Of a stretch of DNA of 64,000 nt, positions 1 through 64,000 are shown piece after piece. Source of the stretch: Eledone cirrhosa. Lineage: Eukaryota. The stretch is from assembly GCA_964016885.1 (NCBI GenBank), contig OZ024741.1:320478001-320542000 (forward strand), in the 5' to 3' direction. Position 1 is the stretch's first letter; every line of letters begins with the position of its first letter. The notes below the pieces were generated by a model. It saw nothing but the letters and a program-made list of their open reading frames with translations. It did not search any database and was not told where the DNA came from. The position numbers and the translations under genes were made by a program.

Positions 1-100
1 CCTAGAAACGATCGTAAAATGATGATTTTTTTATATAAGGAACTGTTTCTTTGTTTTTATTCATTATTGTTATTAATTTATATATATATATATATATTAA

Positions 101-771
101 GGACATGATTTATGATATATTGCTCTGATTATTTAATTTATTAATTCTTCATTGAGCCACATCGTGAACGGTTGCCACATATATATCTGTGACTTTATGT
201 ATATGTAAATCTTTATATTTACTAATCTCCCGTTGGGTTGAGATGCAATTTGGGCGATATTGGGCGGCGCTTTCTAGCAACCAGCCTACTCGCAGTAAGC
301 AAAAAATCACATTCTTTCTAACTTGACCACTGCCACGTCACGATTCTTAGCCATTTTTTAAATCTATTTCTGGCGGGATCGCTTTGGAAAATTAACTGTC
401 CTATTGAGTTTGTCTCCTGATGAGTTCAATACTCGAGATTTATCCTTAATAGGATATCTCAAAATACGAACGAAACCATGGTAGGGATATAATTACGGTA
501 TGTACCCATTTCTTCTAACTTTAAATTTATACGTAATTGTGTATGGTTGACGGTATATTTGGTCAGTTTCTACATGCTGTTGAAATGTTGGGTAAATACT
601 CTATTGTGGTCAACCGCGAAGAGGCTGCTTTCGGTTATTTATCAAATATTTCTTCATAGGAGCCTTTATTCTTATATCCTGGTCTAATTGATTTTTTATA
701 TGGTTAATTATGCTAATTGGGAGAGGAAATGGTATATATTTTAGCTAATAATTCTATGGACATGATTTATG

Positions 772-777
<6 letters not shown>
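101..777 (+). mobile_element. ORF-less hammerhead-containing element (retrozyme-like or solo Penelope pLTR), 657-bp unit plus 20-bp terminal redundancy
   Basis: GGACATGATTTATGATATAT occurs at 101-120 and 758-777; (TA)n on both sides; internal hammerhead at 411-489; no ORF. Confidence 0.6.
411..489 (+). ncRNA. Type I hammerhead ribozyme
   Basis: Stem I TGTCTC(411-416)/GGGATA(484-489), 2 G-U pairs; CTGATGA 417-423; stem II GTTC..GAAC enclosing a GAGAT-TATCCT/AGGATA-TCTC hairpin; GAAA 472-475; palindromic stem III ACCATGGT; GTA triplet 481-483. Confidence 0.85.
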
Positions 778-1050
<273 letters not shown>

Positions 1051-1236
1051 CAAACCCATATATTTGTCGTGCTGATGTGTTACAAATGAATATCTACTTG
1101 AAGTAATAGTAGTAGTGGATATCAATATTTCAATATACTGTCAGCCTCAAAACATATTCCAACTATGCTCCACTATCATATAATATTTCTCGCTTTCATC
1201 CGCTTATTTTTATTTTTGTTTGTTTATATATATATG

Positions 1237-1313
<77 letters not shown>

Positions 1314-1835
1314 ATTATTTTTCAGCAGATGTTTAGGCCTTTTATCCCCTACAACTGGGATGTAGAAATATAGTCAGACCACTGGACCATTGATGATCTA
1401 TTTGGTGTTGCTGCTACAGTTGCTGTTACTGCAATTGTTGATATTGTTGTGTCGTTGTTATTGTTCTTATTGCCGCTATAATGCCGACACTACAGTATTC
1501 TGCTAAGAGGAGAAAGGACAATTGATTGAAACATGCCACCATCGCCCGACATCAAATTCCAATCGTGAAAAAAAAAATCTCTACATAAACAGACCGACAC
1601 AATGGCCTTAGTCGACTTATGGCCGCCATCTTTTATCTTACATTTCATTACATCCATTATAACATCATATCTCGCCTTTCTTAAAAATGAAAACTTTTAA
1701 TATTATCTCTTTGTCTTTCAATCCTCATCTTTATCTTTCACCTTCTCTATCGATCTTCCTTCTTTTTCTCGAACGTATTATTGTTGTTTTTGTTGTTGTT
1801 TTGTTGATGATCTTCAGTTTGTTGTTGTTGTTTTT

Positions 1836-1874
<39 letters not shown>

Positions 1875-1954
1875 CTTCTTCTTCTTCTTCTTCTTCTTCT
1901 TCTTCTTCTTCTTCTTCTTCTTCTTCTTCTTCTTCTTCTTCTTCTTCTTCTTCA

Positions 1955-2720
1955 TTGTGAAACAGGAAGGATGCATTGTCAGAGCTACGAGATGTGCTCA
2001 AAAACACACAGGAACGAAATCTGTTCGATTGGCCCGAGTGGCAGAGGTGCAAGTTGGCATTAAAGCCAAATTTGGCCTTTGATAGACCTAGATGAATGTG
2101 TCCTACTCGATTCCAAACAATTAACACAGTTGTTTGGGACAAACGGGGGTACTGAGATGGCGCCAGATTATAGTTACTACCACGATGGCTGGACGCGCGT
2201 CGCTCTGGGGAAGATGCAGGGGGATGCGAAAACCAGATAGCAGCAACCGAGATACTAGAAACTTTAAGCGACTCTACGAGGCCCGAATTGCCGTTTGGAT
2301 GGTCTTGTATACGAGTTCTACGTAGACATATCAGGCGTATTCTTTGGAGTCCTCGAAGCTCTCTGCAACTGGCAACAGAGGGGGGAGAATCCCCAGCTGA
2401 GAAAGTGAGTGCGTTGTAACGATGATGAGGAAACACGTACACGTGTGATTGGGCCAACTATAACCATGTGTCTGTAGGCGGGCTGATTTGGAAAGGAGAG
2501 AGGTGCCCCCATTGGATGCATTTGGAGCGTCTGGTGATTCAGGATTGGTGGGGTTCCTGAGTCTCACCTAGATTTCCCACCCTCCTGAGGAATTTTTATT
2601 GTTGTAATTCTTTTGTTTATTGTCATTTGTCAATTTTTTTTTTACTCAATTTTATTTTAAACCCCTACTGTCTCTGTCTATTGTATTGTCACCTTTTTTT
2701 CGGCCCTTGTATCTAATATA
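1955..2720 (+). mobile_element. Internally deleted L1/Tx1-clade LINE remnant
   Basis: Starts after (TTC)n; encodes KQEGCIVRA..VRLARVAEVQVG and DGLVYEFY, matching the EN-RT linker of the 14091-19749 element, then jumps to a 3' end resembling 4970-5283. Confidence 0.75.
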
Positions 2721-2746
2721 GGAATTATTGTTATTATTGTCATTAT

Positions 2747-2930
2747 TGGATTGTCAGTATCGATAGAATGTGGGACGCCATGCTTTTCAACGTAGAGTTA
2801 TGGCCCTCTACGTTTTGAGTTCAAATCCTGCCGAGGTTAACTTTGCCTTTCATTCTTAAAGGGTCGATAAAATAAAGTACCAGTAATGAACTGGGTAATT
2901 GCTGGCCTTGTGCCTAAAGTAGAAACAATT
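2747..2930 (+). mobile_element. tRNA-derived SINE
   Basis: Degenerate A box, B box GAGTTCAAATCC, core GCCTTTCAT..GGGTCGATAAAATAAAGTACCAG, tail GGCCTTGTGCCTAAAGTAGAAAC shared with about 10 copies in the window. Confidence 0.8.
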
Positions 2931-3070
2931 ATTATAATCCTCGCCGCCGCCACCCTCATCATTTGCTTCCGCCTCGCCAGCCTCATTGTCTCCATCTTAT
3001 TTTCTCATTACGCCCCACCCTGCATTTTTTTCGTTTTTCTCCACCGCTTCTTCTTCTTCTTCTTCTTCTT

Positions 3071-3099
<29 letters not shown>

Positions 3100-3101
<2 letters not shown>

Positions 3102-5287
3102 AGGAAAGACGAGAACAAGAGGGATACATTAGACAACTTCAGGCCCATAACTCTGCTCAACACAGAGTTTAAAATTTTGGCCAAGGTGTTAGCAAAGAGA
3201 TTGACGCTTGTCGTCGAGGATTTGGTTGGGGAGGCGCAAACTTGCGCAATCCCAGCCAGGTCCATACTCGACAATCTGCACCTCATGCGATACATCATAG
3301 AGAGGGTAGGGTGTAAACCTGGCTTCGGTGGGGCACTGATCAATTTAGATCAATCGAAAGCATTCGATAGGGTCGACCATCGGTATCTGGAGTTTGTCCT
3401 CAAAGCAGCTGGCTTCGGCCCTGTCTTTAGAAGCTGGATCGTTGCAATGCACAGCGGCACACGCTCGGTGGTCAAGGTTAATGGCCACCTCGGAACCATT
3501 TTGGCTCTCCCGATCGGTCCGTCAAGGTTGCCTTCTCTCTTCCTTTCTGTACGTATTGACTCTCGAGCCTTTACTGCGGAAGCTGGAGCTGTTGCAGGGC
3601 ATCCCGCACGAACCGGGACGTGGAAAGGCGGTGTCGGCTTATGCGGACGACATCACCGTGATGGTGTCGAACACCTCAGAAATCGAGGTGGTCGGCACCT
3701 TATTGAAGGAATATGAAAGGTTGACAGGAGCCAAACTTAACCCGGAAAAGTCGGTGGGCTTGCAGCTCGGAACCTGGAGAGGCAAGCCCATGCCGTCCAA
3801 CAGCATCGTGGGGCGCTGGACGGACGGACCGGTAAAGTTGCTTGGGGTTTGGTTCGGACCAGACCTCCAGGTGGAAAAGAATTGGGACGAGGTAACCAGC
3901 AGAGTTTCCAGTCTCACCCAAAAATGGGCTGGGAGGAAGCTATCACTGAAAGGTCGCGCGGAGGTGGCGAATGCGTACATCGCGTCCGTCATCTACTACC
4001 GCCTGACCGTCGTGCCTTGCCCCCGTCCGCGCCTCGTCAAGTTGGAACGGCTCCTCTTTAAATTCTTGTGGAGGGGACAAGTTCCGTTGGTGAGGCGGTT
4101 CATCTGCTGCCAGCACCCTCTACGCGGAGGGCTGGGCATGCCGTGGCTAATGATGCGCAGACATGCGTTGAGGCTGCGACATCTCCAGATATTCTGCCTC
4201 AACGGTGAACAGGTGTGGTCGCTGTTTATCAGACAGGCCTTTCCGCAGCTCATTTCTTTTACTGAGCTGCAGTCCTGGGTCAAGAAAAGACCGAGACTGG
4301 GTGACTGGCACCTGGAATGTTGCCAGGCACTCACTGCCCTCTACCAAGCAGGCAATGCGATCAGTGGAACTTCCACTCTCGAGTTCTATAGAGGATTAGT
4401 GGTGGGAAAGTGCGATGACGCACTCGGAGAAGCTTTGGGCCTCGACGAAGTCGAACTGACCAGTCTGTACCGGAGGACTTTTGAGCCGAGGACGATGGAC
4501 AATTTCCAGAAATCCCTCGCTTGGCAGTGCTACCGGGGGCACTGCCGGTTCGGGATAAACTCTACAGGCACGGAAGTGCTGTCAGATGGACCTGCCCAAG
4601 ATGCGCACAGAACGACGAAACCGTTCTGCACGCACTTGTCCAATGTCCGTGCATTACTGACTTGTGGAGTTATGTCGAACAGCTACTGTCGCGTGTGGGA
4701 CGAATCCGGCTATCGGCCGAGTCCATAGTGAAGATCGATCCACCGCCTTCCTTAGGTCAGGAAGAGCAGGAAATTTTCCTCTGTCTGGTGGCAGTTGCGA
4801 AAGAGATTATATGGTGGACCAGGTTGAAAGGACTAAAGACCAGACACTTTTCTCTTCGGCCAATCCCTCATCAACTTCTTCAAGTTTCACCTGGAAAGGA
4901 AGGTGAGGGTGGAGAGAGAAGTGCTTCCCCCCAGTACATTTGCTAAAAGGTGGGTGAATGTGGCGAGAATGGCTCGTGTGAATGGGCCTACTCTGACCAT
5001 GCGCCTATAGGCTGGCTAACTTGAGGAGAGGGGGTGCTCTCCCTGGGTGCCCTAGAAGCGCAGGGTGGTTCAGGATTGGTGGGGTACCCGAATCACCCCA
5101 GGGTCGTCCACCCCCTATCGGGGAATTTATTTTATTATATTTATGTATAGTTTATTTTATATTTTTATATTTTCATTGTTAAATTAGTCTTGCCATTGTG
5201 CACTTTTACTCGACCTTATTGTAAACCCCCACTGTCCCTGTCTTTGTATTGTCCCCTACATGTCGGCCCTTGTGGCTAATAAATGAA
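3100..5287 (+). mobile_element. 5'-truncated L1/Tx1-clade LINE (RT + C-terminal CCHC), frameshifted
   Basis: NFRPITLLNTEFKILAK, LDQSKAFDRV, SVRQGC, AYADD, CPRC..ETVLHALVQC across ORFs 2886-3716, 3394-4728, 4521-4946; AATAAA 5278-5283 then (ATT)n tail. Confidence 0.93.
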
Positions 5288-5336
<49 letters not shown>

Positions 5337-6028
5337 TTTTTCTTTCTTTTCTTCTTCCTCCTCCTTTTCCTCATCCTCTTCCTCCTCACCACGATCATCG
5401 TCATCATCAACATTATCCTTCTTGTTACTAATACTTCCAGTTTCTGTTGTTACTATTGCATCTGTTATGGTTGTTGTAATTATTGTTGTTGCTATTGTTG
5501 TTATTACGACTGTTGTTCCTGATCCTATTGTTATTGTCGCTATCCTTCTTGCAGTTGTTGTTGCTCATGTTGTTGGATTTTGCAGCTGCTACTGGTGCTG
5601 TTGCTCTTGTTGCTGGAGTTGTGGTTGTTTTGTTGATAGTATTGCTGTTATTGTTGCTGTTGTTGCTGTTGCCGGTGATGTTTTTGGAACTGATGGTTTT
5701 GCTGTTGTTGTAGTTGTTACTGTCGTGGCAGTTGTTGCTATTTATGTTGTTGCAGCTGTTGTTGTTGGTGGTGGTGGTGGTGGTGGTGCTGCCATTAATA
5801 TACGTGTGAGTCATTAAGTTACCAGACAGCAAATGTTCAAGAAGTTTATCTCTATTCTTGCTATCTGTGTATAAATATATGTATGTGTTTGAATGCTTAA
5901 TCCAATGTATTTGTTTGCAGCTATGTGCGATACACATTAAATATGGTACATGCATATGTACACATACACATAGCACCACAACACAACCCCTCCATCATAC
6001 ATATATATATATACTATATATACGCACA

Positions 6029-6062
<34 letters not shown>

Positions 6063-6399
6063 TGTGTGTGGGGGGGGGGGGGGCGGATACACGGATACAT
6101 GGCGAAAAAAATTGCTTCCTATAAAATAAACTAGAATTTTGTAAAAAAAACTATCGGCTTGCAGAAAACATGATGGTTATCTAATTTGTTATTTTACTGA
6201 CGGGTTTCAGCTTTGGGTAGCTTTTCGCGTTTCACGTTCGATGTAATATTTGCGCTGGCATTGTGCAGGTTTTAATGTTTTGCATATGAACTAATTTCTT
6301 TTATTAAATACCGCTCAAATACCGCTTTTATTAAATACCGCTCAAATACCGCTCAAGAGAAGAAATTAGGATTTCTCTAAACTTCTACGTTGTAAAAGA

Positions 6400-8400
6400 A
6401 AGTATGAGTTGTGCTATACTAGTAGGAAAGCTATCAGACACATCATTAAAAATATGCCAAAGGTAACGCATTCGCATAATGAATGGCATTGTTGCCAAAA
6501 CTATTCACATTGCTATTCACAGAAAGAGTTGTTCTAACAATTATAGCCAAGCCCAGTCAGAACTAGTTTTCAAAATTAGAAAAACTGATAAAATATATAA
6601 ATATATAAAAAACAATCAAAGGCAAACACGACAAATGTGTTGTTCTATGAGACAGAAAGCAAGTGTCATGCAACTATGTATCACCTGTCTAGTGAGTAGG
6701 GATTCTTCATCTAAATGGAAAAAGAGAACACCTAAATTAGAACTTGCAAATATTGCATCATATCTATAAATTTTGATTTGTACCAATTATCATAGGCTAT
6801 GGAGCCTAGGTTTTCAAGAAAGATCAACTCAAATTTATTAGTATCCTCCAAATCCAAACGTTGAGTGGAGCACTGAACCATTCTAAAGATTCTTCATTTA
6901 AGTTTTCTGGAACGAAAATATACACGTAATAACATAACTATATATGCATAAGCCATAATCACACACCCATGTAATAAAAAGACATAAGTGGACTAGTTGG
7001 ACTCGCTGATATAGGAATAGCGCTTAGGGAAACGAAATGTCCATACATGATAGTTGAACACAGACAGTGTTTCTAAATACAGAACCACTGCATTAATTGT
7101 CTTTTTTATTTCCCTTGTACCGCACAACAAATTATATAAATATCTAAGTATTCACGAAAATATATGACACAACGTGAACAAAGATAGAATGACCAAAGAA
7201 TATCATACTAGAGTCAAAAGCATATCTCAGCTGGAATATTCCTTTTACAACAAGAGCATATTTTACAATGTATTTGCAGTACGCGTACTGATACCAATAT
7301 TTGCCATATATAGGAACTACTCTCCGTGGATATTAAAACATGCAGCATGCTGGTATAAACCAGAAGCTTTCACAGAAACACAGATATCGATAGGCTCTAT
7401 CTAAGAAAAACCAAAGAAATGGGGAGAGGCTTAATCTCAGACCAGAAGGCCGTATGGTCTTCTTCAGACAGCATTTGCTAAACAACGGCGGCAACAATAT
7501 ATACATCAAACAAATGCTGAAGTGTTAAGAAAACATCTTACTCGCCAGAAAGTACTCACGCTCTGACAGCTTCCAATACAACCTCAGAAACTACCTTATT
7601 AGCAATTTTCAAGAAAGAGCTTAAAGAGAATTATTCTGTAAACCAAAACATTTTGACGGTGCTACTAACATCCCAATAATACCTCACCTGACTTGGTTTC
7701 CTGTCTATTAAATCCCGTTCATCTCTCAAGTTGCTTTTACAGCCCAAGATCGGGAGTTAGATACGAAACACCTTAAAGACCCAAAATGTAATCGAAACAG
7801 TCGATCATATATTTCCGTGAAGATACCGTATTTGTGATCAGCAACTGTCTAACGATACTGTCAATGTATTACCTCCAAATGTAGAACGATTTTCTTTCTA
7901 AATCAATAGACAATGTAATACATAGGAAAGACTGTCCGTACTCCCCTGAATATATACATACATAGCAACAAAATAAACGTCAGTGGCTCAGTTTCATGAA
8001 AACCAATGCCAGTGCATGATATAATTAAGTAGGACAGAACAAAAATGATGTGCTGTCATAAGGGTCAGCTGGCTTGTCAATATGAAAAGTTTTCCAAAGT
8101 TACGTACAAGTTTTCCAAAGTTACGTACAATCTGCAGCCATATTATAAATTCACTTTCGTGTTGGTAATTTTGGTTGAGCTTGGTTAGGTTAGCAAATGC
8201 TTATGGGAACATCTAGGGTTTTCAGATAGGTGCCATACAAATACAATCTGTAAGCGGAAGAGTACAAATGTGCAAGATTTTTCTGAAGTTCAGAGTAGTT
8301 TCCAATTTTGTAATCCGAATTCTTACGACAGGGGTTTGTTACTTTATTTAGAAAATAATTACGTCCCCACAGAAACAATTCAAAGAATTCAAAAGAGTGT
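6400..8400 (+). pseudogene. Highly decayed R4/Dong-like LINE remnants
   Basis: GIVAKTIHIAIHRK resembles RHDIVAKTLYNAIRKK; KDRMTKEYHTRVKSI..YNVFAVRVLIPIFAI resembles the 36200-36350 translation; many stops; boundaries approximate. Confidence 0.55.
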
Positions 8401-8608
8401 AGATACATATATACATATATAGAATATAATTTCTCAACTTTATGTCAACAGAAAAGAGTTGAACTTAAAGGTGAATTGTGAGATATAATATATTTTATTC
8501 ATCATCCTAAAGATATAATTTAAATGCTCAATGTTGTTCAGCGACTGGTTGGCTCCAGATATATCTAGCTTGTATTCTCTAACATTAAACACACACACAA
8601 ACACACAA

Positions 8609-8703
<95 letters not shown>

Positions 8704-8761
8704 TATATAATTGTATGTGTAAACATATATATGCATATATATATGCATATATCTATATGTA

Positions 8762-8833
<72 letters not shown>

Positions 8834-9017
8834 CAGAATAAATGGAGGAGAAGGCAATACATTCAAATACAAAATTTACATCTTACAAGGTCTTTCAACT
8901 ACTCAGTATCAAAATAATAGTTCATAGATATGTGTGTGTGTGTACGCACGCATATATATTGCTATGAGTGATATTTACATAGAATCTTCAGAGAAGTAAC
9001 ATTGTTTATAATGATAG

Positions 9018-9093
<76 letters not shown>

Positions 9094-9622
9094 AGAAAGA
9101 GTGAGTGAGAGAAAGAGAGAGTGAGAGAAGAGGACTGCGAGGGAGAATGAGCGAAATATATTTGGGACCGATCATTCACTGAACAATAATGAACATTTAA
9201 ATTGTATATGTCAAGTAATGAATAAAACATGTTCTTTTTATTTAAATATTAGCATATCTCTCAATTTACCTTTAAGTTCATAATTCAGCTTAGTTGTACT
9301 TTTTATTGTCAAAGAGCTGACAATTGTTCTCAATGTATGTGTGCCTGTAGTTGTGTATGCGTCATTAGACCGTCGGATACAATGACTTGCGTTATTAATT
9401 CTGGCCCTCTGCGCTCTTATTTCAACTCCTACAGAGGTCACCGCTGCCTGTCATCCTTTCCTCTATATTTCATTCTTACCTCCACTGGTTTGAAATACCC
9501 ATGTCACGCCATTTGTCATGACGGCGTCCCTACGACTCCACTAGGGGTTTAAGACTCCATATATCATAGATACATATATATACATACATATATACATACG
9601 TACAAGCATACACACATACATA

Positions 9623-9916
9623 ATGGCTGGCCCCTCGTTATCGAGTATGGCCATTGCACGATATACCATTATTAGCAATTATTAATTAATTCCATCGTGC
9701 AATGCCTGTGCGTGAAGATATTTTTTAAAGGAGGAAAGACTGTGCACTGAGCCAATCCCACTCTCTGAGAGACAGTAGCTATAACCCGAAAAGAAGAAAA
9801 GATCAACATCATCGGTAACTACTGAGCCGCAGGTTTTATATCGGAGTTATCCCAGTTTCCTGAGTTGCCTTCTCCTAGAAGAATGCCCTGACAAAGGCTA
9901 TGGGTCCTTTACTCCC
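9623..9916 (-). mobile_element. RTE-related non-autonomous element family B (partial)
   Basis: Aligns by eye to 39690-39985 and to inverse copies at 40991-41378 and 62209-62669; flanked by CATA-type repeats. Confidence 0.75.
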
Positions 9917-10069
9917 TATATATGTACATAGATACATATATACATACATATATGCATGCATACATACATACGTACATACACACACGCATATATATATAAT
10001 ATATATATATATACACACATACATACAAACCTACATACATGCATGTAAGCATACATACATAAATATATG

Positions 10070-10676
10070 ATGGCTGCCAACTCGTTTTCGAGTACGGCCA
10101 CTACTTTACATCCATGTAGGAGAACCCCTACCGATGCGCTAAACAAGTGTGACTTTTTAGTCCAGCCAGCGACTTGAAAACTCTGGTTCAAACACTACAC
10201 TTGTGACAATTATTGACACATAATGCTGGGCCCATGGTACCATGTGACGACAAGTGCAGAGAGATCTCCAGATAAAAAGCAATGCCTGTGCCGTGAAGCT
10301 TTTATAGTGAGTAAAGGCACTGCACAAAGCCAGTCCCACTCTCTTAACCAAGATGATATTTACCAAAAAGAAGAACAAGTCAACATCATTGGATACCATC
10401 AGAGTTGCAGGTGTTATATCAGAGTTTTCCTTCTCCTAGAATTCTGCCTTGACAAAGGCTAAGGAGTCATCTCTCCCGGTGATTTTGGATGGCCATTGAC
10501 TCTTAAGAGCTCCTTTGCCCTTTGACAGGTTTTGTTTTTAGTCCCTCAGGATGTCCAAAGTCACCCTCCTCACCAAGAAACCTTGGTGGGGTTGCCAGTT
10601 TAGTCGCCAACGACCCGACCATGAGACAGGTTGTACTGGGATACATGTTACCAGTAGCACCAACTGGTGACCTGAC
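10070..10676 (-). mobile_element. RTE-derived bipartite non-autonomous element family A (about 607 bp)
   Basis: Near-identical copies at 19821-20427 and 32376-32980; minus strand has CTAGGAGAAGGAAAACTCTGA (RTE 5'UTR-like, from memory) and a C2H2-finger remnant; (TATG)n tail. Confidence 0.8.
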
Positions 10677-10809
10677 ATACATATATACATGCATACATAC
10701 ATGCATACACACATATACATATATACATACATATACACACATATACATACATATATACATACATACAATTGTGTATGTTATTTTTTATAGATATAGTTTA
10801 GATCTAGTT

Positions 10810-11120
10810 ATTAAGAACGAGAAGTTCGTTGAAGGGATTTGTAAGTATGCGAATATAGATAATGAAATAAATGCGCATGTTTCTGAATTATCCAACGTTT
10901 TGTTAAAATTACATGAAGTTATGGAATGCAAATATGTATTGAAGCAAAGCAAAATTATGTCTATTAAAAAAAGAATACGATCCTTCGTATTGAAATAGAA
11001 AGAAAGATGCCATGATGAATTTATACATTTGAGAATAATTGATACATATAGGGAGAATCTTAATTTTAACGTAAGATATGAAAACAAGGAAAGAAATAAG
11101 ATACTAGATAGAAAATTTAA
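10810..11120 (+). pseudogene. Decayed RTE-like RT C-terminal remnant
   Basis: NIDNEINAHVSELSNVLLKLHEVMECKYVLKQSKI resembles the RTE IDNEINARISKAS..L..VW....I...TK region. Confidence 0.4.
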
Positions 11121-11140
11121 AACGTGTCTATAAAATAGTA

Positions 11141-11323
11141 GTTTCTATTTTGGTACAAGGCCAGCAATTACCCAGTACATTACTGGTACTTTATTTTATC
11201 GACCCCATAAGGATGAAAGGCAAAGTTAACCTTGACGGGATTTGAACTCAGACCGTAAAGTGACGTAACTATGCTAGAAAGCATGACGTCCAACCCTCTA
11301 CCGGTACTGCCAATTCACCGCCC
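11141..11323 (-). mobile_element. tRNA-derived SINE with 17-bp TSD
   Basis: Family core present; AACGTGTCTATAAAATA at 11121-11137 and 11327-11343. Confidence 0.85.
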
Positions 11324-12789
11324 TGTAACGTGTCTATAAAATAATTTACAATAAGAAAATATTAAGTAATATCCACTGCATTCGATACCTACATATCATG
11401 GACTTTAGAAGTCAAGAGTGAGAAAAAGATCATAACTTATTTGAGATTTTATAGAAAGATGCTTCACATTTTATATACAGAAAATTGAATTAAGAGGAGT
11501 GTTAAAAATCAAATTGTTTGGAAGCCTGCAAATAAAGAGACAGTTCTTGTTGCTTGCTAAAAGGAGAAATTGAAGTTACTTAGTCATGTAACACGGCAAC
11601 ATAACATCTTATGTCTAGTGAATAATCATATAGACAAACTCATCGGTAAAAAGCATATACGAAATACCTAAAGTGGATTGATGAACAGCATCAAGAAATG
11701 AGCAAAGAGGTGGAAACATAAGGCTTGTTGATGTCCGTGAGTGGGAGGGATTCGTCTCAAACTGTACATCTATGGTCACCCTAAGCTAAGATTTCTGACT
11801 GACAGATATATATATGAATTATAAGCGCTAATTCTGTAACAGAAGACGGAAGAGGCAGTAATTGTTATGTGATATATGTTGTGATGGTACAGTTAGTTTA
11901 TACCAGTAATACATTTATTTTGTGAAATTTGGCAACGCACGCAGTGCTGTACGAGAATGCAATAAATATGATTTTTGTGTCACAGCCAAGTCCCTTTTAT
12001 GTTTTGTATTCTGTCCTACATTAGAGCTCGTAAATGTGGTGGTGTTGGTAGTGGTGGTGATGGAAATGTTGGTGGTAATGATGGTGATATTGTTGTTGTT
12101 GTGCTTGTTAGTGACGATGATGATGATGATTATGATTATGATGAAGTTGGTGGTGGTGGTGGTGATGATGAAGAAGATGATGATGATGGTGATGACGTTA
12201 CAGCAGATCACTATTGATGCTTCGTTGTAATTATTTTGTAGTTAGTTTTTTGTTTTTTTGCTTATCTTACATTTTTTTCCTATGAACGTTCTTCTAAATA
12301 TTACTATAGAAATAGTCATCATTATCATCCTCATCACCATTATGATAACCGTCACCATTATCATCATCTAATGCGTACCACCCTCACCCCACTACCACAC
12401 CTACAGTCACTGCCACCTTCATTATCCCCCCACGACAACCCCGTCACCTCATCCGTCACCTCTACCTTCATCTATATATGAGATATATAAAATACTGAAA
12501 CTAGCAATATTCATGAAATGGTGTTATGAACAGGTTTCTGATGTTGTTATTATCACTCTCCTCATTTCTACAATTGTCACCTTAGAATTATCATCATCTG
12601 CTCCACTACAATCATCATCATCTTCATCATCATCATCGTGTTCATCACCCCCATCAAAAACTATTATTTTCTTCAGCAGGAAAACCACCATTAACATAAT
12701 TCTGATTTTAATATTTCTCTCTACTTTCGGCACAAGGCCACCAATTTCAAGGGAGGGGAAAGTCGATTATATGTACATATAATATAACT

Positions 12790-12974
12790 GTTTCTACTTT
12801 TGGCACAAGGCCAGCAATTACTCAATGCATTACTGGTACTTTATTTTATCGACCCCGTAAGGATGAAAGGCAAAGTTAACCTCGGCGGGATTTGAACTCA
12901 GATCATAAAAATTCGTAACTCTTTGCTGCAACGCATGGCGTCCGACTCTCTACCAATACTGCCAATCCACCGCC
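12790..12974 (-). mobile_element. tRNA-derived SINE with TSD, next to a partial copy (about 12716-12770)
   Basis: Family core present; ATATGTACATATAATATAAC flanks both sides. Confidence 0.85.
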
Positions 12975-13252
12975 AATATATATGTACATATAATATAACG
13001 TCATCAATTGTTTACAGCTGAAGACAAGGTTCTGAACTTCGTAGAATTATTGATGTGTTTCTTGTTCTTTATTCCTATTTCGCAAATCAACACATCAGTG
13101 ACAATAGAGGAGAAGAAAGAAATGAAGTTAAGACAGAAAGACAAAAATAACGGAACGGAAAATGGAGTAAAATAACATCGACCTAGGATTTATGCTTCAG
13201 TTGTAATCATATTACCATTGGTTGAACAATAATATATATATATAATAATAAT

Positions 13253-13292
<40 letters not shown>

Positions 13293-13315
13293 TATATATA
13301 TATATATACATACAT

Positions 13316-13366
<51 letters not shown>

Positions 13367-13693
13367 TATATATATATGATATGGGTGTAGATGTGCATGT
13401 GTGTGTGTCTGTACACAGAGAAAAAATACAGTAACATTATTAGTGACACTTCAACACTCACTTCTGAATAGATGAATTTCACACATATATAAGTTCAGTT
13501 TCAAGACGAGATAATGGTGACTGCAGGCTTGCTAACGAATTATATTTGCTTTCTTCTTATTTCCGTCGAAACAAACTGTAAAAGTACGGCTGGAGATATG
13601 GAGATTCAGATATAAGGCTGAACGGATAAATGATTATATATATATATAATATATATAAATATATATATATATGTGTATATATATGTGCATGAA

Positions 13694-13735
<42 letters not shown>

Positions 13736-14090
13736 CATATATATATATACGTGTGTGCGTCTGTGAGGATGACTAATTTTATAAGATTTGATATATAGAT
13801 ATCATAGTGTTGTGGAGGTATTTGTACGAAGTAGATTCATTTACGTACATTCATGGCTGACAAAAGGTATATAACAGAGTATAAAATATAAAAAGAATGC
13901 TGTCATTTTCAAGCAAAAGTTAGGAGTTGATATTCTATACACAGATATATATTAAATAGATCGAGAATATATTTTCAAACAGCACTTCTCAATTGTGTTC
14001 AATAGATCAAATATAGGCGAAAGTCACATACATACATACATAAATGCATACATACATATATACATAAGTACATAGATAGATAGATAGATA

Positions 14091-17000
14091 CAGTTTTTTA
14101 TTAGCAACAAGGGGACAATGAAGGGGACAAATACAAATGGTATATGAAAATAAAACTATTAATACAACAACAAATAACAATTGAAATCCCCAATAGGGGG
14201 GAGGTGTTACACAGGGGTTGTACACACCCCGAAAAAATGTACAACCCTCATCTCCAGGAGCACCAAGAGTGAGTACTCCCTTCCTCTCTTCCTCAACCTA
14301 CAGAGAGAAGCCCAACCACTCGGGCCATCTTGGCCACATTCACCCACCTTTTATAAAATTTGCTGTGGTGCAGCACCTCTCTCTCCATCCTGATTCTTCT
14401 TCCAAAATGATATTTGAAAAAACGAATAAGTTGCTCGCCGGAGAGAAAGGTCTCTGACCTCAGCCCTTTTAAACTCGTCCACCATAGCCATAACATATAG
14501 GAAAACCGCCTCTCCCTCGTTTTTTGAAGGAGGGTGGCGGTTTGATCATGACAATGGACTCAGTGGTCAACTGGGTTGGTCTCACCCGCGACAATAGTCG
14601 TTCTACATAGCCCCACAGGTCGGTAACGCCCAGGCAGTGTACAAATGCGTGTGCGACGGTTTCCTCGTCGCGCACGCATATCGGACAGATCTTTTTCGAA
14701 GGGTCCCTGTCGGGCGCCCGTGTCTGTAGAGCTTGTCTCGAACTAGTAGAGCTCCTCGGTAGCACTGCCAGGCCAGGGACTTTTGGAAGTTGTCCATTGG
14801 TCCCGGGCGGAAGGTCCTACCGAACAGACTGGCCAGTTCGTCCTCCTCTACACCTAGAGTTTCTCCGAGCGTGTCGTCGCACTTGCTGCGGACCAACCCT
14901 CTATAGAATGTCGAAGTGGAGTCTCCACTGATCGCCGGAACGTTTGCCAGAGGACTGTGAGCACCTGAGCACATTCGATGTGCCAGTCGCACATTTTCCA
15001 GGACTGCAGCTCGGTCAGCGAGACGAGTCGTGGGAAGGCGCGCCTCACAAACGGGGCCCACATCGGTTGTCTGGTGAGGAATACGTAAGTGGACGTGCCG
15101 CAGCCTGAGCGCCTTTGCGCCTCGTCAGCCACGGCACCCCCAGCCCTCCGTTAGAAGGGTGTTGGCAGCAGATGGATCTTCTCACCAAAGGAGCCCGTTT
15201 CATCCAAAGGAATCAGAAGAGCGCGCGCTCCATTTTGGTGAGCGTTTTGGCTGGACAAGGCACAACGGTCAAGCGGTAGTAGATGACGGACGCTATAAAA
15301 GTGTTCGCCACCTCCGCTCGACATTTCAAAGATAGTTTGGACTCGGCCCACTTCTGGGTGAGCGCTAAGACCTTGGCCGTCACCTCGTTCCAGTTCTTCT
15401 CCACCTGGAAGTCAGGACCAAGCCAGACCCCGAGCAGCTTTACCGGTCCTTCCGTCCAGCGTCCGACGACGTCATCGGAAGGCATCGGTTTGCCTCTCCA
15501 CGTTCCGAGTTGCAAACCGACGGATTTGTCCCGGTTAGGGCTTCGCTCCTGTGAAACTTTCGTATTCCTCCAGTAAGTTGCCGATCTCCCCGATTTGCGA
15601 GGTGCTCGACACCATTACTGTCACGTCGTCGGCGTAGGCCGACGCCGCTTTTCACAGTCCCAGTTACAAAGGGATGCCCTGCAATAGCTCCAATTTCCGC
15701 AGTAGTGGATCGAGAGTCAGTACGTACAGAAGGGAGGAGAGAGGGCATCCCTGTCGGATGGGTCACGTGATATGGAACGGCTCTGAGAGGTAGCCGTTCA
15801 CCTTGACCCTTGAGCAGATGTTGCTGTTATGCATTGTAGCAATCCAGCCCCTGAACACGGGACCGAAGCCTGCCGCCTCGAGCACCGCATCCAGGTAACG
15901 ATGGTCATCCTTATCTAAAGCCTTAGACTGATCCAAGTTGATCAGGGCCCCACCAAAGCCGGGTTTACACCCTACCCTCTCTATGATGTATCGAATGAGG
16001 TGGAGGTTGTCGTGTATGGACCTGGTCGGGATTGCGCATGTCTGCGCCTCTCCAACCAGGTTTTCGACGACAAGCGCCAGCCTCTATGCCAACACCTTGG
16101 CCAAATCTGTAACTCTGTGTTGAGCTATGGGCCAGAAGTTGCCTATGTCATCCCCCTTATTCTCGTCCTTCCTGACTTGTGTGACTACGTCCCCCGTCAC
16201 AGAACTGGGAATTCTCCCGTTCTGCTGTCAGTTGCAGTAGACCGCTTCCAGGAGACCGGAGAACAAGTCCGGAATTGCTACGTAAAATTCGTAGGGTAGA
16301 CCGTCGAGACCTGGAGATTTGCGTTTGCCGCATTGGCTCAGCGTGTCCCCTATCACAGTGGCTGAAATCGGCCTTTCGCAAAACTTCGCCTCGCTGTCCG
16401 AGAGTTGTGGTAGGCCGTCGAGGTATGAACCGAAATCCATAGCCCCTCCCGGCGCGCCGCCCTGCCCGAACAGTTGAGCAAAGTGCCGCTGAAAGGCCGC
16501 GCACATTTGCCTCAGTTCACGTATAACGCGTCCGTCTTGGTCCTTCAAAGATCGAATCTTGGACTTGTTGCCAATTTTCGCCTCCGTTACTCGGGCCCAG
16601 ATAACAGCTTTGGCTCCCTCGTTTCCCAGAGCACGTATTTTGCTTCTGACAACAAAGCCTTCATGCTTTGTGTCGAAGAACTGGTCCAAGGCCGTTCTCG
16701 TCACTAGCACGCTGGCTACGTTTCCACTCCTAAGTGCCTCTTCTACTTTATCTACCACTTCCTTTTCGGTCTTATTTCTATCTAACACTAATTCTTTACT
16801 AAAACCTATCGAGTCTAATCTAACTGCCCTCTTGAGAGAGTACCACCATCTGTTGTTGACAATGGCCCCCGTCAAGTGCTGCTTAACTAAAGTGCTAATC
16901 CGTCTACTGTAGGCTTTGCATGTCGGTAACGACAAGTTCAGCTTCCAATAGCCGGGTCCCTGTCTATGTGTTTTGTCAAGGTTGACTAAGCAGGTCAATA

Positions 17001-18440
17001 ATTTGGGATCTTAATAGGCAAACATGAACATTTGTGGACAGCTTAACATGTCCCTATCCTTCTTTCTAGCTAAAACCCTATCTAGGTACGATCTAGATGT
17101 TCCGCTACGATTAGTCCACGTCCACAGTGGCACAGTCGGAAAATCTAGTCGATATCTATCGGCCAGGTCAAATCGGCTGATTAACTGTTTGAGGCTTTTA
17201 CACCCCATCTATCAGGACATGCTCCCACATAGTCCCAATGTGCATCTAGGATTCCATTCCAGTCCCCCACTAAGAGCACAGAGCGGGACGTTCCCAGAAA
17301 AGTCTCTAGACGTTAGAAGAAGTCTGGCCGCGGTGTCCCGGATGGGGCATATGCGGCCACCAGCCTGAAGGCTCCACCTTCACTACCGTCAACGTCTAGG
17401 ACCACCAGTCGATCCTCCGGGTCCAGATGTACGGTCTGTGTTACGAGGTCCAGGTGTTTCCGCAGCAAAACGGCAACCCCACCCCTACCTCCCGGCTGAC
17501 AGAGAGATGCGTAGATCTCAAAGTCGTTGAAGACGGGGGCCAGTTGTCGCTCACTGTGGATCCTGGGCTCGCAAATAACTACTACATACATACTGTGCGA
17601 CTTGAGGTCGTTTAAGAGTTTGCCCTGTTTCCAGGGCATCCCCAGGCCGCGTTCACACATCCAACTCTTATATTGGCCATGTTGGTTCTGAAAAGTTAAA
17701 AGAAGAGGAAAGGAAATCACTCACCTCTTCGTCTCCTGGGGACCAGGCTGCACAATTTCCATGAGGGTGTTGGAGGGTTTGTTTGGTGCCGTGGTGGTCT
17801 CTGGAGGGGTGGGGACAGAGATGTTTGGTGTGGAGGGGGTGTCTGGTGGGATGGGGAAACATTTTAACAGGACTCGATTGTAGGGTTTGACGCAGGGGGT
17901 TACCTACGTCGTTAGGAGAGTTTTCTTTTAACTGTTTATGTGTGTGTCCATGGAGGTCCTAATCATTTTAAGATTAGGATTCTCCGAAGAGTGTGTAAAA
18001 GTTTTCCCTTCGGTCTCCATCGAAGGGTTTTTATATATGGTGTCTGTTAAAGTTTTATTGTTAGTATTTATGTAGGTGTAACATTTTTGTTGTGTTGGGT
18101 TGCTTTTTGTCTGTGGTTCTTGTGTGTGTTTACGTTTTGTTGTAGGTGTTTTGTTTTCAGGAGGGGGTATTTTTGTTTGTGCTGTTTGCGTCGCTTGTGT
18201 TGGTGTTTGTGTGTTTGCTGCATTTTTGTTAGTGTTATGTCTTTTCTTTTTTCTTTTTACTGGTCGGAAAGGCTCTCCCTCATCGTCACTGGGTGACGAT
18301 GATGAGGCCTCATCCGTGTTGTTGGGGAGGGGTACATTTTGGGGAGCTGTTATGTGTATGGGTGTTTCTGGAGTTGTTTTATGTGGGGAGGGTTTGGGTG
18401 GGACTGTGTTTGTCGTTTGTTTTATTGTCACTATTTTTTA

Positions 18441-18485
<45 letters not shown>

Positions 18486-19749
18486 GTTGGTGGTGGTGCT
18501 GATTGTTGTGCTGGTGTTGCAGGTGTTGGCAGAAATGCCTTTTTTGGCTAGCTAGCCGAAGACAGCAAGCTCTCAGGTGACCCCTACCCTCGACCGAAAT
18601 GTTTATGTATATAAGTCCATCCTGCAGCAACGTTCCGGGATCCTAGCTATTCGTTCTGGTGTCATTTGGTCCAGAATTTCCAGGCTAGTTCCGCTGAACA
18701 GGTCGCCGGATGACTTACCTACCGATATTATTGTGTCTTTTTCTAGGTTTAAAAATCCACATAGTACCCACCAAATATCAATATTTGGTGTGATACTTTG
18801 GATTTTTATTTTCTGTGTTCTTTTCCCCTGTAAGTGGGGAAAAGAGTGAACAACGGTGACACAATTGGCGACACAGAGTATTTCTGTGCTGTCAGTTGGT
18901 CTTTCATCAGAATGGATAAACTCCCGTAGAGTCTACCCTTCTGAATGAAAGCAATGGCTTTTAAGGTATCTTCTAAAACCAACTCAATTTCGCCTTGTGA
19001 AAGTTGAGTCGGTTTTCGGGTTTTGTTTGAGACTGTCCTGAAAACCATAGTTTTCAAGGCAGCTTCTCTTCGCAAATCTGGGGGAGAGTTTATGGAGAAT
19101 GATCCGTTCTTCCCAAAAGTTACATATTGTCTGGCGTTATTCAAAAGCTCATTTGCATTTGAAATATCTACCAGAGTGTAGCTTACCGTTTTCTTTACGG
19201 TTTGCGCAAACGATATTTTGTCGTTTACTTCCTTGTTGCAGTTATTGGTCTTGTTGTTATTGTTATTGTTATTGTTGTTGGTGTTGTTTTCGTTCGTAGC
19301 ATTGTTGTTGCTGTTGTTGTTGTTGTTGCTGATGCCGCTGGTTGTGTTGGTTTTGTTCATTGTTTCACAGTTTTGGTTTGTTGCCATGGCAACGTCAAGT
19401 TGTCGGTCAGCAGGTGGAGAAAATCCTTCCACTGGCTGACCTTTGTCTTTGACATCTGCTACTATGACTGTCGAAGGGGTTAGCTATAAGCATATCTTCC
19501 CCTTTCCTCCTTCGAATGTTGGTGAAGAAGCTTCAGCCATTTAAAAAAAAATGTTAGCTTTTCCCCAAAAAAAACATTTTGTGAACTATTTCGCCTAAAG
19601 GCGTAGAATATTTTGAGAGACTGACCAGATCAAAATTTGACCTGGCAGTCCCTCTACAAATTGATATAAAAATGAAGGTTTACAGTTAGGAATTTCTATA
19701 GAAATTAAGAAGAACTTACCCAGCAAGTTTCACGCGTGTGTCCATCCCA
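14091..19749 (-). mobile_element. Near full-length, decayed L1/Tx1-clade LINE (ORF1 + APE/RT/CCHC ORF2)
   Basis: ORF1 pieces 18806-19540 and 17928-18431; APE motifs (GGVAVLL, AYAP, SYLDRVL) about 17000-17680; GPGYWKLN, KSPGLDGLPYEFY, AYADD, CPIC..ETVAHAFVHC; polyA signal; (GATA)n on both flanks. Confidence 0.92.
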
Positions 19750-19750
19750 G

Positions 19751-19812
<62 letters not shown>

Positions 19813-19820
19813 TTAGATGG

Positions 19821-20427
19821 TGGCTGCCAACTCGTTTTCAAGTACGGCCACTACTTTATATCCATGTAAGAGAACCCCTACCGATGCGCTAAAAGAGTGT
19901 GACTTTTTAGTCCAGCCAGCGACTTGAAAACTCTGGTACAAACACTACACTTGTGACAATTATTGACACATAGTGCTAGGCCCATGGTACCATGTGACGA
20001 CAAGTGCAGAGAGATCTCCAGATATAAAGAAATGCCTGTGCCGTGAAGCTTTTATAGTGAGCAAAGGCACTGCACAAAGCCAGTCCCACTCTCTTAACCA
20101 AGATGATATTTACCAAAAAGAAGAACAAGTCAACATCATTGGATACCATCAGGGTTGCAGGTGCTATATCAGAATTTTCCCTTCTCCTAGAATTCTGCCT
20201 TGAGAAAGGCTAAGGAGTCATCTCTCCCGGTGATTTTGGATGGCCATTGACTCTTAAGAGCTCCTTTGCCCTTTGACAGGTTTTGTTTTTAGTCCTGCAG
20301 GATGTCCAAAGTCACCCTCCTCACCAAGAAACGTTGGTGGGGTTGCCAGTTTAGTCGCCAACGCCCCGATCATGAGACACGTTGTACTGGGATACATGTT
20401 ACCAGTAGCACCAACTGGTGACCTGAC
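19821..20427 (-). mobile_element. RTE-derived non-autonomous element family A
   Basis: Copy of 10070-10676. Confidence 0.8.
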
Positions 20428-20467
20428 ATATACATACAAGCATACATACATACATACATACATACAT

Positions 20468-21082
20468 AATTGTTGCCAGCTGCGAAAGAATGTCATCTCG
20501 CTACTACCTCCCCATGAGACACGATGGGATAGCTAGAACTATCTGGAACGCACTTCGGAAAACAAAATTAACAACAAACGAGGAAGAATATATTGAGACA
20601 GATGGCACTAAGGAATACTGGTGGAACCTGAAAATAAAAACTGCCACCAAATTAAAGCACAACCGGCCTGATATTGTAGTTTGGGACCACACATTGAAAA
20701 CGTGTTCTGTTGTGGAGATCAGCTGCCCACTTGATGTAAACGTTGTCAGAAAAATACAGGAGAAGGAGGACATCTACGGACCATTGATGAGGAGCTTACA
20801 AATCCAGTATCCAAGATACACATTTAGCTTCATACCCATCATTATTGGTGCTACGGGTTATATACCAACCCGCTTGGACCAAAGTATGACCGAACTTGGA
20901 TTTGCGGACAAAAAGCGCAGCTCCCTAATTCATAGTCTACAAATGGCTGCGATAGCTGGCACCTTCAAAATATGCAAAACATTCTTGCGATTCAAGGGAT
21001 GACAATTTCTTTTCTTTTACAACCTTGCCACCAGGAAGGTGGCCGGTCAAAAAAATATACTCGAAATTAAGAGAAAGAGAAA
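20468..21082 (+). mobile_element. 3' fragment of R4-like (RLE) LINE in (CATA)n
   Basis: ORF 20490-21002: RHD, HNRPDIV, VEISCP, EKEDIY, IPIIIGATG; (CATA)n at both ends. Confidence 0.85.
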
Positions 21083-21181
21083 ACATACATACATACATAC
21101 ATACATACATACATACATACATACATACATACATGATGGCTGCCCCCTCGTTATCGAGTATGGCCATTGCACAAGAAAAAA

Positions 21182-21224
<43 letters not shown>

Positions 21225-21229
21225 AATAA

Positions 21230-21284
<55 letters not shown>

Positions 21285-21288
<4 letters not shown>

Positions 21289-24200
21289 TCGAACATAAAC
21301 AGTTCGAATAACGGTGAAATGGAGACTAGAACGTCATGTGACAGACTCTCACCCAACAGGTGCCCCCTGGCTCAGCAGCAGGAACCTGACTGTCAACCAA
21401 ATACTGCTGATGTTGGAGGAAGAAGAAGAAGGAAAGGGGCCAGAACCAACTGGACGAAAGAATTGAATAGAACTGTTATGCAATGCTACCTGAAAAGTAA
21501 CCTCAAGGAGAGGGGCTACAGGAGACGGATGCATAACATCTGGAACGAGATTGGTTTATTTAAATTAGATGAACAAAAATTGGCCGGGCAGGCTCGGGTA
21601 ATAAGAACTAATGGGTGGATAAGCGAGCTGGAACTGGAGGAACTGAGCAGAGAGATTAGCTTGGAGATGGAGGGTGGAGTATGCCAGGCAAACGAGCCAG
21701 TAGGAAATGAAGCTGTAGAGGTCAAGAGAACGGAGGAACCACCCGAAGCAGACAATGATCTGAATACTGAGATAAATAATACCTGGAACAGAGATACGGC
21801 CACTGAGGAGATGAATGCTGACGGGCTAGGACAAGATTCGGTTGACATCCTAAATTTAGTGGTAGATGAGTTGAACAATGATAGTGGGAGACCTATGAAC
21901 CTAAGATTTGTAGACAGGAAAAAGTTAAAAGAAACAACAGCTAGGGTAAACAAAGTCATCCCATACCTTGAGGCGAGGAGTCTTCACCAGTGCAACAATA
22001 TCCTCAAAGCAACAGCAAATACGGTGAGGAAACTACTTGGTATAAAAGCGAGAGGAAACAACAGACAAGAAAGAGCAGAGCCGTGGTGGAAGAAGCGACT
22101 GAGTGGGCAAATCGGGGAAATGAGAAATGACATAGGAAAGCTTGAGTCACTACTGAATGGGACACTAAAAAACATAGGCACTAAAAATAGACTGGAAATA
22201 AAATACAAAACTAGGAGTAAAAAGCTAAATATTATCATAGAGGAATTGAAGCAACGCATTGTAGCAAAGAGTGCCAAAATCAGGCGATACGAGAACAGAG
22301 TCAGTCAGTATAAACAGAACCGCATGTTCGACAACAACCAGAAGATGCTGTTTGGACAGCTTGAGGGGAAAGAAAGAGGCAACGACTTGATCCCTGGGGC
22401 GGAACAAGCTAAAACATTCTGGAGAGGAATATGGGAGCAGGATGTTAGACACAATGCCCAGGCAGGGTGGATTGAGACAGTACAGAGGGAGATCGGTGAG
22501 CAGGCACAACAACAGACTGATTTGAGTATCACAGTTGAAACTCTTAAGGGGCAAGCCAAAAAACTAACCAACTGGAAATCACCAGGCCCAGATGGTGTGC
22601 AGGGGTATTGGATTAAACATTTAACATCCCTCCACCCGAAGCTGACGGCCATGTTCAATGACTGCTTGGTGTCGGGTGAGGTGCCAGAGTGGTTGACAAA
22701 AGGTACCACAGTTCTGATAATGAAAGACCGAAACAAGGGTAATGATGTTACCAACTATAGACCTATCACATGTCTGCCCGTAATGTGGAAACTGTTGACG
22801 AGCATTGTGTCTGAGGAAATCTGCCATCACCTCCACACAAACAACTTGTTACCGGACGAACAGAAAGGATGCCGAAAGAAGTCACGTGGTACAAAGGACC
22901 AGTTGCTTATTGATAAGATGGTAATGGGGAATTGCAGGAGGAGACACACTGATCTTGCCATGGGATGGATAGACTACAGAAAGGCATTTGACATGGTGCC
23001 TCATTCCTGGATCACCAAAAGCCTGGAGATCTTCAGGGTGGCAGATAATATCAGACAGTTGCTGGGCAGGAGTATGGGGTCCTGGGAGACAGAGTTGACA
23101 TCAACTGGAGTATCCTTGGGAAGCGTGAAGATCAAGAGAGGTATCTTCCAGGGAGATAGCCTGTCCCCTCTGTTGTTTGTCCTTGCCCTGATGCCCTTGA
23201 CCATTATGCTGCGAAAAGTGAGAGCAGGATACAAGTTGGGAAGGGGAGAGCTTACCATCAATCACCTCCTCTTCATGGACGATCTTAAGCTCTTCGGGAA
23301 AAGTGAGAAGGAGTTGGATGTGCTTGTTGACACTGTCCGTATTTTCAGCAGTGATATATGTATGCAGTTTGGTATTGGTAAATGTGGAGTCATTGTGATG
23401 AAGAGGGGTAGGTTGAGCAGAAGTAACGGGATCCAGATACCAACAGGTGAGATGATAAAGGAAATTGACTCTGAGGAAGGATACAAGTATTTGGGCGTTC
23501 TGGAGGCTGATGGCATAAAGAACAAAAAAATGAAGGAATTGTTAAGAACTGAATACATTCGGAGAGTAAGGAGCGTATTGAAGTCACATCTGAACAGCAG
23601 AAATGCCATAAGCGCAGTAAATTCCCGAGCTGTGTCTATTATTAGGTACAGTGCGGGAATTCTGAGATGGAATGTTGCTGAACAAAAAGAAATGGATAGG
23701 AAGACTAGGAAGCTATTGACTATCTACAACATGTTCCACAAGAGGAGTGATGTCGATAGACTCTACCTAAGGAGACCTGAGGGTGGAAGAGGTCTTATCA
23801 GCATAGAGGACTGTGTTCAGATGGAGAAAAACAACCTATACAAATACGTGACCTATAGTAAGGAGCCAATGCTCAGAGCTGTACTGAAGGAGGGGACAGT
23901 AGGCCAGGGGATATCCAAGGAGGAAATAACATCAAGGAGGAAGAGCAGCCTTAAGGGAAAATCCCTTCATAGTACCTTCTTTGAGAAAACTGAATTTAGA
24001 GATCCACAGACATGGAACTGGTTGAGAAGAGGAGACCTCAAAAAGGCTACAGAAGGAATGCTAATGGCTGCGCAGGAGCAGGCCCTCAAAACGAAGTGGT
24101 TGAAGCACCATATCTACAAGGAGGAGGCTAGCCCACTGTGCAGGATCTGTGGAGAGAGAGAGGAGACTGTGGCCCACATTGTGTCCGAGTGTAAACACCT

Positions 24201-24790
24201 AGCCCAGACCCACTATAAGGGCTGGAGACACGATGTGATGGGCAGGGTGATCCACTGGCACCTGTGCAAAGTAAACAATCTACCACATTCTGAGAAATGG
24301 TATGAGCATAGGCCAGAGGCGGTGATGGAGAACAGTCAGGTGAAGGTGCTGTGGGATTTTAGGATACAGACGGACAAAAAACTGGAACACAATAGACCTG
24401 ACCTGGTGGTTGTGGACAAAGAAAAAAGATCGTGCCTGATTGTGGATGTGGCCTGCCCGTTCGACACGAGAGTGCAAGAGAAGGAGAGGGAGAAAATTAA
24501 CCGATACCAGGACCTAAAGTGGGAGGTGAAAAGGATTTGGAACTGCCATGAAGTCAAAGTGATCCCGATTGTCATAGGCGCACTGGGGACTATCTCCAAA
24601 GGTTTCCAGGGATGGTTAAAGAAATCGGCCCCTTCACGCTTTTTGGAACGCTTCAAAAGGCATGCTTGCTTGGAACGGCAAGAACCCTCCGATACGTCCT
24701 GAATATCTGAGGCTGCAGGTAGTGGCTTGATATTCAATCCAACGGACTTTCCAGTTAACCAACATCAATGACTGAGATTCAAGGAATAAC
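21285..24790 (+). mobile_element. Dong/R4-clade non-LTR retrotransposon, near intact, in (TAA)n
   Basis: Single long ORF; (TAA)n 5' flank and (AAT)n 3' flank. Confidence 0.93.
21319..24702 (+). CDS. RT + CCHC + restriction-like endonuclease polyprotein (1127 aa; true C-terminus probably -1 frameshifted)
   Basis: WKSPGPDG, NYRPITCL, IDYRKAFD, GIFQGDSLSP, LFMDD, GGRGL, CRIC..H..SEC, RHD, PDL..D..E..K..Y. Confidence 0.92.
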   Translation: METRTSCDRLSPNRCPLAQQQEPDCQPNTADVGGRRRRKGARTNWTKELNRTVMQCYLKSNLKERGYRRRMHNIWNEIGLFKLDEQKLAGQARVIRTNGWISELELEELSREISLEMEGGVCQANEPVGNEAVEVKRTEEPPEADNDLNTEINNTWNRDTATEEMNADGLGQDSVDILNLVVDELNNDSGRPMNLRFVDRKKLKETTARVNKVIPYLEARSLHQCNNILKATANTVRKLLGIKARGNNRQERAEPWWKKRLSGQIGEMRNDIGKLESLLNGTLKNIGTKNRLEIKYKTRSKKLNIIIEELKQRIVAKSAKIRRYENRVSQYKQNRMFDNNQKMLFGQLEGKERGNDLIPGAEQAKTFWRGIWEQDVRHNAQAGWIETVQREIGEQAQQQTDLSITVETLKGQAKKLTNWKSPGPDGVQGYWIKHLTSLHPKLTAMFNDCLVSGEVPEWLTKGTTVLIMKDRNKGNDVTNYRPITCLPVMWKLLTSIVSEEICHHLHTNNLLPDEQKGCRKKSRGTKDQLLIDKMVMGNCRRRHTDLAMGWIDYRKAFDMVPHSWITKSLEIFRVADNIRQLLGRSMGSWETELTSTGVSLGSVKIKRGIFQGDSLSPLLFVLALMPLTIMLRKVRAGYKLGRGELTINHLLFMDDLKLFGKSEKELDVLVDTVRIFSSDICMQFGIGKCGVIVMKRGRLSRSNGIQIPTGEMIKEIDSEEGYKYLGVLEADGIKNKKMKELLRTEYIRRVRSVLKSHLNSRNAISAVNSRAVSIIRYSAGILRWNVAEQKEMDRKTRKLLTIYNMFHKRSDVDRLYLRRPEGGRGLISIEDCVQMEKNNLYKYVTYSKEPMLRAVLKEGTVGQGISKEEITSRRKSSLKGKSLHSTFFEKTEFRDPQTWNWLRRGDLKKATEGMLMAAQEQALKTKWLKHHIYKEEASPLCRICGEREETVAHIVSECKHLAQTHYKGWRHDVMGRVIHWHLCKVNNLPHSEKWYEHRPEAVMENSQVKVLWDFRIQTDKKLEHNRPDLVVVDKEKRSCLIVDVACPFDTRVQEKEREKINRYQDLKWEVKRIWNCHEVKVIPIVIGALGTISKGFQGWLKKSAPSRFLERFKRHACLERQEPSDTS

Positions 24791-24820
<30 letters not shown>

Positions 24821-24822
<2 letters not shown>

Positions 24823-27350
24823 GAGTGCCAAAATCAGGCGATACGAGAACAGAGTCAGTCAGTATAAACAGAACCGCATGTTCGACAACAACCAGAAGAT
24901 GCTGTTTGGACAGCTTGAGGGGAAAGAAAGAGGCAACGACTTGATCCCTGGGGCGGAACAAGCTAAAACATTCTGGAGAGGAATATGGGAGCAGGATGTT
25001 AGACACAATGCCCAGGCAGGGTGGATTGAGACAGTACAGAGGGAGATCGGTGAGCAGTCACAACAACAGACTGATTTGAGTATCACAGTTGAAACTCTTA
25101 AGGGGCAAGCCAAAAAACTAACCAACTGGAAATCACCAGGCCCAGATGGTGTGCAGGGGTATTGGATTAAACATTTAACATCCCTCCACCCGAAGCTGAC
25201 GGCCATGTTCAATGACTGCTTGGTGTCGGGTGAGGGGCCAGAGTGGTTGACAAAAGGTACCACAGTTCTGATAATGAAAGACCGAATCAAGGGTAATGAT
25301 GTTACCAACTATAGACCTATCACATGTCTGCCCGTAATGTGGAAACTGTTGACGAGCATTGTGTCTGGGGAAATCTACCATCACCTCCACACAAACAACT
25401 TGTTACCGGACGAACAGAAAGGATGCCGAAAGAAGTCACGTGGTACAAAGGACCAGTTGCTTATTGATAAGATGGTAATGGGGAATTGCAGGAGGAGACA
25501 CACTGATCTTGCCATGGGATGGATAGACTACAGAAAGGCATTTGACATGGTGCCTCATTCCTGGATCACCAAAAGCCTGGAGATCTTCAGGGTGGCAGAT
25601 AACATCAGACAGTTGCTGGGCAGGAGTATGGGGTCCTGGGAGACAGAGTTGACATCAACTGGAGTATCCTTGGGAAGCGTGAAGATCAAGAGAGGTATCT
25701 TCCAGGGAGATAGCCTGTCCCCTCTGTTGTTTGTCCTTGCCCTGATGCCCTTGACCATTATGCTGCGAAAAGTGAGAGCAGGATACAAGTTGGGAAGGGG
25801 AGAGCTTACCATCAATCACCTCCTCTTCATGGACGATCTTAAGCTCTTCGGGAAAAGTGAGAAGGAGTTGGATGTGCTTGTTGACACTGTCCGTATTTTC
25901 AGCAGTGATATATGTATGCAGTTTGGTATTGGTAAATGTGGAGTCATTGTGATGAAGAGGGGTAGGTTGAGCAGAAGTAACGGGATCCAGATACCAACAG
26001 GTGAGATGATAAAGGAAATTGACTCTGAGGAAGGATACAAGTATTTGGGCGTTCTGGAGGCTGATGGCATAAAGAACAAAAAAATGAAGGAATTGTTAAG
26101 AACTGAATACATTCGGAGAGTAAGGAGCGTATTGAAGTCACATCTGAACAGCAGAAATGCCATAAGCGCAGTAAATTCCCGAGCTGTGTCTATTATTAGG
26201 TACAGTGCGGGAATTCTGAGATGGAATGTTGCTGAACAAAAAGAAATGGATAGGAAGACTAGGAAGCTATTGACTATCTACAACATGTTCCACAAGAGGA
26301 GTGATGTCGATAGACTCTACATAAGGAGATCTGAGGGTGGAAGAGGTCTTATCAGCATAGAGGACTGTGTTCAGATGGAGAAAAACAACCTATACAAATA
26401 CGTGACCTATAGTAAGGAGCCAATGCTCAGAACTGTACTGAAGGAGGGGACAGTAGGCCAGGGGATGTCCAAGGAGGAAATAACATCAAGGAGGAAGAGC
26501 AGCCTTAAGGGAAAATCCCTTCATAGTACCTTCTTTGAGAAAATCTGAATTTAGAGATCCACAGACATGGAACTGGTTGAGAAGAGGAGACCTCAAAAAG
26601 GCTACAGAAGGAATGCTAATGGCTGCGCAGGAGCAGGCCCTCAAAACGAAGTGGTTGAAGCACCATATCTACAAGGAGGAGGCTAGCCCACTGTGCAGGA
26701 TCTGTGGAGAGAGAGAGGAGACTGTGGCTCACATTGTGTCCGAGTGTAAACACCTAGCCCAGACCCACTATAAGGGCTGGAGACACGATGTGATGGGCAG
26801 GGTGATCCACTGGCACCTGTGCAAAGTAAACAAGCTACCACATTCTGAGAAATGGTATGAGCATAGGCCAGAGGCGGTGATGGAGAACAGTCAGGTGAAG
26901 GTGCTGTGGGATTTTAGGATACAGACGGACAAAAAACTGGAACACAATAGACCTGACCTGGTGGTTGTGGACAAAGAAAAAAGATCGTGCCTGATTGTGG
27001 ATGTGGCCTGCCCGTTCGACACGAGAGTGCAAGAGAAGGAGAGGGAGAAAATTAACCGATACCAGGACCTAAAGTGGGAGGTGAAAAGGATTTGGAACTG
27101 CCATGAAGTCAAAGTGATCCCGATTGTCATAGGCGCACTGGGGACTATCTCCAAAGGTTTCCAGGGATGGTTAAAGAAAATCGGCCCTTCACGCTTTTTG
27201 GAACGCTTCAAAAGGCATGCTTGCTTGGAACAGCAAGAACCCTCCGATATGTCCTGAATATCTGAGGCTGCAGGTAGTGGCTTGATATTCAATCCAACGG
27301 ACTTTCCAGTTAACCAACATCAATGACTGAGATTCAAGGAATAACAATAA
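24821..27350 (+). mobile_element. Second, 5'-truncated Dong/R4 copy in tandem
   Basis: Near-identical to copy 1 from about 22267; ORFs 24878-26548 and 26535-27257 are split by a 1-nt insertion near 26544; (AAT)n tail. Confidence 0.93.
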
Positions 27351-27486
27351 CAATAATAATAATAATAATAATAAATAAAAATAAAAATAAAAAATAAAAA
27401 AATAAAAAATAAAAAAAATAAAAAGATATATATATATATATATACATACATACATATACACATACACACATACATACACATACACA

Positions 27487-27518
<32 letters not shown>

Positions 27519-27654
27519 TACATTAATAACAATAATAATAATAATAATAATAGCAATAATAATAATAACGACAACAACAATAATAATATACATATTCATA
27601 TATATATACACACACACGCACGCACATAAGCATATCTACACACACACACACACG

Positions 27655-28502
27655 ATAACAACTAACAGTGCTGCGATCGAATGTGGCTTTTTAGCCCAGC
27701 CAATGATCTACAATGTCTTGCACAGAGTCGTCAACCTAAACATTCACTGGGAATAGTCGGCTGTGATTGGAGTTCGTGTACTTTTGCATGTCGCTTGAGC
27801 CCTCCTGCTGATTTACATTCTTTACCACATGTTTGGCAAGCATGATGAGTAGCATCTCCAACAGCAGCCTGGTAGTCAACCACTGGTCTTACTTTATGAC
27901 TGCGAAGATGACTTTCGAGTCCAGCTTTGCTTAGGCAGAGTCTCGCACAGACGCTGCATGTCAGCACCATAGGAGGACCCTCGCCGTCTGGAAGTGCAAC
28001 AGCAATGCCCTTCCTCACATCCCGCTTTACTTTCTCGTGTGCGATTCGAGATGCCTCAAAGGCAATTTTTCCCTCATATACAGTCTTTCTCCATTTATTA
28101 CGATCAGCAGCAATATTTCCCCATGTATCAGCAGAGATGTTAGCGTCTTTCAGAGAGGCTTTCAAGGAATCCTTATACCTCTTTTTTGGTTTATGTGGCG
28201 GTCGTTTTCCTTTAACCAACTCTCCATAAAAGAGTTGTTTTGGTATTCTAGAATCCTTCATCCTGGCAAGGTGACTACTCCAACGGAGTCGTTGCTTAAG
28301 CACAATAGCTTCTATACTGTCACACATAGAGCTTTCCAAAATCTCGACATCACTGATGTGGTCCCTCCACTGAACGCCATGGATCCGTCTGAGACACATC
28401 TGATGGAAACGCTCCAATTGCTTAAGGTGGTGTCGATATGTGACCCAGGTCTCGCAGGCATAAAGAAGACAAGAGAGTACACATGCCCTGTGCACCCTTA
28501 CC

Positions 28503-28503
<1 letters not shown>
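27655..28503 (-). mobile_element. RTE-clade LINE 3' fragment with C2H2 zinc fingers
   Basis: LLYACETW, LERFHQMCLRRI, RLRWSSHLARM..SRIPKQLFYGEL, DRNKWR; fingers CSVC..H..H and CQTC..H..H, and a third finger disrupted by TGA. Confidence 0.9.
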
Positions 28504-28533
<30 letters not shown>

Positions 28534-28593
28534 CATACATACATACATACATACATACATACATACATACATACATACATAAATACACACATA

Positions 28594-29270
28594 TAGCCCC
28601 GATAATAAACACATTAAAAGCTACAACAATGTGGAAGACATCCATGTACATAATATGAAAGAGTACTGGTGGAATGTTCCAGTAAAAAAACCAATAAATG
28701 ACGGCATAACAGACCAGATATTATGATATGGGACATGGAGAAGAAAACATGCACAGTAGTGGAAATTAGCTGCCTAGCAGATGCCAATATAATATCAAAG
28801 ATTAGCGAAAAGGAGAATATTTATGCAGAACTGATGAGAAATCTGCAGATACTCCACCCTGATTACACCTTCAGATTTATGCCTGTGATTATTGGGGCAC
28901 TGGGATATGTTAGTAACTGCCTCAATACACATCTTGAGACGCTAGGCTTCACAGGAACAGAATGAACACAACTAGTTAGTAAGTTACAAGTACAATCCAT
29001 TAATGGAACAGTAAAAATATGTAAAACATTCCAAAGATTTTGCATCTAACAACTGCATATACACATGTACAGATACAAAGCATATACACATGCACAAATA
29101 CAACTCAAAACATACACATCCACGCATACAATAACATCCATATCTACACATGCATGCATACATAATCTACCTAGTTGGTGTGTAAATTCCAATCAGAGAG
29201 TCTTGTGTCTATGTTAGACACCGACTCTCTCTCTATTGGGAAAAATTGGTGAAATGATATAATCAGAAGA
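28594..29270 (+). mobile_element. 3' fragment of the (CATA)n-associated R4-like LINE
   Basis: Matches 37053-37729; ends CAGAAGAA followed by CATA. Confidence 0.85.
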
Positions 29271-29284
29271 ACATACATATATAA

Positions 29285-32090
29285 AGATTTCAACAGAAAT
29301 AAAACGACACAAAATGTCCCATCGTATATTTCACGAATAGAAACAAGTTCGCTGACCTACGAAAAACTATCGGTCATGTGACAGTGCTTATAACATGATT
29401 ATCACATGTAAACAAAAACAAATTAATCTACGCTCCGCGAGCGAAAGATAAAATAGAAATGATGTTTGGAGACAGTCCTACGAGAACTCTTCAATAGCAG
29501 CTGATCACCTACAAGCAAGAGCTGAGAGAACTCGGCGAGAAACTCCGATAACAGAAGAGAGTGGCTTTAAGGAAAATTATTGATAAACTGAAACCAAACT
29601 ATCTATAGAGATATGGGGATCCAATCAATAAATGTCACTGAGGCCCCCTCTCAGAAAGACATAGATTCTTTCTAGAGAAAAATATAGAGTGAGGAAAAGA
29701 AATTCAACTAAGATACAGTGTGATTTAAAGAGATCTGAATATACTATTGCCTCAACATCACACCAAAAGATTACAGCAACACGAAGAGACTCAATTATTG
29801 TCTACTGGTACAAAAACACTGACTTTCTATCGGATGTATCTTGTCAATCTTTACGAGCAAGCTCTCAAGGGAGATATATACATACTAAGCTGGTTGAGAT
29901 TAGCAGAGAGAATATTGTTTTCCTAAATACAAAATCTACCAACTTATTGCTTGCCAATGTACACAATATATACAACCTATCTGAACCTGTTCACCACAGA
30001 TGAGCAAGCACCTGGGGAAAAGAGGTTGGGGTGTGCTGAACCGAGATGATAGAGGTACGACGACATATGAGGAACTTGGTTACAGAGGGGTTGAACTACT
30101 GGAAAGCATTTTATTCTCCTCCTCATTCTTGGATGCTTGGGGCCCTTCGACTTGATAAAGTCCCAGATACCGTTATCAGAGCCATAGTGTATCTCTCTAA
30201 TTTCTGGGTCTCCGTTCCAATGTTAAATACAGAGATGAAGGAGGCTATCTTCACTGATAGAATATCGCAAAGAAATAGTCTCAAAGTGTTATTTATATTA
30301 TTAAAACTATTATTCTTTCTGCTGAAGATATATGAAGGATACATAATTGGTTCACAGTAGAACAGGAATACAAACCTAATCCATAACTTCTTTATGGTTG
30401 ACCTGAAACTCTATGCCAAGAACATCAATGGGATGAAGAAATCCCTTGGCCTGGTTACAACATTTTCGAAAGATATTGGAACGGAGTTTTGTGAATATAA
30501 ATGTTCATATATGATTCTAAAGCGGAGAAAATACTACAAGCCAATCTCGCAACATTTTTTAACAATAGCCTAACTGTTTCACCAGTATCAAACGAGGAAT
30601 GTTACAATTAATAGGGAATAAATGAAAATATATCCTATGATAGTATTTGTAGCAAGGAACGCGTAACCACGGAATATAATACCCGAATTATAAATGTATG
30701 GTCTTCTGAATTCTCTGCACACAATAAATCAGTGGCCCACAATGTGTTTGCTGTGTCTGTACGGATACCAACATTTGCAATACTTAATTGGAGGCTAGAT
30801 TAAATCTGAGTTTTTGAGGTTAAATCCCGAAATTTTCTATCCGGTACCCAAAATTTCCACCTCGTTAGTGGCAAAGACTGCCACTACTTGAAACTTAAAT
30901 AGTTAAGCAGAAGCTTAACATCAGTTCAGACAGTATTTCAGTGTCGCATCGTATCCTCCTGACAACATCTACGAACTATCAAGCGTAGAAGGCCATCCAT
31001 AAAAAAGTCTTTCTACATGAGGCAGATAACATCATGAAAGTTGGGAAAGAGCTTCTTCAGAAATCCATGGAAATTGCACAGCAATACAGCAATGAATCCA
31101 TGAATGAAAAGCTGCATGCTTATCGGCAAAAACTAATTCATAGTTATGTTACTAGAAAACTCCAAAGTGAGAGCAATATAGATACGCAAGGTAGTCTACC
31201 TTGAACAGGAAATACCTATAAAATACCTGATTCACAAAAGAGATAGGCAAAACACCTAGATATGACAAAAGATGCAGACTGCGGAATTAACATCGGAGAA
31301 ATCACCCATATCATAAGCAATAATCAAAAGATGTCATCACGATACTATCTACCTATGAGGCATGAATATTATACAATGCAATGTGCAGAAAGGATAACCC
31401 TGAAAATAAACATATTAAAAGTTACAGCAATATGGAGAATATATACATACATAATATGAAAAAGTACTGGTGGAATGTTCCAGTCAAAACTTCAATAAAA
31501 TGCAAACACAACAAACCAGACAGAGTTATATGGGACAAAGAAAAGAAGGTATACACACTAGGGGAAGTCAGATCCCCAGCAGATGCCAATATGATGTTAA
31601 AGATTAGCGAAAAGAACATTCATGTTGAACTAATGAGGAATCTGCAGATACTCCACCCTGACTATAGTCAGGGTGGAGTATGTCGAGTTTTGAATCTGTG
31701 ATAGTGGCACTGACTCAGTATAAATCTTCAAAAGCTGGGCTTCACAGATCTGGAACAAGTACGGCTAGTTAGGACGTTATAAGTTCAGTCCATTAAATGA
31801 ACTGTAAAACTATGTAAAGCATTTCAGAAATTTTCTATGCAATAATTGCATAAACACATGTATACACAAAAACATAAGCACGTGTACACATATCTCAAAA
31901 CATGTAAATCTACACACACACACACATACATACACAGCACACACCCCAACACACACATGCACATACATGCACACATACACATACAGACGTAAAAACGTAT
32001 TTACCTAGTTTAACTCTAAATGTCTATGAGAGAGGCTTGTGCCAATGTTAGAAACCGGCTCTTTCGCTATTGGTGAACATTTATAAAATA
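29285..32090 (+). pseudogene. Old decayed R4-like LINE copy
   Basis: Collinear with 34447-37729 (WKAFYSPPHSW, HNKPD remnants); many stops and frameshifts. Confidence 0.8.
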
Positions 32091-32092
32091 AT

Positions 32093-32270
32093 TGTTTCTA
32101 ATTTTGGCGCAATGTCCGCAATTACCCCAGTGCATTACTGGCGCATTATTTTATCGAACCCGTAAAGATGAAAGGCAAAGTTAACCTCGGCGGGATTTGA
32201 ACCTAGACCGTAAAGGGCCTTAACTCAATGTTGCAAAGCATGGCGTCCAACACTCTACCGATACTGCCAA
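32093..32270 (-). mobile_element. tRNA-derived SINE
   Basis: Family core GATGAAAGGCAAAGTTAACCTCGGCGGGATTTGAAC. Confidence 0.8.
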
Positions 32271-32375
32271 AATAATAAAACTAAAACATAAATACATACA
32301 TACATTCATGAATGCGTACATTCATGCATACATATATATATACATATATACATACATGCATACATATGTACATGG

Positions 32376-32980
32376 TGGCTGCCAACTCGTTTTCGAGTAC
32401 GGCCACTACTTTATATCCATGTAGGAGAACCCCTACCGATGCGCTGAACAAGTGTGACTTTTTTGTCCAGCCAACGACTTGAAAACTCTGGTACAAACAC
32501 TACACTTGTGACAATTATTGACACATAGTGCTGGGCCCATGGTACCATGTGATGACAAGTGCAGAGAGATCTCCAGATATAAAGAAATGCCTGTGCTGTG
32601 AAGCTTTTATAGTGAGCAAAGGCACTGCACAAAGCCAGTCCCACTCTCTTAACCAAGATGATATTTACCAAAAAGAAGAACAAGTCAACATCATTGGATA
32701 CCATCAGGGTTGCAGGTGTTATATCAGAGTCTTCCTTCTCATAGAATTCTGCCTTGACAAAGGCTAAGGGGTCATCTCTCCGGTGATTTTGGATTGCCAT
32801 TGACGCTTAAGAGCTCCTTTGCCCTTTGACAGGTTTTGTTTTTAGTCCTGCAGGATGTCCAAAGTCACCCTCCTCACCAAGAAACGTTGGTGGGGTTGCC
32901 AGTATAGTCGCCAACGACCCGACCATGAGACAGGTTGTACTGGGATACATGTTACCAGTAGCACCAACTGGTGACCTGAC
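32376..32980 (-). mobile_element. RTE-derived non-autonomous element family A
   Basis: Copy of 10070-10676. Confidence 0.8.
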
Positions 32981-33157
32981 ATATACATACATGCATACAT
33001 GCATACATTACATGCATACATACATACATACATACATACATACATACATACATACATACATACATACATACATACATACATACATACATACATACATACA
33101 TAATGGCTGCCCCATCGTTATCGAATATGGCCATTGCACGATATAACATTATCAATA

Positions 33158-33776
33158 TAAGTATGTGTTACGTACATACATATATGTATACAGACGTACA
33201 GTAGTATGTATATATATATATACATACATGCACACATATATGTATATGTACGTATGGATTCACCGAACATTTATTATAATGCTCGGTGTGTTTGTAAATA
33301 AACATCCCGAATTAAGCCGTAGTGTCTAGCAACCATCGTTGCTCGTTTGTTCAACACTGACAAAGGAACGCTGTACTAGTTTCAAGCTTATTAGCTATCG
33401 TCAGCAACGTATACCTTCATGCCAGATGGTTGAACGTCTGAAAGTATATACTTTCCTTATGCATATTAACGGCTGAGCAGCCTAATTTGTATATCGAGTG
33501 AGTTAATCGACCGGGATACCGAAAACGATAAACGGAAAAAATGAAACCAAATTTCATTTCTCACTCTTAGTATGGCTGTTACTTAAATATAAGTATGTAT
33601 ACGTACATACATATATGTATACAGACGTACAGTAGTATGTATATATATATACATACATGCCCACATATATATGTGTGCATGTATATATATATATACATAC
33701 TACTGTACGTCTGTATACATATATGTATGTACGTATACATACTTATATTTAAGTAACAGCCGTACTAAGAGTGAGA
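33158..33776 (-). mobile_element. ORF-less hammerhead element: about 431-bp unit + about 80-bp partial repeat + fold-back, with 13-bp TSD
   Basis: 33155-33240 repeats at about 33587-33670; inverted repeat 33557-33778; AACATTATCAATA at 33145-33157 and 33777-33789. Confidence 0.75.
33369..33409 (-). ncRNA. Minimal type I hammerhead ribozyme
   Basis: Minus strand reads CGTTG-CTGACGA-TAGCT AATA AGCTT-GAAA-CTAG-TA-CAGCG; palindromic stem III ACTAGT; GUA triplet; U-U at the base of stem II. Confidence 0.8.
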
Positions 33777-34039
33777 AACATTATCAATAATTATCAATTA
33801 ATGATATGTGCAATGCTTGTGCTTGAAGATTTTTTTTTAAAGTGAGGAAAGACTGTGCACTGACCAATCCCACTCCCTGAGCGACAGTAGCTATAACACG
33901 AAAAGAAGAAAACATTAACATCATCGGTAACTACTGAGCCGCAGGATTTATGTCGGTGTTATCCCATACATACATACATACATACATACATACATACATA
34001 CATACATACATACATACATACATACATACATACATACGT

Positions 34040-34259
34040 ATACCAAACCGCTTGGACCAAAGTATGACCTAACTTGCATTTGTGGGAAAAGGGTGCAGCT
34101 CCCTAATTCATAGACTACAAACGGTCGCGATAGCTGGCACCTCCAAAATTTGCAAAACATTCTTTTGATTCAGGGGATGACAATTTCTTTTCTTTTAAAA
34201 CCTTGCAACCAGGAAGATGGCCGGTCAAAAATGTACTCGAAATTTAAAAAAAGAGAAAC
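34040..34259 (+). mobile_element. Short 3' fragment of R4-like LINE in (CATA)n
   Basis: Homologous to 20862-21082. Confidence 0.8.
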
Positions 34260-34446
34260 ATACATACATCCCAATAACTTATTTTAGTTATTGTTCGCGT
34301 TAGCGTGAGGTATCTGGTCTTTATTGCGAAGAAATACCTATGATGGCTAGTAGACCACTGATGATGGATAGTCTTGGCTTCTATTTCTAATTCTTCATTT
34401 TAATTTGTACATACATACATACATACTTACATACATACATACATAC

Positions 34447-37400
34447 GAATAAAAAACCAAATAATGAAATAATACGTGTTATTGACGAAATAGAGGATGA
34501 ATATTTACGACGGATAAAAACCCCAACATTTTGGCAAATCAACGCCTGTATATATGCCTTAGCAATGACAGTGAAGCATTATCTTGGTGATAGCAGGGAT
34601 ATTAACAAGAACAAAACACCACCAAAAATACCATCATATATAACTAAAATAGAAAAAAAGAGTGCTGACCTATGAAAAAACATAGGACATGTGATAATTG
34701 TTTCTACTTTAGGCACAAGGCCAGCAATTACCCAGTGCATTACTGGTACTTTATTTTATCGACCCCGTAAGGATGAAAGGCAAATGCTCCTTACATGCAA
34801 ACAAACACAAAAAAAACCTCACTCCTCACCAACAAAGAGTGAAAAATAAAATAGAGACGATGTTTGGTAACAGTAGAACCAGAACTCTCCAATATAAGCT
34901 GATCACCCTCAAACAAGAATTGAGAGCTGTTAGCGAAAAACGCCGATACCTGAAGAAGGTAGACGAGAGAAAAGTGCTTAATAAAAGATTCAGACGAAAC
35001 CAAACATCAGTCTATAGAGATATGAAGGGGAAAATAATAAGTGTCACTGAGGCCCCATCCCAGAAAGACATAGATTCCTTTTTGAGAAAAATATGGGGTG
35101 AAAAGAAGAATTTCAACCAAGATGCAGTGTGGCTAAGAGAAATCCGAAAGAACTATTGCTCCTACACTACAACAAAAACATACGAAATAAGTGAGGGTAC
35201 CCTTGAGACTGTGATAGGAAAACTCCAAGATAAGAAAACACCAGGAAGAGACATGATTGTCGGCTACTGGTACAAAAAACTATTCTATCGGAGGTATCTT
35301 ACTGACCTCTACCAACAAGTTCTTAAGGGAAATACACTTATACCAGAATGGTTGACATTAGCACAAACGTTACTGGTCCCCAAGAACAAAGACACCCACT
35401 TGGCAAAAAAACTACCGACCCATTGCATGCCAGAACCTGATGTATAAGATGTATACAGCCTGCCTGAACCTATTCCTCCAAGATCACTGTGAAAATAATA
35501 ACATCATCACAGATGAACAAGCAGCTGGAAAGTAAGGGGTTTGGGGATGTGCTGAACACTCCTAATCAACAAAACTGCGATGTCGGAGGTGCGACAACTT
35601 AGGAGGAATATTGCTACAGTCTGGCTGGAAAGCTTTCGATTCTGTTCCCCACTCTTGGATGGTAGAGGCCTTCCAATTTGCTAAAGGCCCAGACATTATT
35701 GTCAGAGCCATAGAGAAGCTGTCTTCTTCTTGGGCTACTATCCTAAGGTTAAATACAGAGAGGGAGGACTCTATTTTCACTGATAAAATAAAACATTGCA
35801 GTGGTATATTTCAGGGGGACAGTCTCTCTGTGATATTTTTGATCTTGTCATTAAACCCCTTGTCCTTTCTGCTTAAGAAATGTGAGGGATACATCATTGG
35901 CTCACAGGAGGACAGAAATACGAACCTAACCCATAATTTCTTTGTGGACGATCTGAAACTCTATACGAAGAACATGGATGGGATGAAGAAAAATCTTGAC
36001 CTGATTACAACGTTCACAAAGGATATAGGAATGGAGTTTGGCCAAGATAAATGCTCATACATGACTGTAAAACGGGGAAAAACAACAACCCAATATAGCA
36101 ACATTGTCATCAATGGTCTAACTGTTTCACCGATATCTGATGAGGACTGCTACAGATACCTGGGGATAGATGAGAACATATCCTATAATGGTATCTGTAA
36201 TAAATAACGCGTAACCAGGGAATACTACACCCGATTAAGAAAGATTTGGTCATCGGAACTCTCTGCGCAAAACAAAACAGTGGCTCACAATGTGTTTGCT
36301 GTGCCTGTCCTAACACCAACGTTTGGAATACTCAATTGGACGATAGACGAAATCCGAGCAGTTGATGTTGGAATTCGAAAAATACTGAACAACACCGGAA
36401 ACTTCCACATCAACAGTGACATAGACCGTCTTTATTTGAAACGTAAGCAGGGAGGCAGAGGCCTAACATAAGTCGAGACAACATTTGAATGTCGCATCAT
36501 ATCTCTCCGATAACATCTACGAACCACGAAGCGTAGGAGCCCGCTTTTCAAGCAAGTCTATCTGCATGAAACAGATAAGATCATGAGAGTTGGGAAGGAA
36601 CTCCACGAGAGATATTCCTTCTGTGATAATCAAAAACTCACACCCAAGGAAGTCGCTCAGCAGTATCGCAGTGAATCCATGGATGAAAAACTGCATGCCT
36701 ATCAGCAAAAAACCATGCATGGATATGTTGCCAGGAAGCTCCAGAGTGAGAGTAATATAGATAAGGAAAGTAGTCTATCTTGGACCAACAATCGCTATAT
36801 TGGCTCCGACTTTGAAGGATACGCTTTTGCAATCCAGGAACAGGAGATTAGCAGGAAATACCTGATTCACAAAAGAGATCGGGATGCAGGCAAAACACCT
36901 AGATGTGATAACAAGTGCAGACTCTGCAGAACTATCATCGAGGATATCACCCATGTCATCAGCAGCTGTCCAAAGATGTCACCGCCATACTATCTACCTA
37001 TGAGACATGATATAGTGGTCAAAACACTGTATAATACAGTTCGTAAAAAAGATAGCCCCGATAATAAACACATTAAAAGCTACAAGAATGTGGAAGTCAT
37101 CCATGTACATAATATGAAAGAGTACTGGTGGAATGTTCCAGTAAAAACCCCAATAAAATGCAGGCATAACAGACCAGATATTATGATATGGGACAGGGAG
37201 AAGTAAACATGCACAGTAATGGAAATTAGCTGCCCAGTAGATGTCAATATAATATCAAACATTAGCGAAAAGGAGAATATTTATGCAGAACTGATGAGAA
37301 ATCTGCAGATACTGATTACACCTTCAGATTTATGCCTGTGATTATTGGGGCACTGGGATATGTTAGTAACTGCCTCAGTACAAATCTTGAAAAGCTAGGC

Positions 37401-37729
37401 TTCACAGGAACAGAAAGAACACAACTAGTTAGGAAATTACAAGTACAATCCATTAATGGAACAGTAAAAATATGTAAAACATTCCAAAATTTTGCATCTA
37501 ATAACTGCATATACACATGTACAGATACAAAGCATATACACATGCACACATACAACTCAAAACATACACATCCATACATACTATAACATCCATATCTACA
37601 CATGCATGCATACATACATATCCACCTAGTTGATGTTGTGTAAATTCCAATGAGAGAGTCTTGTGTCTATGTTAGAAACCGACTCTCTCTCTATTGGGAA
37701 AACTTTGTGAAATTATAAAACCAGAAGAA
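34447..37729 (+). pseudogene. Decayed R4-like (RLE) LINE in (CATA)n, containing a partial SINE at about 34698-34785
   Basis: KAFDSVPHSW, GIFQGDSLS, FFVDDLKLY, GGRGL, CRLC..THVISSC, RHD, HNRPD; several stops. Confidence 0.88.
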
Positions 37730-37825
37730 CATACATACATACATACATACATACATACATACATACATACATACATACATACATACATACATACATACAT
37801 ACATACATACATACATACATACATA

Positions 37826-39640
37826 CGAACCTAACCCATAATTTCTTTGTGGATGATCTGAAACTCTATGCCAAGAACATGGATCGGATGAAGAAAAATC
37901 TTGACCTGGTTACAACGTCTCAAAGGATATAGGAATGGAGTTTGGCCAAGATAAATGCTCATATATGACTGTAAAGTAGGGAAAAAAAACAACCCAATAT
38001 AGCAACATGACATCAATGGCCTAACTGTTTCACCGATATCTGATGAGGACTGCTACAGATACCTGGGGATAGATGAGAACATATCCTATAATGGTATTTG
38101 TAATAAGGAATGCGTAACCAGGGAATACTACACCCGATTAAGAAAGATTTGGTCATCGGAACTCTCTGCGCAAAACAAAACAGTGGCTCACAATGTGTTT
38201 GCTGTGCCTGTCCTAACACCAACGTTTGGAATACTCAACTGAACGATAGACGAAATCCGAGCAGTTGATGTTGGAACTCGAAAAATACTAAACAACATCG
38301 GAAACTTCCACATCAACAGTGACATAGACTGCCTTTACTTGAAACGGTAAGCAGGGAGGCAGAGGCCTAACATCAGTCCAGACAACATTTGAATGTCGCA
38401 TCATATCCCTCCGACAACATCTACGAACCTCGAAGCGTAGGAGCCCGTCTCTCGAGCAAGTCTATCTGCATGAAACAGATAAGATCGTGAGAGTTGGGAA
38501 TGAACTCCTCGAGAGGTATTCCCTGTGTGATAATCAAAAACTCACACCCAAGGAAGTCGCTCAGCAGTATCGCAGTGAATCCATGGATGAAAAACTGCAT
38601 GCTTATCAGCAAAAAATCATGCAGGGATATGTTGCCAGGAAGCTCCAGAGTGAGAGTAATATAGATAAGGAAAGTAGTCTATCTTGAACCAACAACCGCT
38701 ATATTGACTCCCACTTTGAATGATACGCTTTTGCAATCCAAGAACAGGAAATTAACACGAAATACCTGATTCACAAAAGAGATAGGGATGCAGGCAAATC
38801 ACCTAGATGTGATAACATGTGCAGACTCTGCAGAACTAACATCGAGGATATCATCAGCAGTGGTCCAAAGATCTAATCGCGGTACTATCTACCCATGAGG
38901 CATGATGTAGTGGCCAAAACACTGTACAATGCTATCCGTAAAAAAGATAGCCCCGATAATAAACACATCAAAAGCTACAGCAATGTGGAAGACATCCACG
39001 TATGAAAGAGTACTGGTGGAATGTTCCAGTAAAAACCCCAATGAAATGCACGCATAACAGACCAGATATTATGATATGGGACAGGGAGAAGTAAGCATGC
39101 ACAGTAGTGGAAATTAGCTGCCCAGCAGATGCCAATATAATATCAAAGATTAGCGAAAAAGAGAATATTTATGCAGAACTGATGAGAAATATGCATATAC
39201 TGATTACACCTTCAGATTTATGCCTGTGATTATTAGGGCACTGGGGTATGTTAGTAACTGCCTCAATACAAATCTTGAGAAGCTACGCTTCACAGGAACA
39301 GAAAGAACGCAACTAGTTAGGAAATTACAAGTACAATCCAGTAATTACAAGTACAATGAAGTACAAAACAGTAAAAATATGTAAAACATTCCAAAAATTT
39401 TGCGTCTAATAACTGCATATACACATGTACAAATACAAAGCATATACACATGCACACATACAACTCAAAACATACAATACACATCCACATATACAATAAC
39501 ATCCATATCTACAAATGCATGCATACATAATCTACCTAGTTGATGTTATGTAAATTCCAATGAGAGAGTCTTGTGTCTATGTTAGAAACCGACTCTTACT
39601 CTATTGGGAATAAAATTGTGAAATTATAAAACCAGAAGAA
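37826..39640 (+). pseudogene. Tandem 5'-truncated copy of the same R4-like family
   Basis: Aligns to about 35920-37729; inserted in the (CATA)n tail of the preceding copy. Confidence 0.88.
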
Positions 39641-39689
39641 CATACATACATACTACATACATACTGCATATATACATACATACAAACAT

Positions 39690-40307
39690 GATGGCTGCCC
39701 CCTCGTTACCGAGTATGGCCATTGCACGATATACCATTATTAATAATTATTAATTAATTCTATCCTGCAATGCCTGTGCGTGAAGATATTTTTTAAAGTG
39801 AGGAAACACCGCGCTGAGCCAATCCCACTCTCTGAGCGACAGTAGCTATAACCCGAAAAGAAGAAAAGATCAACAGCATCGGTAACTACTGAGCCGAAGG
39901 ATTTATATTGGAGTTATCCCAGTTCCCTCAGTTGCTTTCTCCCAGAAGAATGCCCTGACAAAGGCTAGGGGTCCTTCACTTCCAGTGGTTTAACGGCGCG
40001 ATCAGGTGTCCAGTCCGACTATTTCTATGTCCCTGCGCATATACATACTCATGCACCCATGTATATACACATATACATATACATACATATGTACTTGTTT
40101 ATATACATATTTATACACTTTTGGATGGCCGTTGACTCTTATGAATTCTTCCGCCCTTTGTCAGGTATTGTTTTTTGTCCTGCAGGGTGTCCAAAATCAC
40201 CCTCCTCACCAAGTAAACTTGGTGGGGTTGCGGGTTTAGTCGCCGACGACCCGACCATGCGAAAGGTTGTACTGGGTTACATGTTGCCTGTAGCACTCAA
40301 GAGTGAC
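39690..40307 (-). mobile_element. RTE-related non-autonomous element family B (full length)
   Basis: 5' part homologous to family A (GGCGACTAAAC..ACCCCACCAAG); (CATA)n flanks. Confidence 0.78.
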
Positions 40308-40990
40308 ATACATACAACATACATACATATATACATACATACATATATGCATACTACATACAACATACATACATACATGCATACTGCATATAAACATACA
40401 AACATACATACGTTGATACATACATACTTACTGCATACATACAAATATACATACATACAAACGTACATACATACATACTCAAAACATACATACTAGATAC
40501 ATACATAAGGCATTTTATATGTACATCGATCTGTTATACTCTAATAGGTTGGAGAGAAAGTTAATTAGAAGATAACAAAAATATATTATTTATTGCGAAT
40601 TCTAACCGCCTTTAACAATGATTGTCAAAAATATATTTATTTCTTCCAAGTGATTATGTATATAATTATAGATTCTGGTTTTTCTAGTTATAAATATAGT
40701 CAGTTTTGCTAGGTTAAAGTCATAAATGAAGAATTATTGCTACTGGCATTACAGCTGAGGAAAATAGATGTTTGTCGTCGTTGTTGTTGTTCTTGTTGTT
40801 GTTGTTCTTGTTGTAGCTGTTGTTGGTGGTGCTGTTGTTCAATAAGAGCGATTTTCAAAACTTTTCTCTCAATAATCCAAGACATAGCCATATGGTTAAG
40901 AGCTTAGCTTCGCAACCACATGGTTCTCAGTCTATTTTCGGTATGAAGGACCTACGACTAAAATGTATGAGTTAAAGACTGTTCGGGAGA

Positions 40991-41378
40991 GCGTTGACTC
41001 TTATGGAATAACCTATAAGAGGCAACGACCATCCGAAAGTGTGTAAATATGTATATAGGCATGTACCATGCAGTTAAACCACTGGGAGTGAAGGACCCCT
41101 AGCCTCTGTCAGGCCATTCTTCTAGGAAAAGGCAACTCAGGAAACTGGGATAACTCCGATATAAAACCTGCGGCTCAATAGTTACCGATTATGTTGATCT
41201 TTTCTTCTTTTCGGGTTATAGCTACTGTTGCTCAGAGAGTGAGATTGGCTCGGTGCACAGTGTTTCCTCACTTTTAAAAATATCTTGACGCACAGCCATT
41301 GCACGATAGAATTAATTAATAGTTATTAATAACAGTATAACATGCAATGGTCATACTCGATAACGAGGGGCAGCCATC
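40991..41378 (+). mobile_element. Family B element (partial, opposite orientation)
   Basis: Reverse complement of 39690-40140 with a short 5' fold-back. Confidence 0.75.
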
Positions 41379-41379
41379 A

Positions 41380-41436
<57 letters not shown>

Positions 41437-41655
41437 TTAAGTTAAAAATGTACATCCACATATGTATACTGAAATACTAGTATGCATATGAATACACACA
41501 CGTATACATATGTAGATGTACCGAGTTTTTCACTGGTCACTTTACTGTGAGTGTCCAGCTATTCTGTATGTAAACACACAGACAAACCGGTTTTTAGAGT
41601 CATACTGGTTTTTGAGGAAACACCTTTCCTCTATTCTCCAGAAAGCCAGACAAGG

Positions 41656-41700
41656 AATATTGAACTAGTTTCGATGTTGTTACATCTCATCAGCAATATT
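41656..41700 (-). ncRNA. Minimal type I hammerhead ribozyme
   Basis: Minus strand reads AATATTG-CTGATGA-GATGT AACA ACATC-GAAA-CTAG-TT-CAATATT; perfect stems I and II; GUU triplet. Confidence 0.9.
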
Positions 41701-42121
41701 TACCTATCTTCCGGCCTTTCTAGAGAATCGTAAAAGCACATATCGTTATATGCTTTTTCTATGAAAATTAGTAGTGGGCAGACTAATTTGCATAGAGCGT
41801 GAGTACGTACCGGTTCAACGGAGACGATAAAAACAAATAACGAAACGAAATTAAATTTCGTTTCGTTTGTAACTCACTTTTGTATGACTGACGCTTAAAC
41901 AATTAAGTTAAAAATGTACATCCACATATGTATACTGAAATACTAGTATGCATATGAATACACACACGTATACATATGTAGATGTACCGAGTTTTTCACT
42001 GGTCACTTTACTGTGAGTGTCCAGCTATTCTGTATGTAAACACATAGACAAACCGGTTTTTAGAGTCATACTGGTTTTTGAGGAAACACCTTTCCTCTAT
42101 TCTCCAGAAAGCCAGACAAGG

Positions 42122-42166
42122 AATATTGAACTAGTTTCGATGTTGTTACATCTCATCAGCAATATT
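42122..42166 (-). ncRNA. Minimal type I hammerhead ribozyme (second copy)
   Basis: Identical to 41656-41700, 466 bp away. Confidence 0.9.
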
Positions 42167-42689
42167 TACCTATCTTCCGGCCTTTCTAGAGAATCGTAAA
42201 AGCACATATCGTTATATGCTTTTTCTATGAAAATTAGTAGTGGGCAGACTAATTTGCATAGAGCGTGAGTACATACCGGTTCAACGGAGACGATAAAAAC
42301 AAATAACGAAACGAAATTAAATTTCGTTTCGTTTGTAACTCACTTTTGTATGACTTGTTTTTATCCCCTCCCCCCAAAAACAGTGCCTACTGTGTGGTGT
42401 ATCTGTATAAGATTGGTGAAAGATGTGACATCTATCTTTAGTAGTTGCAGCAATTACATAGACTCCCAGCAAGAGACGAACTCATATGTTCATTTGAAAA
42501 TACATTCTGTTGCCTGTCAAGTAAGAAGCAATCCGTGAAAAATTCATTCTTAAGACAGATGTGAAATCTTATCGTTAAATACACCAGCTTATCAATATTT
42601 ACATGCAGTCGTGTTTATACCTGCCCACGTACATACTTATAAATTTAATATATCTCACACACACACGCACATACTTACATATATGCATA

Positions 42690-44110
<1,421 letters not shown>

Positions 44111-44555
44111 GTAATCTTTTTTTCGATTACAGATAAAAATATTTATTTAAATGGAAAAGAAAAAGAAAGGACGATGGCTTCAAAAACAACATTGAAAACA
44201 ATGCCACCGGCAACTGACGAACAGCGCCGGGAAGGATAATAAATGTGGCGACATATGATAATGATGAAGAGAAAAAGAGAACTTTCTCTATATACATATA
44301 TAAATAGTGGATGAAATGAGGGAGGGAGGTGGAAAATACGACGATGGAGAGAAAGAGAGAGGAGGGGTAGTGGTGGTGGTATGTGAGTGAAGGAATGGGG
44401 GGAGGGCGGAGTTTGGAGAGCATTAAACTTGAGTTATCTAATTGGTCCGGTGCTTTGTAAGGAAAATATGTTTCAATAAATAGATTAGACACAACGGAAG
44501 AGATTAAACTCATTAAAAAATGATGGTGATAGAGATAACGTGACAGAGAGAGAGA

Positions 44556-44625
<70 letters not shown>

Positions 44626-44724
44626 AGGGGCAGGGAGTGGAGAGAGAGAAAGAGAGAGGCAGCGGGGGAGAGAACAAATTATTCTATGAAGACCACCGCG
44701 CAAATAACACACACACATATATAC

Positions 44725-44761
<37 letters not shown>

Positions 44762-44982
44762 GAGAGAGAGATAGATATACAAAAAATATAATTGAATATA
44801 TGAGAGAGATGAACACAGATATAAGTATACATGTGTTCCAATTACAAAGGACCAGGTTAACTAGGTTGAAAAACATACTAACTTAATACAATATGGTTTG
44901 CCTGACTCGATTTAAAGTAATGAATCAATAAAAATAACAAACCTGTATCGGGCAAAAGCCTTTGATACCCATGAGTTTCTAA

Positions 44983-45042
<60 letters not shown>

Positions 45043-45260
45043 ATATAAAGAAAAAAGATGAAATCGAAAATGCAACTGGAGTCTTATTTTTAAAAAAAAT
45101 ATATATTTATTTGGTTCCTTTACCGGTTTCCCAGTTCTTCTGCTTTTCAAAATTAGACTTGAGATGGAAGGTCTGTGGTTTTTCTCACATCTGGTTGGTC
45201 TTTGAATGTTACTTGTTTTATATGGAAAAAAGTGGCTCGAAAGGCCAGGTTTTTAGAGAA

Positions 45261-45470
45261 GTAATTTGATTGGTTGGTCAATAATTATAATAAATTTCGC
45301 GCCAGTTCGCGTTACAAAGTTCTTCACAAACAGGGGCGGGGGGCTCAGGTTGTTTTTTCATATATGAGTGTTTGAATTTCTTTTTACTTAAAAAAAAGGG
45401 GATCACGAAGGCTTTTTTTTAATAAACGTAATTTGATTGGTTATAAATGAAATTATGTCTGTCACGTGAA
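45261..45470. promoter_or_regulatory. Candidate promoter-like motif cluster (CCAAT, E2F, GC box, CHR-like, E-box)
   Basis: ATTGG 45269-45273 and 45436-45440; TTTCGCGCCA 45295-45304; GGGGCGGGG 45333-45341; TTTGAA 45371-45376; CACGTG 45463-45468. Confidence 0.3.
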
Positions 45471-46043
45471 CAAGTTTTCATTAAAATTTGTGCCCGTATT
45501 TGGAAATCTATTCTGTAGCCTTTTTAGAGAATTTTATGACAAGCAAAAGATAATGGTCAAGAGAAATGGGATGGGAGAATTGTTCTGGTTCAGTGAATAT
45601 GGTTAGTTCGCTGGGGTGTCAGAATTCAGATTTTCTATTGAAATAAAGAAAGTAAAGATATGTATGTTTATTTGTGTGCTTGTGTGTGTGTGTGTGTGTG
45701 TTGCGTGTGTGTGTTTGAATTTCTTTTTACTTAAAAAAAAAGAAGGGCCTCACGAAGGCTTTTTTTTTATAAACGTAATTTGATTGGTTATAAATGAAAT
45801 TATGGCTGTCACGTGAACAAGTTTTCATTAAATATAGCGCCCGTATTTGGAAATCTATTCTGTAGCCTTTTTAGAGAATTTTATGACAAGCAAAAGATAA
45901 TGGTCAAGAGAAATGGGGTGGGTGAATTGTTCTGGTTCAGTGAATATGGTTAGTTCGCTGAGGTGTCAGAATTCAGATTTTCTATTGAAATAAAGAAAGT
46001 AAAGATATGTATGTTTATTTATGTGCTTGTGTGTGTGTGTGTG
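45368..46043. repeat. Tandem duplication, period about 343 bp
   Basis: GTGTTTGAATTTCTTTTTACTT at 45368 and 45711; units end in (GT)n. Confidence 0.9.
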
Positions 46044-46576
46044 TATTGGAAGATGATTCTATTAGTAGAAATGGGGAAGGGAGTTGTGTGTGTGTGTGTA
46101 TATGGGTGTTATGTGTGTGTGTGTGGGAGTATGTTAAGATGGAGAGAATATATATATTTTGTGAGTGTGTATATATATATGTGTGTAGGAAAGTGATTCA
46201 ATTAGTAGAAATGGGGGAGGGAGTTGTGTGTGTGTGGGGTGGGGGTTGTTATGTGTGTGTATGGGTGTTATGCGTGTGTGGGAGCATGGTTAGCATGTTA
46301 AGATGAAGAGAATATATATATATTGTGTGTGTGTGTGTGTGTAGGAAAATGATTCCTTTAGTAGGAATATTTTTGAATGAACATATTTTCCTTACTTATT
46401 GAGTATCTGATCAGAGCTCTATCTCAAAATTATTTTTGAAAAGCATTAGTAATGCGCAACCGGTAAAACTTAAAACCAAAACTGAATACTAACCAATAAT
46501 TTTACTAATTCTCACTTATTCCTAATTAAACTATTTTTCACTGTGAACAATTTGTCAGCATTTCCTATTCCGTTTA

Positions 46577-46636
<60 letters not shown>

Positions 46637-46690
46637 CATATATACCTATATGCATATATATACCATATATACATATATGTATATGTGGTA

Positions 46691-46751
<61 letters not shown>

Positions 46752-47098
46752 CGGCTGGCTTACCGGTCGCTATCTTCAATTTGTAAAGCTGTCTAAACGT
46801 AATGTTATTACTCTAAGGTATAAGGTAAAATACCTTATTGAGTGCTTAGCTGCACATTCCGATTGTATTCGTTAGCTTAGCTGCAGCCAGAGCTTCGATT
46901 ATGCTGTACTTCCATTTATATATATATGAAGATATGGTATAACGAAGGAATTGTGGTAAGGAACCAGATGGACCATAACGCACCAGAGTACTCAATACTT
47001 ACGGTAGTAGAGTGGGTAATATATATATATGTATATATTAATATATATATATATATATTTACTTATATATATATATATATTAATACACACACACACAG

Positions 47099-47135
<37 letters not shown>

Positions 47136-48159
47136 CACTCTTTTATTGTTTGTTTGTTTAATTAATGGATATAACTTGTAGCTACCGCTGGCAGACTCCG
47201 ATGCATTAAGCAAAATTACTCAACGTTGAACATAGCATACATCATAAATTTGGTATCTTGAGGTTAGTGCATGAGTTAAATCCTAAAATGAAAAAGAAAA
47301 GGCTTTAATGTTTCGTAAGAACAAAATACGTATTTCTATGGTCATTGGCATACGCCGTCACATTATCATGCTAGACACTCGGCGACATCGTCAGGAGTAA
47401 AAAAACATTAAACATTCGGTAATCAACGTTTAGTGGCCTTAGAATATAAACAGAGATTTGGTACAGGGGTGGTCCGTCAATCGATGTATTCACTATGACG
47501 GCCCCCATATGACACTATGACAGCCCCCATATACCACACACTCAACAATGTTAAGCGTTGGGATTTGTAGTTTTGAGTGGGTGTACGACTAGCTGTGATT
47601 AATAGCGTCCAATATCAGCACACTGTAGAACGTTGCTGTCAAGCACCCCGCCTTGGTCGCGCCTACAAACTCACGCTGGCAAGCAATGGCTGACATCCAC
47701 ACTCATAAGCGTCTGGTGGAACTGGAAATGTGTCGTTCACTACGAGTTGTTCCCTCCGAATCGCTGCAAATATTTCAGTGGTTCATCCGCATTATCGTTC
47801 TGAGAAATTCGTTCGTGACAACATTTGGCGGCATATATGAATTGTGACACGTGAGAAACTGCTGGAGTTTCGTCTGACCTCGCGTCGACAACTATCACAT
47901 TTTTCTCTCAATGTACAATGAGTCAAAGTCTTTCGCCAAGGAAGACTAGTTAAATCAGTCTTTGCATCGAAGCCAGGAAAGCGCATATGATGGTGATTAT
48001 TTTGACTAGTAAAATGTTCCTAATGTGGAAAAAATCTCAATGTCAGGAAAAATCTGAAAGACGGAAGAGAGCTTTCAATCCAACATAATATATATATATA
48101 TATATATATAAAATAAAGTTAAATAAAAGACAAATGATTAAAATTTAGCTTCGTTTATT

Positions 48160-48214
48160 ACTGCTATATATATTTCAGTGACAGCCATCTTTGGCTGTGA
48201 CCTCTTCAGGCAGT
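48160..48214 (-). ncRNA. Type I hammerhead ribozyme in a pLTR-like segment beside a Penelope element
   Basis: Minus strand reads ACTGC-CTGAAGA-GGTCACAGCCA AAGA TGGCTGTCACT-GAAA-TATATA-TA-GCAGT; palindromic stem III; AUA triplet. Confidence 0.85.
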
Positions 48215-48264
48215 TTGAATTAGTATGGTATAGACAAGTACATATGTTGTTTAGGTGTATAATA

Positions 48265-48346
48265 TTGTCAATACTCTGATATGCCCAGTTCCTTGTTGGG
48301 TTGTTAACAACCCAACAAGGAACTGGGCATATCAGAGTATTGACAA
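48265..48346. repeat. Perfect 82-bp spacerless palindrome
   Basis: 41-bp arms centred at 48305/48306. Confidence 0.95.
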
Positions 48347-51300
48347 AGTGATACATATGATACATTTCCTATTGGTACAGTGGGTTTTCTTAAAAGGGTA
48401 GGTTTTCCTGATCAGGGATCTTATGGTGGTTCCTGGCTTTTCTACCACCTTTATTTTTAAGTGGGTCTTTCTCAGGGCCTTTCTACACTGGTTAGCTAAT
48501 TTCCCTCCAGGGGTGGCGTCCACAAACATGACAGTCTGGTATCTCTGGTGAACAGTAACGGTGAAGTAAACAACAATACATCTAGCAATCATAACAATAA
48601 TAGTAATGCTAATGATAGAAACAACAACAACCACCCTGATAACAATAATAGCAACACACACAACTATGACGATAGATATAATGACAACCCTTAGAGAAAC
48701 TATTTTTCAACCCAGCTGACAAAACATATAAGATGGGTAATATCTATCCTACGAGGTTACCGTTTAATAAAAGAGTTTGCATAGCACAACAAATAGATGA
48801 CGAGACAGAGGCACAGTTCACCATAGCTAGAAATAAGATTAGACAAATAGTAGACAGGTATACTAAGAGACAGAGCAGACCAGAGGCCCAACAACTTGGG
48901 AGGAAACCTGTAGAAGGCTTGGTTAGCCTCAAGCAGCGCACAAGGGATGGTGAGGTAGTGTGTCTACCCACGGATAAGTCTGGTAGGATGTCAATAGATA
49001 GCATGCCGAACTACATCGAGGCTATGCAACCCCACATCACCAACACGGGCGAAATTGCACAACAAACACACGATGGGAGAGAAAAAATCCTCAACGCTCA
49101 CATGATGATGTGGACTGACATCCTAAAGCCAAGCAGACGCACTGCCAACAAATTCCATGCGTCTAAAAATGGCATACTACCCTTGTATGGGCTCCGCAAA
49201 GACCACAAGACAGTCGACGACCCGACAACAGGACCACCAACAAGACCCGTATGCGGAGCTAATATAGCTAGCAACTACAGGATCTCCTACTTCCTCTCAA
49301 TGGTTATACGCCCCATAATCAAGATGTCCCCAGATGTATGTGACAGTACAGAGGACCTCCTCAGTAGAATCAGTGAGTGCAACAAAAACAGGAGCCTATC
49401 CAACTGCATAATAGGCAGCATGGATGTGGTGTCACTGTACCCATCCATTAACATTGATTTTGCTGTGAAAAGATGTGTGGAGATGATCAGTGATAGTGAG
49501 GTGGAGTTCTGCGACGTCGACACAGACGAACTGGGCCTCCTACTTAGACTTACCTTCGACACTGACTACCTAGACAGCCATGACCTTAGATGTTTCTGCC
49601 CTAGTAGACCTATAAGAGGTAGACCGCCCACCATAACCTCAATGGCAAAAAAGACTCCCATGGGAAGGTGGATTGGGTGGACCAAAGCTATACGGACCCC
49701 CCCAAAACAATGATCAGGTAAGAAAAATGGTCGCACATGCAATAGGGGCTAGTATTAAAACTACCCTAAAGGGCCACATATTTAAGTTCAATGAGAAAAT
49801 CCACACCCAAAATGAGGGAGCAGCCATCGGCGTCAGCATAGCTGGTGATGTTGCCAACCTTTTCATGGTATGGTGGGAAAGGAGACTTAAAGATCTCCTT
49901 AATGAAAGCTCCATAGACCTCATCATGTACTCTCGTTATGTAGACGATATCAATATAGTTATAAGAACACCCCCACTAGAGAGCACTAGTAAGTTTTATT
50001 TAGAACGTAGCACGATGGAAAGCATCCAGCAGATAGCTAATTCCATACACCAGAGTATAACTGTAACTATCGACTTCCCTTCCAAACACCCTAACAATAA
50101 ACTACCTGTATTAGACACAGAACTCTGGATTAACACTATAGACGAGAGAGTCCAAATTCTCCACTCACACTATGCTAAACCCATGGCCTCCAAATACCTG
50201 ATACTCAAAAACTCAGCAATGTCCAGTTGTGCTAAGTTTAATATTCTGATCGCAGATTTGGTACGAGTGATGAAGAATGTGTCCCGCATGTGCGACCCAA
50301 CAGAAATGGAAAAACACATCCAACACTTCATCAACCGCATGCAGTTCTCTGGCTACAACCAAAGAGACAGAATCAGAGTATACGAAGGAGCCATGGAAAA
50401 GTATAAGACCCTCATAGAACTGGACATGAAAGGAATTTGTCCATTATACAGGAGCAAATCATGGAATAGCTTAGATAGGGCTAGACATAAGATAGGGAAA
50501 GCCACCTCATGGTACGACAACCAGAGATACCAGAGTGTCATGTTTGTGGACGCCACCCCTGGAGGGAAATTAGCTAACCAGTGTAGAAAGGCCCTGAGAA
50601 AGACCCACTTAAAAATAAAGGTGGTAGAAAAGCCAGGAACCACCATAAAATCCCTGATTAGCAAAACCTACCCTTTTAAGAAAACCCACTGTACCAATAG
50701 GAAATGTATCATATGTAAGGTGAACCCCCGGATAAACTGTAAAACTAGAAACGTAGTCTATAGCATAAGATGTACAGAGGGTACTTGCAGACACATGACA
50801 ACAGCATACATAGGTGAGACAGCTCGTAGCATAGGTGAAAGGATAGTCCAACACTGTGGGGAACTAAAAGGACGAAAAAACGGGTCAGTACTATACGAAC
50901 ATGCTAGACAACAACATGACGGTAATATAGACAACATAGAAATTAGAATAATATCTAAATATAGAAATGACCCAGCAGATAGGCAAATCAGAGAGGCCAG
51001 TGAAATAGAAATTAGAAGACCAAAGCTAAACAAAAAGAATGAATGGAATAACAACAACACCCAAACAAACAACACTGACCTAAGAGAAGTATAAATAAGT
51101 AAATTATATAAAATAAGATAAATAAATAAATAAATAAATACATACACAAGCACAATAACAACAAGCACATAAACACACACTAGTCACCCATCAAACAACA
51201 AACATAACACTATACACACACGCAAACGCATGCGCAAAGAAAACAAAATAAAATAAACAAACAAGCAAATAAATAAATAAATAAATATATAGACAGACTG

Positions 51301-51396
51301 AATAAAAACGGCGTAGACATACAACACAACAGGAGGAAAAAATATAACACCACTGACGATGTTGCAGATGTGCAACGAAAGATTTATGATAAACTA
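48347..51396 (+). mobile_element. Penelope-like element with an inverted internal copy at its 5' side
   Basis: 48347-48549 is the reverse complement of about 50521-50716; RT/GIY-YIG ORFs; hammerhead-like core at the 3' end. Confidence 0.88.
48733..51094 (+). CDS. Penelope-type RT + GIY-YIG endonuclease (one frameshift near 49700)
   Basis: PTDKSG, LYGLRKDHK, PTRPV, SMDVVSLYPSI, GAAIG..VANLFM, RYVDD, LPVLD; NVVYSIRC..YIGETARSIGERIVQH..E..PKLN. Confidence 0.9.
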
Positions 51397-51765
51397 TATA
51401 TATGTGTTTGTGTCTATATTGTATCTGTATTATTTTTTGACCGTCGGTCAGTCAATGGCAACATTGTGGACCGAGTAAGTTAGATTACCGATATAAAAGA
51501 CAGCGAGAAGCGAAAACCAACCAAACAGTGAATGTGTTCTGTTATTAATTCTGGCAATATTACAAAAATATGACCCTCCCCAAGTATAACAATAGTTGTT
51601 TCGACACACGATTTCATATAAAAAACCTCGCAAAACTAATTCATCGCCGCTATATATATACCAATATATATATATATATATATATAACGATGGAAATGTG
51701 GTAAGGAACCAGGTGGACCATAACGCACCAAAGTACTCAATACTTAGGGTAGTAGAGTATGTAAT

Positions 51766-51886
51766 AGGAACGAGTAGGACCGGGACGGCTGAGCTCAAGC
51801 CGTTTCGACGGCTAATTCTGGACGAGAATTGGTCCAGAATTAGCCGTCGAAACGGCTTGAGCTCAGCCGTCGGGATCCTACTCGTT

Positions 51887-51890
<4 letters not shown>
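51766..51890. repeat. GC-rich fold-back palindrome containing a hammerhead 3' half
   Basis: Arms of about 58 bp with a 4-nt mismatch and an 8-nt loop; GAAA-CGGCT..AGCCG-TC on both strands. Confidence 0.85.
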
Positions 51891-51932
<42 letters not shown>

Positions 51933-52359
51933 TGTGTGTGTGTGTGTGTGTGTAATTTATCCATGTCCATTTACGGAAGAAAAGCGCTTGCTAAACTTTC
52001 AAGGCCTAATTTTAACCATCTCCCTAGATTGTAAAGCGATTGAATTTGTGAAAAGAAAGCGAAAAACAACACAGGAAAACAACAGAGTGAAAGGAAAATA
52101 TAGATTAGTTCAACGTTTACTATATTAGGAGATTATTTAAATAGTGAACGTTAATCTCTCATCAGAAAATAGAATGAGTGATAGACGAGAATGAGGAGGG
52201 AAGCAATGGAGAAAAAGAGAGAATTAGGAATAGTTTTCCGAACAGGAACGGAAGAGAACTACAGTTAAATAAAATTGTAAATATATCAGTAGGATGTTCT
52301 CTAAATCCCGAGCGCTGATATGAACTATTAGTCTATTGCCTCGATATGGCAATAGTCTA

Positions 52360-52479
<120 letters not shown>

Positions 52480-53034
52480 GCGTGTGCGTGTGTTCTGATG
52501 AATGACTAGTGTCCAAAATATAGCGATGCTTTTCCTACTACATCAAGCGTTAAACTTATATTTCTTCATTGTATTGTGTTACTTGCTTTGTTGTTTCTGT
52601 CTACTTTTTGCATATATATATATATATATATGTATTTACATATAGATAAACACACAGAAACACGCATACACACTCACGCCCTTATATATATATGTGCGCG
52701 TGTTTGTGTGTGTATAGCTATATGTAAATACATTTATGGTAACAAACGAAAAAGTAGACACGAGAAACCAAGAGATGGTGTACAGTTTAAACTCATTGAG
52801 AATCTTTTGATGATGCACTCAATTGATATTCCAAGTTTTACGCACGCAATTCATGGTAATTAAACGTTAGACACTATATGGTCAATAAAACATAGACTCT
52901 TATTGATTAAGACATCATGTAGTTGAATACGTAGTATAACGAAAACGTAGCTTACTGGACAGCTGTGGAGTGAAGTAGATTACTCATTCGAAATCTGTCT
53001 TATGAAATACTTTGTCTATGGCAGACAAATATTG

Positions 53035-53265
53035 GTTTCTGATTTAGGCACAAGGCCAACAATGTTTATGTTTTTGTCATTTGTTTGAATTTTGGTGGGG
53101 GGGGGGGGGGTCGATTTAATCGACCCAGTGCATTACAAGTACTTTATTTTATCGACCCCGTAATGATTAAAGGCAAAGCTAACCTCGACAGGATTTGAAC
53201 TCAGAATGTAAAGGGTCGTAACTCTATGTCGCTAAGTATGTTGTCCGACGCTCTATCCACCGCCC
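53035..53265 (-). mobile_element. tRNA-derived SINE
   Basis: Family core present. Confidence 0.78.
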
Positions 53266-53969
53266 TAATAACAGGCAAATAATAAAACATTTAGAAGGTT
53301 TTAATGAATGTTCTCATTATTAAAGTGTTTGTAACATAACTTAACAAAGATTCATACATAAAATTATGAATTAAAATAGACAGCTTCGTATGCTAGAATG
53401 AGGAGCAGTTTCAGTATTAAAAGCTTTAATTAAACTGATAACTGTGGTTTTAAGGCAGCTGGCTCTTGCCCCTGTGGAAAATCTATCTGATGATGGTAAT
53501 GACATACTAATTCTTCTCTCTGGTTAACTACTATCGCAGACTATTTTAATAGCTGCAACTTTTCAGTTAGACAAAACCAACAATGTGGTCATCGATCGAA
53601 ATATGGAGTGTATTTATCTTGGCTCCTTCATTTTGTTGTTGTCATTCAATTAACAAGTTCCTCACAATAGAATGAGAAACAAGCCACTGTAAGAAACCAA
53701 TTTTCCTTGTAGCTGTAGGTATTTTTGTTATTGTTATTGTTGCGTTCTTTCGGCTAATATCAGCGTATGTCAGAAGATTTATGATCAATGAATGACTTTC
53801 CAGCCGTCAACAAGCGGACTTTGATTTTCAGGCATGATGTATATGGAACTTCTTTTAAGGCGTGATTCAAAGTGCGTGATTCAAAGGAGATATGATTCTG
53901 CATCTGTTTCTGTATATGTATGTATATATAGGGAGAAAGAGAGAGAAAGGGGAGAGAGATTATATATAT

Positions 53970-54005
<36 letters not shown>

Positions 54006-55264
54006 CTACACACACACACACACACATATATATTATAAGTTTATATAAAAACATATAAATATATATACCATATGTTTATTATGTATATATACAATAAACA
54101 TATGCAGCCTCGCCATAAAAAAATGTTTTTCTTCGTAACGTAAAAACTTATTTCTCCCTATTTATCTCTATGAATATATCATAGTTTGTCAGATGGTTGA
54201 GAATGTTTTCATATACACCCCTATTATGCTTAAACTCTGGCTGTTATTGCCAATTAATTATACTCAGCCAAGTTTCCTACAACGTTGCTGTCCGTTTAAA
54301 CTTTGGGTTATCCCTCAGCTCTCTGGGATTATCTATGACGATCACTGCAAGCATATATACTCCCGCTCTTGTACATCTTTTCATTTATATTTCTTAGTTT
54401 CGCTTTGATCAGGTTGAGGCGCCCTCCTACCCTCTGCATTTCCCTGAGGATACTGCGTAGAAAAAGAGGGGTGGAGATTAGTAGCAGCAGCAACAACCAT
54501 CTGGACTACCTTTCGAGCACTTGTGCAATGTTTGCAGTTTGTTCTGTGTGTTCTGTATATGATACATTTTGACCCACCGACTCCTGTGAAGTGGAAAGTC
54601 ATCGTCGACTTAGACAGAAAGCAATGAAGAGGATTATTGTAAAAATGTTCTGATTTCGAACAGCTATGATGTCTACCATTTCGTTGCTTCTTCTGGATTC
54701 GATAAAATAATGTACGAAATAAATATTTGTCGAGTAATCCTACCACTACCTCCACCTCACATATAATGTGTGGCCTTTTTGCCTGTGATAGAAATCATTA
54801 TGATCAATCATAAATGGTTTCGATACATGAGGAAGGTCAATGGACAGAAATTTTGCATGTTTTGCGAAACTGGCTGAAGTAAAAGATAAAGTTACCCTAA
54901 AATAGGAGATCTGCTTCGAATGTTTGCAATAGAATAGATTCTACTAGTTGTTATTGTTACCTTTGTTGTTGTTGATATTGCTGCTACTGATACTGATGAT
55001 GGTGTTGCTGGGGTTTAAAGGTAATGTTGTTATTATTTTGTTATCATTAATTTTCTTTATGCTGCTGTTATTGTTCTCAGGCATGATCGTGCAGGCCTAT
55101 AATAAAAAGCTGTTCCAACCGTGTAGCGAAGCTCTACCTTCTTACCTTTTTTTAAGACGGTAGAGTGTGGTTTTAGAGCTATTTGCCTATTATTACTTGC
55201 ATGAGGAGGGCGGTATATTGGAAGTATCTGTAGTGCACCTGACACCATACTTTGTAGCACAGAG

Positions 55265-55415
55265 TTGCGGCCGTTTACGGTCTGAGTTCAAATCGAGCTA
55301 AAGTTAGATTTGTCTTTCATCCTTCCGAGGTCGATAAAATAAAGCTGGTGTCGATTTAATCGACTGTCCCCACTCTTCCATAATTGCCGGCTTTGTGCCT
55401 ATAGCAGAAATCATT
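55265..55415 (+). mobile_element. tRNA-derived SINE (diverged, partial)
   Basis: GAGTTCAAATC..CTTTCATCCTTCCGAGGTCGATAAAATAAAG. Confidence 0.7.
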
Positions 55416-56411
55416 ATTACTAGCAGGAGGAGCGACTCTATCTTTCATTGTTTCTTTTACTTTCTGTGTTTTTTTTTATGTTGTTTTATATAGCATTACA
55501 TATTTATTTCTTTATTTTATATTTCTTATTATAAAAACTACAACAAATCGATGTTTGCTTTCCTTTCACATTCACACTAAGCGTGTTGTTGTTTTTGTTG
55601 ATTTGGTTGTCTGCTTTAGATGTTATTTTTGTCGTTGTTGGGGTGGGGTGGGTGTAATAATGTTATTGTTATTATTATAAGTATTATTGCAACACAATTC
55701 TATAGTGATCATCCCAAGACATCAATCGCTGTGACTTTCCAACTTTACTTCTTCACTGAAAATTTTCAAAGCCAATTTCATTTATCAAGTTTTTCAATCA
55801 CACAGGAGTATTACAGACTTATTGTATTGGTTGCTCCACATTTTAATATTTTTAATACTTTTTCTTTTTCAAATAATCAACAATATATCAAATAATCAAC
55901 AATATATTTAATATTATAAAAATCTTCCAAAAATCAAAGATAATCAAATGTATGACCTCTCCCAAGATATAGAATAGAGGATAGCCGTCTACTTTCACTC
56001 TGCTATCTGTGTCTCAATTCTGTATTACATTTGTGCCGGTGGCGATGAAACATTTTCTTTTGTTTCAACTCTCTGAACATACACTGCTGCCAAATCTATG
56101 ATCTTACATACGTTCTTTATATTTTTTTAAATTATATATTTCATTTCCATTACGAAATAATCATGTAACACTTTTCTATCCAATTTTCCACCTTCTCCGA
56201 TATTGATTTTATTTTCTTTTCTATTGTTGTTGCTGTTGTTTGTAGTTTTTTTTCTTTGTTTAATAACATTTCTTGTTCCTACTTATTCTTCTTTGTCATT
56301 GATCTAGCGAACACATAAACTGCTCGTCAGATTCTTTAACATATTACATTAATCCTATAACTATGATGTACCCTGTGTCTGTTACAGTAACAGACGGCTG
56401 TGCTCTACTCT

Positions 56412-56414
<3 letters not shown>

Positions 56415-56492
<78 letters not shown>

Positions 56493-56600
56493 TACATACA
56501 CATACATACACACGTATATATATATATATGCGTGTGTATGTGTGGTAAGTATGTGCGAGTGTGTGCATGTGTGTATGCATACATATATATACATACAAAC

Positions 56601-56670
<70 letters not shown>

Positions 56671-56679
56671 ATGTGTGTG

Positions 56680-56711
<32 letters not shown>

Positions 56712-56836
56712 CATACATATATATATATATATGCATACATACACACACACATATATGTATATATATGTATATATATTATATATATTATATATATATATAT
56801 ATATATATTATTGGCAACATGACCCTCCCAAAGTAT

Positions 56837-56895
<59 letters not shown>

Positions 56896-56900
56896 TATAT
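56415..56900. repeat. (TA)n compound microsatellite
   Basis: Directly visible. Confidence 0.9.
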
Positions 56901-57680
56901 AAAGAAAGAAAAGAAAGAAGAGAAAGAAAGTTAGCCCAGGAACAGTGATTCGTAGGCATAAATAATCTATTTTGAATTGTTTAAAGTGTTCAATTGTATC
57001 CACCTCCTGGTAATCCTATTTCATTGCTAAGATCACGCTGATCAATCTCATATATTGTTTCAACTTTATTTTTCATTTTCTTGTTTTATCTTTATCATCA
57101 TTCAAGTCATCCCACCATTGCTATTCTTCACTTTCGTGAAGTGATCTTATTACCTAGCTATAAGAAAAATGATTTCTCGCAGACTTTATCTATGTTCCTC
57201 TCTTTATTACAATTATTACACAACTGTCAATACCAATATATTTGGTAAAGTCTAACAGATTTTGTCAATAGCGCAAATCTTTTCTAACTTTTGGAGTAAA
57301 GCTCAAGGGCATTCATATCTCCTTTAATACTAAATCTTATAGTTTCTTGTTAATCCAGATAGTTTTGACCATATGTGAACTCAAGTCACAAAGAATTGAA
57401 ATAAATCCCCTCAAAAATGTATGCAATCTATACTTTATATTATAAGAACGAGTATTAACAGCCTATACTTTCCGATTATTGCGTCATTCCAAACTTGTCT
57501 TACCTTTCACCTCCTGAAATGCAATTGTATTAATGAATAAATAGCTCTGTATATTTAAGCTGATTGAGGCACAATTTAATACATAATTATGTGAAAATAC
57601 TTGTTTTCAGTCTACTCTTTCGATAAATCTTCAATCTCTCAGAGGTAGTTTTTTTTTTTTCTAGAAGAATATATATAATA

Positions 57681-58102
57681 GTTTCTAATTAAGGCACAAG
57701 GCCAACAATTTTTCGGGGGAAAGGGAAAGTCTATTAAATCAATCCCAGTGTGTTACTGGTGCTTTATTTATCTACACCGTAAGGATGAAAGGCAAGGCTA
57801 ACCTCGGATAGATTTGAACTCAGAACGTAAAGAGCCGTAACTCTATGCCACAAAATCGTTGTCCGACGCTCTGCCGATACTGCCATTCCACTGCCCTTCT
57901 AGAAGTAATATAATTGTTTCCACTTTTGGCACAAGGCCAGCAATTACCTCAGTGTATTACTGGTACTTTATTTTATCGACCCCATAAGGATGAAAGGCAA
58001 AGTTAACCCCGGCGGGATTTGAACTCAGAATAGCAAGGGCCGTAACTCTATACGAGAAAACAATGCGGCCCGACCCTCTACCGAAACTGCCAATCCACCA
58101 CC
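57681..58102 (-). mobile_element. Two tandem tRNA-derived SINEs
   Basis: Copies at about 57681-57896 and 57915-58102; CTAGAAGTAATATAAT duplicated at 57899-57914 and 58103-58118. Confidence 0.85.
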
Positions 58103-58673
58103 CTAGAAGTAATATAATGAAAACTATCCCCCATCAATAATTTATACATTAACAATAAACAATATATCATCGATTTCTCCCTTTATAAAGATTTTATAAC
58201 ATTTTCGTTACCCATGACTCTAAACATTTTGTTAAACATTAAGCAAGATATCTATTCTGTCACGTGTGGCAGACCTGTCAGCTTTCCCCGCCCTATGGCG
58301 AGATCTCCCATCCACTTTGGCGTAGGTGAGAGATGCCCTCTCTTGTGAAAATGGGTATAGCTTTCATTATGTAAAATCTCCCTATTTTACCTCATATTTT
58401 CCGTTTTTTCATGGTACCTCATGTTTGGGTTTCAGAGGTTGGTAGATCTGTTGTGGGGACATTCTTGTGAAGTTTGACTTCACAAAATATATTGTACTCT
58501 ATCCAGTTTCAGAGGTTTAGGTTTGCTATATTCTTCAGTCTGTTCCGTGTTTTGTCAAGTGGATTTGGTATTGCAATGTTTCTATTATATTAAGCCCTGT
58601 ACTAAATTTTTCAGGAAGAAATATTCACATTGTATCTACGAAATATTTATTCTTATCGCATTTTATTATTGCC

Positions 58674-58858
58674 TGGATTGGCAGTATCGGTAGAGGGTTG
58701 GACGCCATGCTTTGACGTTTAGAGTTACGGCCCTTGCCATTCTGAGTTCAAATCCCGCCGAGGTTAACTTTGCCTTTCATCCTTATGGGGTCGATAAAAT
58801 AAAGTACCGGTAATGCACTGGGTAATTGATGGCCTTGTGCCAAAAGTTAGAAACAAGT
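58674..58858 (+). mobile_element. tRNA-derived SINE
   Basis: A box TGGCAGTATCGGTAG, B box GAGTTCAAATCCC, family core and tail. Confidence 0.85.
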
Positions 58859-59012
58859 ATTGCCTAAGCATGTACAAATTTAATTATTTATTTTTTTATT
58901 CTAGAGTTGAAGCAATTTTATATGTGAATGTTTTAAAATTTATAGAGTTAGAAAGTGAAGTTTATTGAATTTTCGGTCGGTCTCAGTAGCTTCTAGTCAT
59001 TTTTAAACAACG

Positions 59013-59152
59013 TGACCAATGTGTATAAAACCTAATACCGCTCTCATACAGTTCAGACTATTATTTCGTGATGAGCAGAAAGTGTGTATATCTATTTTTA
59101 TAAATACGAATGAACATATATACATACATACATACATGTTGATTGGTGATTG

Positions 59153-59204
<52 letters not shown>

Positions 59205-59344
59205 CAATCACCAATCAACATATATGTATGTATGTATATATGTTCATTCGTATTTATAAAAATAGATATACACACTTTCTGCTCATCACGAAATAATAGT
59301 CTGAACCGTATGAGAGCGGTATTAGGTTTTATACACATTGGTCA
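59013..59344. repeat. 332-bp palindrome: about 140-bp inverted arms around (AT)n
   Basis: Arms differ at 2 positions seen; the ORF track shows near-identical 61-aa ORFs on the two strands. Confidence 0.95.
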
Positions 59345-62208
59345 ATGGGGGGTCCATGTATATGAAGAAATATAAAGCAATACAATGAAGAAAACAGAAA
59401 ATAAATAATAAATAGAGAATAAAGAATAAATGAAAAATTAATGAAAAAGTAATGAAAAGGTAATGAAAATGAATATGGAGAAGTGAAAAATAAAATGAAG
59501 ATTCAAATAAAGTAAGATAAAGTGTGTGTGCTATAACCAATCTCAAGGTCAGAAATATGTTGGATAGATTGGTATGAGGTACAAGATGGTAAAAGAATAA
59601 TATAATCAAATAAAATGTGTTTGTGTTATAACCAATCTCAACTTAAAAATAAATATAAGGTGATAAAGTGAAGAGAACAGAAAACAAATAACAAATTAAT
59701 AATGAGAAATCAAAATTGAAAAATTGAAAAATTGAAAAATCAAAAATTAAAATGTGTGTGTGTTATAAAGATGTTGGCCAAATTATAATGGCTGCGTCAG
59801 AATCAATCTCTAGGCTATCATGGTGTCTGCTCAGCCTGGGTTGGTCCCTATGGCTTGAGGGGAGTTCTCAACCTAGGGTGTTGTTATTGCCCATATAGCT
59901 TGAGGGAGGTCTGGCCGAGAGGTGTCTACATGTTCTGGAGAAGTCCCTATAGCTTGAGGGAGTTCACATCTTCTTGTGTTGCTACTGTCCATATATCTTG
60001 AGGGAGGTCCCGGCCCTGAGGTGTCTGCATGTCCCGAAGAAGTCGGTTCTGAGGTTTATCAGGCCGCTTCCACGTCTTAGTATCTCGAGAGTCTCGTTCA
60101 GGCATAGTTTGCATATGCAAGATCCCCCTTTATTGGGTGGTACTTTCCTGATTATGTCCCAGGCCAGAGAGTACGGGGTCCTGTCCAGCTTAAGCTTCCA
60201 GATCAGGTCGGAGAGAGCCGTGCTTTTCCTTTTGGCCTCCTTATTGAAGGAATGGCGATGGTTGAACCAGCGGTCTTTAAAGCTCGTTGATGTGGCTCCT
60301 ATGTAGAGGTGTCGGAGTTGGGGGCTTTAACCCTACAACCGTATACTAGGTTCTTCTTAAGGCATTCATTACCAAGGGGGCATGATTCGGGGTTTCTGCA
60401 GTTGCAGAGGGTTGTCGACCTCTGCGTGCCTAGATTGGGGTTCCCATTAGGTGTTACATGGTGGTCTTTCCCCAGGCACGGTGGGGGTTCGCCAGGTCTG
60501 TTTGGGTTTCTTGGGTGGGCACTGGGTCCCCCCTTCCCTCTTTTCACATGGTTCTGCTGAGTGCTTGTATTGTCATCTTCTGGTTGTGTGTGGGTTTTAA
60601 GCCTACTCCTGTTGATGCTAGCTATGTGTTGGGCCAGATTTCTCGTGGTGGAATACGAGAGCTTCACAGTGTGTCTGTTGAAGATCCTGTGGTATCTATT
60701 GTCCCTCGGGAAGCATTTATCAAGTGCTCCAAAGAATGATCGGGCCAAGCTGTTCTTTAGGGCCGCTGAGTAGGGTGGGTTGTACCACGTGATTTTTCTG
60801 TGTCTCCTCCTATATGTATGGGTCGGGGGCGTCGTGAGTTGTTGCAGATTTGTTGGGTTGCTGGTGGTTCCCGCACTGTTGCTTCCCCTTTGGGCGCTAT
60901 GCGTTTTGCTATCTTCACAGCCCGAATCTGTGGGGTGGTCGTTGCCCGCGATGGGAGATCTATCGTGGGGTGGTCCCCCCCCCCACGTGTCCTGCGGTTG
61001 GGGTCGTTCATCCTGGGGTGGTTAGCGTCACCCCTGAGACTGCTACTCATATTGGGTTTTATCTCATGGTTAAGCGTACTAGTCACCAACGCCCGTGTGG
61101 TGGTGTCGGGCTGATGGTGCCTATATGTTTCTGTTCTGCCTGTATTGTTAGGGTCCCCCCCCCGGGCAACGCGGGTGTGGGTGTCCGTTGGGCCATCCCC
61201 ATCCCGGCGTTTCGGACTATATGTTATATTTTGGCCATGTGCCGCCTTCTTTAGTGCTGCGTTGTAATATTCCGCGTTGTTATCGAATATTTCCTTACTT
61301 GCAGACAGGCTGGAGATCCTGTCCGATACACTCTTCACCACTGCCTTGGTTGTGGATCTAGGGTGGGTTGACTTGGCATTAACATACACGAGTTTCTCGT
61401 TGGGCTTGTGGTAGGGGTAGTATTGTTCGGTGTTCAGGTTTAGGGTGGTGTCTAGGAAGTTAACTACCTTCCTATTTGGGTCTAGTTCTACACTGAGCCC
61501 CTGGTTCTTAAAGAAATGGCGAATACGCCTCCTCATTCCCTCCAACATATTGGTGCTGTGGTCATATACTGTGAATAGAGCATCATCACGATATAATCCA
61601 CCGCCCAGGCAGGCGATTTCATCTTTTATCTACTTCAGTACCACCCGATAAAGGGGGATCTTGCATATGCAAACTATGCCTGAACGAGACCCTGGAGATA
61701 CTAAGAGGTGGAAGCGGCCTGATAAACCTCAGAACCGACTTCTTCGGGACATGCAGACACCTCAGGGCCAAGACTTTCCTCAAGATATATGGACAGTAGC
61801 AACACAAGAAGATGTGAACTCCCCTCAAGCTATAGGGACTTCTCCAGAACATGTAGACACCTCTCGGCCAGACCTCCCTCAAGCTATATGGGCAATAACA
61901 GCACCCTAGGTTGAGAACTCCCCTCAAGCCATAGGGACCAACCCAGGCTGAGCAGACACCATGATAGTCTGGAGATCGATTCTGGCACAGCCATTATAAT
62001 TTGGCCAACATCTTTATAACACACACATTTTAATTTACTTAATTTTTGATTTTTCAATTTTTCAATTTTTCAATTTTGATTACTCATTATTAATTTGTTA
62101 TTTGTTTTCTGTTCTCTTCACTTTATCACCTTATATTTATATAAGGTGATAAAGTGAAGAAAAAAAAAATACTTTTTCATTACTTTTTCATTAATTTTTC
62201 ATTTATTC
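59345..62208 (-). mobile_element. 5'-truncated Penelope-like element (Neptune-like) with a long inverted 3' copy
   Basis: LYRDDA, VNFLDTTLNL, PYHKPN..YVN..STHP, KITWYNPPYS, CNCR..CPL..CL..NLVY, IGATSTSFKDRWFNH, CKLCLNE, CRH; inverted repeat 59649-60144 / 61637-62140. Confidence 0.88.
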
Positions 62209-62669
62209 TCATAAGAGTCAACGGCCATCCAAAAGTGTGTAAATATGTATATAAACATGTACATATGTATGTATATGTATATGTGTATATACATGGGTGC
62301 ATATGTATGTATATGCGCGGGGACATAGAAATAGTCGGTCGGGCTGGATACCCGAATGCGTGGTTAAAACACTGGCAGTGAAGGACCCCTAGCCTTTGTC
62401 AGGGCATCCTTCTAGGAGAAGGCTACTCAGAAAACAGGGATAACTCCGATATAAAACCTGCGGCTCAGTAGTTACCGATGATGTTGATCTTTTCTTTTTT
62501 TCGGGTTATAGCTACAGTTGCTCAGAGAGTGGGATTGGCTCAGTACACAGTCTTTCCTCACTTTAAAAAATATCTTCACGCACATGCATTGAACGAGAGA
62601 ATTAACTGATAATTATTAATAATGGTATATCGTGCAATGGGCATACTTGATACCGAGGGGGCAGCCATT
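62209..62669 (+). mobile_element. Family B element (partial)
   Basis: Reverse complement of 39690-40143; (TATG)n tail. Confidence 0.78.
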
Positions 62670-62852
62670 ATGTATGTATGTATATGTAGATATCTGGACG
62701 ATTTGTAATTGAAATACGGTTATAAAATTATATCAATCCACACAAACATCGCCAGTAGGTAGTACAGAGTATCACGAAATGCGCGTTACACCTCAATAAA
62801 CGTGATGAAGATCTAATACTTCGTCCTTTTTATTATCAGTATATATAGAGAG

Positions 62853-63046
62853 AGGGCGGTGGATTGGCAGTATTGGTAGAGGGTCGGGCGCCATTTATTG
62901 ACGCATAGAGTTACGGCCCTTGCCATTCTGAGTTGAAATCCCGCCGAGGTTAACTATACCTTTCATCCTTACGGGGTCGATAAAATAAAGTACCAGAAAT
63001 ACACTGGGATAATTGCTGGCCTTGTGCCAAAAGTAAAAACAATTAT
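62853..63046 (+). mobile_element. tRNA-derived SINE (full length)
   Basis: GGGCGGTGGATTGGCAGTATTGGTAGAG head, B-box-like GAGTTGAAATCCC, core and tail. Confidence 0.85.
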
Positions 63047-63149
63047 TAGTATATAGATAGATAAATAGATAGATAGATAGATAGAGAGATAGAGAGATAG
63101 ATAGAGAGATAGATACATAAGTACACACAACAACACACACATACATATA

Positions 63150-64000
63150 CACTAGTGTGGGTACATATGGCACTTCGAAGCTAGGGTGTCGCACTAGGGC
63201 ACTACGGAAGTATGCCCTCTGTGAGTGTGTGTCTCCAAAGAAGAATGAACTGGACAGTAAATAATTATCATCATCATCATCACCATCATCTTCGTCAGCA
63301 TCCACAACATCATAATCATAATCATCGTCATCATCACTATCAACATCATTATCATCATCTTAAGATTCTGTTAAGGGATACTATGGGACTATAAGTTGGT
63401 AAAATATATCAATGGGGAGATGGTTGGTAAAATACGGCACTTCGGAGGTAGGGGCCGCACTGTGGAACTGGTGAGCTTCAATGACACCGTATGAAAATAT
63501 GGAACTAGGGTGGCCCCCCAATAGCAATGGGGAGATGGTGTGGGGAAATATCCCACTTTGAAGCTAGGGTGCCGCTCTATGGCACTGCGGATTTAGGGTG
63601 GCACACTATGGAAGTGGGAAGCTTCAGTGACAAAGTATGGAAATATGCCACTTTGAAGCTAGGGTACCGCACTATGGCACTGCGGATTTAGGGTGGCACA
63701 CTATGGAAGTGGGAAGCTTCAGTGGAACAGTATGGAAATATGTCACTTTGAAGCTAGGGTGTCGCACTATGGCACTGCGGATTTAGGGTGGCATACTATG
63801 GATGTGGGGAGCTTCAGTGACACAGTATGGAAATATGGAGTTATGGAGATCCCATATGGCAATGGGAAGATAGTGTGAGAAAATATATCACTTTAAACCT
63901 AGGGTGCCGCAGTATGGAACTGTGGAGCTAGGGTGGCACACTATGGGACTCGGTAGCTAGGGTGAAGCAGTATGGCACTGGTAAGATAGTGTGATAAAAT
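63150..64000. repeat. 95-bp minisatellite built from about 29-bp subunits
   Basis: ATGGCACTGCGGATTTAGGGTGGCA at 63579, 63674 and 63769; degenerate units on both sides; runs off the window end. Confidence 0.85.

Follow-up and report, generated by a model that had tools for sequence, protein, structure and literature searches.

The non-LTR retrozymes of animals (Cervera and de la Pena 2020, PMC7229834; bioRxiv 10.64898/2026.07.22.740005) are described as ORF-less units within 150-450 bp, low in GC (under 45-50%), that carry a type I hammerhead with a tiny palindromic stem III, have target-site duplications (TSDs), when present, of more than 4 bp and occur in tandem forms. They are further characterised by the lack of an LTR, PBS and PPT, by self-cleavage and by build-up of linear and circular RNA. 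Which enzyme moves these elements, and whether it does so from circles, is still argued from co-occurrence or homology. The link to Penelope-like elements (PLEs) was drawn from shared ribozymes, co-occurrence and pLTR homology, the latter two also being the arguments for a PLE origin in a 2026 preprint (Li, Clavereau and Pollet, bioRxiv 10.64898/2026.07.22.740005). Retrozyme copying beyond unit length from circles and mobilisation by PLEs are both hypotheses in print, from 2014 and 2020 (PMC4209133, PMC7229834, PMC7761336), and according to one review retrozyme repeats show no motif indicating their partner (PMC7761336).

For PLEs themselves, the account of Pen2a_Av of Adineta vaga gives direct pLTRs, an adjacent inverted pLTR that overlaps at the 5´ end, a TSD and a 31-bp tail, a form presented as the typical Penelope structure with a short overlap at the head-to-head junction (PMC3846280). 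Craig et al. (PMC8557442) report the same form with a 30-40-bp tail. Insertions of EN+ PLEs have TSDs near 10 bp, a palindromic junction and an AT-rich target. The purified protein of an anole PLE (Poseidon PAc) is reported to cut and extend both strands, to prefer AT-rich DNA, and to start reverse transcription inside the RNA, in a stem-loop downstream of the hammerhead, and to require sequence lying 3´ of that point; its tail corresponds to the stretch that separates two internal start sites (PMC11167929). Protein-free inserts with PLE-type ends and TSDs have been documented as well, among them the Chlamys non-autonomous families and MRC1 (PMC8557442) and the Pen3a pLTR captures (PMC3846280), and pLTR-mediated mobilisation in trans is on record.

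Here we describe a small insert in a 64-kb stretch of the genome of Eledone cirrhosa (the window). Judged by its sequence, the element is a new animal non-LTR retrozyme copy: the 432-bp unit is ORF-less and low in GC, the predicted hammerhead motif is of the same type with a similarly tiny palindromic stem III, the TSD is 13 bp and a tandem relative is present (the dimer at 41436-42355). The insert also matches the Pen2a_Av form, including the 31-nt tail, and it resembles EN+ PLE insertions in its 13-bp TSD, palindromic junction and target of 77% AT, and in a hammerhead motif placed upstream of the putative internal stem-loop start. It differs from EN+ PLEs of about 3 kb in that the unit holds no RT or GIY-YIG ORF, and from PAc in the distance between cut site and inferred start, 216 nt as against about 90 nt. 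For the Chlamys and Pen3a inserts an autonomous family is known that has 3´ sequence or pLTRs in common with them, whereas for the unit no such match was found in the window, and the Chlamys elements are portrayed as having no canonical hammerheads, whereas the unit has a predicted one. Compared with described animal retrozymes, the insert stands apart by its single predicted ribozyme and 1.18 units, by its inverted head and 31-nt tail, and by a hairpin-loop end that it has in common with the dimer. A full-text search covering few subscription papers found no retrozyme insertion described with a tail, an inverted head or a common start hairpin, and nothing on cephalopod retrozymes.

Anatomy of the insert and its target site

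The insert interrupts a family B repeat, as originally predicted: the flanks at 33100-33157 and 33779-33966 match consecutive parts of four other B copies, and in the alignment family B resumes in register past the insert. The 13-bp direct repeats at the two ends are identical, and no third copy was found on either strand of the window. In all four other B copies the 13-mer is single in the alignment. The split B copy has diverged from the others by about 10-14%, and two substitutions relative to the majority of the four, private to this copy, are common to both flanking 13-mers. Given the single 13-mer in other B copies and the shared private changes, the direct repeat is a target-site duplication and not a part of the host consensus, in agreement with the original prediction, and since both 13-mers carry the private changes, the duplication arose in the split B copy after its divergence. 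The limits of the TSD are blurred by overlaps of 4 nt at the left junction and 2 nt at the right. Neither junction has a poly(A)/(T) run, the longest T run being 2 at the left and the longest A run 3 at the right, so that the insert is also free of the poly(A) or LINE-type tail that had been named as a sign against the original prediction. With about 1% change per copy and identical TSDs, this is a real, fairly young insertion.

Of the 619 bp of the insert, 432 bp are the full unit, 79 bp a second round and 108 bp an inverted copy, with a direct part of 511 bp, or 1.18 units (Table 1). The earlier figures were about 431 bp for the unit and about 80 bp for the second round; the tandem offset is 431 bp, owing to a 1-nt indel relative to the 432-bp unit. 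The unit joins itself seamlessly and leaves no ORF remnant at the junction. The longest ATG ORF overlapping the insert is 53 aa, the insert contains no RT or GIY-YIG ORF, and a repeat comparison gave no evident LTR pair.

The predicted 222-bp palindrome at 33557-33778 is present, with 95-nt arms of 99% complementarity and full arms of 108 identities, two mismatches and three gap positions, but it does not follow on the second round: the final 33 nt of the unit and the second round together make up its left arm, and only 108 bases are new. The inverted repeats are offset by 31 nt and are not flush with both insert ends, as the mirror position of the inverted copy's outer end is 33559, 31 nt 3´ of the end of the direct copy. 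Allowing for the junction overlaps, the tail ranges from 27 to 33 nt in this single instance. The 14-bp word at the palindrome apex has a 10-bp core native to the unit. The unit holds several self-complementary words, two of them longer than the apex word, so the position of the apex is not special. Each of the three overlapping copies (round 1, round 2 and the inverted arm) carries about one private substitution. One site groups the inverted arm with round 2 and another with round 1, a pattern that does not discriminate between snap-back and double priming or between a circle and a tandem source.

Table 1. Features of the insert at 33158-33776, its host repeat and the related dimer.
Positions	Strand	Feature	Values
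33103-33157	+	Family B host repeat, left part, including the left TSD copy	83-92% to the start of 4 other B copies
33145-33157	+	TSD, left copy, 13 bp; its final 4 nt are also those of the hairpin loop of the unit	
33158-33589	-	Full 432-bp ORF-less unit; RNA-sense 3´ end at 33158	36% GC
33368-33410	-	Type I hammerhead motif (predicted): stem I 6 bp, stem II 4 bp plus U-U closing mismatch, palindromic 2-bp stem III	
33470-33575	-	Structured region immediately 3´ of the putative start sites (RNA sense)	Folding z about -2.1 (dimer -2.3)
33580-33595	-	Small hairpin at the unit junction; the direct copy has its RNA-sense 3´ end at the 4-nt loop, 33586-33589 (inferred start A)	-3.7 kcal/mol
33590-33668	-	Second round of the unit, 5´-truncated, 79 bp; pLTR-like direct repeat of 33158-33237	
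33662-33675		Palindrome apex, 14-bp AT-rich self-complementary word where the two orientations meet	
33669-33776	+	Inverted head-to-head copy, 108 bp	
33746-33776	+	31-nt extension on the inverted end only; Penelope-type tail (inferred start B)	
33777-33789	+	TSD, right copy; the inverted arm also runs on into its first 2 nt	
33790-33964	+	Family B host repeat, right part	86-88% to 4 other B copies
41436-42355	-	Related insertion, 1.97 tandem units of 466 bp, hammerhead motif in each	

A hammerhead motif and a tandem relative

By motif scan, the minus strand carries a type I hammerhead motif (33410-33368), with a predicted cut after 33374. Rfam gave no matches in the window at gathering thresholds; at E values up to 10 there were 96 sub-threshold matches over the element, almost all to hairpin or low-complexity models and none to a hammerhead. 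The minimum-energy fold of the motif is likewise not a hammerhead (z near 0), which is unsurprising since stem III of the motif needs a dimer, as discussed in PMC4209133. Stem II is weak and has a U-U at its base, as does helix II of HHR_Amex2 of axolotl (PMC7229834). When the motif of the unit was compared with that of the dimer, both partners differed in four stem pairs, where slid controls gave 0-1 such pairs, and 25 of 26 cells were paired; the comparison involves only two distinct sequences, and 38 of 500 shuffles do as well.

The dimer at 41436-42355 shares 226 identities over 324 aligned positions (70%) with the core of the unit, with a score of 136 against a shuffle maximum of 40. Its own two units differ at 2 of 454 positions. 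It adjoins a (TA)n run, and neither a TSD nor an inverted end was found there. The dimer and the unit at 33158 have the same RNA-sense 3´ end position and the same unit junction, with 227 nt from the cut site to the 3´ end in the dimer and 216 nt in the insert at 33158-33776. At this shared end both have a hairpin; those hairpins are weak, -1.9 kcal/mol for the dimer, where the end is the first loop base, and -3.7 kcal/mol for the unit, where the four loop nucleotides match the end of the TSD. The structured region just beyond (33470-33575) is a candidate protein-binding motif.

An active retrozyme is defined by at least two ribozyme-bearing tandem units. The dimer has two and might release a cut-to-cut monomer, whereas the copy at 33158-33776, with one hammerhead motif in 1.18 units, ranks as a monomer-type derivative and, because of its single predicted ribozyme, is probably a dead end for monomer production.

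A profile search found only the unit and the dimer in the window outside low-complexity hits. Scans with the motif gave no match in viral contigs, one in prokaryote genomes, on a bacterial contig, and none in one metagenome scan and one in another (L001, 45% GC, with long ORFs), whose likeness is limited to the motif. A search of sequencing runs listed 24 rows, of which 20 contain part of the stretch, three of them with at least half of the words, all from one sample, and none of the 24 is an RNA run. The query took in family B and low-complexity sequence, and these shares are given no weight as evidence.

Neighbouring elements and hairpins

The window is repeat-rich, with non-LTR RT ORFs and Penelope-like ORFs, and AT/AC microsatellite is abundant in the region. 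One Penelope-like element (48685-51650, plus strand) lies in two frames, with RT and GIY-YIG-like motifs and a hammerhead-like motif near 51352. Its ORF at 49637-51094 has a weak RT match, its best relative is an Octopus vulgaris protein with 64% identity, and its relatives include one named as GIY-YIG domain-containing. An inverted internal segment of this element at 48352-48549 is 98% identical to 50520-50717. A second Penelope-like remnant on the minus strand (59649-62140) has a 496-bp inverted repeat (59649-60144 and 61637-62140, 95%) holding a 99-bp internal tandem. Further hammerhead-like motifs with long stem II regions were seen at 417-475 (plus strand, with a palindromic stem III) and 47394-47333 (minus strand).

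Three other complex hairpins occur in the window, with arms of 40, 41 and 166 bp. The first (51784-51871) is GC-rich and adjoins a (TA)n run. The second is a perfect 82-bp palindrome (48265-48346) at the end of a segment (48111-48346) in which a minus-strand hammerhead motif (48209-48173) lies beside a (TA)n run; it is a second head-to-head fold, in another family, and its 41-bp arm, adjoining the hammerhead motif, reaches no evident tail. The third (59013-59344) is centred on a (TA)n run, and no flanking direct repeat of at least 7 bp was found.

A young non-LTR element with a 1138-aa ORF, which we take to be R4/Dong-like, is followed by a partial tandem copy of 99.3% identity (21286-27374), and (AAT)n runs bound both. 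Finally, a tandem dimer of a 347-bp unit (45368-46044) has no hammerhead core in the scan and no likeness to the retrozyme unit.

Insertion route, template and alternatives

We consider it probable that a protein-free, hammerhead-bearing 432-bp unit (a non-LTR retrozyme) was inserted here in one event by a Penelope-type RT and GIY-YIG endonuclease supplied elsewhere in the genome. By this route, the endonuclease would make two nicks about 13 nt apart, one in each strand of an AT-rich site, and the top-strand end would prime cDNA within the RNA at the hairpin loop, through a 4-nt match. The RT would then read 511 nt, crossing the cut site of the hammerhead as well as the unit junction, a second cDNA would be primed by the bottom-strand end 31 nt further 3´, through a 2-nt match, and the two cDNAs would be joined at a self-complementary word. 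An ATT motif begins at the top-strand nick and is absent at the bottom one, and is too weak to serve as evidence. For the step that yields the second cDNA, we lean somewhat towards double priming and give appreciable weight to a snap-back of the first cDNA; self-priming has been proposed for palindromes of this kind (PMC3846280).

Mobilisation in trans is likely, judging from the anatomy of one insertion. The Penelope-like ORF at 49637-51094, in the same window, is in keeping with this route. The discreteness of the insertion, the TSD and the Penelope-type anatomy all agree with what the original prediction had held on this point, but there is only one such insertion, and the unit does not resemble the Penelope-like ends of the window: comparison of the unit core with seven candidate terminal regions of these elements gave no significant likeness (best E 0.08), and thus no partner was identified. 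Two anatomical details that the original prediction had not included, the 31-nt tail and the hairpin-loop 3´ end, point to Penelope machinery; they come from one insertion and one relative. By a rough estimate, with arm lengths distributed over 20-170 bp, the tail length could arise by chance about 1 time in 10.

Since the template needs an intact cut site and unit junction, the candidates are a tandem transcript that stayed uncut, with about 1.5 units or more, and a religated circle. Cut linear monomers are excluded as templates, as cut sites are read through and neither of the two 5´ ends (33668 and 42355) lies on a cut site, and template jumping between ribozyme-cut monomers is rejected, as the seamless junction keeps the sequence between the cut site and the start. 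We put the uncut tandem transcript at about an even chance. A religated monomer circle copied more than once round, which would be a sub-case of the favoured explanation, has a somewhat smaller share. Retrozyme circRNAs are reported to be abundant in coral, mussel and axolotl (PMC7229834), the RT crossed one cut site in the insert at 33158-33776 and two in the dimer, and a circle, having no 3´ end, needs the internal initiation of which a PLE RT is capable (PMC11167929). Should initiation depend on sequence lying 3´ of the start, at most about n-1 units would come from a linear source of n units; linear internal starts would thus shorten arrays each round, and some step would have to re-expand them. 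The three overlapping copies, each with about one private substitution, are as expected for one template and later mutation, but a near-identical tandem source, such as units that differ as little as those of the dimer, would yield the same pattern. Also against a circle, partial tandems are the normal form of full-size PLEs, hammerhead cleavage was dispensable and uncut RNA the main substrate in one in vitro system (PMC11167929), in vitro cleavage is reported as absent in 8 of 9 Xenopus dimers (bioRxiv 10.64898/2026.07.22.740005), and stem II of the motif in this unit is weak. Copying around a circle, with which the original prediction had found the more-than-unit length to agree, is therefore compatible with the insert, but a circular template has no advantage over a tandem transcript left uncut.

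A fuller version, in which one enzyme dimer carried out the complete Penelope reaction on a retrozyme circle, nicking both strands and making two cDNAs from fixed internal sites 31 nt apart that a conserved hairpin and the structure downstream would mark, one of them more than once round a religated 432-nt RNA, is in our judgement unlikely. If it were true, the Penelope head-to-head inversion and tail would be the outcome of double target priming, and this small RNA would be a substrate for testing it.

Alternatively, the unit might be a pLTR-bearing remnant of a deleted or truncated autonomous Penelope and not an independent retrozyme family. The PLE-insertion anatomy would suit such an origin, and truncated PLEs are described as leaving single hammerheads genome-wide (PMC4209133), but the self-junction of the unit is seamless and free of any ORF remnant, and the 70%-identical relative, a tandem dimer, shows this junction too. 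These two junctions suggest that the short unit propagated as such, and we regard the remnant as improbable.

Still less probable is an event at the DNA level, be it a tandem fragment captured at a staggered break with a template-switch hairpin, a MITE-like element or an assembly fold-back. The three other complex hairpins and the microsatellite-rich surroundings would be in keeping with such events, but the left end coincides with the end of the dimer at the hairpin loop. In addition, the inverted copy overshoots by 31 nt rather than ending flush, and the dimer has no inverted end, both of which speak against a MITE-like element. A read fold-back artefact is unlikely, as the arms differ at two bases and an indel, and family B is back in register. 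TSDs of variable length and 5´ inversions also occur in LINE insertions. Insertion by a LINE-type enzyme, for instance that of the R4/Dong-like or other non-LTR elements whose RT ORFs exist in the window, with a twin-primed 5´ inversion, would account for such features here but is the least credible of the alternatives, given that there is no poly(A) or simple-repeat tail and that both outer ends lie near the same internal site, offset by a 31-nt tail, an arrangement described as PLE-specific (PMC11167929, PMC8557442).

On the preferred reading, insertion of the retrozyme unit by Penelope machinery acting in trans, this locus alone confirms an expected link and overturns nothing. Insertion anatomy is nevertheless a more direct kind of evidence than co-occurrence or homology. 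The unit is a short RNA suited to the existing in vitro Penelope assay, and the combination of a TSD, an inverted head, a tail of Penelope length and a 3´ end common to two diverged families is a signature that can be counted across whole genomes.

Follow-up and report, generated by a model that had tools for sequence, protein, structure and literature searches.

The two hammerhead-bearing units in the analysed stretch of the Eledone cirrhosa genome (the window, 64,000 nucleotides of contig OZ024741.1) raise the question of what class of element they represent and which enzyme may have copied them into the chromosome. A preliminary description of this DNA named neither the class, which is that of the non-LTR retrozymes, nor the likely mover, a Penelope-like element. 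For metazoan non-LTR retrozymes, the accessible parts of the two relevant papers (Cervera and de la Pena 2020, PMC7229834; Li, Clavereau and Pollet 2026, bioRxiv 10.64898/2026.07.22.740005) leave open which enzyme moves these elements in animals and how priming takes place on a circular RNA, which lacks a 3' end.

Two retrozyme insertions and their fold

Judged by sequence features, both units are members of two families of animal non-LTR retrozymes, protein-free elements with a predicted self-cutting hammerhead: each unit carries a type I hammerhead, the units form short tandem repeats, and monomers to multimers occur at many loci. The units have a G+C content of 0.36, under the 45-50% bound applied to the class, and are non-coding (longest ATG frames of 46 and 50 codons), and no open reading frame for a reverse transcriptase with a GIY-YIG nuclease was found among the frames of either unit, so they are not autonomous elements. 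In the window insertions and the mapped copies, an LTR layout is absent and one 13-bp target duplication was found. In the following lists, A and B denote the two sites at which copies end.

Insertion 1 (family 1):
33145..33157, plus strand: left copy of the 13-bp target-site duplication
33154..33684, minus strand: long arm, one 432-nt unit plus about 100 nt
33368..33410, minus strand: type I hammerhead, predicted cut after GUA between 33374 and 33373
33526..33531, minus strand: site B, with copy ends at 33528, immediately 3' of a hairpin and a U-rich run
33580..33595, minus strand: junction hairpin, whose 4-nt loop (33586-33589) is site A
33663..33778, plus strand: inverted arm of about 116 nt, stopping about 30 nt short of site B
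33777..33789, plus strand: right copy of the target-site duplication

Insertion 2 (family 2):
41436..42355, minus strand: 466-nt unit repeated 1.97 times in tandem, with the RNA 3' end at site A
41656..41700, minus strand: type I hammerhead of the first unit, predicted cut after GUU between 41663 and 41662
41825..41830, minus strand: site B, copies end at 41827 (equivalent position in the second unit, 42293)
41894..41907, minus strand: junction hairpin, whose loop is site A
42122..42166, minus strand: hammerhead of the second unit
42355..42365, plus strand: inverted stub of 11 nt with the same bases as the stretch ending at site B

The first unit had been delimited as 33158-33586; its period is 432 nt (33158-33589), and the insertion runs on to 33778 through the inverted arm and is bounded by the 13-bp target duplication. 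The long arm has its RNA 3' end at site A and overlaps the target duplication by a few bases. Four host-repeat paralogues in the window bear the target once, which confirms the duplication. The second unit, given as 41436-41901, is part of an insertion of two units (41436-42355; 2 differences in 454 positions) that adjoins a (TA)n tract at 41379-41434 and ends in the 11-nt inverted stub. Since the stub represents a minimal second arm matching site B, insertion 2 counts as an A+B insertion; a match of at least 10 nt was obtained by the same test in 1 of 150 control flanks.

Both units had been placed on the plus strand. The motif order reported for them is upheld by alignment, but the hammerheads are read on the minus strand instead, with cores at 33404-33374, 41693-41663 and 42159-42129. 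The non-repetitive parts of the two units align with a local score of 132, against a mean of 25.5 (sd 3.9, maximum 40) in 300 dinucleotide shuffles. As described, the left ends of both insertions fall within the loop formed by the CTTA..TAAG junction hairpin, at 216-220 and 227 nt 3' of the cleavage site rather than the proposed 210-225 nt. The family 1 hammerhead combines a 6-bp stem I, a CUGACGA core and a one-pair stem III with a palindromic CUAG loop, and the one of family 2 has a 7-bp stem I, a CUGAUGA core, a 5-bp stem II and the same loop. Rfam produced no match in the window at the gathering score and, below threshold, a match of unit 2 to the HH9 hammerhead (E 2e-6); miRNA-family matches obtained at relaxed thresholds were discarded as noise from AT-rich hairpins.

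The proposal of a structured RNA family with compensated helices is supported. Stems I and II differ in sequence between the units and still pair, with 8 of 22 pairs changed on both sides and 94.6% of cells paired, a descriptive count without significance test on 7 natural copies from about 4-5 related lineages, from which the structure itself was drawn. In unit 1, the pairing of stem II is kept overall, but with a U.U mismatch at its base. The outer stem, which is present in the folds of both units, was omitted from the count owing to a one-column register shift of the alignment in that part; ACTAGT does not vary between the units. Folded as circles, the units reached z-scores of -8.9 to -13.2 in the hammerhead sense versus -4.3 to -6.1 in antisense. 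The predicted circular folds have a helix order common to both families, and in these models the site A hairpin and a long-range closing helix form across the unit junction. The pair count leaves out the A-B region, the helices of which were compared via the folds; the register comparison retained only the GTGAG/CTCAC helix.

A pattern search of the 3.0-Gb genome returned 40,667 hammerhead core matches versus 25 in the control, with unit periods of 422-538 nt and a long tandem array of 31 consecutive matches at C1:5.74-5.75 Mb. The members of an array are non-identical, with 0-8 differences between units. An old family under selection had been proposed: the fold is indeed old, but the copies are young, with about 0-9 differences per 466 nt among family 2 units, and selection would most simply act on the element's own replication rather than for the host.

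Two end sites and their pairing

The fixed end at the junction-hairpin loop is real, but it is one of two sites that are used about equally. Among the 58 outer 3' ends from 39 position-ordered loci, 24 lie at site A, 23 at site B, which is 62-77 nt downstream of A (the tail length), and 11 elsewhere. In total, 47 of the 58 lie in two windows that make up about 7% of the unit (p 3e-44), and with the same windows 27 of 32 ends at new loci fell on A or B and 5 elsewhere, one of these at a locus edge. Of 52 ends at site B, 39 coincided to the nucleotide, and 39 of the 47 A or B ends had (TA)4 within 20 nt. Some of the ends at other positions are situated inside the AT-rich hairpin of the unit itself.

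In two-armed inverted insertions from 75 loci, the ends were paired as A+B in 22 cases, as B+B in 2 and as A+A in none (p 2e-5). Twenty new loci added 9 A+B pairs, two of which look like one duplicated insertion, and neither A+A nor B+B, giving 31 A+B, 2 B+B and 0 A+A overall. At least one end at neither A nor B was present in 16 of 40 two-armed insertions, and 7 more second arms or stubs that complete the A/B combination were recognized among 34 apparently one-armed copies. Target duplications are unreadable inside (TA)n; one clear case was verified. The two sites likely mark where a Penelope-type reverse transcriptase starts copying. The start of reverse transcription postulated in the preliminary description is defined but not single: there are two sites, paired at opposite ends of one insertion.

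Candidate enzyme and template

We consider it probable (roughly 0.8) that a Penelope-like element of the Neptune type supplies the reverse transcriptase and the GIY-YIG nuclease by which the retrozymes are copied into (TA)n DNA, with ends at two sites in a conserved predicted fold. Two adjacent 3' end sites, an inverted 5'-truncated arm, a tail at one end and an AT-rich or microsatellite target are features of Penelope-like insertion, and all were found here. Penelope-like elements often carry the tail at one end only and are biased towards (TA)n (PMC8557442), and the Poseidon element has two internal start sites, with nicks in AT-rich DNA and cutting and extension of both strands (PMC11167929). 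The genome contains 10,596 Penelope-type GIY-YIG candidates, 150 of which were scored, and Penelope-type domain features and the Neptune-type cysteine linker are present in the resident elements. By eye, three autonomous Neptune-type families show two end sites, separated by about 40-64 nt and adjoining (TA)n; the two inverted autonomous examples, L096 and L104, each bear the tail on a single arm. Within 40 of the GIY-YIG loci, neither an autonomous element with sequence similarity to the retrozymes nor pLTR similarity of the retrozymes to resident Penelope-like families was found, and 35 loci with variant hammerheads (other stem II lengths) yielded no autonomous partner. Pfam recognized none of the four Penelope-like frames of the window. 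Family 1 copies beside Neptune-type elements at loci L101 and L102 were rejected as parts of these elements and represent separate insertions in adjoining (TA)n.

By analogy with known retrozymes, tandem transcripts would self-cleave, probably as hammerhead dimers via the palindromic CUAG loop, and the cleaved RNA would be ligated to circles of 420-540 nt. If the behaviour of Poseidon in vitro applies, the protein would bind the folded A-B region and nick the two strands of AT-rich DNA at a spacing of about 13 bp, and one cDNA would be primed at A and the other at B, with AU-rich microhomology of 2-5 nt as an aid. Both cDNAs would then circle the template for variable lengths before being joined head to head, and failure of one arm would leave a one-armed, 5'-truncated copy. 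It counts against this mechanism that in vitro the start site of Poseidon was equal between the strands and non-homologous to the target (PMC11167929). Likewise on the negative side, the tail of 62-77 nt exceeds the 30-40 bp given for Penelope-like elements, and the inverted arm of insertion 1 falls short of B.

The template is likely circular or multimeric, as had been proposed, since arms run across the cleavage site: 10,808 of 13,094 anchors just 3' of this site continue through an exact core, and stops near the cut were seen in only 3 of the first 100 anchors. This read-through rules out a discrete 5' stop at the cleavage site, and any stopping at the upstream edge of stem I is weak at best, the 5' ends of 5 of 74 arms lying within 10 nt. 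The 5' ends of the 74 arms are scattered round the unit, and the arms, with a median of 506 nt, can exceed one unit. Through private variants common to both arms, in 6 of 21 loci the arms of an insertion were closer to each other than to all arms from elsewhere, and for arm-sharing only 14 of 21 loci lay below the family median.

Read-through fits an uncleaved linear multimer as well as a circle. With such a template, the same enzyme and start sites would operate, hammerhead and circle would be unneeded for jumping, and long arrays would grow later by unequal crossing-over; as only the template differs, this alternative is compatible with the rest of our preferred explanation. We regard it as possible, at odds well below even. 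Unprocessed RNA was the main substrate of Poseidon in vitro and hammerhead mutants inserted normally (PMC11167929), 8 of 9 frog retrozyme dimers remained uncleaved in vitro according to the accessible part of the study (bioRxiv 10.64898/2026.07.22.740005), and both the weak U.U at the base of stem II in family 1 and the non-identity of array units point in the same direction. In contrast, the catalytic core has been kept in both families despite compensated changes in stems I and II, the site A hairpin and the closing helix are predicted to span the unit junction in the circular fold, and related retrozymes of coral, mussel and axolotl accumulate as circles, as stated in the accessible part of PMC7229834.

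For the enzyme, the preferred Penelope-type reading has to be weighed against a LINE-type one. Ordinary target-primed reverse transcription combined with twin priming, with the fixed ends as RNA 3' ends, is very unlikely to have moved the elements. LINE reverse transcriptase genes were detected, the window holds several LINE fragments, and L1 twin priming also yields inversions; in the retrozymes, however, the start of the second arm is fixed and lies downstream of the first, and the two arms overlap in sequence, which differs from L1 twin priming. In addition, the elements have no poly(A) or simple-repeat tail of their own, both ends are internal to the tandem unit with the only predicted cut 216-300 nt away, resident Neptune-type elements show the same geometry, and the A+B pairing weakens the case further, although the accessible part of PMC7229834 names LINEs as possible movers. 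More improbable still is an origin at the DNA level, by recombination or replication slippage involving (TA)n tracts and the AT-rich hairpins of a satellite-like repeat, or by assembly errors at palindromes, which would agree with the 39 of 47 ends abutting (TA)n, the short TA microhomology at both sites, the long tandem arrays and the ends within the AT-rich hairpin, but not with the clustering of ends at A and B when it is that hairpin which contains the unit's longest TA run, with base-exact B ends, with A ends that also occur in non-(TA)n targets with target duplication, with scattered 5' ends or with the A-B pairing, for which slippage gives no reason.

Relation to known elements and significance

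The retrozyme class and the Penelope insertion signature are each already known. According to the accessible parts of the two retrozyme studies (PMC7229834; bioRxiv 10.64898/2026.07.22.740005), metazoan non-LTR retrozymes likewise have a type I hammerhead per tandem unit, low G+C, no coding capacity, monomers to long arrays and very high copy numbers. There, a one-pair stem III with a palindromic tetraloop is described for the axolotl HHR_Amex1, and a U.U at the base of stem II, as in family 1, for HHR_Amex2. The units of 422-538 nt are larger than the circles of 170-400 nt in PMC7229834 and within the 51-972 bp of the bioRxiv study. In these parts of both papers, Penelope-like movers are deduced from co-occurrence and pLTR similarity, and insertion ends, start sites, inverted arms and a (TA)n target are not mapped; here, the insertion geometry constitutes the evidence, and pLTR similarity was not found in the 40 GIY-YIG loci.

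EN+ Penelope-like elements are characterized by a pLTR, an inverted 5'-truncated arm and an optional tail (PMC3846280, PMC8557442), and Poseidon from Anolis was studied in vitro (PMC11167929). The retrozymes share with them two adjacent internal start sites that define the tail, a tail at one end of inverted insertions, AT-rich or (TA)n targets, partial tandems, a hammerhead upstream of the start sites and a duplication of about 8-13 bp. They differ in the lack of an open reading frame, the longer tail, the full canonical type I hammerhead motif and the nature of the start sites, which are a hairpin loop and a position after a U-rich run with short target microhomology instead of an AC-rich stem-loop. 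Non-autonomous Chlamys elements such as MRC1 are also non-coding, form head-to-tail multicopy insertions and have a Penelope-like mover, which in our case is inferred; unlike the retrozymes, they have 3' ends resembling those of their autonomous partner, and canonical hammerheads are absent from most Naiad/Chlamys elements (PMC8557442). In the openly searchable literature without supplements, we found no paper mapping these start sites in retrozymes and nothing relevant on octopus hammerhead ribozymes, retrozyme twin priming or microsatellite insertion of non-LTR retrozymes. The main text of an octopus repeat annotation mentions neither hammerhead, ribozyme nor retrozyme (PMC13282606).

These families answer part of the question of mover and priming from the genome alone, and the A+B pairing turns the qualitative observation of a Penelope tail at one end into a countable rule. 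Tentatively, and with less than an even chance of being correct, one Penelope-type enzyme dimer on one retrozyme circle may prime the two target strands asymmetrically, with one subunit always using the hairpin loop (A) and its partner the tail end (B), and strand-displacing rolling-circle reverse transcription by both around that circle may write even 14-kb head-to-head arrays at once. If this were true, the conserved A-B fold would be a portable loading signal of 100 nt through which any circular RNA could undergo two-ended, (TA)n-directed integration. As a non-coding, recently active RNA of about 450 nt that is present in tens of thousands of copies, the retrozyme is a minimal substrate with which two-strand priming of the Penelope type could be dissected in vitro.

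Hammerhead cores, predicted fold and abundance

By every sequence test that we ran, the feature is real and belongs to a known class, the retrozymes. The core pattern identified three predicted hammerheads in the window:

33404-33374, minus strand, family 1 core
41693-41663, minus strand, family 2 core, first unit
42159-42129, minus strand, family 2 core, second unit

By sequence, all three are of type I: stem I is open, stem II is short, and stem III consists of a single pair under a palindromic CUAG loop. The collinearity of the two units proposed in the preliminary description was upheld (252 of 479 alignment columns identical; score 132 for the non-repetitive parts, whereas none of 300 shuffles scored above 40); the hammerheads themselves are read on the minus strand. 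That the stems differ in sequence and yet keep pairing was borne out in the hammerhead arm, where seven copies showed double-sided changes in 8 of 22 pairs and 94.6% of the cells pair, compared to 33–47% in slid controls. The predicted folds gave three further compensated positions in the closing helix and the GTGAG/CTCAC helix added one, but all these compensated pairs stem from about five related lineages and are descriptive of the fold, not a formal significance test. When folded as circles, five natural monomers had largely the same predicted helix order: junction hairpin, closing helix, helix around the tail hairpin, two hairpins, hammerhead arm, three hairpins and a long AT-rich hairpin. 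The z-scores ranged from -8.9 to -13.2 when the hammerhead sense was folded, compared with -4.3 to -6.1 for the antisense strand (25 shuffles each).

Genome-wide, the generic core pattern had 40,667 exact matches versus 25 for a reversed control, and the first 100 matches listed all belonged to families 1 and 2; patterns with other stem II lengths matched only 267 and 184 times. For family 2, an exact 38-mer has 954 occurrences, one array of 31 consecutive units among them, and units differ by about 0–9 nt in 466. For family 1, the best 30 matching loci were mostly 90–97% identical across a unit. Since family 2 was partly present in all four public sequencing runs examined, which carry four different organism codes, it is not confined to this assembly; a compensated stem II pair (41674 with 41685) was found in three of the four. 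The 31-unit array (C1:5738000-5752750, loci L061 and L062) spans 14 kb, with the loop of the junction hairpin (site A, below) at one end and an inverted arm ending at a second end site (site B) at the other. Another family 2 array (C1:81846900-81880000) exceeds 30 kb, and gaps in its matches at intervals suggest a higher-order structure. Solitary, decayed hammerhead-like motifs at L168, L170, L171, L174, L175, L176 and L179 share the CUAG loop but have different stems, and their flanks are unrelated to families 1 and 2.

Insertion ends and arms

Read in RNA sense, two end points recur among the copies. Site A is the junction-hairpin loop; site B is located 62–77 nt further 3', past a hairpin and a U-rich run, within a motif common to both families (33528 and 41827). 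A single end point in the hairpin loop had been proposed for both insertions. Site A indeed received 24 of 58 outer 3' ends in a chromosome-order sample (39 loci, 41 insertions), but site B was about equally frequent (23), with 11 ends elsewhere. The expected clustering was thus found (47 of 58 ends in windows that make up roughly 7% of the unit, p = 3e-44), although in two clusters, and (TA)4 adjoins 39 of these 47 ends. Because only loci with an intact core entered this sample and the windows had been defined after inspection of the data, we scored 20 new loci with unchanged windows, nine of them picked because an anchor occurs on each strand; in the new loci, 27 of 32 ends fell at A or B. 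Excluded from the tallies were L004, a duplicate locus, and the long array, which is split into L061 and L062.

Among head-to-head insertions of the chromosome-order sample with both ends assigned, 22 were A+B, two B+B and none A+A (p = 2e-5), and 16 further two-armed insertions had at least one unassigned end. The new loci contributed nine A+B, no homotypic and three insertions with an unassigned end, with L239 and L240 looking like a single, duplicated insertion. Of 34 apparently one-armed copies, seven, including insertion 2 of the window, turned out to possess a second arm or stub of the complementary type (control: 1 of 150), one had a weak same-type match and 26 had none. Insertion 1 has site A at its left; its inverted arm extends to 33778, missing B by about 30 nt. 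It is accompanied by a 13-bp duplication that is present only once in each of four paralogues of the host repeat. This host, which also flanks insertion 2, is a dispersed repeat several hundred bases long that lies beside microsatellites (33100-33960, 9620-9730, 39690-39810, 41150-41380 and 62550-62670).

Template and Penelope-like elements

A cleaved linear monomer as template is ruled out by read-through of the predicted cleavage site and scattered 5' ends. Family 1 has 13,094 anchors immediately 3' of this cleavage site, and 10,808 of them run on through an exact core at exact spacing. Among the first 100, 16 lacked exact read-through, 13 of which carry on with a mutated or deleted core; the other three end no more than about 7 nt from the predicted cut, approximately the number expected if 500-nt arms were truncated at random. 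For 74 arms, the 5' ends are scattered around the unit, and five of them lie within 10 nt of the upstream core edge. For these reasons, the arms were likely copied from a circle or an uncleaved multimer, in line with the preliminary description. The two arms were compared at 21 loci that carry hammerheads on both strands: at 14 of them the distance was below the family median, and at six no arm from another locus was as close. Three of these comparisons appear to span an inversion joint, and at two of the loci the arms may belong to separate insertions. The similarity speaks for a single template molecule, or a single source locus, behind each insertion.

The genome contains 10,596 GIY-YIG candidates (150 scored). 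Extracted examples combine a reverse transcriptase, a C-terminal GIY-YIG domain and a CX2-5CXXC linker, the latter a Neptune/Nematis mark according to PMC8557442; none resembles the retrozymes in sequence. Read by eye, three resident families of this type each show two end sites beside (TA)n, with spacings of about 40, 50 and 64 nt, and both inverted examples of the Neptune-type families carry a tail on one arm only. Inverted pLTRs, an optional tail often at one end and a (TA)n bias are described for Penelope-like elements in PMC3846280 and PMC8557442. According to PMC11167929, both strands of AT-rich DNA are cut and extended by the Poseidon protein, two internal start sites define the tail, and the hammerhead is dispensable in vitro. 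Other short palindromic or hammerhead-bearing repeats lie in (TA)n beside Penelope-like elements (L080, L101, L104, L105, L110, L096, L098) and may represent further non-autonomous families.

The 3.0-Gb assembly is rich in microsatellites. The window (C2:320,478,001-320,542,000) contains the following further elements:

48165-48209, minus strand, hammerhead-like motif just upstream of the Penelope-like element
~48267-48346, near-perfect palindrome (~80 bp), likewise just upstream, probably an inversion joint
48685-51094, 3' flank to ~51650, plus strand, Penelope-like element in two frames (RT motif YVDD, cysteine linker, GIY-YIG-like end)
21286-27257, plus strand, LINE with a 1138-aa open frame (RVT_1, zinc-finger), then a tandem partial copy
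2871-4946, 14603-17010 and 34713-37206, decayed LINE pieces
45368-46044, direct repeat of 347 bp
59844-60044 and 61737-61960, 99-bp repeats flanking two frames at 60299-61629

The Penelope-like element has a hammerhead-like motif at 51353, ends beside (TA)n and encodes a protein nearly identical to one in L181. By eye, the start of the direct repeat matches the pLTR of a Neptune-type family (L091-L102) in reverse complement. The frames at 60299-61629 (minus strand), for which Pfam gave no match, we take to resemble part of another, divergent reverse transcriptase of Penelope type.

Relation to known retrozymes

As stated in PMC7229834, non-LTR retrozymes are expressed as circles and Penelope-like elements were proposed as their movers, with the priming left open. 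A later retrozyme study relies on co-occurrence and pLTR similarity and reports cleavage of one of nine dimers (bioRxiv 10.64898/2026.07.22.740005). Our literature search, which covered listings and main-text passages, found no paper mapping retrozyme insertion ends. What the present analysis adds is a counted, Penelope-type two-start footprint on a non-coding RNA with a predicted fold that is conserved between diverged families.
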